From positions 31,024 to 95,023 of the forward strand of contig JAFRAH010000001.1 of assembly GCA_017405525.1 (NCBI GenBank): a stretch of 64,000 bases of DNA, in the 5' to 3' direction. The notes under the pieces were generated by a model. That model was not told the origin of the DNA and ran no database searches. It was given only the letters and a program-made list of their open reading frames with translations. This DNA comes from Synergistaceae bacterium. Its GTDB lineage: Bacteria; Synergistota; Synergistia; Synergistales; Aminobacteriaceae. Both the position numbers and the translations under genes were made by a program. This document shows positions 1 through 64,000 of this stretch, in pieces; within the stretch, counting starts at the first letter, position 1; the number at the start of each line of letters is the position of its first letter.

Positions 1-2
1 CC

Positions 3-431
3 GGGTGCGTCTATATCTCCAGCGGTATCTATGGCAACTATCTTCTCAGGCGTGCACTCTCGACACAGGACGAAAGGCTGCAGCTCTCACTCCTTGAAGA
101 GGCCGTGAAACACCCCATAGTTCGGGAAGACACAATACGCAACATAGGCTACCACTATCTGCAGGAAGGTGAACGGAAAAACGACGGCAATGCACTGATA
201 CAAGGCTTCAATATTTTGTGGCAGCACTTCAACCGTGAGCCTCATTCCGAGGACATAAGCAGGCTTCTCAGCTTTGCGCAGAGATACCAGATTGAGGAAG
301 TTCTGAGGGAGATAGCCAGCTACTTCAAGCCCGGAGTATATCACCTCAAGCGAATCCAGCAGAAGGACGCTAATGGAAACACCGTAAACGCCCTCGTACT
401 GGTGAACGGCCCCGGAAGTGATGACCAGTAG
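3..431 (+). CDS. hypothetical protein, 3' part only (5' end lies outside the window)
   Basis: The frame is open from the window edge to TAG at 429-431. Its end overlaps the GTG/ATG start (418/421) of the next pseudopilin gene, so it looks co-transcribed with the secretion cluster. No motif recognised. Confidence 0.4.
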   Translation, partial: GCVYISSGIYGNYLLRRALSTQDERLQLSLLEEAVKHPIVREDTIRNIGYHYLQEGERKNDGNALIQGFNILWQHFNREPHSEDISRLLSFAQRYQIEEVLREIASYFKPGVYHLKRIQQKDANGNTVNALVLVNGPGSDDQ

Positions 432-1047
432 GCGGGGCTTTACGCTCGTTGAGGTGCTTGTTGCCGTAATGCTCACGGGAATACTCACGACACTTGCGCT
501 TGCTCCTGTGGTCGTTACGGTGAGGAGGGCGGTAGAAACTCAGGAGGAATACTCGGACTTGTCGGCTTTGTCCCGGACGATTAACTTCATTGCACGGGAT
601 CTCTTTTCGGCCATGAGGATATCGTCAAATGTCGTAACCATTAAGGACCACGAGGCTATAGGCGGCCATGATGATGATGTACTTATGGTTATGAGCACCT
701 CAACAATTGCCCAGGACATGCCTCCTGGAACGATCGTCTACAAGATTGCAGAGGGGGGAATACTCCACAGCAATATCATTCCCGGCCTCTACAGGTGGAT
801 ATTTCCCGGAAAGCTCCCAAATACGATAAACATTGACACGCTTAACGGTGATGAAGGCCAGCTAGTTCTTCCGGGAGTCAATGAGTTCTGCGTTGAAGTC
901 CCGGTAAATTCACACGAGGACGAGCGGCGAAAAGAATATACCGGGCTTCTTCCCAAAGGAATATATATCAAGATAGGCCGCCTCAAAAATGAACAGGACA
1001 GGGAGAATAATCTTAATGAGCTTGAGAGCGTTATCGTTTTCCCGTAA
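418..1047 (+). CDS. gspJ: type II secretion minor pseudopilin, GspJ-like
   Basis: Prepilin-type N-terminus RRG|FTLVEVLVAVML with Glu at +5. About 200 aa, with an LSRTINFIARDL segment typical of GspJ. Lies directly upstream of gspK. Confidence 0.55.
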   Translation: MMTSRRGFTLVEVLVAVMLTGILTTLALAPVVVTVRRAVETQEEYSDLSALSRTINFIARDLFSAMRISSNVVTIKDHEAIGGHDDDVLMVMSTSTIAQDMPPGTIVYKIAEGGILHSNIIPGLYRWIFPGKLPNTINIDTLNGDEGQLVLPGVNEFCVEVPVNSHEDERRKEYTGLLPKGIYIKIGRLKNEQDRENNLNELESVIVFP

Positions 1048-1948
1048 GAGAAGGGGCTTTGTCCTTGTGAGTGTCCTGATGCTTGGGACGCTCCTCATCT
1101 CTTGCGCAACTGCCTTCACGTGGTTCGTCAGGATGCAGGCACGCAGTACAGGCCGGGAGCTCCAGAACATCACGAACAGGAGTCTAGCTCATGTCATGGC
1201 CGGTGCAGTGATCGGGGTAATCTACCAGGCAACCAACAGCATGAAGTACGACAGCCCTTTGCAGAGATGGTTTCAGCCGTTCGTCCTCAACGTCCCGGAT
1301 TCGGGGGTATGGATTGTTCAGGTTACCCCGCTGGACGACAAGCTGCCATTGAGGCATATCTTCCTCCCCGACGGTAACACACTAAGGCGTGAAATTGCTG
1401 ACCCTTGGCGCGAAATGTGGGACAAGCTTCATCACCGTGAACTTGAACAGACAGTGCTTGACTTCATCGACAGGAACAAAAAGCCCAGGGTAGGGAGCTC
1501 AGAGCACGACGAGTACATTAACCGTATGCCCTACGATATTTCGGAGCTCCTCATATTGAGCCGGGACATAACGCCAACTATCCTTTATGGTTCTGGCGGT
1601 GAGCTCGGACTTTCGGACTACTGCACAATATACAGCGAGGGTCAGATAAATCTGAACGTTGCACCCGTCCATGTCATGGAAATTTTGCCGGGGCTCGACA
1701 CCGGGGGGCTGGCTCAGAGAATCGCACAGGCACGAACTGAGGAGCCGCTAACCAGCATGAGGGACATCCAGAGAATACCGGGGGCATCACCAAGAACAGC
1801 TACCCAGCTGACGAACATAGCAGGCTTCAGGAGCAGGTACTTCAGAATGAGGCTCGAATACATGGAAAAAGAAGGAGACGGTGGAATGTCGTTCAACATA
1901 ATATTTGACCGCTCGACAAGGCAGATAGTGAGGTGGGAAGAATCATGA
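1016..1948 (+). CDS. gspK: type II secretion protein GspK (pseudopilin tip protein)
   Basis: Pilin-like leader RRGFVLVSVLML lacking Glu+5, as in GspK. C-terminal INLNVAPVHVMEILPGLD...AQRIAQAR...IQRIPG helix-hairpin-helix-like segments are typical of the T2SS K family. ATG 1016 has a GGGAGA SD; the track start at 989 has none. Confidence 0.7.
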   Translation: MSLRALSFSRKRRGFVLVSVLMLGTLLISCATAFTWFVRMQARSTGRELQNITNRSLAHVMAGAVIGVIYQATNSMKYDSPLQRWFQPFVLNVPDSGVWIVQVTPLDDKLPLRHIFLPDGNTLRREIADPWREMWDKLHHRELEQTVLDFIDRNKKPRVGSSEHDEYINRMPYDISELLILSRDITPTILYGSGGELGLSDYCTIYSEGQINLNVAPVHVMEILPGLDTGGLAQRIAQARTEEPLTSMRDIQRIPGASPRTATQLTNIAGFRSRYFRMRLEYMEKEGDGGMSFNIIFDRSTRQIVRWEES

Positions 1949-3159
1949 ACATCAAGGACATTCTCAGTATAGGGAAAAAGAAGAACGACTACAGCAATAC
2001 GGAGTTCAGGAAGGTATCAGGGGACGCGTCAAGGACAGTGAAGACCATACGCCACGGGAGTGGAAGGAACTCAATCACCCTTGCACCTATGAGGTCGCTG
2101 TCTCTTGAGACGTTCACATTCCCGTTCTCAAACACCACAAAAATACGCGAGGCACTAAGGCTTCAGGTTATGCCGTTCGCAGCTGCCGGGGAGCTTGAGA
2201 TTTTCCCGGTAGTAACCTCAAAGGCAGGAAGAGGAGCAAGCGGCCTTGTCTGGTATGTTTCGCCCGATGAGCTCGAAATACCTTCGCCGGTTTATGACTC
2301 AGGAAAGCCGGGGAAAATTTGGCCTTCACCCCTGCCGTTCATCTCCCAGCTCTCGGAATATGACGGGAACGGTGCGACTATATGGCTCGATGAGGAAAAT
2401 ATATGCTCCATTCTCTGGCAGAAGAACAAGCCGGTACTTTACCGCTGGAAGAGGCTTTCAGGTGATGACCCGGCAGGAAGGGAGGCGGCTTGGTACGATG
2501 CCTATTGTGCCGCAAGAGGACTTGAACGCGGCGGGAACTTCGCGGTGAATGCCTCAGGCGATGAAGAGGCTGATGATGACTTCGCGGAAATTGTTACTGA
2601 CAGCGTGAACATTTGCCCGTGGATTTCTGAGGTGAACTTGTCGCGTTCGGCACTTGAGGGCGCAAGAGACCTTGAACGCACCGTAAGCTATCTGACCCGC
2701 GCATCATGCTGGCTGTTGGTGATTGGGGTTGTCGCTCTTTCTTCGGGGCTCGTTCGATGGTATCACCTTCAGGAACAGGTGAACGCCGCAAGATCCCGGA
2801 GTGAGAACTACTACCGCCGTACGTTTGACCCTGAGCGTACCGGGAGGGTCTCGAACCCAGTGATGCTTGCTCGCGACAGGATAGCCTCACTCACAGGAAC
2901 AGGGGACGAGGGGCATCCGATCGATGAGGTGCTTGCTGACTTGGGGGATATTTTCCGGCAGGGCCAGAATCTTGACGTTGCGATTGACATCATCCGCTAC
3001 AACTCTGAGGGGATAGATTGCACGGGGGTTGCGCCCGACATGACTACGGTGCTGAACTTCCGGCGGGCATGGGAGACAAAGGCACAGCTTGCCCAGGTGG
3101 ACAACACACAGTTTGTCTCAGGGATAGGCTACAGGTTTGATTTGCGTGTGAGGTGGTGA
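1945..3159 (+). CDS. gspL: GspL-like bitopic assembly-platform protein
   Basis: ATG 1945 overlaps the gspK stop (ATGA) and follows a GAGGTGG SD. About 250 aa are cytoplasmic, followed by one TM (CWLLVIGVVALSSGLV) and about 130 aa periplasmic. Called from position and topology, not a strong motif. Confidence 0.5.
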   Translation: MNIKDILSIGKKKNDYSNTEFRKVSGDASRTVKTIRHGSGRNSITLAPMRSLSLETFTFPFSNTTKIREALRLQVMPFAAAGELEIFPVVTSKAGRGASGLVWYVSPDELEIPSPVYDSGKPGKIWPSPLPFISQLSEYDGNGATIWLDEENICSILWQKNKPVLYRWKRLSGDDPAGREAAWYDAYCAARGLERGGNFAVNASGDEEADDDFAEIVTDSVNICPWISEVNLSRSALEGARDLERTVSYLTRASCWLLVIGVVALSSGLVRWYHLQEQVNAARSRSENYYRRTFDPERTGRVSNPVMLARDRIASLTGTGDEGHPIDEVLADLGDIFRQGQNLDVAIDIIRYNSEGIDCTGVAPDMTTVLNFRRAWETKAQLAQVDNTQFVSGIGYRFDLRVRW

Positions 3160-3163
3160 AGAA

Positions 3164-3667
3164 ATGACGGTAAATATCGACTCATTCATCAAGAATGCAA
3201 GGAGCGTTATACAGGGTGAGGCTTCAGGGTCTGTGAAATTTCTTGCGGCCTTCTTTGCGATGCTTGCGGTATGGATGGGAGTCCTCACAGTTCACGGCTG
3301 GAATGATGAGGGAGTTGCTGCCCTGAAATCCCAGCAGGGACGGCTAAATACCCTCCTGATTTTGGGGGAAGAGTACAAATCATTGTCCCCCCAGTCCCGT
3401 GCAGGCAGCTCGGAGAATATAGACGTTGCGGCAGTGTTCGCGCAGGTCTCGGAACAAATGGAGCTAGGCAGCCGCGTAAACAGGATAGCTCCCGATGGAC
3501 GTAACCAGTCAGTGGAGATTAACCGGCTATATGCTGATGAGCTCACTGAACTTCAGAGGCAGCTAGCTTCCCGCGGAGTTAGGTTCATTGCGGCGGAACT
3601 GAGAGCCCTTCCTTCAGGGAGTGAAAGGCTCTTCACTGTCTCGGCTATAATAGGGCCGGTGAGCTGA
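3164..3667 (+). CDS. gspM: GspM-like protein
   Basis: 167 aa with a single N-terminal TM (FLAAFFAMLAVWMGVLTV) and a periplasmic domain. Follows the gspL-like gene with a GAGGTGG SD. Assigned by position and topology. Confidence 0.45.
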   Translation: MTVNIDSFIKNARSVIQGEASGSVKFLAAFFAMLAVWMGVLTVHGWNDEGVAALKSQQGRLNTLLILGEEYKSLSPQSRAGSSENIDVAAVFAQVSEQMELGSRVNRIAPDGRNQSVEINRLYADELTELQRQLASRGVRFIAAELRALPSGSERLFTVSAIIGPVS

Positions 3668-3670
3668 AAG

Positions 3671-4240
3671 ATGAAACGTTTTCTGATTAACACAACGAGG
3701 TTACTTCTTTTCCTTGCAGGATTTCTTTATGCGCTTTACGTTTTCCTTCCGTGGCAGGAGGCAGGAAGGTTCATCATGTCCTTCGCCAATGGACAGCTTG
3801 AACGCCGGGGTATGTCCCTGAGCTACTCTGATGTTACCGGCGAGGATGACGGCTTCACTGTCCACAACCTCACGGCCAGCGGAATGGGTAATGTCTCGTT
3901 CAGTTCCGTAACATTGAGGCCGCGTTTCATTGCGAGCATTCTGAGTCTTGCGCCAGTATGTGATGTCGAGTTCAGGGGCGGGAGCGTTACGTTTGTGGTA
4001 ACTGCGAATTTCGGGGACGGCAGGCTTCTTCTCACAGCAGGAAGTAACGAGGTACTCCTGGAGAATGTTCACACCAACGGAGATTTTTCCCTCAATGGCT
4101 ACATGACACTGAACGTTTCAACCATGAAGATAGGACATGCAGACGCACGCCTTGATCCTCCTGAAGGTATGAACATGGATATATTCAGGAGTATGCTCCC
4201 TCTTGTTCGTGAGGGGGACAGATGGTATTTGAGGCGTTGA
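3671..4240 (+). CDS. gspN: GspN-like protein
   Basis: 189 aa with an N-terminal TM (LLLFLAGFLYALYVFL) and a beta-rich periplasmic part. Sits where gspN follows gspM. Weak assignment. Confidence 0.4.
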   Translation: MKRFLINTTRLLLFLAGFLYALYVFLPWQEAGRFIMSFANGQLERRGMSLSYSDVTGEDDGFTVHNLTASGMGNVSFSSVTLRPRFIASILSLAPVCDVEFRGGSVTFVVTANFGDGRLLLTAGSNEVLLENVHTNGDFSLNGYMTLNVSTMKIGHADARLDPPEGMNMDIFRSMLPLVREGDRWYLRR

Positions 4241-4256
4241 TGAAGGAGGCGCAAAC

Positions 4257-5261
4257 ATGGCATCACGAATAGCAGGAATATTTGGCAGGCTCAGGAGGCC
4301 GCGGAAAAACTCAGGCAAAAGAGACACTGAAGGAACGTTGTATTCCCTGTGGCTTTTGGGGGTATCGCTGCTTTTGGGATTCGTCGTTGGTGGACTTGCG
4401 AGCTCGGCCATAGGCTGGGGGCTGGACTTCCTGGCCGGGAGCTCAGGAGTTCAGGACGTTGCGGTAACAGGCCGGCAGGTGTCCTCAGAATCCGGGGGAG
4501 CTAAGAGAGGGCTTGACAGTTTCCTTGCGGCCAACCCTTTCAGAATTTCCCCGCGCAAAAAAGAAGAAGAGGTTGTACCGCCGCCACCACCTCCGCCAGT
4601 TCAGGAGGAGGAGACACCGCAAGAGCCAGAGGCAACACTTGATGATGTGGTTCTGAGGGGGACTTTTCCGGGAATAGCGGCTAACTTTGACGTGAGGAAT
4701 GTACCTCATGGCCTCGTACGTATAGGGCAGACGATAGAACAGCACGAGCTTAAAGCGGTAACTCAGTATGAGGCTGAGCTTGTCGCACCCAATGGCAGCA
4801 AGGTCATTAAGCACATAGTCTACGGTCCTGCACCCGTCGCGAACAGGCCAGAAGCACCTAAACCGCCAGCACCTGCACCAGCTCCAGCACAGAGAGAGCC
4901 AGAGCCTCAGCCCCAGCAACAGGGCGAGATAGTTGCGGCAGTTCCCGGCGGACAGGAAGGACAACTTCCCAGCGAACTGGTGAACGATCTCGTGAACAAC
5001 CCAATGACAGAGATGCAGCGCGTCCGTATTGCCCCCAATACCAAGCTAGGAGGTCTCCAGATACAGTGGATACAGAATGACAGCATCCTTAAGCGTCTTG
5101 GGGTAGAACACGGCGATGTGATAAAGTCCATAAACGGCATACCCCTAACGAACATGGTCGATATAGCTAACTCAATAGGCTCACTGATGAATAGTGAGAG
5201 GTTTGACGTTGAGGTAAACAGGGGAGGAAAAAATACAGCCCTCCGCTACGTGGTGAAGTGA
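4257..5261 (+). CDS. gspC: GspC-like protein (TM, Pro-rich linkers, C-terminal PDZ)
   Basis: AAGGAGG SD. TM segment LWLLGVSLLLGFVVGGL. Two proline-rich linkers (PPPPPPPV, PKPPAPAPAPA). C-terminal PDZ-like segment GGLQIQWIQNDSILKRLGVEHGDVIKSINGIPL. Confidence 0.55.
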   Translation: MASRIAGIFGRLRRPRKNSGKRDTEGTLYSLWLLGVSLLLGFVVGGLASSAIGWGLDFLAGSSGVQDVAVTGRQVSSESGGAKRGLDSFLAANPFRISPRKKEEEVVPPPPPPPVQEEETPQEPEATLDDVVLRGTFPGIAANFDVRNVPHGLVRIGQTIEQHELKAVTQYEAELVAPNGSKVIKHIVYGPAPVANRPEAPKPPAPAPAPAQREPEPQPQQQGEIVAAVPGGQEGQLPSELVNDLVNNPMTEMQRVRIAPNTKLGGLQIQWIQNDSILKRLGVEHGDVIKSINGIPLTNMVDIANSIGSLMNSERFDVEVNRGGKNTALRYVVK

Positions 5262-5593
5262 TGCGGCGAAATGGCTTCACCCTGATGGAGGTTCTCGTTG
5301 CTACGGCAATTGCAGGGCTCATGATTACGGCAGGCTTGAGGCTGGTCGCAATGTCCTACAGGCTCTTGGGGGAACTTCAGGCTGAACGGAACATTATCGC
5401 GGCAGCTCAAAGGATATGGCTCAGGTTTCGCATTGAGGACGACATGCCTTCAAGCGGGACAGACGACAAGAATAACATTACTTGGCGCGCTGAAGAACAG
5501 TCTGTGCCTGTCGAGGACTACGAGCTGAAGTTCAGGCGCGTTACTGTAACAACAGGAGAAGGACGCTCAGCCTTTATTTATGTTGCTGAATAA
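5261..5593 (+). CDS. gspI: minor pseudopilin, GspI-like
   Basis: RRNG|FTLMEVLVATAIAGLMI prepilin N-terminus with Glu+5 and about 110 aa. The ATG shares a base with the gspC stop; GTG 5258 is an alternative start. Confidence 0.55.
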   Translation: MRRNGFTLMEVLVATAIAGLMITAGLRLVAMSYRLLGELQAERNIIAAAQRIWLRFRIEDDMPSSGTDDKNNITWRAEEQSVPVEDYELKFRRVTVTTGEGRSAFIYVAE

Positions 5594-5671
5594 TTCTTGT
5601 TTGTAGTATCATTTGCAGGGCATGTTTGCTGAATTACACTGCCTGCTAAAAGAACGGGGGATGTTCCTGAT

Positions 5672-7741
5672 TTGAACCTAAAGAAAATTTTACCGCCTTT
5701 ATTCATTTTCACGATAGCTTTATCCTCATGTGCAGAGCCAGCCACGCCAGCAAGAAGGCAACCAGCACCGCCCTCACCGCCTCAGGAGGCCTCTGCTGAA
5801 TCATCGACTGCCATTAATGAGAGCAACATCATAGCAACCGCAAGGGACATGAGGATCGCAAACCGCATAGAGTTCAACGTAAAGGACTGGGAGCTTTCAC
5901 AGTTCCTTCTTTTCATGTCCGAGATACTGGAGAAAAATATCATTGTCCCGCCCAACATAAACGCAAAGATCACAGTAATAACTCACCGGCCTGTTGACAG
6001 GAACGCCGCGCGGGAAGTAATGCTTTCGACCCTCCAGATGCATAACTTCTCACTTCAGGACATGGGGAGCTACTACATAGTTCGGCAGGGAGGAGTGAGC
6101 TCAACGCCCGAAGTCTACAGGAGCAGGTCAGGACCTAATCTTGGCGAAGAGATAGTAACCTACATTGTCCCTGTGGATTACGTCGCGGCAAATAACATAG
6201 TGGCTCCACTTCAGCAGGCGTTCGGGCCGGGCAGTCTTATCGTTATGTCTGTGGGGGACGGTGGAAAAGATATACTCGTTCAAGGCCGGGCCTCTGATGT
6301 CCGTAAGGCTCTGGACTTCATCCGCAAGATGGATACACCGCAGAGCGCGAGGATTAGCCGGACGTTCGAGCTCAGGTACGGAGATCCAGCCACTGTTGCC
6401 GCACAGCTCAACGCCATAGCACAGGCAAACGGTCCAATGCAGGGGCTCAATGCCATAGCCGACGCTCCGAGCAAGAAAATCATAGCAGTAGGGAGCAGGT
6501 CAGCAGTCGATTACGCCGCGAAGGTCATACGTGAACTTGACGTTGACAGCAAGATAGGCGACTTCCACATCTACAAGCTCAAGAACATTGACGCAACAGC
6601 AGCCGCCGAACAGGTCGCTAAAGTTCTTGCCACAACCGGGACAATGCTGGGGGCAGACGCAGCAAGGTTCCCGGCAACCGTTGTTCCTGACGTTGCGACA
6701 AACAGCCTCATATTCGCGGCAACACAAAGGCAGTTCGACTCGCTAGTTCCCATCCTTGACGCAATAGACGTTCAGCCCAAGCAGATATTATTGCGGGGGT
6801 TCATCGCCGAAATCAACGTGTCCAACCTGGAGAACAACGGCATAGACTGGAACGTAGTGGGCGGCCAAATGTGGGATGACCTTCTTCTTGGCGGTAACTT
6901 GTCGCTTGGTGAGGCTACAGTGCCTTCAACCTTCATGCAGTGGTTCAATGACCTCTCGAAACAGGAAGAGCTCATCGACAGGAACGGCTCAACCTACAGC
7001 GTAACGAACTATCAGCCCATGGCTCTCATGTATGCGACGATTGAACTCCTGAAACGCTACAATGCCGTGAACATTCTTTCAGTCCCGCGCCTAATGTGTG
7101 TCGACAACAAAGAAAGCTCGTTCCAGGTCGGGCAGGTTATCCCCGTCCTTAAGGGCGCAACGTCAGACCTGAGCAACCCTTCAGCAGTTCAGAGCAACTA
7201 TGACTACAAGGACACAGGATTAACCCTGACAGTAACACCCCACATAAGGAGCGGCAACCTCGTAGCTATGGACATAAAGCAAACTACCGAAGATGTCATG
7301 ACCCCGGCGGGAGTCCAGACACCAATAACCTCAAAGCGTGAGGTGAATACTTCCGTTATAGTTGGTGATGGAGAGACGATAATTCTCGGCGGAATGATAA
7401 AGGAAACTGAGACCTCAATGAAACGCAGAGTTCCCGGCCTGTCATATATCCCGTTAATCGGCGGGCTCTTCCAGAAAATCTCAAAGGAGAAACAGAAGGT
7501 TGACTTTGTGATCTTCCTCACCCCTCAGATTATCGAGAACCCTGACGAGATGAGGAGGGCAACAGCAAGTTCATCGGGATTCAGGACACGGTTTGCCGAG
7601 CCTGATACTGACTTGGGATTTTCCGACCTCATGCCCGCAAGAGCTAGAAGTGAGCTCCTCAGCGTTGACGTTAGCCCGTTCGAGGCCGACATAGATATAC
7701 GTTTCAGGGAGCTCTACCAGAAGAGCCTTCGGAGGAGATAG
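5672..7741 (+). CDS. gspD: type II secretion secretin GspD, with lipoprotein-type signal peptide
   Basis: Canonical secretin C-domain: VPRLMCVDNKESSFQVGQVIPV, DYKDTGLTLTVTPHI, VIVGDGETIILGGMI, VPGLSYIPLIGGLFQ, VIFLTPQII. The N-terminus FIFTIALSSC has a lipobox. TTG start. Confidence 0.9.
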   Translation: MNLKKILPPLFIFTIALSSCAEPATPARRQPAPPSPPQEASAESSTAINESNIIATARDMRIANRIEFNVKDWELSQFLLFMSEILEKNIIVPPNINAKITVITHRPVDRNAAREVMLSTLQMHNFSLQDMGSYYIVRQGGVSSTPEVYRSRSGPNLGEEIVTYIVPVDYVAANNIVAPLQQAFGPGSLIVMSVGDGGKDILVQGRASDVRKALDFIRKMDTPQSARISRTFELRYGDPATVAAQLNAIAQANGPMQGLNAIADAPSKKIIAVGSRSAVDYAAKVIRELDVDSKIGDFHIYKLKNIDATAAAEQVAKVLATTGTMLGADAARFPATVVPDVATNSLIFAATQRQFDSLVPILDAIDVQPKQILLRGFIAEINVSNLENNGIDWNVVGGQMWDDLLLGGNLSLGEATVPSTFMQWFNDLSKQEELIDRNGSTYSVTNYQPMALMYATIELLKRYNAVNILSVPRLMCVDNKESSFQVGQVIPVLKGATSDLSNPSAVQSNYDYKDTGLTLTVTPHIRSGNLVAMDIKQTTEDVMTPAGVQTPITSKREVNTSVIVGDGETIILGGMIKETETSMKRRVPGLSYIPLIGGLFQKISKEKQKVDFVIFLTPQIIENPDEMRRATASSSGFRTRFAEPDTDLGFSDLMPARARSELLSVDVSPFEADIDIRFRELYQKSLRRR

Positions 7742-7745
7742 CCAG

Positions 7746-9263
7746 ATGCCCGCAGAAGGAACTCTTGAACGTCCCGCTGAAACTCTCCCTCCCCTTCCCG
7801 ATGCGAAAGAAGTATCCAGTCTACTGCCTGACGGAATGAGTCTCGACATTCTCAGACAGGCGGGAATAGTTCCCCTGAGAGTTGATGACGGTGTTCTTGT
7901 TGTGGGGGCATCAAATTTTGACTCGCTCCCAAAAGCCCAGATGCTTGGTGTTGCTTTGGGTTTCCCGGCTGACATTGAGATACGGGACGAAAAGGAGATA
8001 GGCGACCTCCTTCACACACTCTATGACTTGAGGAGTGTAGCTGCTGACGAGGCCGCGAAAAATATCGAGGGCATCGAGGACATTGATGACCTTAGCCGTG
8101 AGGATGTCTTGAGTGATTCGGTTGATGTCCCGGTTATACGCCTCGTTAATGGGCTTTTCCGTGATGCGCTGAAACAGAGAGCTACTGATATTCACGTAGA
8201 GCCGTATGAAGACGAGGTGCTAATTCGCTTCAGGATTGACGGGGTATTACAGGACAGGTTGAGGCTTCCCCGCTCAAACCAGGCACCGCTAACCAGCCGC
8301 ATAAAGGTTATGAGCAGGATGGACATTGCCGAACACATGACCCCGCAAGATGGACGTATTGGCCTCACGGTTGGCGACAGGGCGGTTGATGTCAGGGTTG
8401 GACTTGTCCCGACACAGTACGGCGAGAGAATAGCGATGCGTCTGCTCGACAAGGGGCACGGATTGATGACGCTTGAAGATTTGGGCATGGAGGAACGTGA
8501 ACGCAGTATCATGGACGAGCTCATACACCGCCCGCATGGAATGATACTGTTCACCGGTCCTACTGGTTCGGGAAAGTCTACGAGCCTCTACGCGATACTT
8601 CAGGCACTTGCGAGCCCGCAGGTCAACATCATCACCGTTGAAGACCCCGTAGAGTATGCACTTCCGGGAGTGTCGCAAATCCAGGTCAACGAGAAGGCAG
8701 GCGTAACGTTTGCATCAGCCCTCCGCTCAATTTTGAGGCAGGACCCGGACATAGTCATGATCGGTGAAATGCGAGACTTCGAGACTGCACACATAGGAGT
8801 TCAGGCATCATTGACGGGTCATTTGGTGCTCTCAACCCTCCACACTAACGACAGCATCAGCGCGATAATCCGACTCGTTGACATGGGGATAGAGCCCTAC
8901 CTTGCCGCAAGCTGCATGATTGGGACTGTGGCGCAGAGATTAGCCCGGAGGTTGTGCCCTCATTGCAGGCGCGAGATTACCCCTCCGGCCATGATGGCGA
9001 AACAGGGGCTCACTCGTGCGTTTGAGGCTGTGGGTTGCTCCGAGTGCCACAACACGGGCTACAGGGGACGCGTCGGACTCTATGAGCAGTTCGTGGTGAA
9101 CGAGGCCATACAGGAGGCGTTTGTGTCGGGAGCTCCGGCCTCAAAACTCAGGGACATAGCACGGGAATCAGGGTTCAAGACCTTGTGGGAGATTGGGCTT
9201 TCGGCGGTGCAGTCGGGCTTGACCTCGCCGGATGAGCTGACTCGTGTTGCAGGGGAGGATTAG
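7746..9263 (+). CDS. gspE: type II secretion ATPase GspE
   Basis: Walker A GPTGSGKST. GspE-type Asp/His boxes (IMIGEMRD, LVLSTLHTND). C-terminal CPHC...CSEC zinc motif. N-terminal T2SS-E N-domain. Confidence 0.9.
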   Translation: MPAEGTLERPAETLPPLPDAKEVSSLLPDGMSLDILRQAGIVPLRVDDGVLVVGASNFDSLPKAQMLGVALGFPADIEIRDEKEIGDLLHTLYDLRSVAADEAAKNIEGIEDIDDLSREDVLSDSVDVPVIRLVNGLFRDALKQRATDIHVEPYEDEVLIRFRIDGVLQDRLRLPRSNQAPLTSRIKVMSRMDIAEHMTPQDGRIGLTVGDRAVDVRVGLVPTQYGERIAMRLLDKGHGLMTLEDLGMEERERSIMDELIHRPHGMILFTGPTGSGKSTSLYAILQALASPQVNIITVEDPVEYALPGVSQIQVNEKAGVTFASALRSILRQDPDIVMIGEMRDFETAHIGVQASLTGHLVLSTLHTNDSISAIIRLVDMGIEPYLAASCMIGTVAQRLARRLCPHCRREITPPAMMAKQGLTRAFEAVGCSECHNTGYRGRVGLYEQFVVNEAIQEAFVSGAPASKLRDIARESGFKTLWEIGLSAVQSGLTSPDELTRVAGED

Positions 9264-9265
9264 GT

Positions 9266-10423
9266 ATGCCGTATTTCTCGTACTCAGGCTATGACGCTAA
9301 GGGCAAGACCACAAAGGGAACGATAGAAGCGGCCTCGTCAATGCAGGCAGTAGACCGTCTCAGTGAACGCGGAATAGTTGTAGTTGACGTTAAGGTTACT
9401 GAGGAGAAGAAGGGAGGGGGTAACGCGAAGATCAAGCTACTCCCACTCGAACAGCACATATTCTTCTGCCGGAGCCTCGCCTCATATCTCAAGTCGGGCC
9501 TTCAGGTAACGGAAGCACTCCGCATAATGTCCAAGCAGGCACGCGACAAGAACATGAAGCCGGTAATGGAGAAGCTATTAGCTGATGTTCAGGGAGGCCG
9601 GAAATTCCACACGGCACTAGCTGAGTCGGGGGCATTCCGTGAAAGTCTCTGGAGGGTTGCCGAATCTGGTGAACAGTCCGGGACGCTCGTGTCTGTCCTC
9701 ACTGAGGCCGCCGAGGAGTTCAAGCTCGAAGACAGCCTCAAGCGAAAGATCAGGGGTGCAATGACTTATCCCATAGTAATGGCTGTAGTTGGGATCGGTG
9801 TCGTATCGTTCATGCTCACCTACGTAGTCCCAAAGATTGCGGAGCTCTTCAACGACATGAACCAGACACTGCCACTGCCTACAAGAATGCTCATTTCAGC
9901 GTCTGACTTTCTCGGAAATTATGGGCTCTATATCCTGATTGCACTTGCGGTGATTTTCCTCTGGATGAAGCGCACAGGCAGGAGCTTTACCCTCCCGTTC
10001 ATGCGGGGGATAAGAGACCAGCTCAACCTTGCCCTTGTGATGTCCCACATAAGCACCCTCCTCAAGACAGGAATACCTCTAGTTCAGGCTTTGCGCATGG
10101 CCTCGTCAATGGACACGTACCAGCAGAGATGGCTTGATGCCGCAGAGCTCGTGAAGGCAGGCCATCGTTTCGCCGCCGCAATGGAGAGAATAGGAATGCC
10201 TGAAGATACCGTTGCAATTGTCCGTGTTGGTGAGATGGGTAGTGATTTGTCGGGAGCTCTATCGAATTTGTCCGAGCAGTGCCGCGAGACAGCACAATCA
10301 AGAATGGAGATGCTCTCGACTCTGATACAGCCGATTATGGTTTTGTCGTTGGGTTTCAGCGTTGGGTTCATCGTACTGGCAATATTGACACCAGTCTTTG
10401 ACCTTGCCGGAATAGTCAGGTAA
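9266..10423 (+). CDS. gspF: type II secretion inner-membrane platform protein GspF
   Basis: 385 aa with a duplicated GspF/PilC-type domain and three hydrophobic segments. GGAGGA SD. Immediately follows gspE. Confidence 0.9.
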   Translation: MPYFSYSGYDAKGKTTKGTIEAASSMQAVDRLSERGIVVVDVKVTEEKKGGGNAKIKLLPLEQHIFFCRSLASYLKSGLQVTEALRIMSKQARDKNMKPVMEKLLADVQGGRKFHTALAESGAFRESLWRVAESGEQSGTLVSVLTEAAEEFKLEDSLKRKIRGAMTYPIVMAVVGIGVVSFMLTYVVPKIAELFNDMNQTLPLPTRMLISASDFLGNYGLYILIALAVIFLWMKRTGRSFTLPFMRGIRDQLNLALVMSHISTLLKTGIPLVQALRMASSMDTYQQRWLDAAELVKAGHRFAAAMERIGMPEDTVAIVRVGEMGSDLSGALSNLSEQCRETAQSRMEMLSTLIQPIMVLSLGFSVGFIVLAILTPVFDLAGIVR

Positions 10424-10686
10424 GAATGAAGAAGGCGGGGCGTGTTACCGTTACAGAAGACTTATGCACTGATAAGGTTGAATATTTTACGGGCAGAACC
10501 ACAGAACAGCTTGGTTATCGCTTCTATTTTCTCTGCCCAACCGCCTATATCCAGTTCTCAATGAGACACCAATTAGCACGGATTATATCACTTGTCAGTC
10601 AGGAATTTTTTAGTCCTCCTGTAACGGTGTACCTCCTTTCTTGTTTATAAAGATGTTGAAAATTTATAGCTATTTATAACTTTTGC

Positions 10687-11634
10687 TTAACTGTTACCCT
10701 GCCTTCCTGATGCCATGCTCCCGAACATGCCCCGTATTGCGTCAAACACATCATATTTCGGACTCCATCCCGTCGCAGAACGAAGCCTCGAATTGTCGCA
10801 CCATATCACCGGGTTTTCCACAGGTCTGAATTTTTCCGGCGACACTATAACCTCAACCTTCCCATGAACTAGCGAGGCAATATACTTCAGAATTTCCTCA
10901 AGGCTATAGCATATTCCCCTGCCAACGTTGAAGACCCTTTCACTGGTATTGCTCTCAAGTATCATCCTGTAGGCCGAGACCATATCCCTGACATCACCGA
11001 AGTCTCTTTTTGCCGAGAGGTTGCCGACGTAAATCTTTCCGTTCCCGCCCGAACGCTCTATCTCCACTGCCTGCCTCACAAACGAAGGGATAACGAACTT
11101 TTCAGGCTGGCCGATGCCCGTATGGTTGAACGTCCTTGTGCTGATTATGTCCATTCCGAAGCTCGACCGATAAATTCCGGCAAAGTTCTCCTGTGCTACC
11201 TTTGAGATTCCGTATGGGTTGCTGGCATTGACGGGGTAGCTCTCAGAAATTGGGTAGGCTGAAGGCGCATATTCCTCGCTTGAGCCTATGAGGAGTATTC
11301 GTGCCTTTATGCCCGACTTCCTGACGGCCTCAAGGATATTCAGCGTTCCGTTGATGTTCACCTCTATGGTCTTCTGAGGTATCCTCCACGAGTCGCCGAC
11401 TGAGCTCACCGCCGCAAGGTTGACGACGTAATCAGGGGCTGACCTCTCCATGAGCCTCAATACACCGTCAAAGCTGAGCATGTCCAAGGAGGTATAGTCG
11501 TGGAAGAACTGCCGCGATGATTTGGGCTCCACAATGTCAGTGCCGTATACCCTGTAGCCGTGAGATGTGAACTCTTCCGCAAGGTATGAGCCAACGAAGC
11601 CCCCACTCCCGAAAATAAGAATGTTCCTGTTCAT
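10687..11634 (-). CDS. NAD-dependent nucleotide-sugar epimerase/dehydratase (SDR family)
   Basis: Rossmann motif ILIFGSGGFVGSYL and catalytic YGISK (YxxxK). ATG 11634 overlaps the stop of the upstream GT4 gene (ATGA). Confidence 0.8.
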   Translation of the reverse strand: MNRNILIFGSGGFVGSYLAEEFTSHGYRVYGTDIVEPKSSRQFFHDYTSLDMLSFDGVLRLMERSAPDYVVNLAAVSSVGDSWRIPQKTIEVNINGTLNILEAVRKSGIKARILLIGSSEEYAPSAYPISESYPVNASNPYGISKVAQENFAGIYRSSFGMDIISTRTFNHTGIGQPEKFVIPSFVRQAVEIERSGGNGKIYVGNLSAKRDFGDVRDMVSAYRMILESNTSERVFNVGRGICYSLEEILKYIASLVHGKVEVIVSPEKFRPVENPVIWCDNSRLRSATGWSPKYDVFDAIRGMFGSMASGRQGNS

Positions 11635-12712
11635 TCCGCAAGAACCTTCCTGTAGCACTCCAGGGTTTCACGCGCTGTCTTGTCCCAGCTGAAGAGTCTC
11701 AGGCGTTCACGTCCGGCAGCCCTCAGCCTCTCACGCAACGAAGTATCCTCAACGACACGGGCAATCTTTGCGGCCATGTCGTCAATGTCCGTGGGGTCGA
11801 AGTATTCTGCCGCGTCCCCTGCAACTTCAGGGAGCGAACTCGAACGTGAACACACAACAGGGCAATCACACGCGAACGCCTCAAGGAGTGGGATGCCGAA
11901 ACCTTCATATTCTGACGGGAAGACGAAGCATTCAGCGTTTGCATAGGCTTGGGATAATGCCTCGTCAGTTATGCTGGAAAGGTGGAAACGGGAAATCAGG
12001 CTGCCGATGACTTCAAGCTCTCTAGGTAGGAATACCCCCCCCCCCCTACGCAAAATACGCAAATATCATCATGTCTCTCAAGTATCGGACGCACTGCCTG
12101 AACGAAACGGATAAAATTCTTGTACCAACCCCTATTACCGACAAAGAGAATGTAGCGTGTACCAAGTGGATTTTTCCCGGCAGACTCAATTTTTGGCATT
12201 GAGTTGCCCAAGTGTATCACTGAAATTTTCTCCGGCCTTATGTCTGGGTATATCTCAAGCACATCACGCTTTGTGCTCTCAGATATTGAGATTATGTGAT
12301 CCGACGCATGAAGCATCTTCTTCTTGTTCCTGATAGTCGGCTCATCTCCTCCGAACTTCTCGTGTATCATGTCGTATACAGTTACTACGAGTTTTCCCGA
12401 ATGACCGCCCAGCATGTACGGGTCATAGTATGTCGGGTGAATTATGTCGTAACCCCTCCTGACTTCATGGAGAGCCTTCAGCTTGTTGACCCGGCTGAAT
12501 ATCCGGCGTTCAAGTCCTCTTACGATGCGATTGCTCTTGCTGTAGTCCCGGATGCCCAGCATGTCCCTGAAGTACCAGTTCCGGCTGTGCAGGCAGCTAA
12601 CCTCAACGTCAACTCCCAATTCGGGCAGACGTGAGACAACCTCGAAGAAGTACCTCGATATTCCCCCGTACCTCTGCGCAAAAAGCATCTGGTAATCATA
12701 GTAGACCTTCAC
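11631..12712 (-). pseudogene. GT4-family glycosyltransferase split into two ORFs (11996-12712 and 11631-12062) by a frameshift in a G12 tract
   Basis: The N-terminal fragment ends ...DDICVFCVGGGG. The C-terminal fragment carries FPSEYEGFGIPLLEAFACDCPVV (EX7E motif). The two frames join across the homopolymer, and 13 or 10 G would give one intact GT4 ORF. Confidence 0.75.
12035..12046 (-). repeat. 12-nt homopolymer (C12 on + strand, G12 on the coding strand)
   Basis: Counted directly: aataCCCCCCCCCCCCtacg. Encodes the GGGG run at the junction of the two GT4 fragments. Confidence 0.95.
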
Positions 12713-12801
12713 AAATCTTCCTCCTCCGCAATAAATTCACCGCTTGTGTTATGATTATAACAAACAACTTAGACGCAACTATACTAAGGAGGCAACCACC
12801 C

Positions 12802-13245
12802 ATGAAAAACAGAAAGATCAAAGGCATCATGTCATCCCGCCGTTCTGGCTTCACACTGATTGAAATTATGGTAGTCGTCGTAATTCTCGGACTTCTTGCC
12901 GCACTCGTCGTTCCCAGAATTGGCCCCCAAGTTGCTGAGGCTCAGAGAACTACTGCCGCAACACAGATACGCTCAATTGAGGACGCTCTCGAAATGTACA
13001 GGATGCACAACGGATTCTACCCCTCAACACAGCAGGGACTTGATGCACTCGTCAATGCCCCGACAACCTCACCAGTCCCAAAGAGATACGCTGAAGGAGG
13101 CTACCTCAAGAAAGTACCTGAGGATCCCTGGGGAAATCCCTACGTCTACAGGAACGTCAACGGAAGAATCACCATCATGAGCTATGGTCCTGACGGTGAA
13201 GAGGGCGGAGAAGGAGTAAATGCCGACATCACAAACGCAGACTAG
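12802..13245 (+). CDS. gspG: type II secretion major pseudopilin GspG
   Basis: SG|FTLIEIMVVVVILGLLAALVVP with Glu+5. Conserved core: ALEMYRMHNGFYPSTQQGLDALV, DPWGNPYVY, SYGPDG. TAAGGAGG SD lies 9 nt before ATG 12802, so the longer track ORF from 12631 is an artefact. Confidence 0.9.
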   Translation: MKNRKIKGIMSSRRSGFTLIEIMVVVVILGLLAALVVPRIGPQVAEAQRTTAATQIRSIEDALEMYRMHNGFYPSTQQGLDALVNAPTTSPVPKRYAEGGYLKKVPEDPWGNPYVYRNVNGRITIMSYGPDGEEGGEGVNADITNAD

Positions 13246-13741
13246 TTCACGTTCAGCCTTCACACTGATTGAGATACTGCTTGTCCTTACGATTATAGGG
13301 GTATTAGCATCGGTGTTGCTGCCGAGAATGTCTTTCTGGTTTGAGCCGCCTTCTACCATCCTTCAGAGAGCCATCGAGGAGGCCAGCGACATGGCACTTT
13401 CAGGAATACCCGTAAGGTTCTCCGTAAAGACTTCAGGGAGTTCACGAAGAGGGACAATACTAGCCGAAGCGTTCATGAAGAAGGAAGAGCCCGAAAACAG
13501 CCTGAGCTCATTTCTTGGGACTAACTCAAACAGGCCGATAGTCCTTGAGTGGCAGAACATCGACATGCGAAACCTCCCGGAAGACAGCGGCTGGAGATTT
13601 GAGCCCGCAGTAATATACTTCTACACTGACGGCTCATGTTCCCCCGCAAAAATCTCAAAGGCAGGCAGGGACGTTCCCGACAGGCTGGCAGATGAATACG
13701 TCCTCACAGTAACAGGATACTGCGCGAAAATCGAGAAGTGA
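13220..13741 (+). CDS. gspH: minor pseudopilin, GspH-like
   Basis: SRS|AFTLIEILLVLTIIGVLASVLLP prepilin N-terminus with Glu+5, about 170 aa. Directly follows and overlaps gspG. Confidence 0.55.
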   Translation: MPTSQTQTSSRSAFTLIEILLVLTIIGVLASVLLPRMSFWFEPPSTILQRAIEEASDMALSGIPVRFSVKTSGSSRRGTILAEAFMKKEEPENSLSSFLGTNSNRPIVLEWQNIDMRNLPEDSGWRFEPAVIYFYTDGSCSPAKISKAGRDVPDRLADEYVLTVTGYCAKIEK

Positions 13742-13750
13742 TACGTTCAT

Positions 13751-13787
13751 CCTCCCGTCTTGAAGCTCTCAGGGCGGGAGGTTTTTT
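13751..13787 (+). terminator. intrinsic terminator after gspH
   Basis: CCTCCCG (13751-57) pairs with CGGGAGG (13775-81), followed by T6. Confidence 0.6.
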
Positions 13788-13800
13788 CTGCCCTTTGCCC

Positions 13801-14910
13801 TCAACTCAGACCCTCAGCTATATCCTCACAGCAGCGTCTCAAGTCAAGAGCCTCAATTACTGCCTTCCTCCCCTCGAACGCAAGACGCTCACACTCTGCC
13901 TCATTCGTGCAGGCATGAAGCAGGTTAGCGGCCATCCCGTCGATGTCATCAACCTCGCTGCCAAGACCATACTTGAAGCCGCATGTTGCGCTCCTGCTGC
14001 CGAGTATGTCGGTCGTTACGGGGAAACAGCCAAGCATCATTGCCTCGTTCACGGTAACACAGAAGCTTTCCCACCTTGAGGGGAAGGCGAATATCTTTGC
14101 GTCCATGTAGAGCTCCGTCATCTCGTTACGATCCATGACAGGCCCGGTGAAATTTACCCGCTCCCTGAGTTCCGGGTGCCTCGCGTAAAAGTCATCAGCA
14201 AGCCCGGTGTTCTCCATTATTCGGCCTGTGAGTTTCAGCGTCCATGAAGGTATCTTGTCCGAAACCCTCGCGAATGCCTCAAGAAGTATCTCTGTGGCTT
14301 TCTGTTTTGTTCCGAGCCGCCCGACCGTGAAGATTACGTTTGAGCGTTCGGAATATGGCCGGAAGTCCTTTATCTCGTTTGGGTTGAGTGGGCAACAACT
14401 GTACATGATTTCCCGGTGCCAGTCCCGTGAAAGCATCTCCACGTTCTCCTTGTACTCAGTGCTAACTAGGTAGGACATCTTCAGCGTCATCTTGTGGAAA
14501 ATCAGTTTCCAGAAATTCGACATCTTCCTTGTAGGCCACCCTTCAAGCCTGAGATAAACCTTCCCTTTCGGATTGTGGAGCTTGTACGTTAGAGCCTGAA
14601 AAAATGCCGTCCTGTCGAGAATGTATATGTTGAGAACGTCTATCCTCCTTGCGTTCTTCCTGAGCCATGAGCACGAATCCTTAACCCAGTTCCCGCTAAT
14701 CCGGGGAACATCCTCAAGCCTCACTCCGGGAATGAGCTTCATAATCGGATATTCACCCTTCATGTAGGTAGCTATCATTGAGTCATAGCCGCAGTACTCA
14801 CTCATTCCGTAGGGTATCGTTGCCTTCTCCTTCATCTCGTTGCCTATGTTGCAGAGCGTGCAGAACAAAGGCCGTGAATTTTTGCCGTCCACTGTAATCA
14901 TCTTCATCAC
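13801..14910 (-). CDS. GT4-family glycosyltransferase
   Basis: C-terminal FAFPSRWESFCVTVNEAMMLGCFPV (EX7E-type retaining GT-B motif). The start (GTG 14910 / ATG 14907) overlaps the stop of the upstream ORF. Confidence 0.75.
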   Translation of the reverse strand: MMKMITVDGKNSRPLFCTLCNIGNEMKEKATIPYGMSEYCGYDSMIATYMKGEYPIMKLIPGVRLEDVPRISGNWVKDSCSWLRKNARRIDVLNIYILDRTAFFQALTYKLHNPKGKVYLRLEGWPTRKMSNFWKLIFHKMTLKMSYLVSTEYKENVEMLSRDWHREIMYSCCPLNPNEIKDFRPYSERSNVIFTVGRLGTKQKATEILLEAFARVSDKIPSWTLKLTGRIMENTGLADDFYARHPELRERVNFTGPVMDRNEMTELYMDAKIFAFPSRWESFCVTVNEAMMLGCFPVTTDILGSRSATCGFKYGLGSEVDDIDGMAANLLHACTNEAECERLAFEGRKAVIEALDLRRCCEDIAEGLS

Positions 14911-15713
14911 CTGAAAAGCAGTATCAGAAAGTTCAGCACCAAAAGAACGAGGCAGCCCCCCGAAAGCCCGGCAATGACCTTCAGCATCTTCATGGACGAA
15001 GAACCCCGCAACGTTCCTCCCGAAAATCCCTCATCCCCCGGAATTATCCCGGCTACCTCCTCACTCACTGCCTCCCTCACCTCATGGACAAGCGCAATAT
15101 TCCCCTGCTCATGCATGGCCGAAATCTCACGCGATAACTCCTCAAGCTCCCGGCTCCGTGATTTCCCCTCAGCCCTCACGAGCCCCTCAAGCCCCGAAAG
15201 AGCATCAGCATCAACCGAAGACCTCACCAAATCTTCAGGCAACGCTGAAGACTGCTCCCTGTCCTCGGCGTATGTCTCGAAGAATGCCTTTATCCCCTGC
15301 GTCAACGTGTCAATCCGTCCCGAAAACTCCTCAAGCTCATTCATGACCTCCTCACGGAATGAGGCGTTATCGTCGTCATTCTTGGGCTCTTTGGGCTGTG
15401 AGTTCCTGATGCTCTCCTCCAGCATCTCCGGGACTTTTCCCAGCATCTTCCTCAATGATGAGACTTCTTCAAGTACGCTGCCTATCGACTGGATTATCAT
15501 GCTCCGGCCAGCACGTGAGTCATCAATCCCTGAACGTATGGCCTTCTCGATTCCTGAACGCATATCCTGTGTCATCCTGTTAGTCCGCTCGATTGCCCCG
15601 GTGAAATCCCCGGAAGGTATCGCCGCATTCAGGGACTTAGTGAGTGAGGGAAGTATCAACGCAGCAAGCTCTGAGACCAAACGCGCAGTAGTAGGGTCTA
15701 ATTCTTCAGGCAT
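14907..15713 (-). CDS. hypothetical acidic helical protein with C-terminal membrane anchor
   Basis: 268 aa, Glu/Ser/Leu-rich predicted helices. Single C-terminal TM VIAGLSGGCLVLLVLNFLILLF. Translationally coupled to the downstream GT4. No family recognised. Confidence 0.5.
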   Translation of the reverse strand: MPEELDPTTARLVSELAALILPSLTKSLNAAIPSGDFTGAIERTNRMTQDMRSGIEKAIRSGIDDSRAGRSMIIQSIGSVLEEVSSLRKMLGKVPEMLEESIRNSQPKEPKNDDDNASFREEVMNELEEFSGRIDTLTQGIKAFFETYAEDREQSSALPEDLVRSSVDADALSGLEGLVRAEGKSRSRELEELSREISAMHEQGNIALVHEVREAVSEEVAGIIPGDEGFSGGTLRGSSSMKMLKVIAGLSGGCLVLLVLNFLILLFR

Positions 15714-15786
15714 GGTAAAATTTTCAGCTCCAGTTAAAATTTTGTGTGGTTGATTGAGTTAGTATAGCATTGCAGGAGATGAAGAG

Positions 15787-16653
15787 TTGCTCAGAATACG
15801 AATAGGCACAAGGTCAAGTCCTCTTGCGCTCGCTCAGGTGAAGATTATTGCTGGCGGAATAAGGGCCTCATACCCTGACGCTGATATTGTCCCGGTGAAG
15901 ATAACAACGTCAGGCGATAAAGACATGTCCACCTTCAGCACAGACCCAAACGGAATAAAGGGAATATTCACCCTTGAGATTGAGCGGGCATTAATGGCCG
16001 GTGAAATTGACCTTGCCGTCCACAGCCTCAAGGACTTACCGGCGAACATTAACCCGATGCTTCCCATAGTGGCATATTCACACAGGGGAGACCCACGAGA
16101 TGCCCTAGTTCTTGGCCGTAATTCTCAGGGGGGCTTTAGCGTCATAGGCTCGTCATCACTCAGGAGGAGGCTTCAGCTTGGGAGGCTCTACCCCTCAGCA
16201 AAGATTATTCCTGTGAGGGGCAACATCGGGACAAGATTGCGGCGGCTTGATGAAGGCGAATATTCCGGGCTTGTGCTAGCTGTCTCAGGTCTCGAACGTC
16301 TGGGACTTTCCGGGCGAATCACGAGGGTATTCACGACTGACGAGGTCATGCCTTCACCGGGACAGGGGATATTAGCGTGTCAGGGACGTGCCGGGGAAAG
16401 CTACAGCTACCTTGAGGCCGTCAATGATGAGTGCTCGCGTGATTGTGCCATTGCCGAGAGAGCATTTGCCCGTGAGCTTGGGGCCGGGTGCAACGTCCCT
16501 GTGGGTGCTTATGCCGAAATTGCCGGGGACATTCTGACACTTAGGGGGCTTTACGTTGACGATGCCGGGAATTTCCGCCGTGGCATTCTTTCGGGGCGGC
16601 GTGAATATGCGGGGAATATAGGCCGTGAACTTTCAGGGGTGATTATGGGATGA
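15787..16653 (+). CDS. hemC: hydroxymethylbilane synthase (porphobilinogen deaminase)
   Basis: RIGTRSSPLALAQV N-terminus, HSLKDLP, and GCNVPVGAYA cofactor-Cys region. TTG start with a GGAG SD. Confidence 0.9.
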   Translation: MLRIRIGTRSSPLALAQVKIIAGGIRASYPDADIVPVKITTSGDKDMSTFSTDPNGIKGIFTLEIERALMAGEIDLAVHSLKDLPANINPMLPIVAYSHRGDPRDALVLGRNSQGGFSVIGSSSLRRRLQLGRLYPSAKIIPVRGNIGTRLRRLDEGEYSGLVLAVSGLERLGLSGRITRVFTTDEVMPSPGQGILACQGRAGESYSYLEAVNDECSRDCAIAERAFARELGAGCNVPVGAYAEIAGDILTLRGLYVDDAGNFRRGILSGRREYAGNIGRELSGVIMG

Positions 16654-18059
16654 CGGGTAAAATATGGCTTGTAGGTGCTGGTCCGGGAGATACCGGGCTG
16701 CTCACACTAAGAGGCCGTGAGGTTCTGGGACGTTCTGACGTTGTGGTGTATGACCGTCTGGTTGGTGAGGGTATCTTGTCGCTTATGCCTAAGAGTGCAG
16801 AGAGGGTTGACGCTGGGAAGTCTTCAGGCTCTCACACGATGACCCAACGTGAGACAGAAAAGCTCATGATTTCGCGGGCTCTTGAGGGCAAAAGGGTAGT
16901 GCGTCTCAAGGGAGGAGACCCGTTCATTTTCGGGCGTGGCGGTGAGGAGGCTGAGGCGATAATCCGGGCGGGCGTTCCCTTTGAGGTTGTCCCCGGAGTG
17001 AGCTCGGCTGTTGCTGTCCCGGCATATGCTGGAATCCCGGCAACTCACAGGGATTACTGCTCAGGTCTGAACATATACACAGCCCACGACAAGGCTAACC
17101 TAGTGCCTGACTTCAACGCAACAACGTCAATCTTCTTGATGGGAGTATCGCATTCACGGGAGCTTCAGGAGCGGTTGATGCTCACTATGCCGCCAGATAC
17201 ACCGTGCGCAATAATCCAGAACGGGACTACTTCATCACAGCGGGTAATCAGGTCTGAACTTTCGGGACTCTATGACGCTGTGAAGGAGAACGCTATAACC
17301 CCTCCTGCAGTTATCGTTGTAGGTCAGACTGCCGGGCTCAATCTGGACTGGAGGGAGGCCATGCCCCTGAACGGAAAACGCATAATCATCACAAGACCTG
17401 AAGGCCGGGCGGAAAATCTCTCATTGATGCTCCGTGATCTTGGGGCTGAAGTAATCCTGATGCCGACAATCAGGACATCAACACTTCACGGATCACTTGA
17501 CGGCGTGGATCTCTCCGGCCATGACTGGGCAGGGTTCACGAGCGTTACAGGGGTGAACGCACTCTTTGAGCTCCTGAGTGAGTCAGGGAGGGACATCCGG
17601 GAGCTCGGACGTGCGAGGATTGCGGCAATCGGCCCGGCAACTAGGGAGGCTCTCAGGTCTCACGGCCTCAATGTGGACTACATGCCCTCAGTTTATGACG
17701 GTCATCACTTGGCGGAAGGGCTGGCTCACTTCGGGGGTAAAGTGCTTATGTTTAGGGCTGAAGGTGGAACGCCGGAGATTGACGAGGCTTTCAGGAATTA
17801 CGGAATTGAGCCGCTTAGTGTTTGTATTTACCGCACCGATTATGTAAAATTAGTTCACGTTCCAAAATTTGCAGACATCATAATTTTCACATCGTCCTCA
17901 ACAGTCAGGGGATTTTCTGAGAGTGTGAAGTCAATGCGTGAAGTCTTGGCAGTATGCATTGGCCGGCAGACAGGAGACGAGGCATTGAGGGCGGGGTTCA
18001 CTAACATACGGATTGCGGAACAGGCAACGCTTGATTCAGTCGTGAGGGCCTGTACGTGA
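16650..18059 (+). CDS. cobA-hemD: bifunctional uroporphyrinogen-III C-methyltransferase / uroporphyrinogen-III synthase
   Basis: The N-terminal half has VGAGPGDTGLLTLRG and RLKGGDPFIFGRGGEE (SUMT). The C-terminal half, GKRIIITRPEGRAENL onward, resembles HemD. ATGA overlap with hemC. Confidence 0.85.
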   Translation: MTGKIWLVGAGPGDTGLLTLRGREVLGRSDVVVYDRLVGEGILSLMPKSAERVDAGKSSGSHTMTQRETEKLMISRALEGKRVVRLKGGDPFIFGRGGEEAEAIIRAGVPFEVVPGVSSAVAVPAYAGIPATHRDYCSGLNIYTAHDKANLVPDFNATTSIFLMGVSHSRELQERLMLTMPPDTPCAIIQNGTTSSQRVIRSELSGLYDAVKENAITPPAVIVVGQTAGLNLDWREAMPLNGKRIIITRPEGRAENLSLMLRDLGAEVILMPTIRTSTLHGSLDGVDLSGHDWAGFTSVTGVNALFELLSESGRDIRELGRARIAAIGPATREALRSHGLNVDYMPSVYDGHHLAEGLAHFGGKVLMFRAEGGTPEIDEAFRNYGIEPLSVCIYRTDYVKLVHVPKFADIIIFTSSSTVRGFSESVKSMREVLAVCIGRQTGDEALRAGFTNIRIAEQATLDSVVRACT

Positions 18060-18087
18060 TAAATATTTGTTATGGAGGTATTCATTC

Positions 18088-19050
18088 ATGCGCAAAATTT
18101 TACTGGCACTCTTGGTTGTCGCTCTTATGGCATCATTCACGTATGCTGAAGAGAATTTCGAGAGCACTATACTCAACGTTGAGATCGTGAAACCCCAGGT
18201 AATGCTCTACGAGAATATCCCGTTCAACTCAGGCAAAGAACGCGGCTCCCAAATGTTCACCCTCGCGATGGACATTCTCCAGCCTGACAGCGAAAAGCCC
18301 CTGCCGTTAATCGTCTTCATTACGGGCGGCGGTTTCATCATGGCACCGAAGAACAACTGGATTCAGCAGAGGATGAGGCTTGCGGAGTCAGGCTACGTTG
18401 TGGCAAGCATAGAGTACCGTCATGCACCGCTCTCCAAGTTCCCGCTTCCTGTCGAGGACTGCAAGCTCGCTATTAGGTGGCTGCGCGCTCATGCCAAGCA
18501 GTACAACATTGACCCTGAGAGAATAGGTGTTCTCGGCAACAGTGCGGGCGGTTATCTTTCGGCGTTTATGGGTGTTCTCAATGACAACAGGGAGTTCGAC
18601 ACTGGTGATTTCCTGGAGTACTCGAGCAACATTCTCTGTGCGGCGGACATATTCGGCATCTCTGAGCTCATGAGCATAGGCGATGATTACCCTGAAGAGG
18701 AACGCAGGCTTCATGACTCGCCCGGCATAACTGAGGCAATGTGGGTTAAGGGAATACCCGGATTCAGCGGCCCGGACGGCGGAGTAAAAGACTTCCCGGA
18801 AGAGGCAAGGAAGGCCAGCCCGCTATACTATGTGAGCGAAAAGACAGTACCGATGCTGTTCATGCATGGCGATGCGGACAAGTCAGTATCACCGAGCCAG
18901 ACCGACAAGATGTATCAGGCACTGAGGAAGTTGGGCATTGAGGCAGAAAGGTACATAGTTCCCGGAGCTCCCCACGGTGGGCCGTACTGGATGCAGGAGC
19001 CGGTGCTGAAGATTATGGTTGACTTCTTCGACAAGTACCTCAAGAAATAG
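18088..19050 (+). CDS. secreted alpha/beta-hydrolase (esterase/lipase type)
   Basis: Signal peptide MRKILLALLVVALMASFTYA, oxyanion-type ITGGGF, nucleophile elbow GNSAGG and HGDAD. GGAGG SD before ATG 18088. Confidence 0.75.
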   Translation: MRKILLALLVVALMASFTYAEENFESTILNVEIVKPQVMLYENIPFNSGKERGSQMFTLAMDILQPDSEKPLPLIVFITGGGFIMAPKNNWIQQRMRLAESGYVVASIEYRHAPLSKFPLPVEDCKLAIRWLRAHAKQYNIDPERIGVLGNSAGGYLSAFMGVLNDNREFDTGDFLEYSSNILCAADIFGISELMSIGDDYPEEERRLHDSPGITEAMWVKGIPGFSGPDGGVKDFPEEARKASPLYYVSEKTVPMLFMHGDADKSVSPSQTDKMYQALRKLGIEAERYIVPGAPHGGPYWMQEPVLKIMVDFFDKYLKK

Positions 19051-19068
19051 CACCAAGATATGAAGTTC

Positions 19069-19104
19069 ATTCCCTCTGTGAAATACTGCAGGGGGAATTT
19101 TTTT
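19069..19104 (+). terminator. intrinsic terminator after the esterase gene
   Basis: 10-bp stem: ATTCCCTCTG (19069-78) pairs with CAGGGGGAAT (19089-98). The T-run continues to 19104. Confidence 0.6.
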
Positions 19105-20071
19105 ACGCCTGCTTTATCTCGCGCACAAGCCCCTCAAGGAGTGAGGTCATCCCCGCGTCATTCATACCCTCAACCTGCCGGAAAAGAACATAAAGTCTGT
19201 CCTTCTGTGAACGAGTCAACTTCTCCTCAATTCCGAGAATGTCAGCCCTAAGCCCCTTCATCCGTGAAATGTTGTCGGCAATGTTCCGCCGGGTCTCCTT
19301 CTTCGTCAAGGCAAGTGCCCTCAGTGATGCCCCCCTGACTATCAGGCCGCCGGTAATCTCAGCGTTCCCGAAAACCTCCCGCACCATCGGGATATTAGCG
19401 CAACCTCCAGTGAGAACGAAACGTGAAGGTTTCCATACCTTCATGAGCATGTTGACTGTGTGAGATGCCCGCCTGACCGGGAAACGTACAAGCCTCGTGA
19501 AGTCCTCGCGCTGAATGTCGAAGTTGTGCCACATTCTGGAAGTTTCCTCGCTGAGTATGTGCTTGAGCCTCCTAGCCTCGCGGATTAATGCCTCGTCAAT
19601 TTTCTTCAGCCCCCGAAGTTCGCAGAGGTATTCCGAAAAAGCCTTGTCGAACTCATTTCCGCAAACGTCCGGGATTATGTCGCTCTCCAAGACCTCGCCG
19701 CCCTCAAGTATAATCATCTCGCTCCTTGATGCCCCGAAGTCATAGACCAGAACCCTCGCATCATCGTCAAGCCCAAGCGCAATGGCCTCATGTGCCGGGA
19801 TTGTCTCAACTTCACGGAAGCCCGAAGATTTAGCCTGAGATACCAGAACGTCCTTCTGTCTCGCTGTAGTTCCCTCGTTCAGTGCAACCACACAGGAGAA
19901 TACGGGCTCATCAAAGAATATTTCAGCCTCCTCCCTGAGCTCCAAAGGGTCAAATCCCTCACACTGTGCAATAATCCTAGTGCTTAGGCTGTCGGAATAT
20001 GCGAGCTTTGAGGCAACACTCCCTGCATCAATTCCTACGCATACATTCGAGCCTTGTACCGGCAATGTCAA
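19103..20071 (-). CDS. Hsp70/actin-fold ATPase, nucleotide-binding domain only
   Basis: Phosphate-1 VGIDAGS, phosphate-2 VYDFGASRSEMIIL and adenosine motif VLTGGCANIPMV, which parallel DnaK GIDLGT / FDLGGGTFD / LVGGSTRMP. No substrate-binding domain. TTG start overlaps the mtaB end. Confidence 0.5.
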   Translation of the reverse strand: MTLPVQGSNVCVGIDAGSVASKLAYSDSLSTRIIAQCEGFDPLELREEAEIFFDEPVFSCVVALNEGTTARQKDVLVSQAKSSGFREVETIPAHEAIALGLDDDARVLVYDFGASRSEMIILEGGEVLESDIIPDVCGNEFDKAFSEYLCELRGLKKIDEALIREARRLKHILSEETSRMWHNFDIQREDFTRLVRFPVRRASHTVNMLMKVWKPSRFVLTGGCANIPMVREVFGNAEITGGLIVRGASLRALALTKKETRRNIADNISRMKGLRADILGIEEKLTRSQKDRLYVLFRQVEGMNDAGMTSLLEGLVREIKQA

Positions 20072-21332
20072 TCACCTCTGCTTTCACTGTCTCGTTATTG
20101 CCACCCTCACAGTGGGCCTCTATGTAGTGCCTCGTGTAGCCCCTTCCGTCCCGCTCTATGAGTATCTCGACTTCATGGCCGGTGAAGCCCCTCACGTAGT
20201 CAGCATAGAGCTTTCTTCCGAGAGAGATTGCCTCAGATGTCCGGGAAATCTTCACGTCATGAGGAATTTTTCCGGGGAGGCTTGCGGCGATTGTACCGGG
20301 ACGCTCCGAGTACGGGAAGACATGAACGCGCCCAAGACCTGCAAGCTCCATAACGTCAAGGGTATTCTGGAAGGCACTATCACTTTCACCGGGAAAGCCC
20401 ACGAGAATATCACTCGAAATGTGAAGGGAGGCATCAATTTTCCGCCGGGCATTCCTGCAGACGTTCACGAAATCATGGGCACTATATCCCCGCCTCATCG
20501 CCGAAAGAATTTCATCATCCCCGCTTTGAAGTGGCAGGTGCAAATGGTGGCAGAAGGCCGCACATTCAGCGAGTGCATCAAGAAGTTCATCGTTCAGGCA
20601 GAAAGGTTCAAGTGAGCCCAACCGTAAACGCTCAAGCCCGGAAATCCCTGATACTCTCCTGATGAGCCGGGCAAGTGATGTCCCGTTGTCATGGCCGTAA
20701 ACCCCCAAGTGAATACCCGTGAAGATTACTTCTTTCGTGCCGCCGTCAATGAGCCTGTGAATTTCGCTGATGATGCTATTTTCCGGCCTGCTTGCTGGTT
20801 TGCCTCTAAGGTAGGGAATAATGCAGTATGTGCAGAAGTGGTTGCATCCGTCCTGAATCTTCATGAATGCTCTCGTGTGCATCACAGGCTGTGTGAGTGG
20901 GAGCTCCTGCCATCCGTGAACGTCAAGCCTCCGAATATCCCGGAACTCCCGGCCATGTCCCAGCATCTCACTTACCGCCGAAGGTATGAGTGCACTGACT
21001 CCCCTTGTTCCGCCGAGAATGTCGATGCCCAAACTCTGAGCCATCCCGGAATCGAGAGACTGACCCCAGCACCCCGACACTGCAAGAACGCCGTCATCCC
21101 CCAGAATTTTGCGTGCCCTCCTGACCATCTGGCGGCACTTCCTGTCTGCCTCGCTGGTTACTGAGCAGGTTACGATTATTGCGGCGGTAATTCCGTCCTT
21201 GAGGTCTTCCGTGATGTCATGGCCGAGCTCCTTCAGTCTCCCGGCAATGTATTCACCCTCGCACAAACTCGAACGGCAGCCGAAAACGTGAACGCAAACT
21301 AGCCCCATGCCTTTATCGCCCTGCATCCCCAC
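20028..21332 (-). CDS. mtaB: radical-SAM methylthiotransferase, MtaB-like
   Basis: N-terminal MTTase domain (FGCRSS). Radical SAM CNHFCTYC. C-terminal TRAM-like part. Follows prmA as in the Bacillus dnaK operon. Start is uncertain (GTG 21332, ATG 21326 or ATG 21308). Confidence 0.8.
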   Translation of the reverse strand: MGMQGDKGMGLVCVHVFGCRSSLCEGEYIAGRLKELGHDITEDLKDGITAAIIVTCSVTSEADRKCRQMVRRARKILGDDGVLAVSGCWGQSLDSGMAQSLGIDILGGTRGVSALIPSAVSEMLGHGREFRDIRRLDVHGWQELPLTQPVMHTRAFMKIQDGCNHFCTYCIIPYLRGKPASRPENSIISEIHRLIDGGTKEVIFTGIHLGVYGHDNGTSLARLIRRVSGISGLERLRLGSLEPFCLNDELLDALAECAAFCHHLHLPLQSGDDEILSAMRRGYSAHDFVNVCRNARRKIDASLHISSDILVGFPGESDSAFQNTLDVMELAGLGRVHVFPYSERPGTIAASLPGKIPHDVKISRTSEAISLGRKLYADYVRGFTGHEVEILIERDGRGYTRHYIEAHCEGGNNETVKAEVIDIAGTRLECMRRN

Positions 21333-22222
21333 CAGTCGCCTATACGCATCTCACGCTCTATCATGAGACCCGACGCATTCATCACAGAGATGAACATGTA
21401 GCTCTCAATGTGCGTCATCCCTGAGAATATCGCGAAACCTTTGGGCTTAAGCACACGCTTAACGTCAGGGACAAGCGTTATGTTAGGGTTGAGTAGAATA
21501 TTCGCCGTGAGTATGTTGACCTGTCCCTTGAAACCTTTGAGGAGGTCGCCTTCAGACAGCTCACAGATTTTCGGGTTAATGCCGTTGAGGTTCATGTTAC
21601 GTTTTGCCTCGCTTAGTGTCGTCGGGTCAATGTCGCGTGCTATGGCCTGTCCTGCCCCAAGTTTCAGCGCAGTAATGAAGAGTATTCCCGTCCCTGTGCC
21701 AACGTCAAGGATAGTGTCGCCCGTCCTCACGATTTCCTCAAGGAGCGACAAGGCTATTTGCGTGCTCTCATGGTAACCTGTCCCGAACGCACTCGCCGGG
21801 TAAATATAGACTGGCATACGGTCTTCGGGGATCTCCTCCTTCTCGTGCCATGGTGCCATGACTATAAGACCCTTCCCAACAGGCAGCGGCGGGAATGCCT
21901 CATAATTCAGCGTCTCCCATTCCTGATTTTCGAGCCTGTAGCACCTCGTTATCTCTATGCCCTCAAAGTCAGGGTCATTCAGGATGAAGTCAAGCTCATA
22001 GACAACCTCATCAATTCCCTTTGAGCCCCTGTAGCTTGCCTTGAGGAAGAGCCTGTCGTTGCCGAAAAAATCCTTCTCGGTCGAAATCTCAGAGCCTATA
22101 GCGTCAGTTAGTGAGGCAATTGTGCTTAAACGTTCCTCATTGTATGGACGGTTGTATCTTGCCACTGAAACGCTGAGCTCAACAGTCCACCAGAAATTAT
22201 TGATTGCGTCGTTGTCCTGCAT
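21299..22222 (-). CDS. prmA: ribosomal protein L11 methyltransferase
   Basis: PrmA architecture with SAM motif ILDVGTGTGILFITALKLGA and an NIL motif. Confidence 0.85.
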   Translation of the reverse strand: MQDNDAINNFWWTVELSVSVARYNRPYNEERLSTIASLTDAIGSEISTEKDFFGNDRLFLKASYRGSKGIDEVVYELDFILNDPDFEGIEITRCYRLENQEWETLNYEAFPPLPVGKGLIVMAPWHEKEEIPEDRMPVYIYPASAFGTGYHESTQIALSLLEEIVRTGDTILDVGTGTGILFITALKLGAGQAIARDIDPTTLSEAKRNMNLNGINPKICELSEGDLLKGFKGQVNILTANILLNPNITLVPDVKRVLKPKGFAIFSGMTHIESYMFISVMNASGLMIEREMRIGDWWGCRAIKAWG

Positions 22223-22279
22223 GTGAAATTTTCCTTTAAGGGTAATGTTTGGCAGAAATTATATAACACGCCTGAAGGC

Positions 22280-22315
22280 AAAAAAAATCCCCCCTGCCTG
22301 AGACAAGCAAGGAGG
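22280..22315 (-). terminator. intrinsic terminator after the Sel1-repeat gene
   Basis: The minus-strand RNA reads CCUCCUUGC-loop-GCAGGGGGG followed by AU8. Two positions pair only as G-U on the minus strand, so the element is strand-specific. Confidence 0.6.
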
Positions 22316-22337
22316 AAAAATTTTTATCCCTTTCAGC

Positions 22338-23474
22338 CTACCAGGTAATGCCGAGTTCCTTCAAGGCATCCTGAGCGTCCGTGTTGCCTTTCTGGGCTGC
22401 TTCCCTCCAGAGCTTCACTGCCTCGTCATAATCCTGCTCGACTTCCTCGCCCCTCCTGTACATGAGCCCAAGGTTAGCCTGAGCCTGAGCCTCGCCCTGA
22501 TCTGCTGCCTTCCTGAACCACTGAGCCGCCGCAGTATAGTCCTTCTCCACGCCGTAGCCCTTGTAGTACATGTAGCCTAATGCCGACTGTGCCGGTGCAT
22601 ATCCCTGGTCTGCGGCCTTCCTGTACCATGCGACCGACTCGGTGTAGCTCCTCTTCACGCCGTAACCCATGCGGTACATGTAGCCCAGTGCTGTCTGTGC
22701 GGGGGAATATCCCTGATCTGCCGCCTTCTTGTACCACTTGTAGGCCTCTGCGTAGTCCTGCTTCCTTCCTTTGCCGTTGAAGTAGAGCTCGCCAAGATGA
22801 TACTGTCCCCAAGGATGACCCTGGTCTGCTGCTCTCTTGTACCACCTGTAAGATTCGGCATAACTGCGGTCAACACCATTGCCGGTCTCGTACATAAGTC
22901 CGAGGTTGCTCATGGCCTTAAGGTCTCCGTTGTCAGCGGCGGCTCTGTACCATCTTACTGCCTCTGCGTAGTCCTGCTTTACGCCCCTGCCGTAGTAGTA
23001 CATGTTGCCGAGACTGTTCTGGCTTCTTGCGTCTCCAAGCTCCGCGCCCCTCTTGTAGTAGTTCACGGCCTTGAAGTAATCTTGCTCAACTCCCCTGCCT
23101 TCCTCGTACATGAGGCCGAGGTTCCCCATTGCTACGGCGTTGTCCAGGTTTGCGGCTCTCTCGTAGTATTCTGCGGCTCTCCTGAAATTCACAGGCACGC
23201 CATGGCCGAACTCGTACATTATGCCCATGTTGTTCACTGCCGGGGAATAGTCCTGCTCTGCTGAAAGCCTGTACCACTTCATGGCCTCGCGGTAATTCTG
23301 CTTTACGCCGTTTCCGTCATGGTACATTCTGCCGAGTTCATATTGTGCCGCAGCATCACCCTTGCGTGCTTTCCGTGAAGTATCCCTGAAGTTTGCAGCA
23401 AATGCCGGGAGGGCAGACATAACGAGAACAACTACCACCAAAAACGCCGTAACTTTCCTGAAACCGTTACGCAT
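22338..23474 (-). CDS. secreted Sel1-like (SLR/TPR-type) repeat protein
   Basis: Signal peptide (VTAFLVVVVLVMSALPAFA). About nine 36-aa repeats of the form AQxxLGxMYxxGxGVxQDYxEAxKWYRKAAxQG. Confidence 0.85.
   Translation of the reverse strand: MRNGFRKVTAFLVVVVLVMSALPAFAANFRDTSRKARKGDAAAQYELGRMYHDGNGVKQNYREAMKWYRLSAEQDYSPAVNNMGIMYEFGHGVPVNFRRAAEYYERAANLDNAVAMGNLGLMYEEGRGVEQDYFKAVNYYKRGAELGDARSQNSLGNMYYYGRGVKQDYAEAVRWYRAAADNGDLKAMSNLGLMYETGNGVDRSYAESYRWYKRAADQGHPWGQYHLGELYFNGKGRKQDYAEAYKWYKKAADQGYSPAQTALGYMYRMGYGVKRSYTESVAWYRKAADQGYAPAQSALGYMYYKGYGVEKDYTAAAQWFRKAADQGEAQAQANLGLMYRRGEEVEQDYDEAVKLWREAAQKGNTDAQDALKELGITW
22352..23357 (-). repeat. tandem ~108-bp (36-codon) repeat array encoding the Sel1 units
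   Basis: The same period is visible at DNA level, for example recurring ...ctgatctgc(c/t)gccttc(c/t)tg(t/a)acca... blocks. It produces several long shadow ORFs in other frames. Confidence 0.6.
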
Positions 23475-23571
23475 AAACGAAACACCTCCGACTAAATTTT
23501 TGGGAATACTCGAAATTATATAACATTAAGGCCGTGTTATCATGGCGTGAATTACTATAAGGGGTGATTTC

Positions 23572-24726
23572 ATGAAAAGGTTAGCGGCTTTCTTCATTCT
23601 GATTTTTTCCTGCGGCTCTGCTTTTTCGGAGACAAGGGCAAGGTTTCTCTTCATCGGCGATATTATGGTTCATGACCAGCAATTAGACGCGGCAAAAAGA
23701 AAGGACGGCACTTATGACTTCAGCGCATCATTCAGGAGGGTCAGGCCATTGTTCCGAGATTCGTTCCTTGTCGGCAACCTTGAGACTGTTTTTGCCGGGA
23801 CAGGGAAAAAATTACGTTATGCCGGTTTTCCGTTCTTCAACACTCCCGATGTCTTCACGGAAAATCTGAGCCATGACCTGGGCGTTGACCTCCTCAGTCT
23901 CGCGAACAACCACATATTTGACCGCGGGCCATCAGGTGCAAGACGTACTGCCGAAATTCTGGACAGTGCCGACATTCCGTGGATTGGATTGGGTCTCGAT
24001 GATGTCCCCCCGAATGACGCAATAGCACTCGACAACAACGGAATACGTGCGGCGTTCATCAACCACACCTACGGGAGCAACGAATGGCCCAAATCCTCAG
24101 ACGTACACCTCAACGTCATATCATCAACCGACATTGCCGGGAGCATGGCACGCGCAAGAGCATTGAGCCCTGACGTGATTATTGCGCTCTTCCACTGGGG
24201 CAACGAGTATCACCATCAGCCCAACGTTCACCAGAAGAGAGCAGCAGATGTAGCGTTCAGTGAGGGGGCAAGCCTCATTGTCGGGACGCATCCGCATGTT
24301 CTACAGCCGGTTGAGGTGATTGTGTCGGGCGATGAAGTGAAGGCCGTAGCGTGGTCGTTGGGTAATTTCGTGTCGTTTCAGAGGACACTTCCCCGTGAAC
24401 GGAGCATGATACTTTCCGCTGAGTTCGTGAAGGATGACGAGGGAAGGACGAGGCTTGTAGCTTTGGGAGCTGTACCGCTGTATGTCGTTGCTCCCGGGAG
24501 CAAGAGGACTGAGGTAACTTACGCCGGAACTGACGAGGGGATTATTGAGGCTCTAGATTTTTCCGGCCTGAGCAAGCAACAGGTGAGCAATACCCGGAGT
24601 ATCGGCCATGCTGTGCTTGAGTTCCTGGGAGCTCAGAAGGCAGTTGATGAGTACGGGTTCAATGTCCTGTGGCGTGAAGAGAGCCCCGATGTTCTGCCCA
24701 AGCCCAAAAGGAAAACGCCGAGATAG
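23572..24726 (+). CDS. CapA-family (PGA_cap) metallophosphoesterase-like protein
   Basis: Signal peptide, GDIMVHDQQ, SLANNHIFDRG and HWGNEY motifs of the CapA/YwtB family. Confidence 0.75.
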   Translation: MKRLAAFFILIFSCGSAFSETRARFLFIGDIMVHDQQLDAAKRKDGTYDFSASFRRVRPLFRDSFLVGNLETVFAGTGKKLRYAGFPFFNTPDVFTENLSHDLGVDLLSLANNHIFDRGPSGARRTAEILDSADIPWIGLGLDDVPPNDAIALDNNGIRAAFINHTYGSNEWPKSSDVHLNVISSTDIAGSMARARALSPDVIIALFHWGNEYHHQPNVHQKRAADVAFSEGASLIVGTHPHVLQPVEVIVSGDEVKAVAWSLGNFVSFQRTLPRERSMILSAEFVKDDEGRTRLVALGAVPLYVVAPGSKRTEVTYAGTDEGIIEALDFSGLSKQQVSNTRSIGHAVLEFLGAQKAVDEYGFNVLWREESPDVLPKPKRKTPR

Positions 24727-24821
24727 TTGGGCTATAATTACAGCATTCCACGACAAAAAGAGGCTGATGAGAGATTAACGGTTCACATTACTTTGACGAG
24801 ATTACCGGCATCATTGAGACA

Positions 24822-25607
24822 TTGAGAGCACCGGGGGGCTGTCCTTGGGATCGCAAGCAGACACTAGAGACTCTCCGAACTCCCATAACTGAGGAAGCCT
24901 ACGAGCTGGCTGACGCAATCACCAAGCACGACATGGCCGCAATCCGTGAAGAGGCTGGGGACTTGCTCCTTCAGGTTGTGTTTGTGGCCTCGATAGCTCA
25001 GGAACTGGGGGCATTCGGCATGAAGGACGTTGTCCGGGGAATTTGCGACAAGCTCATACGCAGGCACCCCCACGTTTTCGGGGATGTTGAGGCGAAAGAC
25101 AGTGATGAAGTCCTCCGCAACTGGGAGCGCATAAAATCCGAGGAACGCCGCGAGAAACATGAAAGCACCTCCATACTTGCCGGGATACCTGACGGGCTGC
25201 CCCCGCTCCTCAAGGCTAATAGGATACAGGGGAAGGTCAAGCATGTCGGCTTTGACTGGCCTGCTGGTGATGATGCCCCCCTTTTCGCGAAACTCGACGA
25301 GGAGATACAGGAGCTCAAGGACGCATCACGCGGGAATGACCCTGAGCACACAGCCGAAGAACTGGGAGATGTCCTGTTCATGGTGGTGAACATTGCCCGA
25401 AGGCTCAACGTTGACCCTGATGCGGCGTTGAACATGGTCTGCGAGAAGTTCAGGAGACGCTTCCAGTTCATGGAGGAATGCGCAAGGAATGAGAGCAGGG
25501 AAATATCTGACTATACGCTTGAGGAACTGGACTCATTCTGGGACAAGGCCAAAGAAAGCATGAAGGGAGAGCATGAAGGGGACGAATTAAATTTAGCCCG
25601 CAAGTAA
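24822..25607 (+). CDS. mazG: nucleoside triphosphate pyrophosphohydrolase MazG
   Basis: GGCPWDRKQTLETLR, EEAYELADAI and a second EELGDVLF repeat (tandem MazG domains). The only canonical start is TTG 24822, but MazG-like sequence runs in frame from 24771, so the true start is uncertain. Confidence 0.8.
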   Translation: MRAPGGCPWDRKQTLETLRTPITEEAYELADAITKHDMAAIREEAGDLLLQVVFVASIAQELGAFGMKDVVRGICDKLIRRHPHVFGDVEAKDSDEVLRNWERIKSEERREKHESTSILAGIPDGLPPLLKANRIQGKVKHVGFDWPAGDDAPLFAKLDEEIQELKDASRGNDPEHTAEELGDVLFMVVNIARRLNVDPDAALNMVCEKFRRRFQFMEECARNESREISDYTLEELDSFWDKAKESMKGEHEGDELNLARK

Positions 25608-25654
25608 AGTATAATACACAGTAAATTCCACAAAACAAAAAGGAGAAAAATTTA

Positions 25655-27052
25655 ATGGCAGGAGAAAAGAGAGTAAGAATCACCGAAACCGGCCTCCGCG
25701 ATGCCCACCAGTCATTGATCGCTACAAGAATGAAGACTGATGACATGCTTCCCGTCCTTGAGTACATGGACGCGGCAGGTTACTGGGCACTTGAGATGTG
25801 GGGCGGTGCAACGTTCGACAGTGCTATGCGATTCCTCGATGAAGACCCCTGGGAACGTCTCAGGCTCATACGCGCGAGGGTCAAGAATGCCAAGCTCCAG
25901 ATGCTCCTTCGTGGGCAGAACTTGGTGGGCTACAGGCACTACGCAGATGATGTTGTCCGTGAGTTCGTCAAGAAGGCCGTCGGTAATGGCATCGACATAG
26001 TACGCTGCTTTGACGCACTGAATGACCTACGGAACGTCGAGATAGCCGCCGAACAGGTCAAGAAGGAGGGTGCACACCTTCAGCTCTGCATGAGCTACAC
26101 GCTTTCACCCGTACACACACTGGACTCATTCGCGGGGATGGCAAAGAGAATGCAGGACATGGGAGCAGACTCAATCGCCATAAAGGACATGGCCGGACTT
26201 ATCGGGCCTATGGACTGCGCAAAACTCGTTCACGCCATCAAGGAGAAGGTTGATATTCCGATAGAGCTTCACAGCCACTACACGACCGGACTTGCGAGCA
26301 TGGCCTATCTTTCGGGTATCGAGGCGGGGGCAGAGATAGTTGACACGGCAATATCACCGTTTGCACTCGGAACAAGCCAGCCTCCCACTGAGTCAATCGT
26401 TGCGGCACTTGCAGGCTCAGAGTATGACACAGGAATCGAGATCGACAAGCTCATGCCGATAACGATGCACTTCAAGAAGTTGCGCGAGAAGTACAAGGAC
26501 TTGCTGCCCGAAATCGCCGGAGTTGACATCAACATACTGCGCTACCAGATACCCGGCGGAATGTACTCGAACATGGTCAACCAGCTGCGCGAAATGGGAG
26601 CTCTCGACAAACTTGAGGCAGTGCTCAATGAAGTACCTGTTGTGCGCAAGGCAATGGGCTATCCTCCGCTCGTTACGCCGTCAAGCCAGATGGTAGGAAC
26701 TCAGGCAACCGTCAACGTATTACGTGGCCGCTGGAAGAGTTTCCCGAAGGAGATAAAACAGTACTTCTTAGGGTACTATGGCCAGCCCCCTGCACCGATG
26801 GATCCTGAAGTCCAGAAAATGGCAATCGGCAATGAAGAGCCCATAACCTGCCGCCCCGGTGAGAAGATACCGCCAGAGATGGAGCAGGCACGCAAGGACT
26901 GCCAGCCCTGGGCAACACAGCCTGAAGATGCCTTGACGTGGATTATGTTCCCGCAGGTCGCAAAGGACTTCCTCCCCAAGAAGTACGCGAAGGCCAACAA
27001 GAGGGACGTGGGGCTTCAGGAGCAGGCTGCCCCGGAGGCATACCCGGCATAA
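25655..27052 (+). CDS. carboxyltransferase subunit (oxaloacetate decarboxylase alpha / transcarboxylase 5S type), no biotinyl domain
   Basis: ITETGLRDAHQSL, TIM-barrel HMGL-like region and a conserved PYC_OADA-type C-terminal region. No AMKM biotinylation motif. AAGGAG SD. Confidence 0.8.
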   Translation: MAGEKRVRITETGLRDAHQSLIATRMKTDDMLPVLEYMDAAGYWALEMWGGATFDSAMRFLDEDPWERLRLIRARVKNAKLQMLLRGQNLVGYRHYADDVVREFVKKAVGNGIDIVRCFDALNDLRNVEIAAEQVKKEGAHLQLCMSYTLSPVHTLDSFAGMAKRMQDMGADSIAIKDMAGLIGPMDCAKLVHAIKEKVDIPIELHSHYTTGLASMAYLSGIEAGAEIVDTAISPFALGTSQPPTESIVAALAGSEYDTGIEIDKLMPITMHFKKLREKYKDLLPEIAGVDINILRYQIPGGMYSNMVNQLREMGALDKLEAVLNEVPVVRKAMGYPPLVTPSSQMVGTQATVNVLRGRWKSFPKEIKQYFLGYYGQPPAPMDPEVQKMAIGNEEPITCRPGEKIPPEMEQARKDCQPWATQPEDALTWIMFPQVAKDFLPKKYAKANKRDVGLQEQAAPEAYPA

Positions 27053-28015
27053 ATGGACATAGCGATAACGGGAGACAGCTTCACTCAGGCGAGACTATTA
27101 GGCCCGAATGATGAGAACTTCAGGACTATAGAGGCTCGTTATCCCGTAACATTGACGCTGAACAACGGGGTCGTTCGAGTGAGCGGCCCTGATTCTGACC
27201 CTGTGAGGATTGCAGGCCACCTCATACGCGAACTAGCCTCAGCCGCAGAGAAAGGCCATGAGATTCACACTGACGACATACGCGCCGCAATGGATGCCCT
27301 CGCTGAAGGAAGGGAACTCAACCTTAACGCCCTGTACTCCGAAATCATCTGCACCACAGCACGAGGCAAGCCCATTCGCGCAAAAACCCCCGGACAACGA
27401 GCATACATCAAAGCAATTCGCGACAACTTCATACTTTTCGCCACAGGCCCGGCAGGTACAGGCAAGACGTATTTAGCGGTCTGTGAGGCTGTATCGATGC
27501 TCAAGGCCGGGAAAGTGAACAGGGTTGTTCTTGTCCGTCCTGCTGTTGAGGCGGGAGAGAGCCTGGGATATTTGCCCGGAGACCTTAGAGAGAAGATAGA
27601 GCCCTACGTGAGGCCGCTGTATGATGCGTTCTACGATTTGCTTTCACCCGAAAAGTTCATGCGTTACGCCGACAAGGGAGTGATTGAGATTGTCCCACTG
27701 GCCTACATGAGAGGGAGGACGCTTAACGAGAGCTTCATCATTCTTGACGAGGCACAGAACACAACCCCCCGGCAGATGAAGATGTTTCTCACACGTCTGG
27801 GCTTCGGCTCAAAGGCTGTAGTTACCGGCGACATAACACAGACTGACTTACCCGGCGGGACAACTTCAGGACTCCGAAGTGTCAGGGAAATCCTCAAGGG
27901 CATAAAGGGAATAGACTTCATTGACCTCACTGATGCTGACGTTGTGAGGCATGAGATAGTGCAGAAAATCGTACAGGCATATTCACGGTATGAACAGGAG
28001 CATAACCGGCCATGA
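27053..28015 (+). CDS. phoH: PhoH-family ATPase
   Basis: Walker A ATGPAGTGKTYLAV, ILDEAQN and VVTGDITQTD. Confidence 0.9.
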   Translation: MDIAITGDSFTQARLLGPNDENFRTIEARYPVTLTLNNGVVRVSGPDSDPVRIAGHLIRELASAAEKGHEIHTDDIRAAMDALAEGRELNLNALYSEIICTTARGKPIRAKTPGQRAYIKAIRDNFILFATGPAGTGKTYLAVCEAVSMLKAGKVNRVVLVRPAVEAGESLGYLPGDLREKIEPYVRPLYDAFYDLLSPEKFMRYADKGVIEIVPLAYMRGRTLNESFIILDEAQNTTPRQMKMFLTRLGFGSKAVVTGDITQTDLPGGTTSGLRSVREILKGIKGIDFIDLTDADVVRHEIVQKIVQAYSRYEQEHNRP

Positions 28016-30162
28016 AGAGAAACAAAACCCGGACGAAACCCCGCGTATTGATACCCTCCGAACAAAGCATATTCCAGCGCATTGACTTCACCCGGATATT
28101 CCAGTACACCGGCCCGTTAGTGTTCCTTCTTGTTGCGGGAATACTCCTCGTGCTGGCTCAATGGGCAGTCCTCAACAGGCGGGGGGACAGCTTCAAGGTC
28201 GGCGAGCCATCACCTGAGACCTACAGGGTAATCACTCACATGCGATATGACGACCAGGAATCGGCGGCGGCTTTGCGCTCAATGGTCAGTGATAGCGTCG
28301 TGGGCGTTACGGTGCGTGATGTCTCGGCGAAATCGAGGCTTCAACGGAGGCTTGAGGCAGTCCGGGACGTTAAGGATGTCCAATCGGCGAAAACTTCAGC
28401 GTATCTCTCGTACCTTCCTGAACTCCTGGTGAATGCCGTAATACGTCTCAGTGATTCCGACAAATCACGCATCATCAACCTTGCGTATCAGGCAGGGAGC
28501 TCATACATTGACCGTCTGGAGGCTGAGAAGGTCTACAGGGAGAATGCTACCCTCATGGCCTCGATACTCTGGGAGGAGATCAACAAGACCGGCGCAAGCG
28601 TGAATGATGCAAACTTCGTGTACCAGATACTTGCGGGCTTGGGCAACCTCAACTTCAGGACAGACGAGGAATTGACCGACTTGACCCGTCAGGCGGCAGT
28701 CCGTGATGTCCCTGCGATTGACAGGAGGCTTGAACCCGGTGATGTCATCGTCAACAGGGGCGAGACAGTTACGGAACAGACGGCAATACTCCTCAGGCTC
28801 CAGGGCTACACTGAGGACGTTTTCCCGTTCACTGAGCTGTTCTCCGTGATACTCTGTGTATTCGCTCTCCCTATATGGCTGAGCATCTTGGGCAGGGGTG
28901 CTGGCGAACATAAACCTTCATGGTGGTGCATCGTCTTCATCGTGATAGCGGCGTGGGGCTTCGAGACTTTGGCGGCGAGAATAGGCATTTATGGTGCGGG
29001 AACTCTCGGAGCTGTTGCTGTGTCGTTCCTCTGCATTGATGACTACCTTGCGTTCTGCATTGCGTTCTTGGCCTCAGCATCGGGGGTGTTCGTCATTACC
29101 GGGCAGGCTGTCTCAAACGTGATACTTCTTTCGGCAATGTCAGTCTTTGCGTCAACCTTGGGCTTCTACCTCTTGCGCAACCTCGAATCACGCCGTCAGG
29201 TCTCACGCAGGATCATGATTGCCGCATTCATCATCACGGTTATACGTATGACGTTGAGATGCGTACAGTCGAGCCCGTTCGTGAGGGACAGTTTCAGGCT
29301 GTTCATTCCGCTGGGTGAATTCTGGCTTGAGGCAGGATTGTTCTTCATCTATGAGGCATGTGTAGGGCTTGCTATGATGGCAATGCTCCCATACTTTGAG
29401 GAATACTTGGGGACGCTCTCAATCATGAGCATACGGGACATAAGCAATCCTTCAAGCCCACTGCTCCGGGACTTACAGCAGCACGCCCCCGGAACGTACC
29501 AGCACAGCATCACTATAGCCACGCTGATTGAGGCTGTCGGTCTTGAGCTCGGAATGGACACGAACTTACTGCGTGCAGGTGCCTACTACCACGACATAGG
29601 GAAGCTGAGGAAGCCTGAGTATTTCGTGGAGAACCAGGGAGGCGGCGATAACATTCACGACACAATGACCCCTGAACTGAGCTCAATGGCGATAATCTCA
29701 CACGTGAAGGACGGCCTGGAGCTTGCATGGGAGGCAAAACTTCCGAAAAGAATCCGGGACTTCATCGCTGAACATCACGGCGACACTTCAACGCGATACT
29801 TCTACAACAAGGCCATAGCATCCGGGCATAAAGTCGAGTGGTCGCAGTTCTGTTATCCCGGACCAAAACCACAATCACGGGAGACGGCCCTGCTGATGAT
29901 TACGGACTCTGTTGAGGCGGCTGTGAGGGCGGCAAATATCCGCGACCTTGAGGCCGAAGACAGCAACCGGGGAAAAGGCCAAGCAGTGAGCACGATCGAA
30001 AAGATAGTGAACCAGGTCATACAGAGCAAGATAAACGAGGGACAATTTGAGGACGTTGCATTCACGATAAAAGATCTCAACACGGTGAAGAAGACGCTAA
30101 TATCCGTGCTAATGTCAATGTACCACACGCGCAAAGTCAAGAAGATAGAGCGCAGGAAATAA
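28012..30162 (+). CDS. pgpH: 7TM-receptor HD-domain phosphohydrolase (PgpH/YqfF type)
   Basis: Extracellular N-domain, seven hydrophobic segments, then an HD domain (HSITIATL...YYHDIGK...EHHG). ATGA overlap with phoH. Conserved phoH-yqfF-ybeY order. Confidence 0.75.
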   Translation: MKRNKTRTKPRVLIPSEQSIFQRIDFTRIFQYTGPLVFLLVAGILLVLAQWAVLNRRGDSFKVGEPSPETYRVITHMRYDDQESAAALRSMVSDSVVGVTVRDVSAKSRLQRRLEAVRDVKDVQSAKTSAYLSYLPELLVNAVIRLSDSDKSRIINLAYQAGSSYIDRLEAEKVYRENATLMASILWEEINKTGASVNDANFVYQILAGLGNLNFRTDEELTDLTRQAAVRDVPAIDRRLEPGDVIVNRGETVTEQTAILLRLQGYTEDVFPFTELFSVILCVFALPIWLSILGRGAGEHKPSWWCIVFIVIAAWGFETLAARIGIYGAGTLGAVAVSFLCIDDYLAFCIAFLASASGVFVITGQAVSNVILLSAMSVFASTLGFYLLRNLESRRQVSRRIMIAAFIITVIRMTLRCVQSSPFVRDSFRLFIPLGEFWLEAGLFFIYEACVGLAMMAMLPYFEEYLGTLSIMSIRDISNPSSPLLRDLQQHAPGTYQHSITIATLIEAVGLELGMDTNLLRAGAYYHDIGKLRKPEYFVENQGGGDNIHDTMTPELSSMAIISHVKDGLELAWEAKLPKRIRDFIAEHHGDTSTRYFYNKAIASGHKVEWSQFCYPGPKPQSRETALLMITDSVEAAVRAANIRDLEAEDSNRGKGQAVSTIEKIVNQVIQSKINEGQFEDVAFTIKDLNTVKKTLISVLMSMYHTRKVKKIERRK

Positions 30163-30184
30163 AAACGAAAGGTGTTAGTTATAC

Positions 30185-30703
30185 TTGAAGTTATCATTTC
30201 GCATTGAATCCCCTGAAGACTCATCAGGAGCAGGAGACAGTAACAGTCCCGGCACAAATCCAGATTACCCCGACATAAAACGTTACAGCACAGAGAAAGT
30301 TTCAGGCATACTTGAAGGCTATCTTGCTGAGTTGCTCCCTGCCTCAAGGAATTATGATGCCGCAGAAATCTCATTGACCTTCATGAACCCTGACGGAATA
30401 CGCGACATTAACCGCGACTACAGGGACGTTGACGAGCCCACCGATGTATTGTCCTTCCCGATGTTCGAGGCCGGAGAAATCCCCGGTGATATTCCCGTCC
30501 TTATGCTGGGCGACATAGTCATTTGCCCGGAGGAAGTATCACGCCTTCACCCTGAGCTTTCACGCGACGAAGGAATTTCCCTCATGCTTGCACACTCATT
30601 CCTTCACCTTCTGGGCTATGACCACGACACTGACGAGAAGCAGGCGGCCATGTGGACGAAGCAGGACGAGATAGCGCGCAAGATTCTGGGGGTGCTTGAG
30701 TGA
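30185..30703 (+). CDS. ybeY: rRNA maturation endoribonuclease YbeY
   Basis: PTDVLSFP and the zinc motif HSFLHLLGYDH. TTG start; exact start uncertain. Confidence 0.85.
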   Translation: MKLSFRIESPEDSSGAGDSNSPGTNPDYPDIKRYSTEKVSGILEGYLAELLPASRNYDAAEISLTFMNPDGIRDINRDYRDVDEPTDVLSFPMFEAGEIPGDIPVLMLGDIVICPEEVSRLHPELSRDEGISLMLAHSFLHLLGYDHDTDEKQAAMWTKQDEIARKILGVLE

Positions 30704-31992
30704 TGGCGGGGGTAATCACGGGGTTTGTGGTGCTGTTCCTATTGTCGGCATTCTTCAGCGGTGCAGAGACCTCAATAACCGCAACAGGTACAGGAAAGCT
30801 CCTAACACTTCAGGAACAGGGCAAGTATCACTTCCTGAACTCAACGTTTCAGTGGCTCATTGACGACACACAGGAAGCCCTGACCGTCTGCCTCATCTCG
30901 AACAATGTCGTGAACATCTCAGCTAGTGCATTGGCCTCAAGCGTTGCACTCCAGATATTCGGGGCGGGGGCACTTGTTGTTGTTGTTCCTGTGATGACGG
31001 TCTTGATCGTGATATTCGGCGAGATTCTGCCCAAGAGTGCCGCAATGGTCTACTCGGAGAATGTCCTTATTGTTGCCGCGCCAATATTGAGGATTCTGGC
31101 ATTCCTGATTAGCCCTGTAGCGTGGGCAATGAAGAAGTGCGTTACTGGTATCGGGCTGCTCCTTCATATTGACTTGGGGACACAGCAGGTATTCGTTACT
31201 CGTGATGAGATTGAACAGGTCGTGAAGATTGCGGCAGACAGCGGGGCACTTGAAGCCTCAGAACGCCGTATGATTGACGGGATAATCGACTTTGACGAGA
31301 CAAGAGTCCGGGAGATCATGATACCGCGCACCGACATGATAGCTCTTGACGTGAACGACAGCTTGGAGGAAGCCGTAAAGATATTCATTGACGAGGGGCA
31401 TTCACGGATTCCTGTCTACGAAGACAGCCCGGACAATATCGTTGGCATTCTCTACGTCAAGGACACGCTGAAGGATCTTAGCGGCGGCGATTTGTCCCGG
31501 AGCGTCAGGGAACTTCTGAGGAAGCCTATATTTGTCCCTGAGACTATAAGGACTGCCGAGCTACTGGAGAACATGAGGCGCGAACACATCCACATAGCCA
31601 TAATCGTCGACGAATACGGTGGAGTTGCCGGGCTCGTTACGATGGAGGACATTCTGGAGCAGATAGTCGGGGAAATTCAGGACGAATACGACGAGGAAGC
31701 CCCGGAGATACAGAAACTTGAAGACGGCTCATATCTTGTTCAGGGTAGCATAAGCCTTGAGGATCTGAGCGATGCTTTAGGCTCTGAGTTCACGAGTGAT
31801 GATGCCGAGACGTTAGGGGGGCTCGTGCTGCTGCTGTCGGGGAGTTTCCCGGAAGTTGGCGAGGTCTTCACGTATGAGGGCTGGAACATCAAGGTTGCCG
31901 AACTCGAAGAACACAGGATAACCCTCCTCAACCTCTCGAAGGCTGACGGTTTCCTGCCCAATGACCCAAAGGACTACAGCGAGGACGAATAG
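30700..31992 (+). CDS. CNNM/TlyC-family membrane protein (DUF21 + CBS pair + CorC_HlyC)
   Basis: N-terminal 4-TM domain, a CBS pair (IMIPRTDM...SRIPVYE...IVGILYVKD) and a C-terminal transporter-associated domain. Confidence 0.85.
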   Translation: MMAGVITGFVVLFLLSAFFSGAETSITATGTGKLLTLQEQGKYHFLNSTFQWLIDDTQEALTVCLISNNVVNISASALASSVALQIFGAGALVVVVPVMTVLIVIFGEILPKSAAMVYSENVLIVAAPILRILAFLISPVAWAMKKCVTGIGLLLHIDLGTQQVFVTRDEIEQVVKIAADSGALEASERRMIDGIIDFDETRVREIMIPRTDMIALDVNDSLEEAVKIFIDEGHSRIPVYEDSPDNIVGILYVKDTLKDLSGGDLSRSVRELLRKPIFVPETIRTAELLENMRREHIHIAIIVDEYGGVAGLVTMEDILEQIVGEIQDEYDEEAPEIQKLEDGSYLVQGSISLEDLSDALGSEFTSDDAETLGGLVLLLSGSFPEVGEVFTYEGWNIKVAELEEHRITLLNLSKADGFLPNDPKDYSEDE

Positions 31993-31995
31993 GCA

Positions 31996-32041
31996 GAAAA
32001 ACAAAATCCCCCGGCCATGAACTGACTGGGGGATTATTTTT
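31996..32041. terminator. bidirectional intrinsic terminator between the convergent CNNM gene and dnaK
   Basis: AATCCCCC (32005-12) pairs with GGGGGATT (32028-35). Flanked by an A-rich run upstream and T5 downstream, so it reads as hairpin plus U-run on both strands. Confidence 0.6.
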
Positions 32042-32057
32042 GTGTCGGTCTGAAACT

Positions 32058-33908
<1,851 letters not shown>

Positions 33909-34421
33909 TTATGCTTCGTACTTCCCTACTGTTACCTGTGAGGGACGCAATACCCTCTCTTTTGTCCTGTAGCCTTTGAGCCTTTCAGTTATGATTTTGC
34001 CGTCAAGTTCAGGGTCATCAACATTCTCTGTTCCTGATGCGTCATGAAGTGCCGGGTCAAAGCTCTCACCTTCCGACTTAATGGCCGTAACTCCCAACCC
34101 CTCAAGCACCCCGACAAACTGCCGCTGAACCATCTCAACACCCTTCAGGATGCTCTTTGCGTCCTCTGAGCTTGCGGCATCAAGTGCCCTGTCCAGGTTG
34201 TCGAGAACCGGGAGTATTGACGTGATTACTTCCTCCTGTGCTCTCTTGCGGGTCTCCTGTCGTTCCTTGATGGTGCGCTGGCGGAAGTTGTAGAAGTCTG
34301 CGGTCGTGGCCTTGAGCTGGCGTGTGAGGCTCTCTATCTCCTTCTGTGATTCATCGTCTGCTGTTTCAGGCTGTATTTCCTCACTTCCTGCCTCGTCTGT
34401 CCTCTCGTCTTCGTCATTCAT
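33909..34421 (-). CDS. grpE: nucleotide exchange factor GrpE
   Basis: Acidic N-terminus, coiled coil, then FDPALHDA...V..ERLKGY, typical of GrpE. ATG 34421 has a GAGGTG SD and overlaps the hrcA stop; the track's longer N-terminus is unlikely. Confidence 0.9.
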   Translation of the reverse strand: MNDEDERTDEAGSEEIQPETADDESQKEIESLTRQLKATTADFYNFRQRTIKERQETRKRAQEEVITSILPVLDNLDRALDAASSEDAKSILKGVEMVQRQFVGVLEGLGVTAIKSEGESFDPALHDASGTENVDDPELDGKIITERLKGYRTKERVLRPSQVTVGKYEA

Positions 34422-35439
34422 TCGTCTCACCTCTCTTTGAGTCCTCATCAAGAACATCTGCAACGCTCTCAAGTATGTTGATTGAACGCTCATAGTCCAT
34501 TCTCAGCGGGCCGATCAGTCCGAGCACTGCCTTTTGCTGTCGTGGCCTTGCGGGAATGAGTATCATTGCGTTATCCTCCATTCCTTCGGTCTCGTTCTCC
34601 TCACCGAGTGAAATCTTGAGTGCCTTGCTCTCCTTGCACTTCTCGATCATGCGGGCAAGGGGCTTTTCCTGCTCCAATAAGTTCAAGACCGCCTGAAGCC
34701 GTGAAAGTGCCTGAAAGTGCGGGACTCCCAGAATCTGCCTTGCTCCTGAGCTGAAGAACTTATAGTTTTGCTCAGTGAGGAACTTGTCGAGCTCCTTTAT
34801 GGCATCCCTGCATGAGCTTTCAGCATCCTCAAGCCCTGACATGACATATTGCGAGAGAATTTCCCGGACTTCAGTCCACGAATGCCCGTCCGCTACGGTG
34901 TTGATCCTGTGTGTGAGTTCCTCCAGAGTTCCCGCGTCAATGTCGTATGGGAGCGTGAACTGTGAGTGATGAACGAGCCCGCCCTTTAGGACAATCAGCG
35001 CAAGAACGTTATTCCCGCCCATGAGCATGAGGTCAATGTGCTGTATTTCCGCGTCGTCAAGTGTGGGAACAGCCGCAACAGCAACGCAGTTAGTCAGCCT
35101 TGCCATGAGGTGAGTAACATGCATGAGGAGATCCTCAATCCCGCTTCTGCTTCCGAGTATTTCGCGCCTTATGTCCTCGGTGTGCATGTGATGCCTTGCC
35201 CTCGATGTTACGGAGTCAACGTAGACCCTGTAGGCTCTTGCTGTGGGCAGCCTTCCTGATGATGAGTGAGGCTGATAGAAATATCCCAGCTCCTCAAGGT
35301 CAGCCATCTCGTTACGGATTGTTGCCGGGCTTAACCCCTTGATGTACTTTCTCACAATTGTGCGCGAACCTGCAGGCTCACCCGTCTTGATGTACTCGTA
35401 GACCACCGCGAGAATGATGCTTAACTGCCGTTCTGTCAT
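34414..35439 (-). CDS. hrcA: heat-inducible transcription repressor HrcA
   Basis: N-terminal winged-helix region: ERQLSIILAVVYEYIKTGEPAGSRTI...SPATIRNEMADLEELGY. First gene of hrcA-grpE-dnaK. AGGAGG SD. Confidence 0.9.
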   Translation of the reverse strand: MTERQLSIILAVVYEYIKTGEPAGSRTIVRKYIKGLSPATIRNEMADLEELGYFYQPHSSSGRLPTARAYRVYVDSVTSRARHHMHTEDIRREILGSRSGIEDLLMHVTHLMARLTNCVAVAAVPTLDDAEIQHIDLMLMGGNNVLALIVLKGGLVHHSQFTLPYDIDAGTLEELTHRINTVADGHSWTEVREILSQYVMSGLEDAESSCRDAIKELDKFLTEQNYKFFSSGARQILGVPHFQALSRLQAVLNLLEQEKPLARMIEKCKESKALKISLGEENETEGMEDNAMILIPARPRQQKAVLGLIGPLRMDYERSINILESVADVLDEDSKRGETNE

Positions 35440-35463
35440 ATTTGCTCACCTCCTGTTAGTGTC

Positions 35464-35490
35464 TTAGCACTCAGACCTAATGAGTGCCAT
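35464..35490 (-). promoter_or_regulatory. CIRCE operator (HrcA binding site)
   Basis: TTAGCACTC-N9-GAGTGCCAT versus consensus TTAGCACTC-N9-GAGTGCTAA. One arm is perfect and the other differs in its last bases. Located between the promoter and the hrcA SD. Confidence 0.8.
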
Positions 35491-35509
35491 TAAAATTTTA
35501 ACGCGGATA

Positions 35510-35538
35510 AGATTAGCAGAGGGTGTGAAAAATGTCAA
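35510..35538 (-). promoter_or_regulatory. sigma70-type promoter of hrcA-grpE-dnaK
   Basis: On the minus strand: TTGACA (35538-33), a 17-nt spacer, then TAATCT (35515-10). Sits about 20 nt upstream of CIRCE. Confidence 0.55.
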
Positions 35539-35589
35539 CAGGGATAAATCAACCTACATGCTATAATCGCGGCCATGAGGTGAACTGAC

Positions 35590-38321
<2,732 letters not shown>

Positions 38322-38352
38322 CAACACAAAATCTTACACAGGAGGCAACACA

Positions 38353-40242
38353 ATGGACTACAAGGAACTAGCGGCAAAACTACTCGAACACGTCGGCGGC
38401 AAATTCAACGTCAAGGGCGTGGTTCACTGCGCAACCCGTCTCAGGTTCACCCTCAACGATGACGGCAAGGCCAACACTGACGCAATCACCAAGCTCAAGG
38501 GAGTCCTTCAGGTCGTCAACGCAGGAGGACAGTATCAGGTCGTCATAGGCCCGGATGTCCCGCAGGTCTATCAGGAAGTCGTGGCACTCGGAGGCTTCGA
38601 GTCATCCGCCGCAATCGATGACCCCAACGCCGAAAAAGAGGACAACCGCTCGAAACTCAGCAGGCTACTTGAGAGCATAGCAAGCATCTTCCAGCCCATT
38701 ATCCCGGCGATTACCGGTGCAGGTCTCCTCAAGGCGTTAATGGCACTGTTCGTGTGGCTGGGCTGGCTCAAGACAGGGACTCAGACATACACCATCCTTA
38801 ACGCAATGGCTGATGCGGCGTTCTACTTCATGCCCATATTGCTGGCCGCGTCATGTGCCCGGAAGTTCAAGTGCAACCAAGGCAACGCTCTTGCACTCGC
38901 TGGAGTCCTCGTTTACCCGTCGTTCATGGCTCTCATGTCGGGGAAAGAGGCCGTAACATTCCTAGGCTTCCTCCCGGTAACGCGCGCTCCTTATGCCTCG
39001 TCAGTAATCCCGATAATTCTCGGTGTGTGGTTCATGTCAATCGTTGAGCATTGGGCGCAGAAAGTCTCACCCCGCGCGGTAAAGTTCTTCTCCGTCCCAC
39101 TGGCAAGCCTCCTCATTGGCGGAACAGTAACGATTACACTTCTCGGCCCTATAGGTTCTTGGGCTTCAGGACTCATCAACGCGCTCTTTACGTGGATGAA
39201 CGCAACTATTCCGTGGCTTGTCCCGACACTCGTGGGATTCTTCTCACCGTTGCTGGTCATGACAGGCACACACTACGGGCTAATCCCAATCGGCACGAAC
39301 AACCTCGCTACGGTCAAATGGGACTCAGTCATCATCGGAATGCTCCCGTCTAACATTGCTCAGGGTGCGGCAGGTCTTGCTGTTGCTGTGCGCTCAAAGA
39401 ACCCCGACACTAAGCAGCAGGCAGCCTCAGCGGGACTTACGGGCGTTCTCGGAATCACTGAGCCGGTGCTTTACGGTGTCAACATGCGATTCACGTTCCC
39501 ACTTTATGCGGCCATGATAGGCGGCGGGCTTGGCGGTCTCTACATGGGACTGACGAGGGTCGCGAGATTTGCGGGAGGGTCTCCGGGGCTCTTGGTGTTG
39601 CCGGGATATATCCCACATGCTGAGGCTCTGGCTCTGGGCTACACAATGACCAACTTCATGCACGCTGTAATCGGCGGAGTAGTTATTGCGTTCGTGAGCT
39701 CGTGGGTAATCTGCAACGTTCTCTTTGACGTGTGGAAGAAGCAGGGCAAGATACCTCCCGAAGAACTTGGGCAGGTCCTCCCTGATGTTCCTGATGATGT
39801 GATTGTTTCAGTGGCTGAAGGAAGGTTTATCGGGCCTGACGAGATAAAGGACGAGGCATTTGCGGGGCAGTCAATGGGACAGACAATAGCGGTTGAGCCT
39901 TCTGACGGGCTGATAGCGTCCCCGGCAAACGGAGTAATAGAGATGATTTTCCCGACAGCCCATGCTTTCGGTCTCAGGATGAAGGACGGTACGGGTCTGC
40001 TCGTTCATATAGGCATTGACACGGTGAAACTGAACGGCAAGGGATTTACGCTCATGAAGAAGCAGGGCGACACAGTGAAGGCCGGGGAACCAGTAGTGCG
40101 TGCAGACCTTGAGGCGATCAGGAAGGCAGGATATTCCCCGCAGACAATCGTGGTAATCACTGAGCCTGTCAGGGAGGATGAATTGATGTCGTTCATCGAG
40201 TTCGGAAAGGATGTATCACGGGGCGACATACTGAGCAAGTAG
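38353..40242 (+). CDS. bglF: PTS beta-glucoside-specific EIIBCA component
   Basis: EIIB VVHCATRLRF (active Cys), a multi-TM EIIC, and EIIA with HIGIDTV (active His). GGAGG SD before ATG 38353; the track's earlier start is an artefact. Confidence 0.9.
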   Translation: MDYKELAAKLLEHVGGKFNVKGVVHCATRLRFTLNDDGKANTDAITKLKGVLQVVNAGGQYQVVIGPDVPQVYQEVVALGGFESSAAIDDPNAEKEDNRSKLSRLLESIASIFQPIIPAITGAGLLKALMALFVWLGWLKTGTQTYTILNAMADAAFYFMPILLAASCARKFKCNQGNALALAGVLVYPSFMALMSGKEAVTFLGFLPVTRAPYASSVIPIILGVWFMSIVEHWAQKVSPRAVKFFSVPLASLLIGGTVTITLLGPIGSWASGLINALFTWMNATIPWLVPTLVGFFSPLLVMTGTHYGLIPIGTNNLATVKWDSVIIGMLPSNIAQGAAGLAVAVRSKNPDTKQQAASAGLTGVLGITEPVLYGVNMRFTFPLYAAMIGGGLGGLYMGLTRVARFAGGSPGLLVLPGYIPHAEALALGYTMTNFMHAVIGGVVIAFVSSWVICNVLFDVWKKQGKIPPEELGQVLPDVPDDVIVSVAEGRFIGPDEIKDEAFAGQSMGQTIAVEPSDGLIASPANGVIEMIFPTAHAFGLRMKDGTGLLVHIGIDTVKLNGKGFTLMKKQGDTVKAGEPVVRADLEAIRKAGYSPQTIVVITEPVREDELMSFIEFGKDVSRGDILSK

Positions 40243-40251
40243 TATAGGGAG

Positions 40252-40297
40252 TGCCGGGATTTCAGGAGTTAAATTCTGAGTTCCGGCATATTTTTTT
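40252..40297 (+). terminator. intrinsic terminator after bglF
   Basis: TGCCGGGA (40252-59) pairs with TTCCGGCA (40281-88), followed by T7. Confidence 0.6.
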
Positions 40298-40302
40298 GTC
40301 AA

Positions 40303-41079
40303 TCAAGATTTTTCAGCGAGGACATGATACCCGAAACAAAGAACCTCACCTGAAGAAGTATCATTCATGCTCATGGCCGCTAAACGTCTGAGAATAATCG
40401 CTCTGGCAATGTATCCAAGTATTCCGAGTCCTTTTCCTGAATATTTCCTGCCCATTGATTTGATCCTGCGGATTTCTTGAGCCATGTAGCTGAAATAATT
40501 TCCGTTGGGGGGTATTGACAGCATATTGAAGCCGTTATCATTGAGGACTTTTTCGTACCAGTAACGGTTGAAGCCTGTAGCGAAATGGTAGGGTGCAAAA
40601 TGCGTAAGGCTGCAGAACGGAGCAGTGAGTATGAGCCTCCCGCCCTTCCTGAGAAGCCGGGAAAATTCACGTACGGCATCTTCGGGTCTGAATATGTGCT
40701 CGAAAACTTCACTGCAAAGGATGGCATCAAATGACGAGTCCGGCTCAGGGATGTTTGAGATGTCGCTTACTATGTCAATCCGGCTTGTGTCCCATTTCCC
40801 TGTTTGAAGCCCTCTGTTGTTCCCTGTTCCTGTATACTCGCAGAAGTCTTGGCTGACGTAATCGAGGTGAGAGCAGAATTCCTTGTACCTGCACTCTCCT
40901 GCGCCCGCGTCAAGTATCCTGCTGCCGGAAGGAATTTCACTCAGACGTTCCTGAATCCATTTGTCGCGGTTACTTCCGTTGTCGTTGCCCACATTGCAGT
41001 AAAATATGCCTGCGATTTTGCGCAGTACACGTCCTGCTATGGAGCTCATGAAGTTTCTGCGAACGTTATCTGCATACAT
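40303..41079 (-). CDS. class I SAM-dependent methyltransferase
   Basis: Motif I RILDAGAGECRY and acidic post-I/II motifs (SQDF, ILCSEVFEH). Confidence 0.7.
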   Translation of the reverse strand: MYADNVRRNFMSSIAGRVLRKIAGIFYCNVGNDNGSNRDKWIQERLSEIPSGSRILDAGAGECRYKEFCSHLDYVSQDFCEYTGTGNNRGLQTGKWDTSRIDIVSDISNIPEPDSSFDAILCSEVFEHIFRPEDAVREFSRLLRKGGRLILTAPFCSLTHFAPYHFATGFNRYWYEKVLNDNGFNMLSIPPNGNYFSYMAQEIRRIKSMGRKYSGKGLGILGYIARAIILRRLAAMSMNDTSSGEVLCFGYHVLAEKS

Positions 41080-41122
41080 TTCTGCCCTCGTCAGCCTCCC
41101 TAATACCTGAATCTATGAGGTA

Positions 41123-43699
41123 CTATGCCATACGGGCATCACGGCTCTTCTCCTTCATCCTGTGCAATAACTTCAAGGCCTCAATCGGTGTCATGTTGTC
41201 GGTGTCCAGCTCTGCAAGCTCCTCAATTATTGCATCACTCTCAGGTGAGAACATCATTATCTGCCGCCTCAGTGCAACCTGCGGCAACGGGTCAGGTATC
41301 TCGCGCGCCTCTAGTCCCTCGTTCTCGAATACCCCCAAGAGCTCGAATGCCCGCCTCAGCACAACGTCAGGAAGTCCCGCAATTCTCGCAACCTCGATCC
41401 CGTAAGACCTCCCTGCAGGCCCCGGCACTACCTGATGAAGGAACATGATTCCCTCCTTGCCTTCTGCTACCGTCATGCTGTAGTTCTTCACGCCGTCTAA
41501 TCTCTCCTCAAGGCAGGTCAATTCATGGTAGTGTGTCGCGAAAAGAACCCTCGCACGTGATGCCCCCTGCAAGTACTCAAGGACAGCCCAAGCTATACTC
41601 ATCCCGTCATATGTCGCCGTCCCCCTGCCGACTTCATCGAGGACAATGAGGCTCCTGTCAGTTACGTTGTTGAGGATGTTAGCGGTCTCCAGCATCTCAA
41701 CCATGAAGGTGCTTGACCCCCTCACGAGGTCATCACGTGCCCCTATTCTCGTGAAGACCCGGTCAACCAGGCCGATTCTCGCGCTCTCTGCGGGTATCCA
41801 CATTCCGGCTTGGGACATGATTACGAGGAGTGCCGACATTCTGAGCCACGTAGATTTTCCGGCCATGTTGGGCCCGGTGAGGATGATTATGCGGCCTTCA
41901 CGGTCAAGTGTCGCGTCATTGGGGACAAACCCCGCCTCCTTGAGCTCATTCTCGATTACCGGGTGCCTTCCTCCCTTGATGGCTATAACGTCCGAGTCAT
42001 CGACAACGGGGCATGAATAGTTCCTTATCCGCGCAACCTCAGCACATGATGCCGTGCAGTCGAGAATCCCCAAGAGCCGCGCCGTAAGCTGGAGCTCCCT
42101 GCTGTGTTCGAGGACATGGCCGATAACTGAACGGTAGAGCTCACCTTCAAGCTGTGAGATTTCCGCCTCACTGTTCTTCATGCGTGCCTCAAAGTTCTTC
42201 AGCTCAGGGGTGGTGTAACGTTTCGAGTTCACGAGGGTCTGCGTCTGCCTGAAGTAATCCGGCTGGAATGTCAGCCCTCCCCTTCCTGCCTCAAGGTAAT
42301 ACCCGAATGCGTTGGTGTACCCTGCCTTGAGCTTGGGGGTTGATGTTGCCTGCCGCTCGCGTTCGAGGTATTCAGTGAGCCATTGCTCGCCCTTCTCGGT
42401 GATTTCCCGCAGTGATGCAAGCCCTGCATCAAAACTTGAACGTATTACCGGCCATGCTCCGAAGTTCCGGGGTAATTTCTCCTCCAGTGCCTCCTCAAGG
42501 TATGAACTCAGCTCCGAAGTATCAGGCAATGTCCCGATAACCGACCTCAACGGCTCGTCAAGTTCAACGGCTCTTATTGCGGGTATGATCCTGAGTGTCT
42601 CCCGGATTGCCCCCAAGTCCACAGGGCTGCCCGTTCCGAGTGCAAGACGTGATAGTGAGCGTTCAACGTCCCTAGTCCCTGCAAGGCAGTCTTGGAGCTG
42701 TGAGCATTCCCGTACTGACGAGACGAGTACACCGATTGCCTCCTGCCTGCGTCTGATTGCCTGGATGTCCATGAGTGGCCGCAAAATCCAGTCCCTGAGA
42801 GTCCGCCTTCCTGTGTTCGTCCTGCACTTGTCGATTGATGCCATGAGTGAGACGCTCCCGGCTGATGTTTCGGGGATGAGCTCCAAATTCTTCTGTGCGG
42901 CTGAGTCGAGGCTCATTCTGTCCTTGATGAGGAGGGGAGAGAGTTTCAGCACGTCATTGAGTGAGCTGAACTGTGTAGCTGTGAGGTAGTCCAGTGCTGC
43001 CCAAGCCGGGCCCGTGCATGTATCGCCGTCATTGATGCCGAAGCCTTCAAGCCTCGTTGTGTGGAGTGCCGACTTGAGCCTGCCGGAAGCATTTTCGGGC
43101 TTGAACGTCTCAGGTGAGACAGCACGAAGGGTGTAAGCGTTCAGGAACTCAGGGAGCACCTTGATGTTCGAGGGGTAGAGGACTTCACCGGGGGCAAACG
43201 CCGAGATCACAGCCTCAGCATCACGCATTGACAGTGTTCCGGCCTCAAGCTGCCCGGTGTTGACGGACAACAACGCAACAGCAATCCTCCCGCCTTTGAG
43301 CGGCCACACCGAAGCAAGATGTGCCGACTCTGAAGCCTCGTCTTCAGGCAGGTACGTTCCGGGAGTAACGACACGTATAACCCGGCGTTCAACGAGGCCT
43401 TTGGGGTTGGGCTCGCCGATCTGCTCACAGATTGCCGCCCTGAAGCCTGCCTTTATGAGACGGGACAAGTACGAGTTCAGCGCATGATAGGGTATTCCTG
43501 CCATCGGGATTTTCTTTTCGGGATCTCTTGCCGTCAACGCAATATCGAGGACTGAAGCGGCCTGCCTTGCGTCGTCAAAGAACATCTCGTAGAAGTCGCC
43601 CATCCTGAAGAGCAGCAAAGCATCCGGGTAATCTTCTTTGAAGGTCTTGTACTGTTCAAGCCAGGGAGTAATCTTAATGTCAGAAGGTATTATGCTCAT
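41123..43699 (-). CDS. mutS: DNA mismatch repair protein MutS
   Basis: N-terminal mismatch-binding GDFYEMF, Walker A GPNMAGKST, DEVGRGT and TH.HEL. Confidence 0.95.
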   Translation of the reverse strand: MSIIPSDIKITPWLEQYKTFKEDYPDALLLFRMGDFYEMFFDDARQAASVLDIALTARDPEKKIPMAGIPYHALNSYLSRLIKAGFRAAICEQIGEPNPKGLVERRVIRVVTPGTYLPEDEASESAHLASVWPLKGGRIAVALLSVNTGQLEAGTLSMRDAEAVISAFAPGEVLYPSNIKVLPEFLNAYTLRAVSPETFKPENASGRLKSALHTTRLEGFGINDGDTCTGPAWAALDYLTATQFSSLNDVLKLSPLLIKDRMSLDSAAQKNLELIPETSAGSVSLMASIDKCRTNTGRRTLRDWILRPLMDIQAIRRRQEAIGVLVSSVRECSQLQDCLAGTRDVERSLSRLALGTGSPVDLGAIRETLRIIPAIRAVELDEPLRSVIGTLPDTSELSSYLEEALEEKLPRNFGAWPVIRSSFDAGLASLREITEKGEQWLTEYLERERQATSTPKLKAGYTNAFGYYLEAGRGGLTFQPDYFRQTQTLVNSKRYTTPELKNFEARMKNSEAEISQLEGELYRSVIGHVLEHSRELQLTARLLGILDCTASCAEVARIRNYSCPVVDDSDVIAIKGGRHPVIENELKEAGFVPNDATLDREGRIIILTGPNMAGKSTWLRMSALLVIMSQAGMWIPAESARIGLVDRVFTRIGARDDLVRGSSTFMVEMLETANILNNVTDRSLIVLDEVGRGTATYDGMSIAWAVLEYLQGASRARVLFATHYHELTCLEERLDGVKNYSMTVAEGKEGIMFLHQVVPGPAGRSYGIEVARIAGLPDVVLRRAFELLGVFENEGLEAREIPDPLPQVALRRQIMMFSPESDAIIEELAELDTDNMTPIEALKLLHRMKEKSRDARMA

Positions 43700-44427
43700 G
43701 GTTTCCAGCTTTCAGAGTCAGATAGATTTTCGAGTGCGTTCAATATTTTAGCGTATAAGTCGGGTATCTCCTTCCTGAGCTGTGAGATATATTCCCGGAT
43801 TTTCTGACGTTCAGTGTGTCCGTTGAACGGGCAAGGGCTGGAGATTACCGGGAGTTTCAGGCGTTTGACCTCGTCGATAATTGCCGCCTCAGTCGATAGA
43901 ACCAAGGGCCTAATGACCGTTACGCCAGTCCGGGACATTAAGGCTTTGGGCTGGAAGCTCCTTGCGCGCCCGGAGTGTAGGAGGTTGAGCATGAATGTTT
44001 CTGCCGCATCATCGAGAGTGTGGCCGAGTGCGAGCTTGTTGCAGGCGTTCTGTGATGCCCACGAGCTGATTATCCCGCGCCTCATGTTCGCGCAGAATGA
44101 GCAGGGGGATCTCTCGTTTCGTGCCTCAATGATGCCTATGATGTCCTGCTCCAGCACCGTGTAGGGTATGTTCCTGTCCCGGCAGTATTCAGTGAGGGGC
44201 TGAGTATCCATTCCTGAGAGTTTCACCGTGATTGCTGAGAGTGTGAACTTTACCGGGCTCCTTCGCATTAGGTCATGTAGAGCGTGAAGGAGTATGAGGC
44301 TGTCTTTTCCGCCTGAGAGACCGACGAGGACATTATCGCCGGGAGCTATCATGTGCCACTGGGATATAGCCTTGCCGATTTTGCGCCGCAATGAGTTGCA
44401 TAGGGGGTCGTCAAATTTATGTGTCAT
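43696..44427 (-). CDS. ttcA: PP-loop ATPase, tRNA 2-thiocytidine synthase TtcA-like
   Basis: PP-loop VGLSGGKDS and Cys motifs CSFCANMRRG and CPF. ATGA overlap with mutS. Confidence 0.7.
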   Translation of the reverse strand: MTHKFDDPLCNSLRRKIGKAISQWHMIAPGDNVLVGLSGGKDSLILLHALHDLMRRSPVKFTLSAITVKLSGMDTQPLTEYCRDRNIPYTVLEQDIIGIIEARNERSPCSFCANMRRGIISSWASQNACNKLALGHTLDDAAETFMLNLLHSGRARSFQPKALMSRTGVTVIRPLVLSTEAAIIDEVKRLKLPVISSPCPFNGHTERQKIREYISQLRKEIPDLYAKILNALENLSDSESWKP

Positions 44428-44470
44428 GGATATTCATTATACGCTGTGCCGTTATTCAGTGATGGAGGAC

Positions 44471-44502
44471 AAAAAAAAATCCCCCCGCAATTTCACGGGA
44501 GG
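44471..44502 (-). terminator. intrinsic terminator after the V-ATPase operon
   Basis: The minus-strand RNA reads CCUCCCG-loop-CGGGGGG followed by AU9. One G-U pair makes it minus-strand specific. Confidence 0.6.
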
Positions 44503-44523
44503 ACATGAATTTTTCCTCAAGAC

Positions 44524-45144
44524 CTAAGCTGAAACGATTTCCTTAATCTTCATGAGCCTGCTTAACGTGGATCTCTCCTGCTCGTCAAGTTTCATGCTGA
44601 TGTACCTTATCGTCTCCGCAAGGTTCGGAATCATGACGTACTCAAGGGCATTAACCCTTCTTCTTGTGCGCTCAATCTCTCCGGCCATGAGGCGAATGGC
44701 TTTCTCCTCAGCGGCAAGGTGCAACAGCCTCACAATGAGCTTGCTGAACTGCTCAAGAGCGGCATCAAGCAGCAACGGCACGTTCACGAACCCATAATTT
44801 ACCGGGTTGCCTTCCTGCTTAACGTCATACTCAGGAACCATAACGCTCATCACATTATGCCACTGCACCGACAGCGTAGAGTTTGCGCCGGGGAAGATTA
44901 ACGCCTGCTCCAGAATCTCCGGGGTTGTCTGTGCACGTGAGAGAACAAAAGTCCCGTAGCACTCCGCAAGTTCCTTCTCGACAGCCTCGCGTAACTCTTT
45001 GCCCGCGCGTGCCTTCTCAAGGAATGCCTTAATCAGTGCGTCCTGTTTGTCCTTCAGGAGCTTGTGCCCACGTTTCGCCACAGCAAGCCTCTTCTTGAGC
45101 CTCGACAGCTCCATACGGTTGGGGTTGACATTGATGCGTGCCAT
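44524..45144 (-). CDS. atpD: V-type ATPase subunit D
   Basis: NPNRMELSRLKKRLAVAKRGHKLLKDK N-terminus typical of V/A-type D. Last gene of the operon. Confidence 0.9.
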   Translation of the reverse strand: MARINVNPNRMELSRLKKRLAVAKRGHKLLKDKQDALIKAFLEKARAGKELREAVEKELAECYGTFVLSRAQTTPEILEQALIFPGANSTLSVQWHNVMSVMVPEYDVKQEGNPVNYGFVNVPLLLDAALEQFSKLIVRLLHLAAEEKAIRLMAGEIERTRRRVNALEYVMIPNLAETIRYISMKLDEQERSTLSRLMKIKEIVSA

Positions 45145-45161
45145 CGGTCAGATCCCCTTCC

Positions 45162-46568
45162 TTACTCTGCCGCCTTCTCAGCCTTGGCCTTAAGCAGCGG
45201 GTTCAAGTACTTCTCTATGTAGGCATCCCTGATTCTCTTGAGTTCCTTGACCGGTATCATCGTCAGGAGTTCCCAGCCGAGCTCAAGAGTTTCCTTTATC
45301 GTCCTGTTCTCGTACTCGCCCTGCCTGACGTACCTGTCCTCGAAAACTGTCGAGAACTTCGCGAACGCCTTATCCTCGTCCGAAAGAGCACCTTCACCGA
45401 GAATTACTGCAAGCTCCTTAGCCTCCTTGCCCCTCGCATATGCCGCAAAGAGCTGGTTCATCAGGTCTGCATGATCCTCGCGTGTCTTGTCGCGCCCTAT
45501 ACCCTTATCCTTCAGCCTCGAAAGTGAAGGCATAACGTCAACCGGCGGATATATGCCCTGCCTGTGCAAGCTCCTGCTGAGGATTATCTGCCCCTCAGTG
45601 ATGTAGCCCGTAAGGTCAGGGATTGGGTGTGTCTTGTCGTCTTCAGGCATCGTGAGTATGGGTATCTGCGTGATTGAGCCTGATTTGCCCTTGAGCCTTC
45701 CTGCGCGCTCGTACATTGTCGCAAGGTCAGTGTACAGGTAGCCGGGATAGCCGCGACGGCCGGGAACTTCTTTCCTTGCCGCCGAAATCTCTCGCAGTGC
45801 CTCGCAGTAGTTCGTGAGGTCGGTCAAGATTACGACAACATGCATGTTGCACTCAAACGCTAGGTACTCTGCCGCAGTGAGAGCTATACGCGGGGTTGAT
45901 ATACGCTCGATTGCCGGGTCATCTGCAAGGTTGATGTAGAGAACTGTACGCTGAAGTGCGCCCGTCCTCCTGAAGTCCTCCATGAAGAATGATGCTTCCT
46001 CGAACGTGATGCCCATTGCCGCGAAGACAACCGCAAAATCTTCATGGCCGCTGATGACTGTTGCCTGACGCGCTATTTGTGCCGCCATACGGTTATGGGG
46101 AAGTCCTGACGCTGAGAATATCGGGAGCTTCTGACCCCTGACCATCGGGTTAAGTCCGTCAATGGTAGAAATTCCCGTCTGTATGAACTCGGAAGGATAA
46201 TCGCGGGAAAACGGGTTCATGGGCATTCCGTTAATGTCAAGGTTCTGCTCAGCAATGAGGGGAGCTCCGCCGTCAATGGGTTCACCGCGTCCGTTGAAGA
46301 CTCGGCCTAACATGTCGCGCGAAACAGGAAGGGTTAAGACCTTGCCGACAAACCTAACCTTTGTGTCCTCGTTCTCGATTCCCGTTGTTCCCTCGAAAAC
46401 CTGAACCAATGCCCTGTCGCTCTCAATCTCAAGAACTCTGCCCCTGCGCTTGTCCCCATTGGCTAGGGTTATCTCAACAAGCTCATCATACATAACATCC
46501 TGAGTTTTCTCGACCATCATTAGAGGGCCTGAGATGCTTGATATTGTCCTGTACTCTCTAGGCAGCAT
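45162..46568 (-). CDS. atpB: V-type ATPase subunit B
   Basis: [20 protein letters not shown] start. Non-catalytic B-type nucleotide site, with the [14 protein letters not shown] and PILTMPEDD regions. GGAGG SD 8 nt before ATG 46568. Confidence 0.93.
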
Positions 46569-48351
46569 TCGTATCACCTCCGACAGGGATTATTCCGTTA
46601 ATCTGCTCCTTGATTGTGTCATCGAGCTTGTCTATCTGGGCAATATCCTTCTCCTCAAGGTAGCGCATCCTCGCAATCTGTTCACGCACAGGCAGGTTGA
46701 AGAGCTTGTTCATCGGTGCGCCCTTATGGAGTGCGTCAAGTCCGGCATGATGGAAGGCTATTATTGTCTTGAGCATCTTGAACTGCTTGTCCATTGATGC
46801 ATAGGTGTCGATCTCATGGAACGCGTTCTGATGGAGGAAGTCCTCACGAAGGGATTTTGCCGTCTCCATAACCATGCGCTCATCACGTGAAAGTGCATCG
46901 ATACCTACGAGCCTTACGACCTCGTTCAACTGTGCTTCCTGCTCAAGGAGTCCCATAGCCTCAACCCTGAGACCGCTCCACTGGTCATCAAATTTCTCGT
47001 CCCAATAGGGGTCAAGCCTCTCTGTGTAGAGTGAATAGCTGTTGAGCCAGTTGATGGCCGGGAAGTGCCTCTGATACGCAAGGTTAGCGTCAAGTCCCCA
47101 GAATACTTTGGTAACGCGCAATGTGTTCTGAGTAACGGGCTCGGACAAGTCTCCGCCGGGAGGTGATACTGCCCCGATGACGGTAATGCTTCCCTCGCGG
47201 CCGTCTTTGCCGTTGACTATGCAGCGTCCAGCCCTCTCGTAGAATGACGCAAGACGTGTTCCGAGATATGCGGGGTAACCTTCCTCACCGGGCATTTCCT
47301 CAAGTCGTCCTGACATCTCGCGGAGTGCCTCAGCCCAGCGGCTCGTTGAGTCGGCCATGAGCGCGACCGAATAGCCCATGTCCCTGTAGTACTCAGCAAG
47401 GGTTATTGCCGTGTAGACGCTTGCTTCACGTGCGGCAACGGGCATGTTCGAGGTGTTGGCGATTAGTGTTGTACGCTTCATGAGGGGCTGGCCTGTCTGC
47501 GGGTCGTCAAGCTCCGGGAACTCAAGGAGAACGTCCGTCATCTCGTTACCGCGCTCACCACAGCCAACGTAAACGACTATCTGAGCCTGTGCCCATTTCG
47601 CGAACTGGTGCTGTATGACCGTCTTACCTGAGCCGAAGGGTCCGGGAACACATGCAGTTCCGCCCAACGCAACCGGGAAGAACGCATCAACTACCCTCTG
47701 CCCTGTCGTCATTGGGACGTTGGGGGCTAGACGTGTCTTAACGGGTCTGGGTTTTCGCACCGGCCAACGCTGGAGCATCTTCACTTCATGCTTTGTGCCG
47801 TTGTCATCGATTACCGCTATTACGTCCTCGATTGTGTGCTCGCCCTTCTCGATTTTTGCGACCTTGCCCTTGATCCCAAAAGGCACCATGATTCTGTGCT
47901 CGACTACTACCGTCTCCTGAACTGTTCCGAGAATATCACCGGCTATGACTTCATCCCCGGCCTTGACTTTGGGCTCAAAGTTCCACTTCTTCTTGCGGTC
48001 AAGTGCAGGGACGCTGATACCCCTTGAGATGTAGGGGCTCTTTGCGGCGTTCTCGATAAGTTCAAGCGGCCTCTGTATTCCGTCGTAGAACTGCTCAATA
48101 ATCCCCGGCCCAAGCTCAACGCTCAAAGGTTCGCCCATCGACACAACAGGTTCACCGGGCTTCAGTCCTGATGTCTCCTCGTAGACCTGTATCGATGCCT
48201 TGTCGCCGTTTACCTCCAGTATTTCGCCGACTAGTCCGAGTTCGCCGATATGCACAACGTCCTGCATACTTGCGCCCTCCATACCGCCAGCGACTACAAG
48301 AGAGCCGGAGATCCTCTCTATTACTCCTTTTACTTCTTTCTTGTCAGGCAT
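46558..48351 (-). CDS. atpA: V-type ATPase catalytic subunit A
   Basis: Walker [17 protein letters not shown], the non-homologous insert typical of A subunits, and [10 protein letters not shown]. Confidence 0.95.
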
Positions 48352-48389
48352 TTAATATCTCCCGCCTCCGTTTATTTTTCTCATCATCT

Positions 48390-48722
48390 TTAACGTTCCG
48401 CAAAAATATCCATACCGACAGCCTTCTCAACGCTTCCCCGGATTGAGGCAAGCCCCGCTCCCGTTGCACCTGATGGGCCAGGAACTGGAAGGACGCTCGT
48501 ATGATATTTATCGTTGATTTCCTCGACTTTGGCCGTGAACTCGACGAACAGATCCTCCTGAATGAACACGACCGCATAATCCTCGCGCGCAAGCTGTTCC
48601 AGTGTAGCCTCGAATGTCCTGCGTGTCTCCGGCGTAAGGATGACGCTCTTCACTCCGACAGCCTGGAAGGGTAATGCCATCTCGTAGCTCCCTATTGCTG
48701 CCATGGGCTTGTTATCTGCCAT
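48390..48722 (-). CDS. atpF: V-type ATPase subunit F
   Basis: 110 aa with the GFxxxG-type fold signature (ALPFQAVGV...AVVFIQEDL). Position between C and A. GAGGAGG SD. Confidence 0.8.
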   Translation of the reverse strand: MADNKPMAAIGSYEMALPFQAVGVKSVILTPETRRTFEATLEQLAREDYAVVFIQEDLFVEFTAKVEEINDKYHTSVLPVPGPSGATGAGLASIRGSVEKAVGMDIFAER

Positions 48723-49713
48723 TGCTCAGAAGCCTCCTCCCAAATTCGCGGTCAAGACCTCCCGCAACACAGACAAGAGCAACCCGCATGTTCCTCGTCT
48801 CTGCCTCTTTCGTGAGCAAATAGAGAAGGACATTAGCCGGGGCATCCATTGAGTATTTCGCGCCATCAAGTACACGTATGAGGTAGTCATCGAGGGATTT
48901 CGACACGTCAGAGAGTGCCGCCTTCATGTCCCCTGATTCCTGGAGTGCTCCGAGTACGCCCGCAATGTCAGTGTGTGATAGAAGCCTGCTCCATGTCTCC
49001 TGTGGCTCATTGAGGAGCCTGGCCATGTCGTCAGCCCTGATGTTCCCGCCGTCATGGAAGAAGGGCAGTGCCTTGGTGCTGTCGTACTTCATGCGTGAAA
49101 GCCTCACTGCACTGCGGAGGTTCTCGGCATCAATACGCGACTTCACCCACTGGACTATTTCCGGCATCTTCAGACCCTCAGCAACCCCAAGCATTGCCCT
49201 GAACATCTGGTGATCTATCAGGAGCTCAACGGCCTGAGCGTTCTTTGTTGCGTCCCATAACTGCCAGCACTGGGGGATTAAGTCAGTCAGTCCGTAGGGC
49301 AGGAAACCGTATTCTTCGGTCTCTATTGCGTTGGTCAGCTCCTCAGCGTCAATAGTTCCCAGCTTCGAGAGAAGATCATAACGCCGTCCCTCTGACTCGC
49401 CGCCCCTGACCTTGAACAGTCCCTTCAAGAGCACCTTGACGTTATGGAAGTCATAGGGGAGCCTGAAAATGTCCAAGAGCTCCTTATCCGGCACAAAGGT
49501 CTTCAGTTCCTCACAAGTTGCGAGCATTTCGGAGTCAATGGCCTTGTCGAAATTCCCGCCGTTCTGTGAAATCCACTGTGAATAGCTCGTCTCACCGAGT
49601 GCCTTCAATGCGTCATCAATGCCTGCGCTGTCCATGAGGCGCGAGAAAAATGCCGTGTCCAGTATGTGATTTTCCATACCCCGCAAACGTGCTACGGTGT
49701 ATACGTAACTCAC
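48712..49713 (-). CDS. atpC: V-type ATPase subunit C (eukaryotic d homologue)
   Basis: 333 aa, all-helical, YVYTVARLRGMENHIL N-terminus typical of the family. GTG start with a GGGAGGTG SD. Confidence 0.85.
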   Translation of the reverse strand: MSYVYTVARLRGMENHILDTAFFSRLMDSAGIDDALKALGETSYSQWISQNGGNFDKAIDSEMLATCEELKTFVPDKELLDIFRLPYDFHNVKVLLKGLFKVRGGESEGRRYDLLSKLGTIDAEELTNAIETEEYGFLPYGLTDLIPQCWQLWDATKNAQAVELLIDHQMFRAMLGVAEGLKMPEIVQWVKSRIDAENLRSAVRLSRMKYDSTKALPFFHDGGNIRADDMARLLNEPQETWSRLLSHTDIAGVLGALQESGDMKAALSDVSKSLDDYLIRVLDGAKYSMDAPANVLLYLLTKEAETRNMRVALVCVAGGLDREFGRRLLSNGR

Positions 49714-49728
49714 GACAACAGCACCTCC

Positions 49729-50307
49729 CTACGCAAACAAACGCTTCACGACTTCTGTCTCAATGTCAGCGCGCGCGTCCGCAATAAGCATCTCCCACGA
49801 ACAATTAGTGTCGATACGGTCATTCCTGAGGACGAATCCCCCGGCAATAGGCAGCCTCTCGCCCGAAAGCGTCAGTGATGTCTTGTGCGATGCGTTGTAG
49901 CCGTCAAGCCATCTCTGGTCTAAGTGCTTCTCGTCCTTCCCGACAAAGACAACCTCACTGCCCGTTACGACAGCCTGAGACATGAGCTTGTCCGCAAACT
50001 TCACGTACTTGTCCGGGGCAAGACTGACCATCTGCTTGAGTGCTTCCTCGAATGCCTCGCCCATGAGACGCTGGCGGACTCCGAGGTCTACACGTTTCGC
50101 GTCAAGTTCTGCCACTATCTCGCGCCGTCTGAGTACTTCAGGCTCTTCACGACCAAGTCTTGCGGCATATGAGTCCTGGACTTCCTTGATCTCGGCGTTG
50201 ACCTTGCGGCTTATCTCGCGGACCTTCGCGTCATTCTCTGCCTCTAGTGCCTTTATCTGCGCCTGTGAATCTGCTTTGATCTTTGCTTTTATGTCTGCAA
50301 GTGCCAT
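49729..50307 (-). CDS. atpE: V-type ATPase subunit E
   Basis: 192 aa with a long N-terminal charged helix (IKADSQAQIKALEAENDAKVREI) and a globular C-terminus. Confidence 0.85.
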   Translation of the reverse strand: MALADIKAKIKADSQAQIKALEAENDAKVREISRKVNAEIKEVQDSYAARLGREEPEVLRRREIVAELDAKRVDLGVRQRLMGEAFEEALKQMVSLAPDKYVKFADKLMSQAVVTGSEVVFVGKDEKHLDQRWLDGYNASHKTSLTLSGERLPIAGGFVLRNDRIDTNCSWEMLIADARADIETEVVKRLFA

Positions 50308-50325
50308 TCTTCAACACCTGCCCGA

Positions 50326-50814
<489 letters not shown>

Positions 50815-50855
50815 TTACACGTTCCTTTCGTGAATGAATATATTTGTTGCCTGAT

Positions 50856-52856
50856 TTACGCCTTCACATTCACAAATTCCTGTGAGAGCGTCAACGGGGT
50901 AAACGGTTCTCCGCCTCCCGTGTAGAACTTGCCGAAAAACTCAACATACTGAAGCCTCAACGGGTGAACGAATGAGCCCAGAATGTTTATTGCGATGCTG
51001 AAGATATGTCCGCCGATAATCACGACAATAGCCACAAGCCAGCCCACATATGGAATGTCAGCCGCAAGACCGCCAAGAAGGTTGATGACCATTCCGATGA
51101 CTGCCGAGCCGAAACCTAACGCTAAGAGCCTGCTGTAGCTGAGGATGTCGCCGAGATATGACGTTGAGCCGTAAAGCGCAAGGAAGCCGTTGATGATTTT
51201 CTTGAACCAGTTGGGCTCGCCCTTGCCCGCGTAAACGAAGATTATCACAGCTCCAAGTACTGCCATTGCCTGCCCTACCTGCACGAAGTGAGGGGGTATC
51301 ATTCCGCCCAAGCCCACACCGAACAAGCACAAGCCCACAATCAGCAGGAACCATGATATATCGTTGCCCACAGCGTCAATGAACTCGCCGTGCCTTATCT
51401 TGTCGTATGCCGCAATCAAGAGCCCGAACATCAGGTGAATCACTCCCAGCAACAGGGAAATTCCAAGCACCTGCATGGGGTTGGTCATGGGGTCAACAAG
51501 CATCAATGAGTTCTTCAGGGGGATTAGTACCGGCACAAAGCTGTCGATAAAGTTCCCGAAGAATGAGCCGGATATTACGCCGTAAATGAATGTCGACACC
51601 GAGCAGAAAAGGAACAGCGTAATGAAGTCCTTAACGCCGAGTGATATTTTCTTGTACTTCCTGAAAACGTAAAGTATCGTCCCAAACACAACGATTGCAT
51701 AGCCCGCATCACCTAAGCACATTCCGAAGAATATCCAGAAGAACGGCGCAAGCAACGGCGTGGGATCAATTCCCCTGTATTTCGGCGACGAGTAAAGCTC
51801 CGTCAGAATGTTGAACGGCCTCACCATGTCCCCGTTGTTCAGGAGTGAAGGAGGCTCCTCATCTGCCGCAGGGTCATTCAGCGTAAGCTCAATCTCCGGG
51901 CTTATGGCCTCGATCTTCTGCCGTATATCGTCAGACTTCTCCGCAGGCAGCCAGAATTTCGTGAGCATTACCGAGTCAGTCTCCTCACTCATGGCCGTAC
52001 CGTTGTAGCGTGTCGCAAGGCTGTTGTAGTAGTCCGAGAGTTTCTGCACCGTCGGAACGTTCTGTTCAGCGAGCTCCGACATTTTCGCGGCTAACTGTGC
52101 TTCTTTGGCCTCAAGCTCCGAGACTGCTCCCGTGAACTTCTCCTTCTCCTCGTCAGCAGTCCCGGTGAATGACGCAGGGACTTCAACGAATGAGAGCCCG
52201 TTCTTTGCGCATACTTCCTTGATTTCAGCCTCAATACTGCGTGAGTAAATCAGCGCGGCGTAAACTTCCTGGGCGTTCTTCTCGTCGTAGGGAGCTATGA
52301 TTAGTTCGCTATCCTGAGCATACTTTGAGAGGTCTCCTAGTGCCGCCTTGAGACCGCTGACACTTCCGGGCTTCAGTGTTCCGATGAGGCCGGTTAATGT
52401 CTTTGTTCCTTCCGTGATAACTGAGAGAGGGTAGGGGAAAAATTCCAGCGAGGACAGTATTGACGTGTTCAGCCGGGCTTCCGAGAGCTTCAGCCTGACC
52501 TCTCCTGTTTCGTGTTCAACTGCGCGTGTCTTATCGCAAACCGCCTTCAAGTCCGTCGTTGATGCCAGTTCCTGAAGTTCAGACATGGTAACATCAGGAC
52601 GGTCTCCTAGCATTCTGTCGAGAGCCGGTACTGGGTCAACATAATGAGGGGTGAGCGTTCTGGTCAAGTAACGGACATCTGCGAGCTTCTCATCAATGCC
52701 GGAAATGAGAGCGTCAACATCAGCGGGGGGTCTGTGGTTTTCTTCGGAGGTGCTGATGATCTGACATGCTCCGGTTTCCTGAAGAGCCGCCGCAACCTGT
52801 TCATGAACGGATTTGTGATAATACAGTTCTGCCTTCTTAAGCCTGGCTACTCCCAT
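50856..52856 (-). CDS. atpI: V-type ATPase subunit I (a-subunit homologue)
   Basis: 666 aa with an N-terminal cytoplasmic coiled-coil half and a C-terminal multi-TM half containing the conserved LRLQYVEFF-type Arg helix (HPLRLQYVEFFGKFY). Confidence 0.9.
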   Translation of the reverse strand: MGVARLKKAELYYHKSVHEQVAAALQETGACQIISTSEENHRPPADVDALISGIDEKLADVRYLTRTLTPHYVDPVPALDRMLGDRPDVTMSELQELASTTDLKAVCDKTRAVEHETGEVRLKLSEARLNTSILSSLEFFPYPLSVITEGTKTLTGLIGTLKPGSVSGLKAALGDLSKYAQDSELIIAPYDEKNAQEVYAALIYSRSIEAEIKEVCAKNGLSFVEVPASFTGTADEEKEKFTGAVSELEAKEAQLAAKMSELAEQNVPTVQKLSDYYNSLATRYNGTAMSEETDSVMLTKFWLPAEKSDDIRQKIEAISPEIELTLNDPAADEEPPSLLNNGDMVRPFNILTELYSSPKYRGIDPTPLLAPFFWIFFGMCLGDAGYAIVVFGTILYVFRKYKKISLGVKDFITLFLFCSVSTFIYGVISGSFFGNFIDSFVPVLIPLKNSLMLVDPMTNPMQVLGISLLLGVIHLMFGLLIAAYDKIRHGEFIDAVGNDISWFLLIVGLCLFGVGLGGMIPPHFVQVGQAMAVLGAVIIFVYAGKGEPNWFKKIINGFLALYGSTSYLGDILSYSRLLALGFGSAVIGMVINLLGGLAADIPYVGWLVAIVVIIGGHIFSIAINILGSFVHPLRLQYVEFFGKFYTGGGEPFTPLTLSQEFVNVKA

Positions 52857-53172
52857 ATTTTTTCATCACCTCTTCCATTATGAATGAAGCAGCTGCGGGT
52901 ATCTTGTCCTTGTGCTTGGTGTAGAAAGCCTTGGCATCTGATTCGCGCTTCGACAAAATCGACTTGGCCTTTGCCTCTGCCGCCTCCTCAGCCCTGCGAA
53001 TCTTGTCGCGGAACTGACGGGCTGCACTCTGCCTTGCCTCCTTCAGAGAATTTTCTGCGTCTGCACTGGCACGGTTGAGTTTCTTCGCAGCGTCCTCCTT
53101 GGCTTTCTGCACAGCTTCAGAAGCCTGAGCCTCAGCAGCTTTTATCTCAGCTATTGTAGGGTTGTCCGCCAT
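52837..53172 (-). CDS. V-type ATPase peripheral-stalk subunit G/H
   Basis: 111 aa Ala/Glu/Lys-rich single helix (IAEIKAAEAQASEAVQKAKEDAAKK). GGAGGGAGG SD before ATG 53172. First gene of the operon; the longer track ORF is an artefact. Confidence 0.7.
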   Translation of the reverse strand: MADNPTIAEIKAAEAQASEAVQKAKEDAAKKLNRASADAENSLKEARQSAARQFRDKIRRAEEAAEAKAKSILSKRESDAKAFYTKHKDKIPAAASFIMEEVMKKYGSSQA

Positions 53173-53248
53173 AATGTGCCCACCTCCCTCCTGAATAAAT
53201 ATGCGTGAAAAATTATTAGTTGTGGTGAAACAGTCTGAACGAGAATAA

Positions 53249-53276
53249 ATTATACAGCATTCAACGAGAAAACCAA
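53249..53276 (-). promoter_or_regulatory. candidate sigma70 promoter of the V-ATPase operon
   Basis: On the minus strand: TTGGTT (53276-71), a 16-nt spacer, then TATAAT (53254-49) preceded by TG. About 75 nt upstream of the first gene. Confidence 0.4.
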
Positions 53277-53280
53277 CGGG

Positions 53281-53318
53281 CAAATAATAGACTACCTCCC
53301 TGAAAATCAAGGAGGCAG
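53281..53318 (-). terminator. candidate terminator after the flagellin gene
   Basis: The minus-strand RNA reads CUGCCUCC-loop-GGGAGGUAG (8 bp including one G-U), followed by UCUAUUAUUUG. The U-tract is imperfect. Confidence 0.4.
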
Positions 53319-53335
53319 CAAGGTTATTCAGTGTT

Positions 53336-55639
53336 CTAATTTCCGAGAAGGCTCAATATTGACTGGGGTAACTGGTTGGCTTGGGCAAGCATTGATGTTC
53401 CTGACTGGTTGAGAATCTGGAGCTTCATGAAATCCATCATAGTCTTTGCCATGTCTGCATCACGTATTCTTGACTCGGAGGCTGTGAGGTTCGTGCTTGT
53501 TGTCGTGAGGTTCGTCATTGTGTGTTCGAGGGCGTTGATGTATGAGCCAATCTTTGCCCGCTGTTTGGAGACCCTGTTTATTGCCCGGTCAAGAAGTCCG
53601 ATTGAACGTGAGGCTGTCTCTCTTGAGGCTACATTGACCCCGGAGATACCCAGTGAGTTGCTGGACATGTCGCCAAGCTGAAGGGTAAACTCCTCGCCTG
53701 AGTTCGCGCCGGTCTGGAGGGTTGTGGTGCTGTCCTTGAGGTGGAGCATTGCCGTGTACTTTTCGCCGCCAGTCAGAACGTAGCCCTTGAGGTTGTCGCT
53801 CCATGATGCAGTTATCCCCGCCATAGGGTCAAACTCAATGTCAACGTTGCTTATTGCGCCCTGAAGTATATTGCCTGAAGACTTTATCCCGGAAGCTATG
53901 TTCTTCCCTGAGTGTGCATCATAGACCGAGATGTTGTACGTGCTCTCACTGGACTCACGTACCGTGTTGAAGCCCAATACACGAAGAAGCTCATCATCAC
54001 CTTCAAGTGTGATTTCGCCGTCAGCACCGGGAATAACCGAACGAAGAAGTATTGTGCCGGGTGCTCCGTGATCTGTGTAGTCTGCAATCTCTGAGCCGTA
54101 TACGTACGTCGCGAAACGTGGAGAATCTCCCTTGATGTATTTTCCCTGATCGAGTCCTTTTTCCACAGCAGAGTCCAGTTTTTCCGTAAGGCTCCCCAAT
54201 GTGTCAGAAGCATCAAGCGTTATGCTGGTAGTCCTTCCTCCTTGCCTGAGCGTCAGTGTCTTGGGTCTCTCAAGAAGGAAATTGCCTTCAGGAGTTATGA
54301 AGTTGCTTATGTCGGAAAGTTTTTTGTTGGGTCTTGGCGGAAATTCATCATTGCTGCTTTCGTCAGCCCCTAGATCTTCACTGATTGAGTCGGCAACCAT
54401 TCCAACAAGGTCAGTCTCCCATGCAGAATATGAAGACAGCATTTTACCTTCAGTCTCATTGCAGAGGTTGTAGAACTCAGAATCCTCACTGCCAGCCTTG
54501 GGGCCTATAACGGTCAGCTTTATGTCGTCAAGGTCTGTGCTAGCATCACCGAAAAGTGCAGCCCTTACTGTCTCTTCAGTGTAGTCCGTCCTTGCACCTG
54601 CGGGAGAAAGACCACTGTCCGGGTAATTTGTGTGGTCAACGTCAGTAACTAGGATCATGTACCTGTTTTCCCCGAAGGTATCGGCATAAGTCTCTGCTGC
54701 TTTCTGTACTCCGTAGTAATTGTACGTGTCATAGCCGTATGGTGCGGTTAGGGGTGCGAGGAGCTCGGTGATCTCGTCTATGTCAGATGACCACAACGAA
54801 CCTTCATCGCTGCTTGGGTCAGTGCCGGGGGGGAATCTATATGCCACAAAGTTAGGGTCTGCAATATCAGCCGTACCGTATGTGCATATTCCGATTTCGA
54901 GGTCGTCAACACCTTTGCTCTCAATATTGCTCTTGAACGCCCTGATGTTCTCCTTCACTTTTGTCAGCATTCCGTTCATTGAGCCTGATACGTCGATAAC
55001 GAACACCACTTTTGCCGAACTTCTTGACACTGATACAGTCTCGCGGCTTATGGCAGTCATGATATTTGTCTTCTGAACCTGAGCACTGCCTGGGTCAGCC
55101 GTAATCTCTATCCTGTAGTTCCCCTCACTGCTGACCTTCTGCCCGAAATTGTCCCTGAACGTGAGGCCGCCATCAATTTTTGCCCTGACGCTTGCATCAC
55201 TTGACGACCACAAAGCCCCGCCTGACCCGTCAAGCAGCCTGTGCCGGTTGAACTGTGTCGTGCTTGCTGTCATGTCTATCTGTTTCCTGAGCTCGTCTAT
55301 CTCAAGCTGTATATATTGCCTGTCCTGTGAGGTAAGCGTGTCATTGCTGGCCTGCACTGAGAGTTCACGCATTCTCTGGAGCATCGAGTTTATTCCGCCA
55401 AGTGCACCTTCAGCCGTCTGGAGCATCGATATTCCGTCCTGTGAGTTCCTGAGTGCAACATCAAGCCCGCGTATCTGGGTGCGCATCTTCTCGGAGATCG
55501 CGAACCCTGCCGCATCGTCTGACGCTGAGTTTATGCGCAGGCCGGTAGATAGTGCCGTGATAGTTCTCTGGAGTGATGAGTTAGTCCCTGAAAGTGCATT
55601 GAACGCCGTCAATGCAGGGAGGTTGTTCGCTATTCTCAT
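53336..55639 (-). CDS. fliC: flagellin with large central insertion containing a VWA (MIDAS) domain
   Basis: N-terminus MRIANNLPALTAFNAL...LSTGLRINSASDDAAGFAISEKMRTQIRGL...LQRMRELSVQASN. C-terminus RIRDADMAKTMMDFMKLQILNQSGTSMLAQANQLPQSILSLLGN. Centre has VVFVIDVSGSM, ICTYGT and ILVTDVD. Start placed at MRIANN (ATG 55639). Confidence 0.9.
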   Translation of the reverse strand: MRIANNLPALTAFNALSGTNSSLQRTITALSTGLRINSASDDAAGFAISEKMRTQIRGLDVALRNSQDGISMLQTAEGALGGINSMLQRMRELSVQASNDTLTSQDRQYIQLEIDELRKQIDMTASTTQFNRHRLLDGSGGALWSSSDASVRAKIDGGLTFRDNFGQKVSSEGNYRIEITADPGSAQVQKTNIMTAISRETVSVSRSSAKVVFVIDVSGSMNGMLTKVKENIRAFKSNIESKGVDDLEIGICTYGTADIADPNFVAYRFPPGTDPSSDEGSLWSSDIDEITELLAPLTAPYGYDTYNYYGVQKAAETYADTFGENRYMILVTDVDHTNYPDSGLSPAGARTDYTEETVRAALFGDASTDLDDIKLTVIGPKAGSEDSEFYNLCNETEGKMLSSYSAWETDLVGMVADSISEDLGADESSNDEFPPRPNKKLSDISNFITPEGNFLLERPKTLTLRQGGRTTSITLDASDTLGSLTEKLDSAVEKGLDQGKYIKGDSPRFATYVYGSEIADYTDHGAPGTILLRSVIPGADGEITLEGDDELLRVLGFNTVRESSESTYNISVYDAHSGKNIASGIKSSGNILQGAISNVDIEFDPMAGITASWSDNLKGYVLTGGEKYTAMLHLKDSTTTLQTGANSGEEFTLQLGDMSSNSLGISGVNVASRETASRSIGLLDRAINRVSKQRAKIGSYINALEHTMTNLTTTSTNLTASESRIRDADMAKTMMDFMKLQILNQSGTSMLAQANQLPQSILSLLGN

Positions 55640-55737
55640 GGCAGCCCCCAGAAAATTCGGCAAGAGGCAACGCAAAAGATACCCTTCGGAATTAATGCCC
55701 CCGCGAAAATATTATGTGATTTCCCAGCTCTTTCCAT
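55636..55737 (-). CDS. possible 33-codon upstream ORF in the flagellin leader
   Basis: AAGGAGGG lies 10 nt before ATG 55737. The ORF MERAGKSHNIFAGALIPKGIFCVASCRIFWGLP ends in a TGA overlapping the flagellin ATG (ATGA). It may instead be untranslated leader. Confidence 0.25.
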   Translation of the reverse strand: MERAGKSHNIFAGALIPKGIFCVASCRIFWGLP

Positions 55738-55811
55738 GAGCAAGAACCCTCCTTGAATTGTTCATTGGGATATTTTGTTTATTTTCGGAAAAACTAACTC
55801 AAGGAATTAGC

Positions 55812-55943
55812 TCATGTCCTTGTGTGGCAAGGGTGGCGGCACTCGTTGCAATTGTGCCTGCAATGCCTTTCACGGTGTATATACTTCAACGCGGCGAATA
55901 TCCCAAAAACTACAAGCGCACCGAAAAATATATCCCACATCAT
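55812..55943 (-). CDS. 43-aa Cys/His-rich single-TM mini-protein (below the ORF-track cutoff)
   Basis: MMWDIFFGALVVFGIFAALKYIHRERHCRHNCNECRHPCHTRT. The ATG lies 5 nt after the zapA stop with GGAGG 10 nt upstream. Architecture is like FeoB-associated Cys-rich membrane proteins. Confidence 0.4.
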   Translation of the reverse strand: MMWDIFFGALVVFGIFAALKYIHRERHCRHNCNECRHPCHTRT

Positions 55944-55948
55944 GGCCG

Positions 55949-56191
55949 TCAATCCTCCCCGTCAATTTTCTCCAGTACTTTCCTGAGCTTCTCGTTCACC
56001 GCGTCAAGTGAGTATGCCAGCCTCAAGCACGTGAGCATGAGAAGGTCTTCCTGTTTTGCCCCTTTGACGATTTCACCGCAGGCCTCATCAATGAGTGCCT
56101 TTATCCTGTCTACCTCGTCGTTCTCAAGCGGAGTGTGTATCGTATAGCTTCCCTTCCCGATAGTCAGGAAGACATCGCGCGAAGTCCTCAT
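55949..56191 (-). CDS. zapA: cell division protein ZapA
   Basis: 80 aa. The V.I.G..Y.I....ENDEVDRIKALIDEA.....EDLLMLTCLRLAYSL pattern is typical of ZapA. Lies downstream of pheT as in Bacillus. Confidence 0.7.
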   Translation of the reverse strand: MRTSRDVFLTIGKGSYTIHTPLENDEVDRIKALIDEACGEIVKGAKQEDLLMLTCLRLAYSLDAVNEKLRKVLEKIDGED

Positions 56192-56198
56192 AGTCTCA

Positions 56199-56426
56199 TC
56201 ACCTGATCAGGAGCATGTGTTCAAGCCTTGCGATTTTCTCGGAGGAGGCTGAATTGTCGGCAACGTTATTCTGATACGCTCTCACAAAAGCCTTGTCATG
56301 TTCAAGAGTCCCGTCAGACTTCCGGGCAAGCTCGCGGCGTAATATATTGCGTTCGTTTATGAGCTGGGATACACGGTTCATTATGGTATCTGCGAAATAT
56401 TCGGCATCATTGAGATTAGCGGCCAT
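56199..56426 (-). CDS. hypothetical 75-aa helical protein
   Basis: GGGAGGTG SD 8 nt before the ATG. Ends 7 nt before zapA. Predicted coiled coil (SQLINERNILRRELARK). No family recognised. Confidence 0.5.
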   Translation of the reverse strand: MAANLNDAEYFADTIMNRVSQLINERNILRRELARKSDGTLEHDKAFVRAYQNNVADNSASSEKIARLEHMLLIR

Positions 56427-56482
56427 AAAAAAATCACCTCCCTGCTATTTTAACAGAGAGATGATTATTTGCTCCCAGTGCC

Positions 56483-58903
56483 CTAGCGTATGACGTAGCC
56501 TTTTCGTTTCAGGCTCTCACGGACGCTGTTATGCAGTGCCTCTGCCTCCTCGTTCGTGAGTGTCCTTGTCCCTGAACGGTAGCTGAGACTATAGGCTAGG
56601 CTCCTGAAACCTTCAGGTATTCCCTTCCCTGCGTAAACGTCAAAGAGCCTCAGCCCCTCAAGTTCTACATCACTACTTACTGCCTCACTGACTGATGCCC
56701 TAATGTCCCTCATCACGTCGTCATTGCTCCTGTCTCTTGGGACGAGCAACGATATATCCCTGAACGATGCGGGGAATGAACTTGCCGGTGTGAATGCGGG
56801 CTTATGTGCGTTCATGAGTGTGGTAGCATCAACCTCAAAGGCATATACCCCCTGAACGTCAAGCTCCTGCTCGATTGCTGGTTTGAGCCTTCCGACCCAG
56901 CCGACTTTTGCGCCATTCACGAGAATATCTGCGGTCTGTCCTGCGTGGGTGAAGGGTTCATGTCCTGCCCTGAACTCGGCACTATAACCCCTCGACATGA
57001 TGAGTGCCTCAACATCTGCCTTGATGCTGTAGAAGTCCTCCGTTCGATTCCCGGAAGGTGAGCGCGTATCCATTCCGTTGAATAGTATTGCGCTGACGTG
57101 TTCGGGTTCAAGGTGCTCATGTTCTGAGTCCTTGAGGAAGACTTTTCCCTGCTCGAATATCCTCACAGGCTCCCTCCAACCTGACGCTATAGCCGTCCTC
57201 ATTCCCATTAGGAGGCCGGGCAATAGTGTCGTGCGCATGGCCATCTGTTCGCGGCTTATTGGGTTGGCGATGGTGAGGGGTTGGGCGCGTATGTCGTCCT
57301 TCGGGAGTCGTAACCTTTCGGGGAAATCTTCAGGAAGGAAGCTGTACGTCAGGACTTCAGTGTAACCTCTGGCCATGAGTGAGCTCCTGATACTCCCTGA
57401 AAGCTCCATTGACGCGCCGATACTTGCACGTCTTGGCATTTCTCCCGGAAGTCTCTCTTCTGTCTCGTTATAGCCCCTGAACCTGCCTATTTCCTCTATC
57501 AGGTCCTCCTCAATCGTTATGTCAGGACGTGATGACGGGGGAATGAATGTTCGTTCTTCCTCGCCACCTGAGACTTGGGCAATCCCGAAACCTTCGAGTA
57601 TCTTTGCGGCCTCGTTCATGTTGTCCCACGAGAGATATACGGATAATTTCCGCCGTGTGAGAGTTACGGGCTTGGGCTCGTGTATCTCGTTCTCTGCGGA
57701 TAACGGCCTGTAGTCCACTGAAGCCCCGCACCAGTCGCGAATGAGTGTAGTAGCGGCCATGAGAGCGGACTTGCTTAGTGCCGGGTCAACAGTACGGGAG
57801 AACCTGAAGGCTGCCTCTGAGTTTATGCCGAGCCTCCTTGACGTATGACCAACACGGACGGGTGAGAAACATGCACTCTCAATAACGATTGTGCTTGTGT
57901 CGTCATTGATGCCTGTCTGTTCTCCGCCCATAACCCCAGCAAGTGCTATAGCCTCTCCTCCTGACGTTATGAGCATGTCGCGCGTGGTTAAGGCCCTGTC
58001 TTTGCCGTCAAGGGTCATCATGTGTTCACCCTCATGTGCGGCTCTAACGGTGATTTCACGGGCAGGCAGTGTGTTGAGGTCGAAGGCATGAAGTGGCTGG
58101 CCCAGCATCATCATGACGTAGTTCGTAACATCTACGGCGTTGTTGATGGGTCTCATTCCGAGATGGGCGAGGTCAACTTTTGCGGTTAATGGCGAGCCTC
58201 CTATCTTTGCTCCTGTGGCAAGACCTAACCTGTAGCAGAAGCAGCCCTTATCCGGGAGTGAGATAGTCCCGAAGTCTTCAGACCATTCTTTGTCCTGTTT
58301 CAGCGGCCTCAACCATTCGGGGGATTTCAGCACCGACTTGGGATAGAGCCCCTTGATTTCGCGTGCCATTCCGAGAAGGCTCAACAGGTCGCCTCTGTTC
58401 GGGGTAATCGAAACGTCAAGGATAACATCGCCAAGGTGGTAGAGTGATCTGGCATCATCGCCCGGCCTTGCGTCATTCGTGAGTATCCACAAGCCCGAAG
58501 GGTCATCGACATCATGAAGCCCTAACTCCTCAGCACTGAGCATCATTCCGAAGCTCTGGACTCCGTGAAAGTCCCTCGTGCCCATCACTGTACCATCAGG
58601 GAGCGTTGAGCCTTCCCCCGCGTAGAAGACCATATCCCCGGCCTTCATGTTGTGCGCGCTGGTGATGCATGTGTGCCTGCCTGTTCCTGTGTCGAGTTGG
58701 GCGATTGAGTATTTGGACTCTGTGGGGTGCGGTTCGAGTGCGTCAATCCTTGCGGCAACAACCCCGCTCATTTTCCCGGCAGTGTAGGTTATGCCCTCAA
58801 CCTCCGAGCCTGAGAATGTGAGGCGTTCGGCCATGTCTTCAGGAGAGAGACCCAGCGGCTCAATGTCGATAAAATCCTTCAGGAGTTCCCAAGACACTAA
58901 CAT
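56483..58903 (-). CDS. pheT: phenylalanine--tRNA ligase beta subunit
   Basis: 806 aa with an N-terminal tRNA-binding OB domain, B3/4 and B5 domains and a C-terminal FDX-ACB domain. Overlaps the pheS end. Confidence 0.95.
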   Translation of the reverse strand: MLVSWELLKDFIDIEPLGLSPEDMAERLTFSGSEVEGITYTAGKMSGVVAARIDALEPHPTESKYSIAQLDTGTGRHTCITSAHNMKAGDMVFYAGEGSTLPDGTVMGTRDFHGVQSFGMMLSAEELGLHDVDDPSGLWILTNDARPGDDARSLYHLGDVILDVSITPNRGDLLSLLGMAREIKGLYPKSVLKSPEWLRPLKQDKEWSEDFGTISLPDKGCFCYRLGLATGAKIGGSPLTAKVDLAHLGMRPINNAVDVTNYVMMMLGQPLHAFDLNTLPAREITVRAAHEGEHMMTLDGKDRALTTRDMLITSGGEAIALAGVMGGEQTGINDDTSTIVIESACFSPVRVGHTSRRLGINSEAAFRFSRTVDPALSKSALMAATTLIRDWCGASVDYRPLSAENEIHEPKPVTLTRRKLSVYLSWDNMNEAAKILEGFGIAQVSGGEEERTFIPPSSRPDITIEEDLIEEIGRFRGYNETEERLPGEMPRRASIGASMELSGSIRSSLMARGYTEVLTYSFLPEDFPERLRLPKDDIRAQPLTIANPISREQMAMRTTLLPGLLMGMRTAIASGWREPVRIFEQGKVFLKDSEHEHLEPEHVSAILFNGMDTRSPSGNRTEDFYSIKADVEALIMSRGYSAEFRAGHEPFTHAGQTADILVNGAKVGWVGRLKPAIEQELDVQGVYAFEVDATTLMNAHKPAFTPASSFPASFRDISLLVPRDRSNDDVMRDIRASVSEAVSSDVELEGLRLFDVYAGKGIPEGFRSLAYSLSYRSGTRTLTNEEAEALHNSVRESLKRKGYVIR

Positions 58904-59946
58904 TTTCCCGCCCCCTCAAAACCTGACATGAAATATGACACGTTGCCATCAAATAACAGCCTCAAGTCCCCTATGCCGTATTTGAGCATGGCCATACGGT
59001 CGAGGCCGATACCGAAAGCGAAGCCGTTGTACTTGTCGGGGTCAATCCTCCCTGCGCGTATTACGTTGGGGTGAACCATACCCATACCGGCAACCTCAAG
59101 CCATCCAGTGCCGTGGCAGACCCTGCAGTGCTCATCATGGCCAGAACACTCAACGCACTCAATATCGAGCTCCATGCTTGGCTCAGTAAACGGGAAGTAG
59201 CTTGCCCTGAACCTGTAGCGAAGGCTCTTCCCGAAAAACGCGTTCATCATCTCTGACATTGTGCCCTTCATGACGCTGAAAGGTACGTCCTTGTCGATCA
59301 GGAGTCCCTCCATCTGGTTGAACATTGGCGAGTGAGTTACGTCATTGTCGCGGCGGTAGACTTTACCCGGGCAGACTATCCTCAATGGTGCGCCGTATTC
59401 ATGCATTGCCCGGATCTGGACGGGGGATGTGTGTGTGCGCAAGAGCGTTCCGTCAGCGAAGTAGAACGTATCCTGCATGTCGCGCGCCGGATGCCATGAC
59501 GGGACATTGAGGCACTCGAAGTTGTAGTACTCCTCTTCCTTCTCCGGCCCTGAAGCAACGGAATACCCCAAGCCCTGCATGATGTTCACGATCTCGTGCA
59601 TCGTCTGAATCACCGGGTGGAATGCTCCTGCCTTCCTGCCGCGTTCCGGGAGGGTTACGTCAATGCGCTCTGAGATTTCCTGTCTCTCGTTCTCTGCATC
59701 GCGTATCTTCCTGCCTGCCGCCTGCAAGTCCTGTTCGATTTCGTCCCGTAATGTGTTGAGTTCCTGGCCTGCTGACTTCCTGAGTTCGGGGGGTAATTTG
59801 CCTAATGACCTGAGAAGTGTGGTGAGTGTTCCTTTCTTGCCTGTGTACTTTACGCGTATATCGTCTAATTCCTGGAGGGTTGATGCCCCTGCGAGGGACT
59901 CCCTGAAAGAATCCCTCACAGCATTAATATTCATATCTTCCGGCAT
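58897..59946 (-). CDS. pheS: phenylalanine--tRNA ligase alpha subunit
   Basis: Class II motifs (HPARDMQDTFY, RTHTSPVQIR, FGIGLDRMAML). Confidence 0.95.
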   Translation of the reverse strand: MPEDMNINAVRDSFRESLAGASTLQELDDIRVKYTGKKGTLTTLLRSLGKLPPELRKSAGQELNTLRDEIEQDLQAAGRKIRDAENERQEISERIDVTLPERGRKAGAFHPVIQTMHEIVNIMQGLGYSVASGPEKEEEYYNFECLNVPSWHPARDMQDTFYFADGTLLRTHTSPVQIRAMHEYGAPLRIVCPGKVYRRDNDVTHSPMFNQMEGLLIDKDVPFSVMKGTMSEMMNAFFGKSLRYRFRASYFPFTEPSMELDIECVECSGHDEHCRVCHGTGWLEVAGMGMVHPNVIRAGRIDPDKYNGFAFGIGLDRMAMLKYGIGDLRLLFDGNVSYFMSGFEGAGKC

Positions 59947-60296
59947 TACTTGGCGGCCTTTACCTTTGCGACGAGTTCGCTGAAACCTTTTGCGTCATTT
60001 ATGGCCATCTCCGACAGCATCTTGCGGTTGAGGGTTATCCCTGCCTTCTTGAGGCCGTTCATGAACACGCTGTAGCTCATACCTTCAGCCCTTACTGCCG
60101 CGCTGATACGGGTAATCCAGAGACGGCGGTAATCCCTCTTCTTGCGCTTGCGGTCGTTGTAGGCTCTCGACAGTGCCGCAAGGTAGGCTTCACGTGCCCT
60201 GCGGTAGACGTTCTTGCGCTGGCCCCAGTAGCCTTTGGTGATGGTGAACAGCTTCTTGCGCTTGTTGTTGCTCTGTGATGCACCTTTAACTCTCAT
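59946..60296 (-). CDS. rplT: 50S ribosomal protein L20
   Basis: [37 protein letters not shown] is canonical L20. The TAA shares one base with the pheS ATG (TAATG). Confidence 0.97.
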
Positions 60297-60313
60297 GATT
60301 TACCAGTCCTTTC

Positions 60314-60517
60314 CTAGTCATAGGGCAGAAGGTGCTTCATCTGTCCTGCCATTGCCTCGTCAACGTAGCCTGTCTCCTTAAGCCTGCGCATACGTGAGGG
60401 CTTCTTGTGCACGAGTATGTGGGACCTGCTGCACTTCCTGTAGGCGAACTTTCCCGTGCCTGTCTTGAAGAAACGTTTCTTTGCGCCTGAATGTGATTTC
60501 AGTTTCTGCTTTGCCAT
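60314..60517 (-). CDS. rpmI: 50S ribosomal protein L35
   Basis: MAKQKLKSHSGAKKRFFKTGTGKFAYRKCSRSHIL is canonical L35. Confidence 0.95.
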   Translation of the reverse strand: MAKQKLKSHSGAKKRFFKTGTGKFAYRKCSRSHILVHKKPSRMRRLKETGYVDEAMAGQMKHLLPYD

Positions 60518-60523
60518 TATGTA

Positions 60524-61087
60524 TTACTCTTCCCCTTTCGGTTTTGATGCCTTAGTGCCTGTACTTCCTGTTATGGGTGTGAGGAGCAGACGCATATATC
60601 TACCTTCCATTACGGGCTTTGACTCGCTCTTGCCGACATCCTCGCATTCGGCCATGACGCGGTTCAACACCTCTTCACCCCGGTCAAGGAATGACATCTC
60701 CCTGCCCCTGAAGAACACTGAGACCTTGACCCTGTGCCCCTTCTCAAGGAATGTCCTGACTGCCTTAGTCTTGAAGTCAAAATCATGGTCATCAATCTTC
60801 GGGCGCATCTTTATTTCCTTGAGTTCCTGGACTTTCTGCTTCTTCCTTGCGTCCTTCTCCTTTTTCTGGAGCTGGTACCTGTATTTCCCGTAGTCCATGA
60901 TCCTGCATACCGGGGGCTGTGCGAGCGGCGCAACCTCCACAAGGTCAAGGGACTGTTCCTGTGCCATTCGTATGGCTTCATTCGTGCTGGTGATTCCTAC
61001 TTTCACCCCGTTCTCATCGACCAGAAGAACCTGTGATGACGTTATCTCGTGGTTAATGCGGGGGGTATTCTCTTCGTTGCCGGGCAA
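60524..61087 (-). CDS. infC: translation initiation factor IF-3
   Basis: RINHEITSSQVLLVDENGVKVGI, PPVCRIMDYGKYRY and KEIKMRPKIDDHDFDFK. No ATG is available; the start is TTG 61087, or the ATT one codon upstream. Confidence 0.93.
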   Translation of the reverse strand: MPGNEENTPRINHEITSSQVLLVDENGVKVGITSTNEAIRMAQEQSLDLVEVAPLAQPPVCRIMDYGKYRYQLQKKEKDARKKQKVQELKEIKMRPKIDDHDFDFKTKAVRTFLEKGHRVKVSVFFRGREMSFLDRGEEVLNRVMAECEDVGKSESKPVMEGRYMRLLLTPITGSTGTKASKPKGEE

Positions 61088-61099
61088 ATATTCCTACGA

Positions 61100-61300
61100 T
61101 GCGAAAACATAATACGGTTACGTTTCCTTACTGTTTCAACGAGCTCGATACTCTGGACTTCCCAGTGTACCGCTTGTACGGCTCTCCTCAGTCATTACGG
61201 GGGCATCGTACACCCTTAGAGTTTAGGCTTTACTCAGCTAACCTCTCCAGATTCAAGGCGGCGTTAAAATCCCTGTCGATTACTTTTCCGCATTCGGGAC
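61100..61300 (-). ncRNA. expected location of the TnpB-associated omega (right-end) RNA scaffold; boundaries not determined
   Basis: Placed by analogy only, since omega RNAs span the tnpB 3' end plus the transposon right end. One 7-bp helix GGUGUAC/GUACACU is visible at 61148-61217. No fold was computed. Confidence 0.25.
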
Positions 61301-62354
61301 ACCTGAATATACGTTCTGACAGCTTCAGCTCTTTCCTCACATGGCCACAGCCTGAGCACTTCTTGGAGCTTGGGAAAAACCTGCCCGCAAATACAACCCT
61401 TATTCCTGCCTCTGATGCTTTGAGTTCTATCAGCCTCCGCAGCAAGTGCAGGTTCTGTTCCGCAACAGCCCTCGCAATATGTGAGTTCTTCATCATCCCC
61501 TGTATGTTCAAGTCCTCCATCACGATAGCTTGCGGCCTCATGCTTACTATTTCCCGCGCTGTCTGCCTGACGTATTCGTGCCTTTTGCGCCTTATTCTGC
61601 CGTAGATGTCCTGCACCCTGTATTTCTCCTTCAGGTAATTTTCCGAGCCCTTTTCCTTCCTCGACAAAATCCTCTGATGGTGCTTGAGCTGCCTGGTCAG
61701 CCTCTTCATCCTGTGGTTACGGTTGATGTTCCTGAACACACGCTTGCGTCCTCCACAGCTCACTACGGCCAGTGATTTCACCCCTACGTCTATTCCCATG
61801 TTCACACTCCGCAAAGTCATTCCCGGCTTTTCCGGCTGTACTTCTACCGCGCACTTCAGAAGCCACCTGCCACACTCGAACTTCACCCGTGCATTGTAGA
61901 ACTTCAAGCCCTCAAGGTTGCATTTAGCCTTGAACCTCACCCAGCCGATTTTTTCGAGATAGATGCGGTTATGCTCATCAGCCTTCACTTTCCCGGAACG
62001 TGTACAGAATGACGGCGTGCATTTTCCCTTAGCCTTGAACTTGGGCATTCCCCCGGTCTTCCCTGCCTTAAGCCGCCGGAGAAAATTCCTGTATGCCATG
62101 TTCAAATCTATCAGCGCATTGGCCTCGACTTGCCGGGAAACTTCTTTCAGCCACTTGAACCCTTCACTGTTTCGGAGCTCCGTGAACTTCCGCTTCAACT
62201 CGTACACACTAAGAAGCCTCTTGCTCTCTGCGTATGAGTCCCGCTGAACCTGCAGCCCCCAGTTCCACACCCAGCGCGCTGTGCCTGCATTCTGCCACAA
62301 TAACCCCACCTGAACCTTCAACGGAAACAAACGTATCACCATTGCCTTGTACAT
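61230..62354 (-). CDS. tnpB: RNA-guided endonuclease TnpB (IS200/IS605-family accessory protein)
   Basis: RuvC-I GIDVGVKSLAVV, RuvC-II IVMEDLNIQGM, zinc ribbon CSGCGH...FRCPECG and RuvC-III IDRDFNAALNL. ATG 62354 is preceded by an AAGGGGGG SD; the track's GTG 62363 is the alternative. Confidence 0.9.
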   Translation of the reverse strand: MYKAMVIRLFPLKVQVGLLWQNAGTARWVWNWGLQVQRDSYAESKRLLSVYELKRKFTELRNSEGFKWLKEVSRQVEANALIDLNMAYRNFLRRLKAGKTGGMPKFKAKGKCTPSFCTRSGKVKADEHNRIYLEKIGWVRFKAKCNLEGLKFYNARVKFECGRWLLKCAVEVQPEKPGMTLRSVNMGIDVGVKSLAVVSCGGRKRVFRNINRNHRMKRLTRQLKHHQRILSRKEKGSENYLKEKYRVQDIYGRIRRKRHEYVRQTAREIVSMRPQAIVMEDLNIQGMMKNSHIARAVAEQNLHLLRRLIELKASEAGIRVVFAGRFFPSSKKCSGCGHVRKELKLSERIFRCPECGKVIDRDFNAALNLERLAE

Positions 62355-62443
62355 CCGATGCACCCCCCTTCGGAAGGCACTGTATTATGTCCTCGCACCT
62401 CCTCCTTTCTGTTTGGATTTGTTCGCGGCTTTCGTTGTTGCGC

Positions 62444-62486
62444 AATAAAAATCAGGGCGGCCCGTTACCTCCAAGCCTGACCCTGA
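62444..62486 (-). terminator. hairpin plus U-run upstream of tnpB (left-end insulator-type terminator)
   Basis: The minus-strand RNA reads UCAGGGU..GGCUUG-loop-CGGGCC..GCCCUGA followed by UUUUUAUU. No minus-strand gene lies upstream for it to terminate. Confidence 0.45.
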
Positions 62487-62586
62487 CGATTATGTGCGTA
62501 TATAGGGTATTGGCTTCTTAGTTCCCCGCCAGCATCATGGCCAGACAGGAGAGCCTTAGTGCTGAAATATACCACAAGGCGGCTCA

Positions 62587-63036
62587 TTGCGCAATTTCCC
62601 GGCATCAAGGGGCTGGATTATTTGTGAAAATTATTTCTCGGTGCTAGAATTGCCGAAACAATCCCAAAATAACGAGAAGTTCTACACAACCAATAACGGA
62701 GGTTATTCATCAATAGCCAATACCGACGTATCACTGCTCAAAATCGGCAAAGATTCTTCCGACAGTTCCCTTACGCTGAAACTTGAAGGCAGGCTCGACT
62801 CAACGACAGCTCCAGTTCTTGAGGCTGAATTGAAGGGCGGGCTCAACGACATAACCGACTTGGTATTTGACTTGTCGGCTCTTGAGTTCATTTCTTCGGC
62901 GGGGCTTCGTGTCCTTCTCCTTGCACAGAAGGCCATGAAGAAACAGGGCACTATGATAATCAGGCACCCAATCCAAGATGTCATTAACGTCTTCGAGATT
63001 ACGGGCTTCAAGCGTATCTTCAACATCGAGAAATGA
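62587..63036 (+). CDS. STAS-domain protein (anti-sigma-factor antagonist, SpoIIAA/RsbV type)
   Basis: LTLKLEGRLDSTTAPVLEAEL...LVFDLSALEFISSAGLRVLLLAQK...VFEITGF, with the conserved Ser in ISSAGL. The domain begins near 62730. The start is uncertain (TTG 62587 is the only in-frame candidate; GGAGG at 62698). Confidence 0.7.
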   Translation: MRNFPASRGWIICENYFSVLELPKQSQNNEKFYTTNNGGYSSIANTDVSLLKIGKDSSDSSLTLKLEGRLDSTTAPVLEAELKGGLNDITDLVFDLSALEFISSAGLRVLLLAQKAMKKQGTMIIRHPIQDVINVFEITGFKRIFNIEK

Positions 63037-63341
63037 CGGAGGCTCTAAGGAATCCCATCGGCAGGAAGGTTCGCCGCCTCGTGGTGAACGTAGCACTTTC
63101 TGCCCTTCTCGTTACGAGCATAATTGCAATCGTGAGCATGTACAACATTAGGGAAAAGAACAAGGAAATACTCATTACCCAGATGGAGGCCAGCCTCTAC
63201 AACACCATCAAGGACAAGGCCAGGTTCGCGGACTCAGAGCTTGGGAAGTACTTGGAGTACGCGAATATGTTTGCGGATTACGTCAGCGTTCTCTACCGCA
63301 ACCCGTCAAAGTTCGTACCCAATGAAGTCCTTCCTCACTAA
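63033..63341 (+). CDS. N-terminal fragment of a dCache-type sensor protein (TM + first long helix)
   Basis: TM LVVNVALSALLVTSIIAIVSMY, then the helix ITQMEASLYNTIKDKARFADSELGKYLEYANMFADYV typical of dCache_1 N-termini. The ATG overlaps the STAS stop. Terminates at TAA 63339-41. Confidence 0.6.
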   Translation: MTEALRNPIGRKVRRLVVNVALSALLVTSIIAIVSMYNIREKNKEILITQMEASLYNTIKDKARFADSELGKYLEYANMFADYVSVLYRNPSKFVPNEVLPH

Positions 63342-64000
63342 TACCAGAAATGGAGGCCGTTTTTCCATGCTCAGGATTCTCCGCAGCGAAGATATTACCT
63401 ATGAGTCCATCAAGCAGGAAATAGATCTTCTCGGCAACCTCGAACAGGTCTGGATACCCTTCCAGCGGCAGCACCGCGAAGTCGCTATATTCCTCGCGGC
63501 CAAAGCAGGAGTGCTTATAGCTTACGACATTGCGCTCTACAACCCCGAACCCGGCAAGCCAGATGTGTATTACGACTTCACGGGCTCATCATGGTATAGG
63601 CGGTGCGAAAAGACTCAGGCTACAGGCTTCACTGATGTCTACGATGACCATTGGGGGCGCGGGAAAATGATGACTGCCTTTGCTCCGTTCTATGACGGCG
63701 GGGGGAACTTTGCCGGGGCTATGGGTATGGACATACTGATAACCGACCTCTACCGCTCAATAGTGGCTATCGACATGGGAAGGGGGGCATATGCTTTCCT
63801 CGTTGACCACAACGGGAAAATCATCAGCAGTCCCGACAGCCCCAACGCAGAAACGGCCATGCTCACCGATGACCCGGACATCACCCCGGAGATAGCGCGC
63901 GAGATACTCACAGGACGTACTAGCGTGGCACTCTCAGGAAGTGAGACCTATTACGCCTATACCCCCATAAGGTCAACCGGCTGGAAGCTCTGCATCAAGA
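63322..64000 (+). CDS. dCache-domain continuation in the +1 frame, open to the window end (partial)
   Basis: YDFTGSSWYRRCEKTQATGFTDVYDDHWGRGKMMTAFAPFYDGGGNFAGAMGMDILITDL...GAYAFLVDHNGKIISSPD is a typical Cache ligand-binding module. This frame is open across the stop of the preceding fragment. Confidence 0.65.
   Translation, partial: MKSFLTNTRNGGRFSMLRILRSEDITYESIKQEIDLLGNLEQVWIPFQRQHREVAIFLAAKAGVLIAYDIALYNPEPGKPDVYYDFTGSSWYRRCEKTQATGFTDVYDDHWGRGKMMTAFAPFYDGGGNFAGAMGMDILITDLYRSIVAIDMGRGAYAFLVDHNGKIISSPDSPNAETAMLTDDPDITPEIAREILTGRTSVALSGSETYYAYTPIRSTGWKLCIK

Follow-up and report, generated by a model that had tools for sequence, protein, structure and literature searches.

Background

Nearly all that is known of repeat-mediated phase variation of surface glycans was established in a small number of host-adapted pathogens. 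The closest counterparts of the locus described here are the transferases with poly-G/C tracts of Campylobacter jejuni (lipooligosaccharide, LOS, and capsule), Neisseria (lgtA/C/G, pglA, pglE), Haemophilus influenzae and Helicobacter pylori, with which it shares an intragenic G/C run of at least 7 residues. In the pgl system of Neisseria, the phase-variable gene pglA and others modify type IV pilin. Rmd together with GT4 rhamnosyltransferases is known from the S-layer glycan of Aneurinibacillus thermoaerophilus and from the common polysaccharide antigen of Pseudomonas aeruginosa. A run of at least 7 has served as the working cut-off for poly-G phase variation, and it was proposed that such tracts originate when "three consecutive glycines become 9Gs" (PMC6321876). 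In this study, a G12 tract was found to interrupt a glycosyltransferase gene in an uncultured member of the Synergistales from the ruminant gut. With a probability of about 0.78, we consider this tract to be a hypermutable slipped-strand ON/OFF switch in a functional GT4 gene, whose copy in the window (the whole 64-kb stretch of DNA that was analysed) would be in the OFF state. This reading rests on the comparison of contigs among assemblies rather than on reads.

The split gene and its poly-G tract

Twelve consecutive C residues on the forward strand, read as G12 on the coding minus strand, lie where a 238-aa N-terminal ORF meets a 143-aa C-terminal ORF (Table 1). The former spans the Rossmann domain on the acceptor side plus the donor domain's first strand, followed by 12 out-of-frame codons and a stop; the latter holds most of the donor-binding domain, including the EX7E motif. 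When the tract length was altered in silico, 10 or 13 residues gave one open frame of 359 or 360 aa (...CVGGG(G)VFLPRELEVIGSL...), and lengths of 11, 12 and 14 gave no single open frame. In the in-frame G13 form, the tract supplies codons Gly223 to Gly226 and the first base of Val227. The locus is thus of the kind by which contingency loci are recognized: a G/C homopolymer of at least 7 residues inside a reading frame, where a 1-nt change shifts the frame. The original prediction had placed a G12 tract at the junction of the two ORFs, had fused them by hand translation with 13 or 10 G, and had assigned the catalytic motif to the C-terminal ORF; the sequence, the coordinates and the in-silico frames all agree, and the motif falls at E270-GFGIPLL-E278 of the fused protein, with both Glu residues invariant in 21 homologues. 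The tract had also been called by far the longest homopolymer noticed in the window, and among the G/C runs of the 64 kb this is correct, as no other run exceeds 7, a length reached by the G7 at 54827-54833. The census of C runs gave nine of length 6, none of 7 to 11, and the single run of 12. The window thus has one such tract, whereas organisms that rely on this strategy typically possess a set of contingency loci spread over the genome. Three overlapping G10 matches, equivalent to a run of at least 12, arose in 1 of 100 dinucleotide-preserving shuffles. GGG accounts for 24.5% of the Gly codons in the window.

The fused protein matched the Pfam domains Glyco_transf_4 (residues 15-169; 56.4 bits against a gathering score of 28.5) and Glycos_transf_1 (residues 178-337; 99.8 bits against 26.4). 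Its AlphaFold2 model (pLDDT 92.7) showed two Rossmann-like domains in a GT-B arrangement, and a Foldseek search with this model returned GlgM, a mannosyltransferase, MshA, PimA and BshA (E 1e-16 to 2e-20, TM 0.7-0.78), as well as Campylobacter concisus PglA structures. The nearest solved relatives include GDP-mannose-dependent mannosyltransferases, and no NCBIfam equivalog reached its cut-off for a donor-specific assignment. The domain and fold matches predict that the split gene belongs to the CAZy family GT4 of retaining glycosyltransferases.

Upstream of the GTG start, the putative ribosome-binding site GGAGGAGG sits in the 89-bp divergent spacer that the GT4 gene shares with gspG. Independent translation of the C-terminal ORF was also considered and is unlikely, because neither a Shine-Dalgarno-like sequence preceding its TTG start nor an in-frame start codon shortly past the tract was seen. 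A scan of positions 10350-13000 for promoters and terminators was unconvincing: it gave 5 promoter-like matches, where 2.7 would be expected, and no terminator.

Table 1. Features of the GT4 locus and its surroundings, in window coordinates
Feature	Position	Strand	Basis or remark
Short-chain dehydrogenase/reductase gene, Rmd-like	10687..11634	-	GDP_Man_Dehyd and Epimerase domains; matches to solved Rmd enzymes
Whole GT4 glycosyltransferase gene (predicted), tract-split (putatively OFF) in the window	11631..12712	-	G13 in silico gives 360 aa; Pfam; GT-B fold
GT4 gene stop, TGA	11633-11631	-	
C-terminal frame	11631..12062	-	143 aa from mechanical TTG start
N-terminal frame of the G12 form	11996..12712	-	238 aa, ends ...ICVFCVGGGGYSYLESLKSSAA and stop
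Poly-G tract (candidate hypermutable switch)	12035..12046	-	Sequence and homopolymer census; 19-locus comparison; shuffle control
GT4 gene start, GTG	12712-12710	-	
Ribosome-binding site (putative) of the GT4 gene, GGAGGAGG	12720..12727	-	7 nt upstream of GTG; read from sequence
gspG, major type II secretion pseudopilin	12802..13245	+	TIGR01710, 173.6 bits against cut-off 88.85
Second GT4-type glycosyltransferase (context)	13801..14910	-	Pfam; sister-species comparison

Length variation and selection

The locus was compared in public gut-metagenome assemblies of the same species, and the DNA was read directly in 19 loci. The tract was G13 in three of these, G12 in eight, G11 in four, G12+A (in frame) in three and G13+A in one, a length of 11, 12, 13 or 14 bases across samples. 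Some of the assemblies are re-assemblies of the same samples, so independent samples are fewer than contigs. In the cluster of the window's N-terminal ORF, the G13 fusion protein (P0121) was accompanied by a 229-aa form, several of 230 aa and two others of 360 aa; both intact and split alleles are present in the species. The fused 360-aa protein that had been predicted exists exactly as P0121 on 6-7 public contigs; a protein identical to the 238-aa ORF (P0004) was on 17-22, and G12 was the commonest call. The comparison of tract lengths in related genomes, named beforehand as a check, came out in favour of the switch: among the window and nine further loci, eight of these ten sequences spanning about 6.7-7.1 kb, the only differences were the tract and one SNP in a single locus. 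Five tract states (G11, G12, G13, G12+A and G13+A) thus occur on flanks with at most one difference in up to 7 kb, suggesting that the tract mutates far faster than ordinary sites, with a rough lower bound estimated at about 3x10^4 times the per-site rate. A second haplotype, separated by about 25 SNPs and a 254-bp indel, likewise carried G12. Inspected as a possible mobile element, the indel showed no clear ends and nothing beyond a 13-nt imperfect inverted repeat.

A sister species, sequenced in a separate study, possesses a syntenic orthologue with the tract at the same codons and with both intact and split alleles. The intact form is GGT+G10 (P0139); the split forms are GGT+G9 and three 14-nt forms. 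Interrupted tracts at this locus include GGTGT+G9, GGTGTGT+G7 and G9+TG. Gene order is the same in the two species, and GspE, GspF and GspG are 93%, 83% and 87% identical. The taxonomic placement follows from this syntenic relative, labelled "uncultured Synergistales", and from nearest homologues in Synergistaceae/Fretibacterium; the 80 loci retained from a scan of species-representative genomes did not include the window's own genome. In the other relatives with a readable motif, among them two more syntenic orthologues, mixed codons specify the conserved Gly-Gly-Gly loop and no G run is above 7, which indicates that the poly-G tract is a derived state. Two other Synergistaceae genomes from ruminants also have G10 tracts close to glycan genes.

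Such variation might also arise if the gene were dispensable and the tract a mere hot spot, its lengths being fixed strain differences or drift with no adaptive reversible switch. In-frame alleles made up about 28% of contigs, near the one third expected under neutral length drift; the glycan genes have diverged faster than the adjoining secretion genes (59-69% against 83-93% identity to the sister species), and the interrupted forms of the sister species could reflect decay of the tract. However, the 19 loci contained no second frameshift or stop in either half, and no other variable site inside the gene. The orthologues of the two species align without gaps over 360 codons (dN 0.30, dS >2, ratio about 0.12), and the downstream half is as constrained as the upstream half (dN of 0.27 in the C part and 0.32 in the N part). 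These values point to purifying selection on both halves, including the part that would be out of frame in the OFF state. Furthermore, both species retain the G run at identical codon positions even though synonymous sites are saturated, and the five tract states on nearly identical backgrounds imply very frequent change. Neutral decay is therefore an unlikely explanation, and a slipped-strand switch in a functional gene accounts better for these observations.

Because Illumina sequencing and library PCR are both prone to errors on long G runs, some length calls may be wrong by one residue. Taken to its limit, this would mean that the locus has a single true length (e.g., in-frame G13), with homopolymer errors producing all other lengths and the interrupted forms. 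Illumina chemistry and PCR do have difficulty with 12-13 G in a row, and G12+A, G13+A, GGTGT+G9, GGTGTGT+G7 and G9+TG resemble base miscalls at or in the G run; the A- or T-interrupted forms may be just that. Yet the commonest call is the out-of-frame G12, including a Logan contig at depth 84, and the tract states recurred in up to three assembly sources (k141-type ENA assemblies, XIEF21-1 scaffolds and Logan), with G13 from two and G13+A from one. Logan contigs at the locus had depths of 14-84; four DNA runs of one study each gave one G12 contig in this range and no alternative contig. Logan contigs with G13, G11, G12 and G12+A came from the runs SRR12529383, SRR12529385, SRR12529387, SRR12529067 and SRR12529068, and red-deer/reindeer samples are also represented. 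Recurrence across sources at such depths makes a pure assembly artefact improbable. An error-driven consensus is not expected to vary so reproducibly between samples, and the same pattern was obtained for the second species in a different study. As a full explanation, sequencing or assembly error thus has very little probability.

Equally hard to sustain is the proposal that the G12 form is still expressed through RNA polymerase slippage or ribosomal frameshifting, which would make the split no more than apparent, or the switch leaky. Transcriptional realignment is known to occur at long homopolymers (PMC3711429), and G12 is the commonest allele. A search for RNA runs that contain the locus listed none. 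However, documented transcriptional slippage is mostly on A/T runs (PMC3711429), and a programmed shift predicts one conserved length; decoding of a fixed length is disfavoured because lengths 11-14 and in-frame alleles coexist. A plain pseudogene, set out in the original prediction as a uniform G12 with further inactivating mutations, is rejected in view of the varying lengths, the two intact halves free of other inactivating mutations at the loci read, a dN/dS of about 0.12, and a tract kept in two species. The slipped-strand switch that the original prediction had proposed is thus supported by the length polymorphism, by the ON and OFF alleles of the sister species and by the selection on both gene halves.

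Proposed mechanism and genomic neighbourhood

Slipped-strand mispairing at replication would add or remove G residues, presumably reversibly within a clone. At a total length of 13 (or 10), the frame would be kept and the 360-aa enzyme of 40 kDa made. At 11, 12 or 14, translation would end a few codons past the tract, and no active enzyme is expected because the donor-binding domain with EX7E would not be reached; the G12 copy of the window would be in this OFF state. The effect probably extends to the next gene, as the ATG of the Rmd-like gene overlaps the GT4 stop (ATGA). This overlap suggests that the two genes are probably translationally coupled, and that the OFF state probably lowers expression of the Rmd-like gene as well. 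The Rmd-like protein matched the solved Rmd enzymes 2pk3 (E 6.8e-61, 209.8 bits) and 6x3b (E 7.6e-40, 140.7 bits), reached at most 98 bits against GDP-mannose 4,6-dehydratases, and passed no curated NCBIfam equivalog model; by sequence it appears closest to GDP-6-deoxy-D-lyxo-4-hexulose reductase (Rmd). Overall, a surface glycoconjugate would stochastically carry or lack one sugar, which may be D-rhamnose or mannose.

The GT4-Rmd cassette lies between gspF and gspG in both the window species and the sister species, and at least two more related species have a GT4 orthologue in the gspF-gspG slot. Both gspD and gspG exceed their NCBIfam cut-offs, and a minor pseudopilin gene is also nearby. gspG is divergent from the GT4 gene and belongs to the context, outside the switch; the place of the second GT4-type gene is taken by a GT2 gene in the sister species. 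This arrangement raises the idea, which we consider rather improbable, that the cassette decorates the type II secretion (T2SS) pseudopilus or another product of the cluster with a 6-deoxyhexose, phase-variably via the poly-G tract. If true, phase-variable glycosylation would be linked to a T2SS fibre, and this in a phylum from which no contingency loci have been described. Considered with the two genomes carrying G10 tracts, this system would further point to a wider set of unrecognized phase-variable loci in rumen Synergistota.

Significance and comparison with known systems

Literature searches yielded no account of phase variation by repeats in Synergistota, and nothing specific on homopolymer phase variation recognized from metagenomes. 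The mechanism itself is already known; what appears to be new is its probable occurrence in Synergistota, in an uncultured ruminant-gut commensal and with evidence drawn from metagenome assemblies alone. If confirmed, the finding would place one more phylum among the users of contingency loci. It would also suggest that the rumen Synergistales are shaped by phage or host-immune pressure on their surface sugars. For annotators, it would be a tangible example of a "frameshifted pseudogene" in a metagenome-assembled genome (MAG) that should be read as a switchable gene.

The locus combines features of several described systems. Similar to the GDP-D-rhamnose pathways, a gene most similar to solved Rmd enzymes is paired with a GT4 transferase gene, although no NCBIfam equivalog cut-off is reached. 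As in the pgl system of Neisseria, a GT4-fold transferase gene with a poly-G tract adjoins genes for pilin-like fibre proteins (gspG and the minor pseudopilin); here, however, the fibre genes belong to a type II secretion system, and the resemblance is positional only. Unlike the host-adapted pathogens that use this mechanism, the host is an uncultured commensal. Its genome has a G+C content of 52%, compared with about 30% in Campylobacter, and its tract of 12-13 residues is longer than the 9-10 typical of that genus (PMC6321876). Instead of lying close to the 5' end, the tract occupies the middle of the gene, where it falls in the donor domain's conserved Gly loop and overlies a run of Gly codons, in line with the proposed origin of such tracts (PMC6321876). 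As in the pathogen genes, a change in length, here presumably by slippage, shifts the frame and truncates the enzyme, and genomes that are nearly identical differ in carrying an ON or an OFF length.

Results

The tract and its reading frames

The original prediction had placed a run of 12 G exactly where the two frames of a split GT4 glycosyltransferase gene meet, and direct reading of the window sequence found the run at that position, with every other feature of the prediction also present where its coordinates had put it. The N-terminal frame comprises 238 codons and ends in ICVFCVGGGG, followed by 12 out-of-frame codons; the C-terminal frame bears FVFPSEYEGFGIPLLEAF, the EX7E motif. The predicted fusion was reproduced in silico, since tracts of 10 and 13 G give a single open frame of 359 and 360 aa, respectively, and those of 11, 12, and 14 lead to stops. 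The run is an outlier among the homopolymers of the window, and the claim that it is the longest held: C runs of 3, 4, 5, and 6 nt occur 675, 144, 29, and 9 times in the 64 kb, those of 7-11 nt are absent, and one has 12 nt. The longest other G/C run is 7 nt, the next homopolymer in length is A9, and an equivalent run arose in 1 of 100 dinucleotide-preserving shuffles. The A9 lies in a stretch without an ORF of at least 80 aa, which is probably intergenic; the longest other G run lies inside a 779-aa ORF.

Coordinates of features in the window
Feature	Position	Strand	Remark
GT4 start GTG	12712-12710	minus	opens frame 5' of tract
Ribosome-binding site GGAGGAGG	7 nt before GTG	minus	window sequence
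G12 tract	12046-12035	minus	
TGA of C-terminal frame	11633-11631	minus	
ATGA	11634-11631	minus	GT4 stop overlaps ATG of Rmd-like gene
Rmd-like gene	10687-11634	minus	
254-bp stretch	10446-10699		between gspF and Rmd-like gene
Imperfect inverted repeat, 13 nt	10447-10459, 10616-10628		
Second GT4	13801-14910		
268-aa protein	14907-15713	minus	stop overlaps start of second GT4
Glycan and type II secretion genes	5672-15713		interleaved
A9	44471-44479		
A8	22280-22287		
G7	54827-54833		inside 779-aa ORF
779-aa ORF	53336-55675	minus	

The GT4 protein

The fused protein scores well over the Pfam gathering thresholds for both Glyco_transf_4 (residues 15-169) and Glycos_transf_1 (178-337). Its AlphaFold2 model, built from an alignment of 21 homologues, has a mean pLDDT of 92.7 and predicts two Rossmann-like domains; Foldseek matched it to solved retaining GT4 enzymes (E 1e-15 to 2e-20), including GlgM, a mycobacterial mannosyltransferase, MshA, PimA, BshA, and PglA. 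The tract encodes four Gly residues (G223-G226), which in the model form the loop that immediately follows strand 217-222 in the donor-binding domain; one Gly of this loop is invariant in the alignment, and another two reach at least 90% conservation. As the loop comes just past this strand, the G12 product lacks almost all of the donor domain, E270 and E278 among the missing residues, and family architecture suggests that the fragment is inactive.

Gene neighbourhood

The GT4 and Rmd-like genes are flanked by gspF and gspG within a type II secretion cluster, whose gspD and gspG exceed NCBIfam cut-offs. The best solved relatives of the Rmd-like protein are GDP-6-deoxy-D-lyxo-4-hexulose reductases (2pk3, E 6.8e-61; 6x3b, E 7.6e-40). 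A GT4 orthologue occupies the same slot in at least four related species.

In the window, which was compared with L100 and the syntenic loci L106 and L107, the order is gspD-gspE-gspF; Rmd-like with GT4 (opposite strand); gspG with a minor pseudopilin; and, again on the opposite strand, a second glycosyltransferase and a 268-aa protein with a hydrophobic C-terminal tail and no Pfam or NCBIfam match. The partners of GT4 differ between species: a GT2 stands in for the second GT4 in the sister species, a 327-aa protein without Pfam match replaces the reductase in L107, and the reductase of L106 has just 216 aa.

Variation between assemblies of the same species

Protein forms were taken from the 90%-identity cluster of the N-terminal ORF, and tract states were read from the DNA of 19 loci of that cluster. 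Compared between related genomes, as the original prediction had proposed, tract length varied (G11, G12, G13, interrupted) on near-identical flanks. An alignment of ~7 kb around the gene separates two haplotypes. Members of haplotype A (window, L001, L002, L005, L006, L008, L012, L016, L017, and L019) are identical at all positions save the tract, with five states, and one SNP in L012. Haplotype B (L004, L007, and L009; G12) differs from A by ~25 SNPs and a 254-bp indel. The 254-bp stretch, present in A, covers the last reductase codons (311 aa in B vs 315 aa); examined for repeats, it held only the 13-nt inverted repeat.

Tract alleles and protein forms
Form	Source	Occurrence or frame
238-aa N-terminal ORF (window form)	P0004	17 contigs
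360 aa, exactly as predicted for G13	P0121	6 contigs
Other 360-aa forms	P0125, P0128	3 and 1 contigs
229 aa	P0124	4 contigs
230 aa	P0126, P0129, P0131	2, 1, and 1 contigs
G13	L001-L003	in frame
G12	L004-L011	out of frame
G11	L012-L015	out of frame
G12 + extra A	L016-L018	in frame, Val to Ile
G13 + A	L019	out of frame
GGT+G10	sister species, P0139	intact, 360 aa
GGT+G9	sister species	split
GGT-G9-TG, GGTGT-G9, GGTGTGT-G7	sister species	14-nt forms, all split

Setting one substitution among 7,083 sites beside four or more tract changes on one shared genealogy suggests, as a rough estimate, a mutation rate of the tract that exceeds the rate of an average site by a factor of at least ~3x10^4, which is within the range expected of phase-variable repeats. 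Neutral hypermutability is a possible explanation of this variation, as the in-frame share of contigs, ~28%, is close to the one third of neutral expectation. A pure sequencing or assembly artefact is unlikely, since tract calls recur with different assemblers, at different depths, and in two independent studies; each length was seen in up to three assembly sources (G13 in two, G13+A in one), and Logan contigs bearing G12 have depths of 14-84. Individual calls could nevertheless be wrong. Non-G bases at or inside the run (G12A and G13A in L016-L019; the three 14-nt forms in L034 and L102-L105) each recur in more than one assembly, and could be real tract-stabilising interruptions or errors of Illumina base calling at a long run of G; reading them as G alters no frame assignment. 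Recoding of out-of-frame alleles, whether the slippage is transcriptional or ribosomal, is at odds with four coexisting tract lengths.

The sister species and the origin of the tract

Among genomes, the nearest relative is L034, a red-deer MAG labelled 'uncultured Synergistales'. Its gene order is that of the window (gspD-E-F, reductase, GT4, gspG, minor pseudopilin), with identities of 93% for GspE, 83% for GspF, 87% for GspG, 69% for the reductase, and 59% for GT4, which is split at the same spot. Sister-species alleles were collected from the protein cluster and read in the DNA of six more public loci; the 4.8-kb flanks differ at ~12 sites. Between the two species, the intact orthologues can be aligned over 360 codons with zero gaps (dN 0.30, dS saturated at >2, ratio ~0.12), and dN is 0.32 on the 5' and 0.27 on the 3' side of the tract; therefore, selection has preserved the part that cannot be read in the OFF state ever since the two species separated. 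A decaying pseudogene is contradicted by this purifying selection and by the intactness of both halves at every locus read, and no further inactivating mutation was seen, the tract being the sole variable site of the gene in 19 loci.

The G run is retained at the same codons in both species, though synonymous sites elsewhere are randomised. In a codon survey of the Gly loop (~65 of 80 genome-collection loci readable, plus L106 and L107), every relative with a readable motif uses mixed codons with no G run above 7; GGG makes up 24.5% of Gly codons in the window. On this comparison of sequences, the poly-G tract is the derived state. The mixed codons fit the proposal that such tracts originate when consecutive Gly codons turn all-G (PMC6321876).

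G10 runs also lie within 4-5 kb of a GT4 homologue in two other ruminant Synergistaceae/Fretibacterium MAGs. That of L020 (9080-9089), ~55 nt 5' of a minus-strand gene start, looks intergenic; that of L021 (99-115), followed by A7, is at the 5' end of a minus-strand ORF, which one base less would extend to an upstream ATG. Loci from other phyla, ~580 kb in all, contained a single G/C run of at least 8, a G8 in L090.

Discussion

Slipped-strand mispairing at such G tracts is established in other bacteria, and we infer that it alters the tract here one base at a time. Thirteen G would be ON and 11, 12, or 14 OFF, the window copy being OFF. The premature stop, 360 nt upstream of the Rmd-like gene, would end translational coupling and may cause polarity; because this overlapping gene would be uncoupled, the switch may control both the transferase and the provision of its donor, probably a 6-deoxyhexose.

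In sum, this switch would operate on the same principle as poly-G phase-variable glycosyltransferases known from Campylobacter, Neisseria, Haemophilus, and Helicobacter. By the sequence-level criteria in use, the gene would be called phase-variable; the defining experimental features of such genes are reversible high-frequency switching within a clone and a phenotype. As no account of repeat-mediated phase variation in Synergistetes turned up in a literature search, the tract is judged a new case of a known mechanism, new for this phylum as far as that search shows. Of moderate interest are the phylum, the commensal rumen habitat, the conservation in two species, and the odd site within a secretion-system cluster.

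Follow-up and report, generated by a model that had tools for sequence, protein, structure and literature searches.

Does a flagellin gene that stands alone in a Synergistaceae genome fragment encode a filament subunit, and does the large insert in its variable region carry a metal-dependent binding domain to the filament surface? The window, i.e. the whole 64-kb stretch of DNA that was analysed, contains this gene at 53336-55639 on the minus strand. The open reading frame of 767 aa plus stop, starting with MRIANN, is a complete flagellin CDS, and its product is a flagellin core whose variable region houses a von Willebrand A (VWA) domain. Exactly the same protein was found on 23 metagenome contigs, and the NCBI entry of the identical protein (P0006) is named 'MAG: flagellin [Synergistaceae bacterium]'.

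Flagellin core and outer scaffold

Both ends of the protein matched flagellin models of Pfam with high scores. The N-terminal D0/D1 helices at aa 3-139 (55223..55633, minus strand) were covered by Flagellin_N (PF00669, 139.5 bits with a cutoff of 26.6, E 1e-40), with helices predicted in the model at aa 7-127, and the C-terminal D1/D0 helices at aa 681-765 (53345..53599, minus strand) by Flagellin_C (PF00700, 94.1 bits with a cutoff of 23, E 7e-27). Approximately 535 residues separate the two domains, in agreement with a sequence-only reading of the locus that had placed about 530 residues between flagellin termini.

Best match in the PDB was the filament of the Geovibrio thiophilus giant flagellin (9AU6), with a phmmer E value of 1.6e-99 over aa 2-196 and 438-766 and an E value of 2e-37 in the Foldseek comparison of the model. 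The outer scaffold shared with 9AU6 consists of two parts. Its N-terminal half, aa 140-196 (55052..55222, minus strand), ends with PGSAQVQKTNIM, aligns with 9AU6 up to residue 187 and is conserved among family members irrespective of their cargo. The C-terminal part, aa 438-675 (53615..54328, minus strand), is beta-rich and of the D2/D3 type, aligns with 9AU6 residues 459-700 and is built of strands in the predicted model. Two linkers with pLDDT values below 50 enclose the insert: linker 1 at aa 197-206 (55022..55051, minus strand; low values at aa 196-206), which varies in sequence and length in the family alignment, and the acidic and proline-rich linker 2 at aa 424-437 (54329..54370, minus strand; low values at aa 424-431), after which homology to 9AU6 and to paralogs with different cargo resumes at about aa 438. 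Residues 188-458 of 9AU6, its non-homologous centre, are the exact segment that is replaced by the VWA domain.

In the 9AU6 filament D2/D3 form the middle and D4/D5 the outer layer, with a radius of ~120 A (Fields et al., Nat Commun 2024; PMC11532411), and similar outer domains have been found in Synergistia (PMC11532411). Homology to 9AU6 supports the assignment of the VWA insertion point to the outermost filament layer, which agrees with the earlier assumption of a surface-exposed variable region. The full-length model had a pTM of 0.46, and inter-domain orientation in it is therefore not reliable. A further suggestion, that other segments of the insert resemble flagellin IN motifs, found little backing: Flagellin_IN (PF07196) reached 16.4 bits (cutoff 22.7) and only at aa 461-489, a region that is, judged from the alignment, part of the conserved D2/D3-type scaffold common to 9AU6.

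The VWA domain

The VWA domain spans aa 207-423 (54371..55021, minus strand), has a pI of 4.05 and was recognised by Pfam in the excised insert, by structure models, by Foldseek and by profile comparison with the PDB. Pfam VWA scored 20.6 bits on the full-length protein, below the gathering score of 23.8, and a marginal 24.0 bits on the excised insert, over profile positions 2-161 of 174; all seven family members tested matched this model (best E 8e-12). The domain-only AlphaFold model (pLDDT 91.4, pTM 0.90) showed the element order b1-a1-b2-b3-a2-a3-b4-a4-b5-a5-b6-a6, which is the VWA topology. Each of the top 50 Foldseek matches in the PDB was a VWA, integrin I or integrin beta-I domain, with E values of ~5e-7 and TM-scores to solved VWAs of only 0.5-0.58. 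The insert sequence alone gave no meaningful match in the PDB; a family profile was needed, and this profile matched only VWA domains. SpaC, Mfa5, PilB and the LapA vWFA domain (9NO5) were among the best profile or fold matches, at identities of only 12-18%. The predicted VWA fold, already proposed in the sequence-only reading, is supported by these four independent methods.

Such evidence bears on the view that the protein is a hook-associated protein of the FlgL type, or no flagellar protein at all, and that its VWA similarity is a chance motif match. Pfam Flagellin_N and Flagellin_C occur in FlgL as well, the full-length VWA score is sub-threshold, and the D2 fold of 9AU6 is found mostly in hook-associated proteins (PMC11532411). 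However, among NCBIfam models flagellin Hag scored 251 bits and FlgL (TIGR02550) 110 bits, which is below its cutoff of 127, so that the grouping with FlgL considered earlier did not emerge. The FlgL-like protein of a related locus (L012), encoded next to flgK, reached only 49.7 and 20.8 bits with the flagellin N and C models for which the protein studied here scored 139.5 and 94.1 bits, and a chance match is opposed by the agreement of four methods on the VWA fold. This view is largely refuted and we regard it as highly improbable.

The MIDAS motif

MIDAS positions were assigned by comparison with the I-domain of CD11b (integrin alphaM), using a MAFFT alignment that was bridged by more canonical Firmicute VWA-flagellins; when the CD11b I-domain was compared with the family profile by hmmalign and hhalign, no more than the DxSxS segment could be aligned. 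The CD11b sequence was validated by its own residue numbering. Loop 1, D216-V-S218-G-S220 (54980..54994, minus strand), is aligned with CD11b D140/S142/S144, and loop 3, T332-D333 where b4 ends (54641..54646, minus strand), with CD11b T241-D242. A candidate for loop 2 is D304-T305, located immediately N-terminal to helix a3 (54725..54730, minus strand). Within the segment YGYD304-T305YN, D304 lies opposite CD11b T209 and T305 adjacent to it, with a register uncertain by one residue, so that either D304 or T305 would correspond to T209; D304-T305 also aligns with the 'GG-T' loop of SpaC in the family profile. The canonical MIDAS Thr is, according to this alignment, replaced or shifted. An acidic residue in loop 2 would resemble the situation in integrin beta-I domains.

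Of the three MIDAS elements named in the sequence-only reading, the DxSxS residues and D333 were recovered, whereas the threonine of ICTYGT was not. T253 and T256 lie in strand beta2 opposite CD11b FSLMQYS, and the loop equivalent to that of T209 is probably D304/T305.

Conservation was high at the assigned positions, despite identities of only 22-69% between the VWA domains. D216, S or T at position 218, S220 and D333 were each present in 22/22 Synergistaceae flagellin VWAs, and D, S or T occupied position 304 in 19/22. The loop-1 D and the second S were invariant in all Firmicute flagellin VWAs compared (13/13). A conserved MIDAS-type motif is, on these alignments, present in the flagellin VWA domains.

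Relatives and exchange of cargo

Among the best 120 relatives the same VWA domain was carried by at least 28 (Synergistaceae), while the same site was occupied by Beta_helix_3 in 23 and by Flagellin_IN in 3. The boundaries of these exchanges are clean, with cargo following upon …QVQKTNIM and preceding …LSDIS.F…. A syntenic metG-dprA locus encoded VWA cargo in some cases and a different cargo in others, and Synergistaceae MAGs encoded several giant flagellins, often in tandem, with differing cargo. By this comparison the VWA domain is one among several interchangeable cargo modules of the Synergistaceae flagellin family. Some of the VWA-flagellin entries were automatically labelled 'VWA domain-containing protein' by the NCBI pipeline. 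An extreme rarity of the combination was considered and rejected: searches with the insert alone, as formerly suggested, returned 2-5 proteins when word-indexed, and full-length and exhaustive HMMER searches returned more, with VWA domains also in other flagellins of Synergistaceae and Firmicutes.

The closest relatives of the Synergistaceae VWA outside this family, among 1.84 billion representatives, were the VWA domains of Firmicute flagellins, including those of Lysinibacillus macroides (WP_083448469.1 / A0A0M9DKR7), Pontibacillus yanchengensis (WP_237582211.1) and a Halanaerobiales MAG (MCK4259582.1). These proteins likewise combine Flagellin_N, VWA and Flagellin_C, and the motifs LW[ST]S and NWGxxL are common to both groups. 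Unlike the Synergistaceae protein they are compact (~475 aa), carry the VWA as sole outer domain directly on D1, and have a MIDAS of the form DxTxS, often with TN in place of TD. Such compact VWA-flagellins exist in cultured Firmicutes, and in total the VWA subfamily is present in three flagellin architectures from two phyla. The Firmicute VWAs formed a separate clade in a crude neighbour-joining tree, which is compatible with one or two captures of the domain by flagellins. A literature search found no paper characterising a VWA-bearing flagellin, in line with the sequence-only reading, but the combination itself is no isolated case: dozens of flagellins from Synergistaceae have it, and so do flagellins of cultured Firmicutes. 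A paper on an Azospirillum 'minor flagellin' that mentions VWA concerns unrelated genes.

This pattern of exchange could also be explained by a VWA layer that is structural or protective. The domains might form a sheath-like coat in which contacts between neighbouring VWAs, possibly bridges of a MIDAS metal to an acidic residue on the adjacent subunit, stiffen or shield the filament, or they might be swappable cargo that mainly serves the evasion of antigenic recognition, phages or predators and gives the surface a strong negative charge. The outermost domains of 9AU6, D4/D5, form dimers along the filament and cover D0/D1 completely, and the negative surface charge of this filament was emphasised by its authors (PMC11532411). 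The flagellin VWA is very acidic as well, and its surface might outweigh any specific binding site in importance. Unrelated cargo at one site in paralogs, and VWA or other cargo at the metG-dprA locus, are what would be expected of diversifying surface variation, and quick swapping among paralogs is as compatible with such variation as with specific adhesion. Retention of the MIDAS positions over so wide a range of identities would however be unexpected under pure variation, and the maintenance of the VWA subfamily in three architectures and two phyla hints at selection for an activity that belongs to the domain itself. We consider a coat or evasion function unlikely on balance, though deserving of attention.

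Gene context and transcription signals

No other flagellar gene was found among the window ORFs with Pfam, which bears out the description of the flagellin gene as solitary; the neighbouring zapA named in that description was called only below threshold (22.5 bits, Pfam cutoff 23.8). A search for RNA families (Rfam) in the window found none. An intrinsic-terminator-like hairpin with a 13-bp stem and a T-rich tail is located at 53291..53319 (minus strand), 17 nt past the stop, and the gene looks monocistronic. The strict sigma-28 consensus TAAA-N14-16-CCGATA was absent from the window, and the relaxed pattern TAAT-N16-TCCGAAAA had a single match on both strands of the entire window, at 55782..55809 (minus strand), ~170 nt 5' of the ATG. 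The same pattern was found upstream of 9/24 related flagellin genes, with ~0.3 expected (~30-fold enrichment). The gene would be transcribed on its own, probably from this candidate sigma-28 (FliA)-type late flagellar promoter.

In this Synergistaceae clade flagellin genes are generally solitary and scattered. At two related loci (L012 and L023) flgK, a FlgL-like gene, fliW and csrA adjoin flagellins of the family; on such gene content the clade is predicted to be flagellated. L012 also contained a Maf-like gene, and at a further locus (L034) a CheV-type gene was located near the flagellin.

The isolated position could alternatively mean that the gene encodes a minor or conditional flagellin, which would contribute few subunits, build a short proximal or distal segment, or be one of many alternatives, in which case the 'thousands of MIDAS sites' once envisaged for the filament would be an exaggeration. 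Several giant flagellins with differing cargo per Synergistaceae MAG, the separation of the gene from the fliW-csrA-linked flagellins of L012 and L023, and a sigma-28-like promoter that is among the weaker matches would be in line with this. On the other hand, D0/D1 are as conserved as in other members of the family (66-80% identity), a solitary position is usual in the clade, and the identical sequence recurs across many samples. A minor or conditional role is, in our judgement, improbable.

Comparison with known systems and proposed function

The protein shares with the Geovibrio flagellin the D0/D1 core, a D2/D3-type scaffold, a nested-domain topology and an acidic surface. It differs in the outermost segment, which consists of two beta-sandwich domains (D4/D5, DUF992-like) in 9AU6 and here of a VWA domain, alpha/beta in fold, that bears a MIDAS motif. 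A functional domain in the flagellin variable region has been described for flagellinolysin (FlaMP; Eckhard et al. 2017), a family that apparently spread between lineages (PMC5595980). There, too, a globular domain from a non-flagellar family is shown on every subunit, but its cargo is a zinc metallopeptidase with HExxH, whereas here a binding-type domain sits on a D2/D3 scaffold. A motif search of the 767-aa flagellin found no HExxH, and the flagellinolysin model NF033876 reached 76 bits (cutoff 205) on the C-terminal flagellin part only; an assignment to flagellinolysin was accordingly rejected.

VWA domains with a MIDAS on subunits of extracellular filaments are also found in SpaC of L. rhamnosus GG (6M3Y), Mfa5 of P. 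gingivalis (6TNJ) and the modular type IV pilin PilB of S. sanguinis (7BA2). These three are tip or minor subunits, and LapA is a giant surface adhesin, each present in one or few copies, in contrast to the major repeating subunit proposed here for a flagellum that rotates. Integrin alphaI and betaI domains resemble the flagellin VWA in fold, in a metal site (here predicted) of the form DxSxS...(T or acidic)...D, in their inserted topology and in having both termini opposite the MIDAS, as is predicted for the flagellin. Integrins are however eukaryotic and allosterically regulated, and there is no sign here of open/closed switching, ADMIDAS or SyMBS.

We consider it rather probable, by somewhat more than even chances, that the protein is a flagellin with nested domains that forms the filament of a motile, Fretibacterium-related member of the Synergistaceae from rumen or gut, and that its VWA/MIDAS serves as an adhesive surface module. 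The D0/D1 helical core would polymerise after export via the flagellar type III system. The VWA domain occupies the loop where the Geovibrio flagellin bears its outermost D4/D5, held by two flexible linkers, and homology and fold geometry suggest that its N- and C-termini lie together opposite the MIDAS, as in the inserted domains of integrins. With the termini on that face the metal site would be directed outward from the filament, and each subunit would show one MIDAS on the filament surface. Binding through a metal and an acidic ligand is the mode of the pilus adhesins SpaC, Mfa5 and PilB and of integrins. Similarly, a divalent cation bound by the flagellin MIDAS could complete its coordination with an acidic group of a ligand, for which host or mucus glycoproteins, other microbes, and plant or particle surfaces are candidates. 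Thousands of copies might then result in EDTA-sensitive adhesion of high avidity, and by analogy an adhesive organelle is a plausible role for the VWA-flagellin filament.

Flagellin outer domains represent a large and largely unexplored functional space, in which, to our knowledge, the flagellinolysin protease is the sole recruited activity that has been demonstrated. Integrin-like metal-dependent adhesion is so far known to us only from tip or minor subunits of pili. We propose, more tentatively, that the giant flagellins of Synergistaceae may be a modular display platform with conserved D0-D3 and cargo (VWA, beta-helix, repeats) that is swappable by recombination, that the VWA form may be a polyvalent, integrin-like organelle of metal-dependent adhesion, and that the module may have spread between flagellins of Synergistaceae and Firmicutes. 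The occurrence of VWA-flagellins in cultured Lysinibacillus and Pontibacillus makes the adhesion hypothesis directly testable, and the QVQKTNIM and LSDIS.F boundaries mark a site of natural insertion, on which the engineering of flagellar display could be modelled. If true, this would be the first dedicated adhesin domain of the pilus/integrin type within a major flagellin, and a VWA/MIDAS on every subunit would provide a concrete mechanism by which anaerobes of the gut and rumen might adhere through their flagella.

A flagellin with an inserted VWA domain

The open reading frame at 53336-55675 on the reverse strand held MRIANN, a canonical flagellin start, at 55639, giving a 767-aa product with the Pfam domains Flagellin_N (aa 3-139, 139.5 bits) and Flagellin_C (aa 681-765, 94.1 bits). 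The long gap between the helical termini noted in a sequence-only reading amounted to about 535 residues by Pfam boundaries. In the NCBIfam ranking the Hag filament flagellin (251 bits) far exceeded FlgL (110 bits, below the FlgL cutoff). The identical protein, named 'flagellin' by NCBI, was found on 23 metagenome contigs, and its source is a relative of Fretibacterium within the Synergistaceae, from rumen or gut.

By far the closest solved relative was 9AU6 (E 1.6e-99), a Geovibrio thiophilus flagellar filament determined by cryo-EM (PMC11532411). Homology spanned query aa 2-196 and 438-766, leaving out query aa 197-437 and 9AU6 residues 188-458. In the Geovibrio filament D2/D3 form the middle layer and D4/D5 make up the outermost one, with a radius of ~120 Å, and similar outer domains were noted in Synergistia by the same authors (PMC11532411). 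By homology, the insert would take the place of this outermost layer. Segments earlier likened to flagellin IN motifs belong to the conserved 9AU6-type scaffold; Flagellin_IN remained below threshold in the full-length protein (16.4 vs 22.7 bits).

The VWA domain proposed within the insert was borne out by several approaches. Pfam VWA was sub-threshold in the full-length protein (20.6 bits vs 23.8), as was VWA_2; the excised insert (aa 199-429) scored 24.0 bits, just over the gathering score, and covered profile positions 2-161 of 174. All seven aligned family inserts matched Pfam VWA (best 8e-12), and a profile of this insert family retrieved only VWA proteins from the PDB, namely collagen VI, the pilus adhesin SpaC, the fimbrial Mfa5, and the integrin alphaX and alphaM I-domains. 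A full-length AlphaFold model (pLDDT 76, pTM 0.46) showed the canonical VWA strand and helix order at aa 208-423, flanked by linkers of low confidence (aa 196-206 and 424-431), while a domain-only model built from an alignment of 22 sequences reached pLDDT 91.4 and pTM 0.90. The top 50 Foldseek matches of the latter in the PDB all had a VWA fold (E ~5e-7, TM-scores 0.5-0.58), among them integrin beta-I and alpha-I domains, SpaC, LapA vWFA, ANTXR2, ITIH1 and the S. sanguinis modular pilin PilB.

Conservation of the MIDAS motif

We aligned the flagellin family with the I-domain of human CD11b, the two being bridged by Firmicute VWA-flagellins, which are more canonical. CD11b D140/S142/S144 corresponded to D216/S218/S220, and T241-D242 to T332-D333, in accordance with the Asp and Ser residues originally proposed; the ICTYGT segment, also assigned to the MIDAS at that stage, lies in strand beta2 and is no MIDAS element. 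Opposite CD11b T209 we found D304, with T305 adjacent, in a register accurate to +/-1 residue and in agreement with the SpaC alignment. Across 22 Synergistaceae VWAs (22-69% identity) D216, S220 and D333 were invariant, position 218 was always S or T, and position 304 was D, S or T in 19. Such conservation speaks for a metal site kept in Synergistaceae flagellin VWAs. Both termini of VWA domains lie opposite the MIDAS, as is known from the 'inserted' domains of integrins, so that the metal site of an inserted VWA should face away from the flagellin scaffold.

Relatives and exchange of cargo

VWA-flagellins proved recurrent: at least 28 of the 120 best full-length relatives had the motif F..D.[ST][GS]SM. 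A precomputed Pfam VWA was present in 21 of the 120, and several VWA-bearing relatives were named 'VWA domain-containing protein' by the NCBI pipeline. They fell into class A of ~750-770 aa, including the window protein, and class B of ~1,100 aa. Other relatives carried different cargo in the same slot (Beta_helix_3 in 23 of the 120; elsewhere Flagellin_IN repeats or unannotated sequence). At a syntenic DUF2157-metG-dprA locus, one Synergistaceae MAG encoded a VWA-bearing flagellin (L033, 10001-12268) and another a counterpart with unrelated cargo (L036, 10001-12634), made up of Gly-rich repeats that were judged beta-helix-like by eye. Homology between the two stopped exactly at ...QVQKTNI and resumed at ~aa 430, which are the cargo boundaries; the difference is a cassette swap. 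The main rival to an adhesive function is a cargo layer with a structural or variational role; we regard adhesion by the VWA-flagellin as an even call.

Giant flagellins of 958-1278 aa at three further loci (L025, L027 and L017) had cargo consisting of long GGAGIGGG-type repeats. Beta_helix_3 matched a relative, P0020, and the filament probably exposes a beta-helix in these flagellins.

Exhaustive HMMER searching with the VWA profile covered 1.84 billion representatives and yielded 3,487 matches, 15 of them with E <= 1e-30; when full-coverage single-domain matches were ranked by domain score, all but one of the top 16 were flagellins. Among these flagellins was a third class, C (~470-496 aa; Pfam VWA 47-50 bits), which has the VWA as its sole outer domain and occurred in Lysinibacillus macroides, Pontibacillus yanchengensis and a Halanaerobiales MAG. 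It included P0144, P0160, P0152 and about ten more cluster representatives, and the two named species are cultured, experimentally tractable Firmicutes. In a crude NJ tree two coherent flagellin-VWA clades lay near each other, a topology compatible with one capture or two.

Gene context and regulation

As initially observed, the gene is solitary: no other flagellar gene was found in the 64-kb window, and its neighbours are pheS-pheT, a weak zapA and the V-ATPase operon. Solitary flagellin genes amid varied housekeeping contexts are the norm in this clade. A relaxed sigma-28 pattern occurred only once in the entire window, ~170 nt 5' of the flagellin ATG, and was also present upstream of 9 of 24 related flagellin genes (~0.3 expected). 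With a 13-bp terminator hairpin 3' of its stop codon, the gene looks monocistronic. A 33-aa ORF in the 5' leader (~55636-55737, reverse strand) has a strong Shine-Dalgarno sequence (AAGGAGG) and a TGA stop overlapping the flagellin ATG (ATGA); it may encode a leader peptide, serve to couple translation or have arisen by chance.

Two Fretibacterium MAG loci (L012, 20-9822; L023, 18-2126) encoded flgK, a FlgL-like gene, fliW and csrA directly upstream of a giant flagellin, and the clade is therefore flagellated. L012 additionally encoded an MptE/Maf-like gene in this cluster, and the combination suggests that the clade controls its flagellins through CsrA/FliW and glycosylates them. The FlgL-like protein is itself giant (1312 aa) and clearly distinct from the flagellin described here, for which we rejected a FlgL identity.

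Elsewhere the window encoded a type II secretion/pseudopilin cluster with interspersed glycosyltransferase genes (418-13741), including a GspD secretin (5672-7738), GspE ATPase (7746-9260), GspF (9266-10420), GspG (12631-13242), an N-methyl pilin-like and a GspL-like protein. A tRNA-Ser(CGA) gene (31878-31969, reverse) overlaps the final ~90 nt of a CNNM/CorC-family ORF (30700-31992, forward), and an IS605-family OrfB/TnpB (Cas12f-like) gene (~61230-62363, reverse; 3286-4410 in locus L001) adjoins infC-rpmI-rplT-pheST. An ankyrin-repeat protein (37818-38318, forward) and a Sel1 protein with nine repeats (22341-23474, reverse) are both repeat proteins of eukaryote-like type, encoded here by a bacterium that is host-associated.

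Significance of VWA-flagellins

Full-text literature searches that paired flagellin with VWA or von Willebrand returned no description of a VWA-bearing flagellin, nor is one mentioned in surveys of flagellinolysin (PMC5595980), flagellin diversity (PMC7018530) and giant flagellins (PMC6248924). At least in part of its text, a 682-cluster outer-domain survey names peptidase, pectate-lyase and WD40 clusters and not VWA (PMC11532411). The sequence-only reading held overall, with one MIDAS assignment and the IN-like segments corrected. A surface-displayed VWA on a real flagellin is quite probable, and we lean slightly towards the complete reading of a filament flagellin whose outermost domain, a MIDAS-bearing VWA, would act as a metal-dependent adhesin module. 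The VWA-flagellin is undescribed among functionalised and giant flagellins, and is no isolated case, since it belongs to a family that recurs.

Follow-up and report, generated by a model that had tools for sequence, protein, structure and literature searches.

The infC locus and the tnpB gene

The window, a stretch of 64,000 nucleotides from a rumen Synergistaceae bacterium, contains a tnpB element that separates the ribosome-binding site of infC from its start codon (Table 1). The operon beyond it was annotated with Pfam (IF3_N, IF3_C, L35, L20, and PheRS alpha and beta), and the TTG start of infC is conserved across all relatives. infC is an essential, tightly autoregulated gene. Upstream of the element we detected a putative infC promoter, with a -35 box TTGCGC (62594-62589), a 17-nt spacer and an extended -10 box TGgTATATT (62571-62566). 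A scan with consensus promoter and terminator models was too strict and missed even these native leader elements. The stem-loop that follows shows covariation, both sides having changed in 13 of the 23 sequences at one pair (99/147) and in nine at another (104/143). The leader has no match in Rfam and, judged by these comparisons, is a conserved structured RNA.

A hairpin with a U-run follows in this leader, and about 28 element-free genomes have the same structure directly before infC. It is best read as the attenuator of the native infC leader, located outside the transposon. The original prediction had recognised the hairpin, which is real, but regarded it as having nothing to terminate and as part of an IS200-type left end, and both readings fail on its presence in the native leader. 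It had also pointed to the missing thrS. This gene is indeed not adjacent but is irrelevant to the insertion in this genus: in element-free relatives, a promoter-like motif and a leader of its own directly precede infC.

Table 1. Features of the tnpB element and the infC locus (positions in the window)
Feature	Position	Strand	Remarks
Native infC promoter-like motif	62566..62594	-	Position conserved in 22 relatives without the element (alignment A2)
5' stem-loop, native infC leader RNA	62512..62555	-	Covariation, RNAalifold consensus
Terminator-like hairpin and U-run	62444..62486	-	Putative attenuator of native infC leader; conserved in A2
First half of native infC Shine-Dalgarno, GAAAGGAGG	62401..62409	-	Now left flank of the element (TAM side)
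IS607-type tnpA-less TnpB element, short form	61096..62400	-	1305 bp
Left inverted-repeat arm TGCGAGGACATAATACAGT	62379..62397	-	Complementary to right arm
Hairpin sequestering tnpB Shine-Dalgarno	62363..62378	-	Fold conserved in five copies
tnpB CDS	61230..62354	-	374 aa, intact; ATG at 62354
RAGATH-18-like core, omega/reRNA scaffold	61128..61192	-	Rfam RF03064
Scaffold 3' flank	61096..61127	-	Right arm 61118-61100 and terminus TCGT 61099-61096 (alignment A3)
Guide-position 20 nt AGGAATATTTGCCCGGCAAC	61076..61095	-	Directly 3' of right end, per family anatomy (PMC11061315)
infC (IF3)	60524..61087	-	TTG start; followed by rpmI, rplT, pheS, pheT

The tnpB reading frame is open from a GTG (61230-62363), and the internal ATG yields the 374-aa protein, which carries the domains HTH_OrfB_IS605, OrfB_IS605 and Cas12f1-like_TNB. 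The RuvC triad D189 (GIDVG), E280 (MEDLN) and D362 (DRDFNAA) and the zinc ribbon C333/C336/C352/C355 are invariant in seven family members and all align with their counterparts in solved TnpBs. The best solved relative is the TnpB of ISFba1 (IS607; PDB 8IAZ, E 2.6e-53), and the RuvC motifs also align in ISDra2 TnpB (PDB 8EXA, E 4.5e-48). Pfam and the invariant residues thus bear out the predicted intact 374-aa protein, which has the appearance of a catalytically intact, active-looking nuclease. The palindrome CCTTCCGAAGG, previously noticed over the Shine-Dalgarno of tnpB, is kept in every family copy as a CUUCC-GAAA-GGAGG hairpin that sequesters this site. The distance of 142 nt from the tnpB stop (61230) to the infC TTG (61087) is likewise as first given.

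No tnpA lies beside tnpB on either side, as had been noted, and neither a Y1 transposase nor a serine recombinase was found in the whole assembly (99.4% complete), a 43-contig MAG in which a transposase on unassembled repeats is possible. Since the window and the assembly lack a serine-recombinase TnpA, the element is non-autonomous, in line with the original prediction. Many IS607 loci in published surveys have a missing or broken tnpA (PMC11061315, PMC4227781). The window copy is the only one in its genome, with GG at its left junction and GT instead of the core GG at its right. A mismatch of the two core dinucleotides reportedly ablated excision of a related element, and by this analogy the window copy is probably immobile. 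Its tnpB has a dN/dS of 0.06-0.10 against the sister copies where dS could be estimated, and strong purifying selection has kept both the protein and the RNA scaffold intact. The GC content of the element (51.4%) is close to that of the genome (52.2%), but this amelioration may have occurred in a donor and not in place.

Guide-RNA scaffold, terminal repeats and family assignment

Downstream of tnpB, the window matches RAGATH-18 with 29.3 bits (E 0.019), which falls short of the gathering score (44.9). The match recurs at the same position in six sister copies (36-42 bits) and exceeds the threshold (45-65 bits) in paralogs at 39-41% identity, and the stems of the window scaffold show compensatory AU-to-GC changes. 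The right end terminates in UCGU in the window, in UCGA in the other infC-linked copy and in UCGG in seven mobile sister copies; IS607 scaffolds have been reported to finish in UCGG (10.1101/2023.11.20.567912). In the window copy the terminal G has become U and its pairing partner has gone from U to A. This end reads as the decay of a member, not as non-membership.

The 20 nt at the guide position run across the infC start: they include AGGA, which is what remains of the Shine-Dalgarno, then the TTG and codons 2-4. They agree with the earlier proposal that the infC-proximal flank specifies the guide, and in a genome search with up to two mismatches this sequence (61095-61076) matches only its own flank. 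We also considered the 21 nt between scaffold and infC (61118-61098) as a carried guide aimed elsewhere. This candidate was rejected after the genome search showed it to be the inverted repeat of the left arm, and in comparison with other copies it is the conserved right end.

As DNA, 16 of 20 positions match between 62379-62398, which contains the left arm, and the right-end sequence 61118-61099; when the left arm is paired by hand as RNA with G-U allowed, 18 of its 19 positions pair. In every copy the arms are either conserved or covarying, and inverted repeats rich in AT have been reported for IS607 (PMC4227781). At the window locus GGAGG directly adjoins the left arm, and 12 nt separate the right arm from the infC TTG. 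The arm duplex is more stable in the sense than in the antisense strand in eight of ten intron-less copies, but this does not discriminate RNA-specific pairing because the right arm also pairs locally inside the guide-RNA scaffold.

By sequence we assign the element to the IS607 type, as a new member of a known family, because of its best solved relative, its RAGATH-18-like scaffold, a G-rich target ending in GG and its IStron relatives. The paralogs at 39-41% identity adjoin resolvase-family genes in other genomes, and the nearest TnpBs outside the genus (46-54% identity) belong to group I intron IStrons, with Intron_gpI matches of 48-70 bits in the relatives L106-L108; a scan of metagenomes gave only four useful relatives. 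Mobile copies have GCATCGG as their last letters and adjoin a host GG: in the sister copies host sequence ending in GG is followed by the element ending in CGG and then by host again, and six empty sites in the window's own genome are contiguous, with no target duplication. Published descriptions of IS607 give the same core (GG), the same scaffold end (UCGG) and TAMs likewise rich in G (10.1101/2023.11.20.567912; PMC11061315; PMC4227781).

An IS200/IS605-type solo TnpB mobilised by a Y1 TnpA, with the upstream hairpin and U-run as its own left-end terminator, is highly improbable: the Pfam domain names refer to IS605, ISDra2 TnpB is a good match and an SD-occluding hairpin is present, but hairpin and U-run also precede infC in element-free genomes, the flanks are G-rich (GG) and not TTAC- or TTGAT-like, identity is only 25-30% for the Y1-linked TnpBs found in this genus, compared with 39-41% for resolvase-linked ones, and the RAGATH-18 scaffold is specific to IS607 TnpBs (PMC11061315). 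ISDra2 TnpB (8EXA) is a homologous RNA-guided nuclease but differs in its AT-rich TTGAT TAM, its Y1 transposase, a scaffold overlapping the CDS and subterminal DNA hairpins. The IS200/IS605 family named in the original prediction is therefore replaced here by IS607, on the GG core, the G-rich TAM, the scaffold and the IStron relatives.

Among characterised systems, ISFba1 (8IAZ; PMC11061315) resembles the window element in protein length (387 versus 374 aa), domain order and RuvC triad, in a scaffold with RAGATH-18-like core lying wholly downstream of the gene, in a predicted guide that begins at the right-end boundary and in a G-rich TAM resembling a Shine-Dalgarno (AGGAG or GAGGG in the literature, with flanks ending in GGAGG or GAGG here). 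It differs in that the window element has a sub-threshold RAGATH-18 match (29 bits), no TnpA, a 3' flanking motif of about 32 nt instead of 64 nt and a nuclease activity that is only predicted. Group B IStrons such as CboIStron (10.1101/2023.11.20.567912; PMC13521648; PMC4227781) share the GG core, the (U)CGG end and complementary AT-rich arms near both ends, and often miss tnpA. They interrupt coding sequence, whereas the window element sits between Shine-Dalgarno and start codon. Intron_gpI has no match in the window or the sister copies and, without a group I intron, the window element would be unable to splice itself out. The ORF-B-only elements of the ISBth15 type (PMC4227781) also combine a solo tnpB, a GG-ending target and complementary ends, but in another host phylum.

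Insertion at Shine-Dalgarno sites

In about 28 genomes of the genus the leader, GAAAGGAGGAGGAATTATTG and infC follow one another without interruption, and only one other species (G012) has a copy at this site. The window element is thus a true insertion, which the comparison of relatives proposed earlier was meant to decide. Its bounds rest on the contiguity of the flanks in relatives and on the homology of its ends to nine other copies. The native infC promoter and the leader with its attenuator remain on the upstream side of the element, which integrated into the tandem infC Shine-Dalgarno GGAGGAGG at the GG of its first GGAGG. The insertion point is 8 nt upstream of the TTG, and GAAAGGAGG is now 1.3 kb from the infC start. 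This split of the infC Shine-Dalgarno from its start codon had been overlooked in the first description of the locus.

The exact left boundary is ambiguous, as GAAAGGAGG beside the left arm could be native or element-derived: the sister clade of eight copies carries an extra outer left end of 20-110 nt together with an internal copy of the motif. A left junction placed by BLAST at 62398, with GGAGGAGG native, was set aside for the same reason, since this motif also occurs inside sister elements. If the window copy once had an outer left end, that end would have been deleted. An intact short form seems at least as likely, because the outgroup copy L012 is likewise of the short form and lies beside a host Shine-Dalgarno, and because the tree places the window copy outside the outer-end clade.

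At each of the 15 family loci examined, the element follows the GG of a Shine-Dalgarno or directly precedes a host start codon, and it is co-oriented with the host gene. Apart from the window locus the family occupies eight loci. For six of these, the genome of the window has an empty site whose last two letters are GG, five times as GGAGG and once as GAGG, at a distance of 7-14 nt from the start codon; for a seventh (epimerase to GGDEF) the orthologous site in this genome has diverged. Five canonical IS607 paralogs are located 4-9 nt before start codons, and only about 10% of the GGAGG motifs of the genome are in such a pre-start position. We attribute this placement to the known recognition of AGGAG-like motifs by nucleases of the family. 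In the IS607 literature consulted we found no account of insertions into ribosome-binding sites.

Origin and role of the infC-linked copy

We consider it probable (roughly 85%) that the locus holds a non-autonomous IS607-family element, with TnpB and a RAGATH-18-type guide RNA, inserted at the GG of the infC Shine-Dalgarno. The GG core of a serine recombinase and an AGGAG-like TAM would have set the insertion site. The gene order is now leader, tnpB with omega-RNA and infC-rpmI-rplT-pheST, making tnpB the first gene of the infC operon; transcription of infC would pass through tnpB and, as read-through had been expected to do, transcription through the element would have to feed infC. Translation of infC would rely on the AGGA that the tandem Shine-Dalgarno has left in place. 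As the omega-RNA guide would be the 20 nt spanning the infC start, the nuclease is predicted to cut only unoccupied infC alleles, in which GGAGG is followed by the guide sequence, the usual selfish role in retention and homing. The empty alleles of related species carry 1-2 mismatches to this guide.

The locus would thus be a base-resolved natural example of how an AGGAG-type TAM and a GG-core recombinase put an element into ribosome-binding sites. It raises the question of how a host gene is translated after its Shine-Dalgarno has moved 1.3 kb away, and of whether guide-RNA maturation competes with expression of a gene whose initiation region is the guide. It also corrects an easy mis-annotation, a host attenuator read as a transposon end, and reveals the conserved infC leader RNA.

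The infC copies of the window genome and of G012 could descend from one old insertion that was later lost in most species. The right junction is at the identical position in both (GCATCG[T/A]AGGAAT) and both have lost the terminal G. We nevertheless regard a single origin as unlikely: the left ends of the two copies differ, the site is empty in more than 30 genomes whose IF3 sequences are closer, and an AU test rejects a clade of the two infC-linked copies (p 0.001), with the caveats that the base composition of the window copy is deviant and that this grouping was chosen with the tree already in view.

A broader and equally tentative idea is that IS607/RAGATH-18 elements are dedicated residents of ribosome-binding sites, that their arms form a split ribosome-binding site and that the infC copy is coupled to the leader. 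TAM and GG core would then amount to a Shine-Dalgarno, with homing in co-orientation into the 4-13 nt that separate it from the start codon, and every guide would be a translation-initiation region of the host. In the intron-less lineage, RNA arms that loop out the 1.3-kb insert would limit the damage, bringing a displaced or carried Shine-Dalgarno beside the host start as a split ribosome-binding site, and the immobilised infC copy would couple production of TnpB and omega-RNA to the IF3/L20-regulated leader.

Compared with insertion of a selfish element, domestication of TnpB, as an immobilised nuclease-RNA complex co-opted to regulate or guard the infC operon, is very unlikely. Possible mechanisms are that omega-RNA maturation from a tnpB-infC co-transcript competes with IF3 synthesis, or that a stem formed by the terminal inverted repeats brings the displaced Shine-Dalgarno and the infC start together. 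The copy is single, has a mutated right-end core and lies in an assembly without transposase; it is embedded behind the infC attenuator, its guide overlaps the infC initiation region, and the arms lie next to GGAGG and close to the TTG. The intact ORF and scaffold under purifying selection and the host-like GC also fit, but this selection may predate immobilisation. The closest species lack the element, which is hence not conserved as a host function, and without a TAM beside the self-target no binding is expected at its own locus. Known domesticated regulators of the TldR type are nuclease-dead and have guides aimed at host promoters, unlike the window copy with its intact catalytic residues and a guide that matches its own flank only. 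The second infC-linked copy, in the other species, has a decayed tnpB.

Separation of infC from its native leader

An infC match was found in 43 genomes of the genus, and the sequence upstream of it was compared in 29 of these besides G000, the window's own genome. A tnpB gene precedes infC only in G000 and in one other species (G012, locus L023), where it is decayed. In about 28 relatives the homologue of window 62576-62398 abuts infC directly, in the order hairpin, U-run, ..GCTGCGGCAGA.., GAAAGGAGGAGGAATTATTG, infC starting at the TTG. Comparison with relatives, which the original prediction had proposed for this junction, identifies the tnpB stretch as an insertion, since its flanks are contiguous in these genomes without tnpB. 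Within a tandem Shine-Dalgarno, the 1.3 kb insert directly follows the first GGAGG, at a point 8 nt 5' of the start codon. The infC start is TTG in all genus genomes examined (window 61085-61087; infC loci L028-L056), as opposed to the AUU-type start of E. coli, and no in-frame ATT or ATG alternative lies upstream of it at these loci.

Alignment of the window with 22 relatives revealed a conserved four-part leader in front of infC (see the table of features), found genus-wide (window 62413-62594 (-) and upstream of infC in L028-L056). The terminator hairpin of this leader is bordered by GCATA/TATGC and followed by GCTGCGGCAGA and then the Shine-Dalgarno. The hairpin and U-run had been taken for a terminator with nothing to terminate and for part of an IS200-style left end. 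Judged by this conservation, they are instead a native attenuator-type leader of infC, not a transposon end, and tnpB now separates this leader from infC. A comparison with Rfam, with hits accepted up to E 1, gave no match for the leader, which probably represents an as yet uncurated type of attenuator responding to L20 or IF3.

Features of the tnpB-infC region
Feature	Position	Strand	Remark
Leader, promoter-like TTGCGC, 17-nt spacer, TGnTATATT (extended -10)	62594-62566	-	conserved in alignment
Leader, 5' stem	62555-62512	-	many compensatory changes
Leader, hairpin and U-run (intrinsic terminator)	62486-62444	-	conserved in alignment
Leader, Shine-Dalgarno			fourth part, from alignment
Left arm	62397-62379		just 5' of tnpB
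tnpB ORF	61230-62363	-	ATG at 62354, 374 aa
RAGATH-18-like motif	61192-61128		3' of tnpB
Right arm	61118-61100		
Predicted guide	61095-61076		directly 3' of right end
infC start	61087	-	TTG

On the same strand, tnpB is followed by infC, rpmI, rplT, pheS and pheT, the 142-nt gap between tnpB and infC being confirmed. This gap holds the right end of the element and its guide-RNA scaffold, not an L20-type leader. On the opposite strand, 5' of tnpB, are a STAS-domain gene and a dCache sensor (all Pfam). The tree places the infC-linked copy of G012 with other copies (99/99 support), and grouping both infC-linked copies in one clade was rejected (p-AU 0.001, with the window copy compositionally deviant and the tested group defined after tree inspection). 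Independent insertion or horizontal homing is more likely than one old event followed by many losses.

Family assignment and element ends

The window TnpB contains HTH_OrfB_IS605, OrfB_IS605 and Cas12f1-like zinc ribbon domains (Pfam). Among solved TnpBs, it matches that of ISFba1, an IS607 TnpB (8IAZ, E 2.6e-53), and ISDra2 TnpB (8EXA/8H1J, E 4.5e-48), and D189, E280, D362 and the four zinc-ribbon cysteines do not vary among seven aligned family members, so the earlier description of an intact catalytic site and ribbon was correct.

The element belongs to a known family, and several lines of evidence favour IS607 over IS200/IS605. IS607 TnpBs use RAGATH-18 RNAs as guide scaffolds, and their TAMs are AGGAG or GAGGG (PMC11061315). 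The RAGATH-18-like motif of the window scores 29.3 bits, below the Rfam gathering score of 44.9, and six sister copies (other loci of the same TnpB family) match at the equivalent place with 36-42 bits, likewise sub-threshold. Genus TnpB paralogs at 39-41% identity exceed the threshold (45-65 bits) and adjoin resolvase-family genes in other genomes; Y1-linked TnpBs of the genus reach only 25-30% identity. The IS607 serine transposase needs a GG core and the scaffold finishes in UCGG (10.1101/2023.11.20.567912). The two ends of IS607 elements have AT-rich repeats complementary to each other, and the targets end in GG (PMC4227781). Outside the genus, the nearest TnpBs (metagenomic L106-L108, 46-54% identity) belong to IStrons, with a group I intron directly 5' of tnpB (Intron_gpI, RF00028, 48-70 bits; L106:81-408, L107:1012-1343, L108:1-284), whereas no such intron is present in the window element or its sister copies. 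The IStron right end (..TTTTTACGTTCGG) is homologous to that of the window element.

The family comprises ten independent loci, with TnpB identities to the window copy of 57-78%.

Copies of the TnpB family
Copy	Genome	Host context or remark
window	G000	infC
L023/L062	G012	infC; tnpB decayed
L009	G001	sepF to divIVA
L010	G008	epimerase to GGDEF
L011	G012	upstream of fliD
L013	G014	after another IS607 element
L059	G045	not annotated
L060	G045	not annotated
L105	metagenome	not annotated
L012	G007	outgroup copy, 57% identity

The right end reads ..GTATTATTATGTTTTTTGCATCGG in seven mobile main-clade copies and ..GTATTATGTTTTCGCATCGT in the window. The left arm is an inverted repeat of the right arm: the 20-nt segments holding them match at 16/20 positions as DNA, and the arm RNAs pair at 18/19 (paired by hand). 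The arms of L012 have another sequence with complementarity kept. The palindrome previously noticed at the tnpB Shine-Dalgarno is real, a conserved CUUCC-GAAA-GGAGG hairpin that holds it.

Eight copies form a sister clade in which 20-110 nt of extra sequence (TAATCGTATAGTAAGC..) make up an outer left end, and an internal GAAAGGAGG lies between it and the arm. This outer end is missing from the window copy and L012, whose arm directly abuts a host-type Shine-Dalgarno. Because the window copy is sister to the eight-copy clade and L012 is the outgroup, the short form probably came first, and the GGAGG inside the sister-clade elements may be the remnant of a former target site; alternatively, the window copy may have shed its outer end through deletion between the two GAAAGGAGG repeats. 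The internal GAAAGGAGG lies 40-50 nt 5' of tnpB and is followed 5-6 nt on by ATG or GTG (L009-L013, L059, L060, L105). Five of these eight copies have a bare start-stop here (ATG TAA, GTG TAA or ATG TGA); in the others the start opens a short ORF overrunning the tnpB start.

Shine-Dalgarno target sites and the predicted guide

For six other loci, G000 has the empty site. The element sits directly after GGAGG at five of these and after GAGG at one, points in the same direction as the host gene, and is followed by the host start codon within 7-14 nt. The flanks are contiguous, the shared GG being the only duplication; at a seventh locus (L010), the G000 orthologue of the site has diverged. L013 (G014:C14, about 700-1010) lies immediately after another IS607 element, which ends in ..GTAACGG on its right and had earlier inserted at such a site; in this tandem, the second element used the right-end GG of the first as its target. 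In five canonical IS607/RAGATH-18 paralogs from the genus, the right end is 4-9 nt 5' of a start codon. Thus all 15 loci examined lie between Shine-Dalgarno and start codon or immediately 5' of the start codon. The GGAGG motif alone is insufficient for this pattern, since only about 10% of such motifs in G000 are so placed (rough ORF-based count). The pattern is most simply read as the outcome of an AGGAG-like TAM plus GG target, together with loss of disruptive intragenic insertions: these elements are unable to splice, and intergenic GGAGG is mostly Shine-Dalgarno. A literature search found no link between IS607 and Shine-Dalgarno sites, which is no proof of novelty. The position within the ribosome-binding site of infC, with a conserved attenuator ahead of it, and the equivalent position at every family locus examined follow neatly from the target motif, a consequence that may be under-appreciated.

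Family anatomy predicts that the guide starts directly 3' of the right end, which in the window would make it run from the residual AGGA through the infC TTG start and codons 2-4. The original prediction that the infC-proximal flank specifies the guide was therefore right. No other match to the guide with up to two mismatches occurs in the G000 genome, and the self-copy is preceded by TCGT, with no G-rich TAM. The sole natural targets would be unoccupied infC alleles, as in related species (GGAGG, then AGGAAT(T/A).TTGCCCGGC); retention and homing are the usual TnpB logic (PMC10055086).

Severed from its promoter and leader, infC would be transcribed through tnpB unless the element holds an internal promoter; a crude scan found none, and the same scan missed the native promoter. 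Because insertion followed the first GGAGG of the native tandem GGAGGAGG, AGGA remains 5 nt 5' of TTG, and right after insertion the right-end GG would have restored a full GGAGG. The tandem probably accounts for an essential infC tolerating insertion and for both infC-linked copies using the first GG. Production of guide RNA may compete with IF3 synthesis, since maturing an omega-RNA out of a read-through transcript would cut off the initiation region of infC.

State of the window copy

The window element occurs once in the assembly (2.17 Mb, 99.4% complete), whose remaining TnpB genes have at most 39% identity to it. Neither a Y1 transposase nor a serine recombinase was detected in the whole 2.17 Mb, extending the reported absence of tnpA to the assembly. 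The right-end core is GT, as opposed to GG, and unequal core dinucleotides abolished excision of a related element (10.1101/2023.11.20.567912). Given this core and the missing transposase, the copy is probably immobile at its present site. Its dN/dS against sister copies is 0.06-0.10, with dS saturated, and its GC content of 51.4% equals that of the genome (52.2%); most sister copies are 5-9 points lower than their own flanks. The guide-RNA scaffold retains its helices through AU-to-GC double changes, and its terminal G-to-U is offset by U-to-A in the pairing partner, within the UUCGAUGC segment 3' of the tnpB stop. Together, the low dN/dS, host-like GC and compensated changes indicate long purifying selection on protein and RNA, some or all of which may predate the infC insertion.

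At G000:C22:37797-38942 (L003) and G000:C23:80148-81211 (L004/L006), G000 also encodes a second, canonical IS607-type TnpB (39% identity, RAGATH-18 56 bits) and a broken third copy, both without tnpA. The right end of the second (..GTAACGG) lies 9 nt 5' of an ATG.
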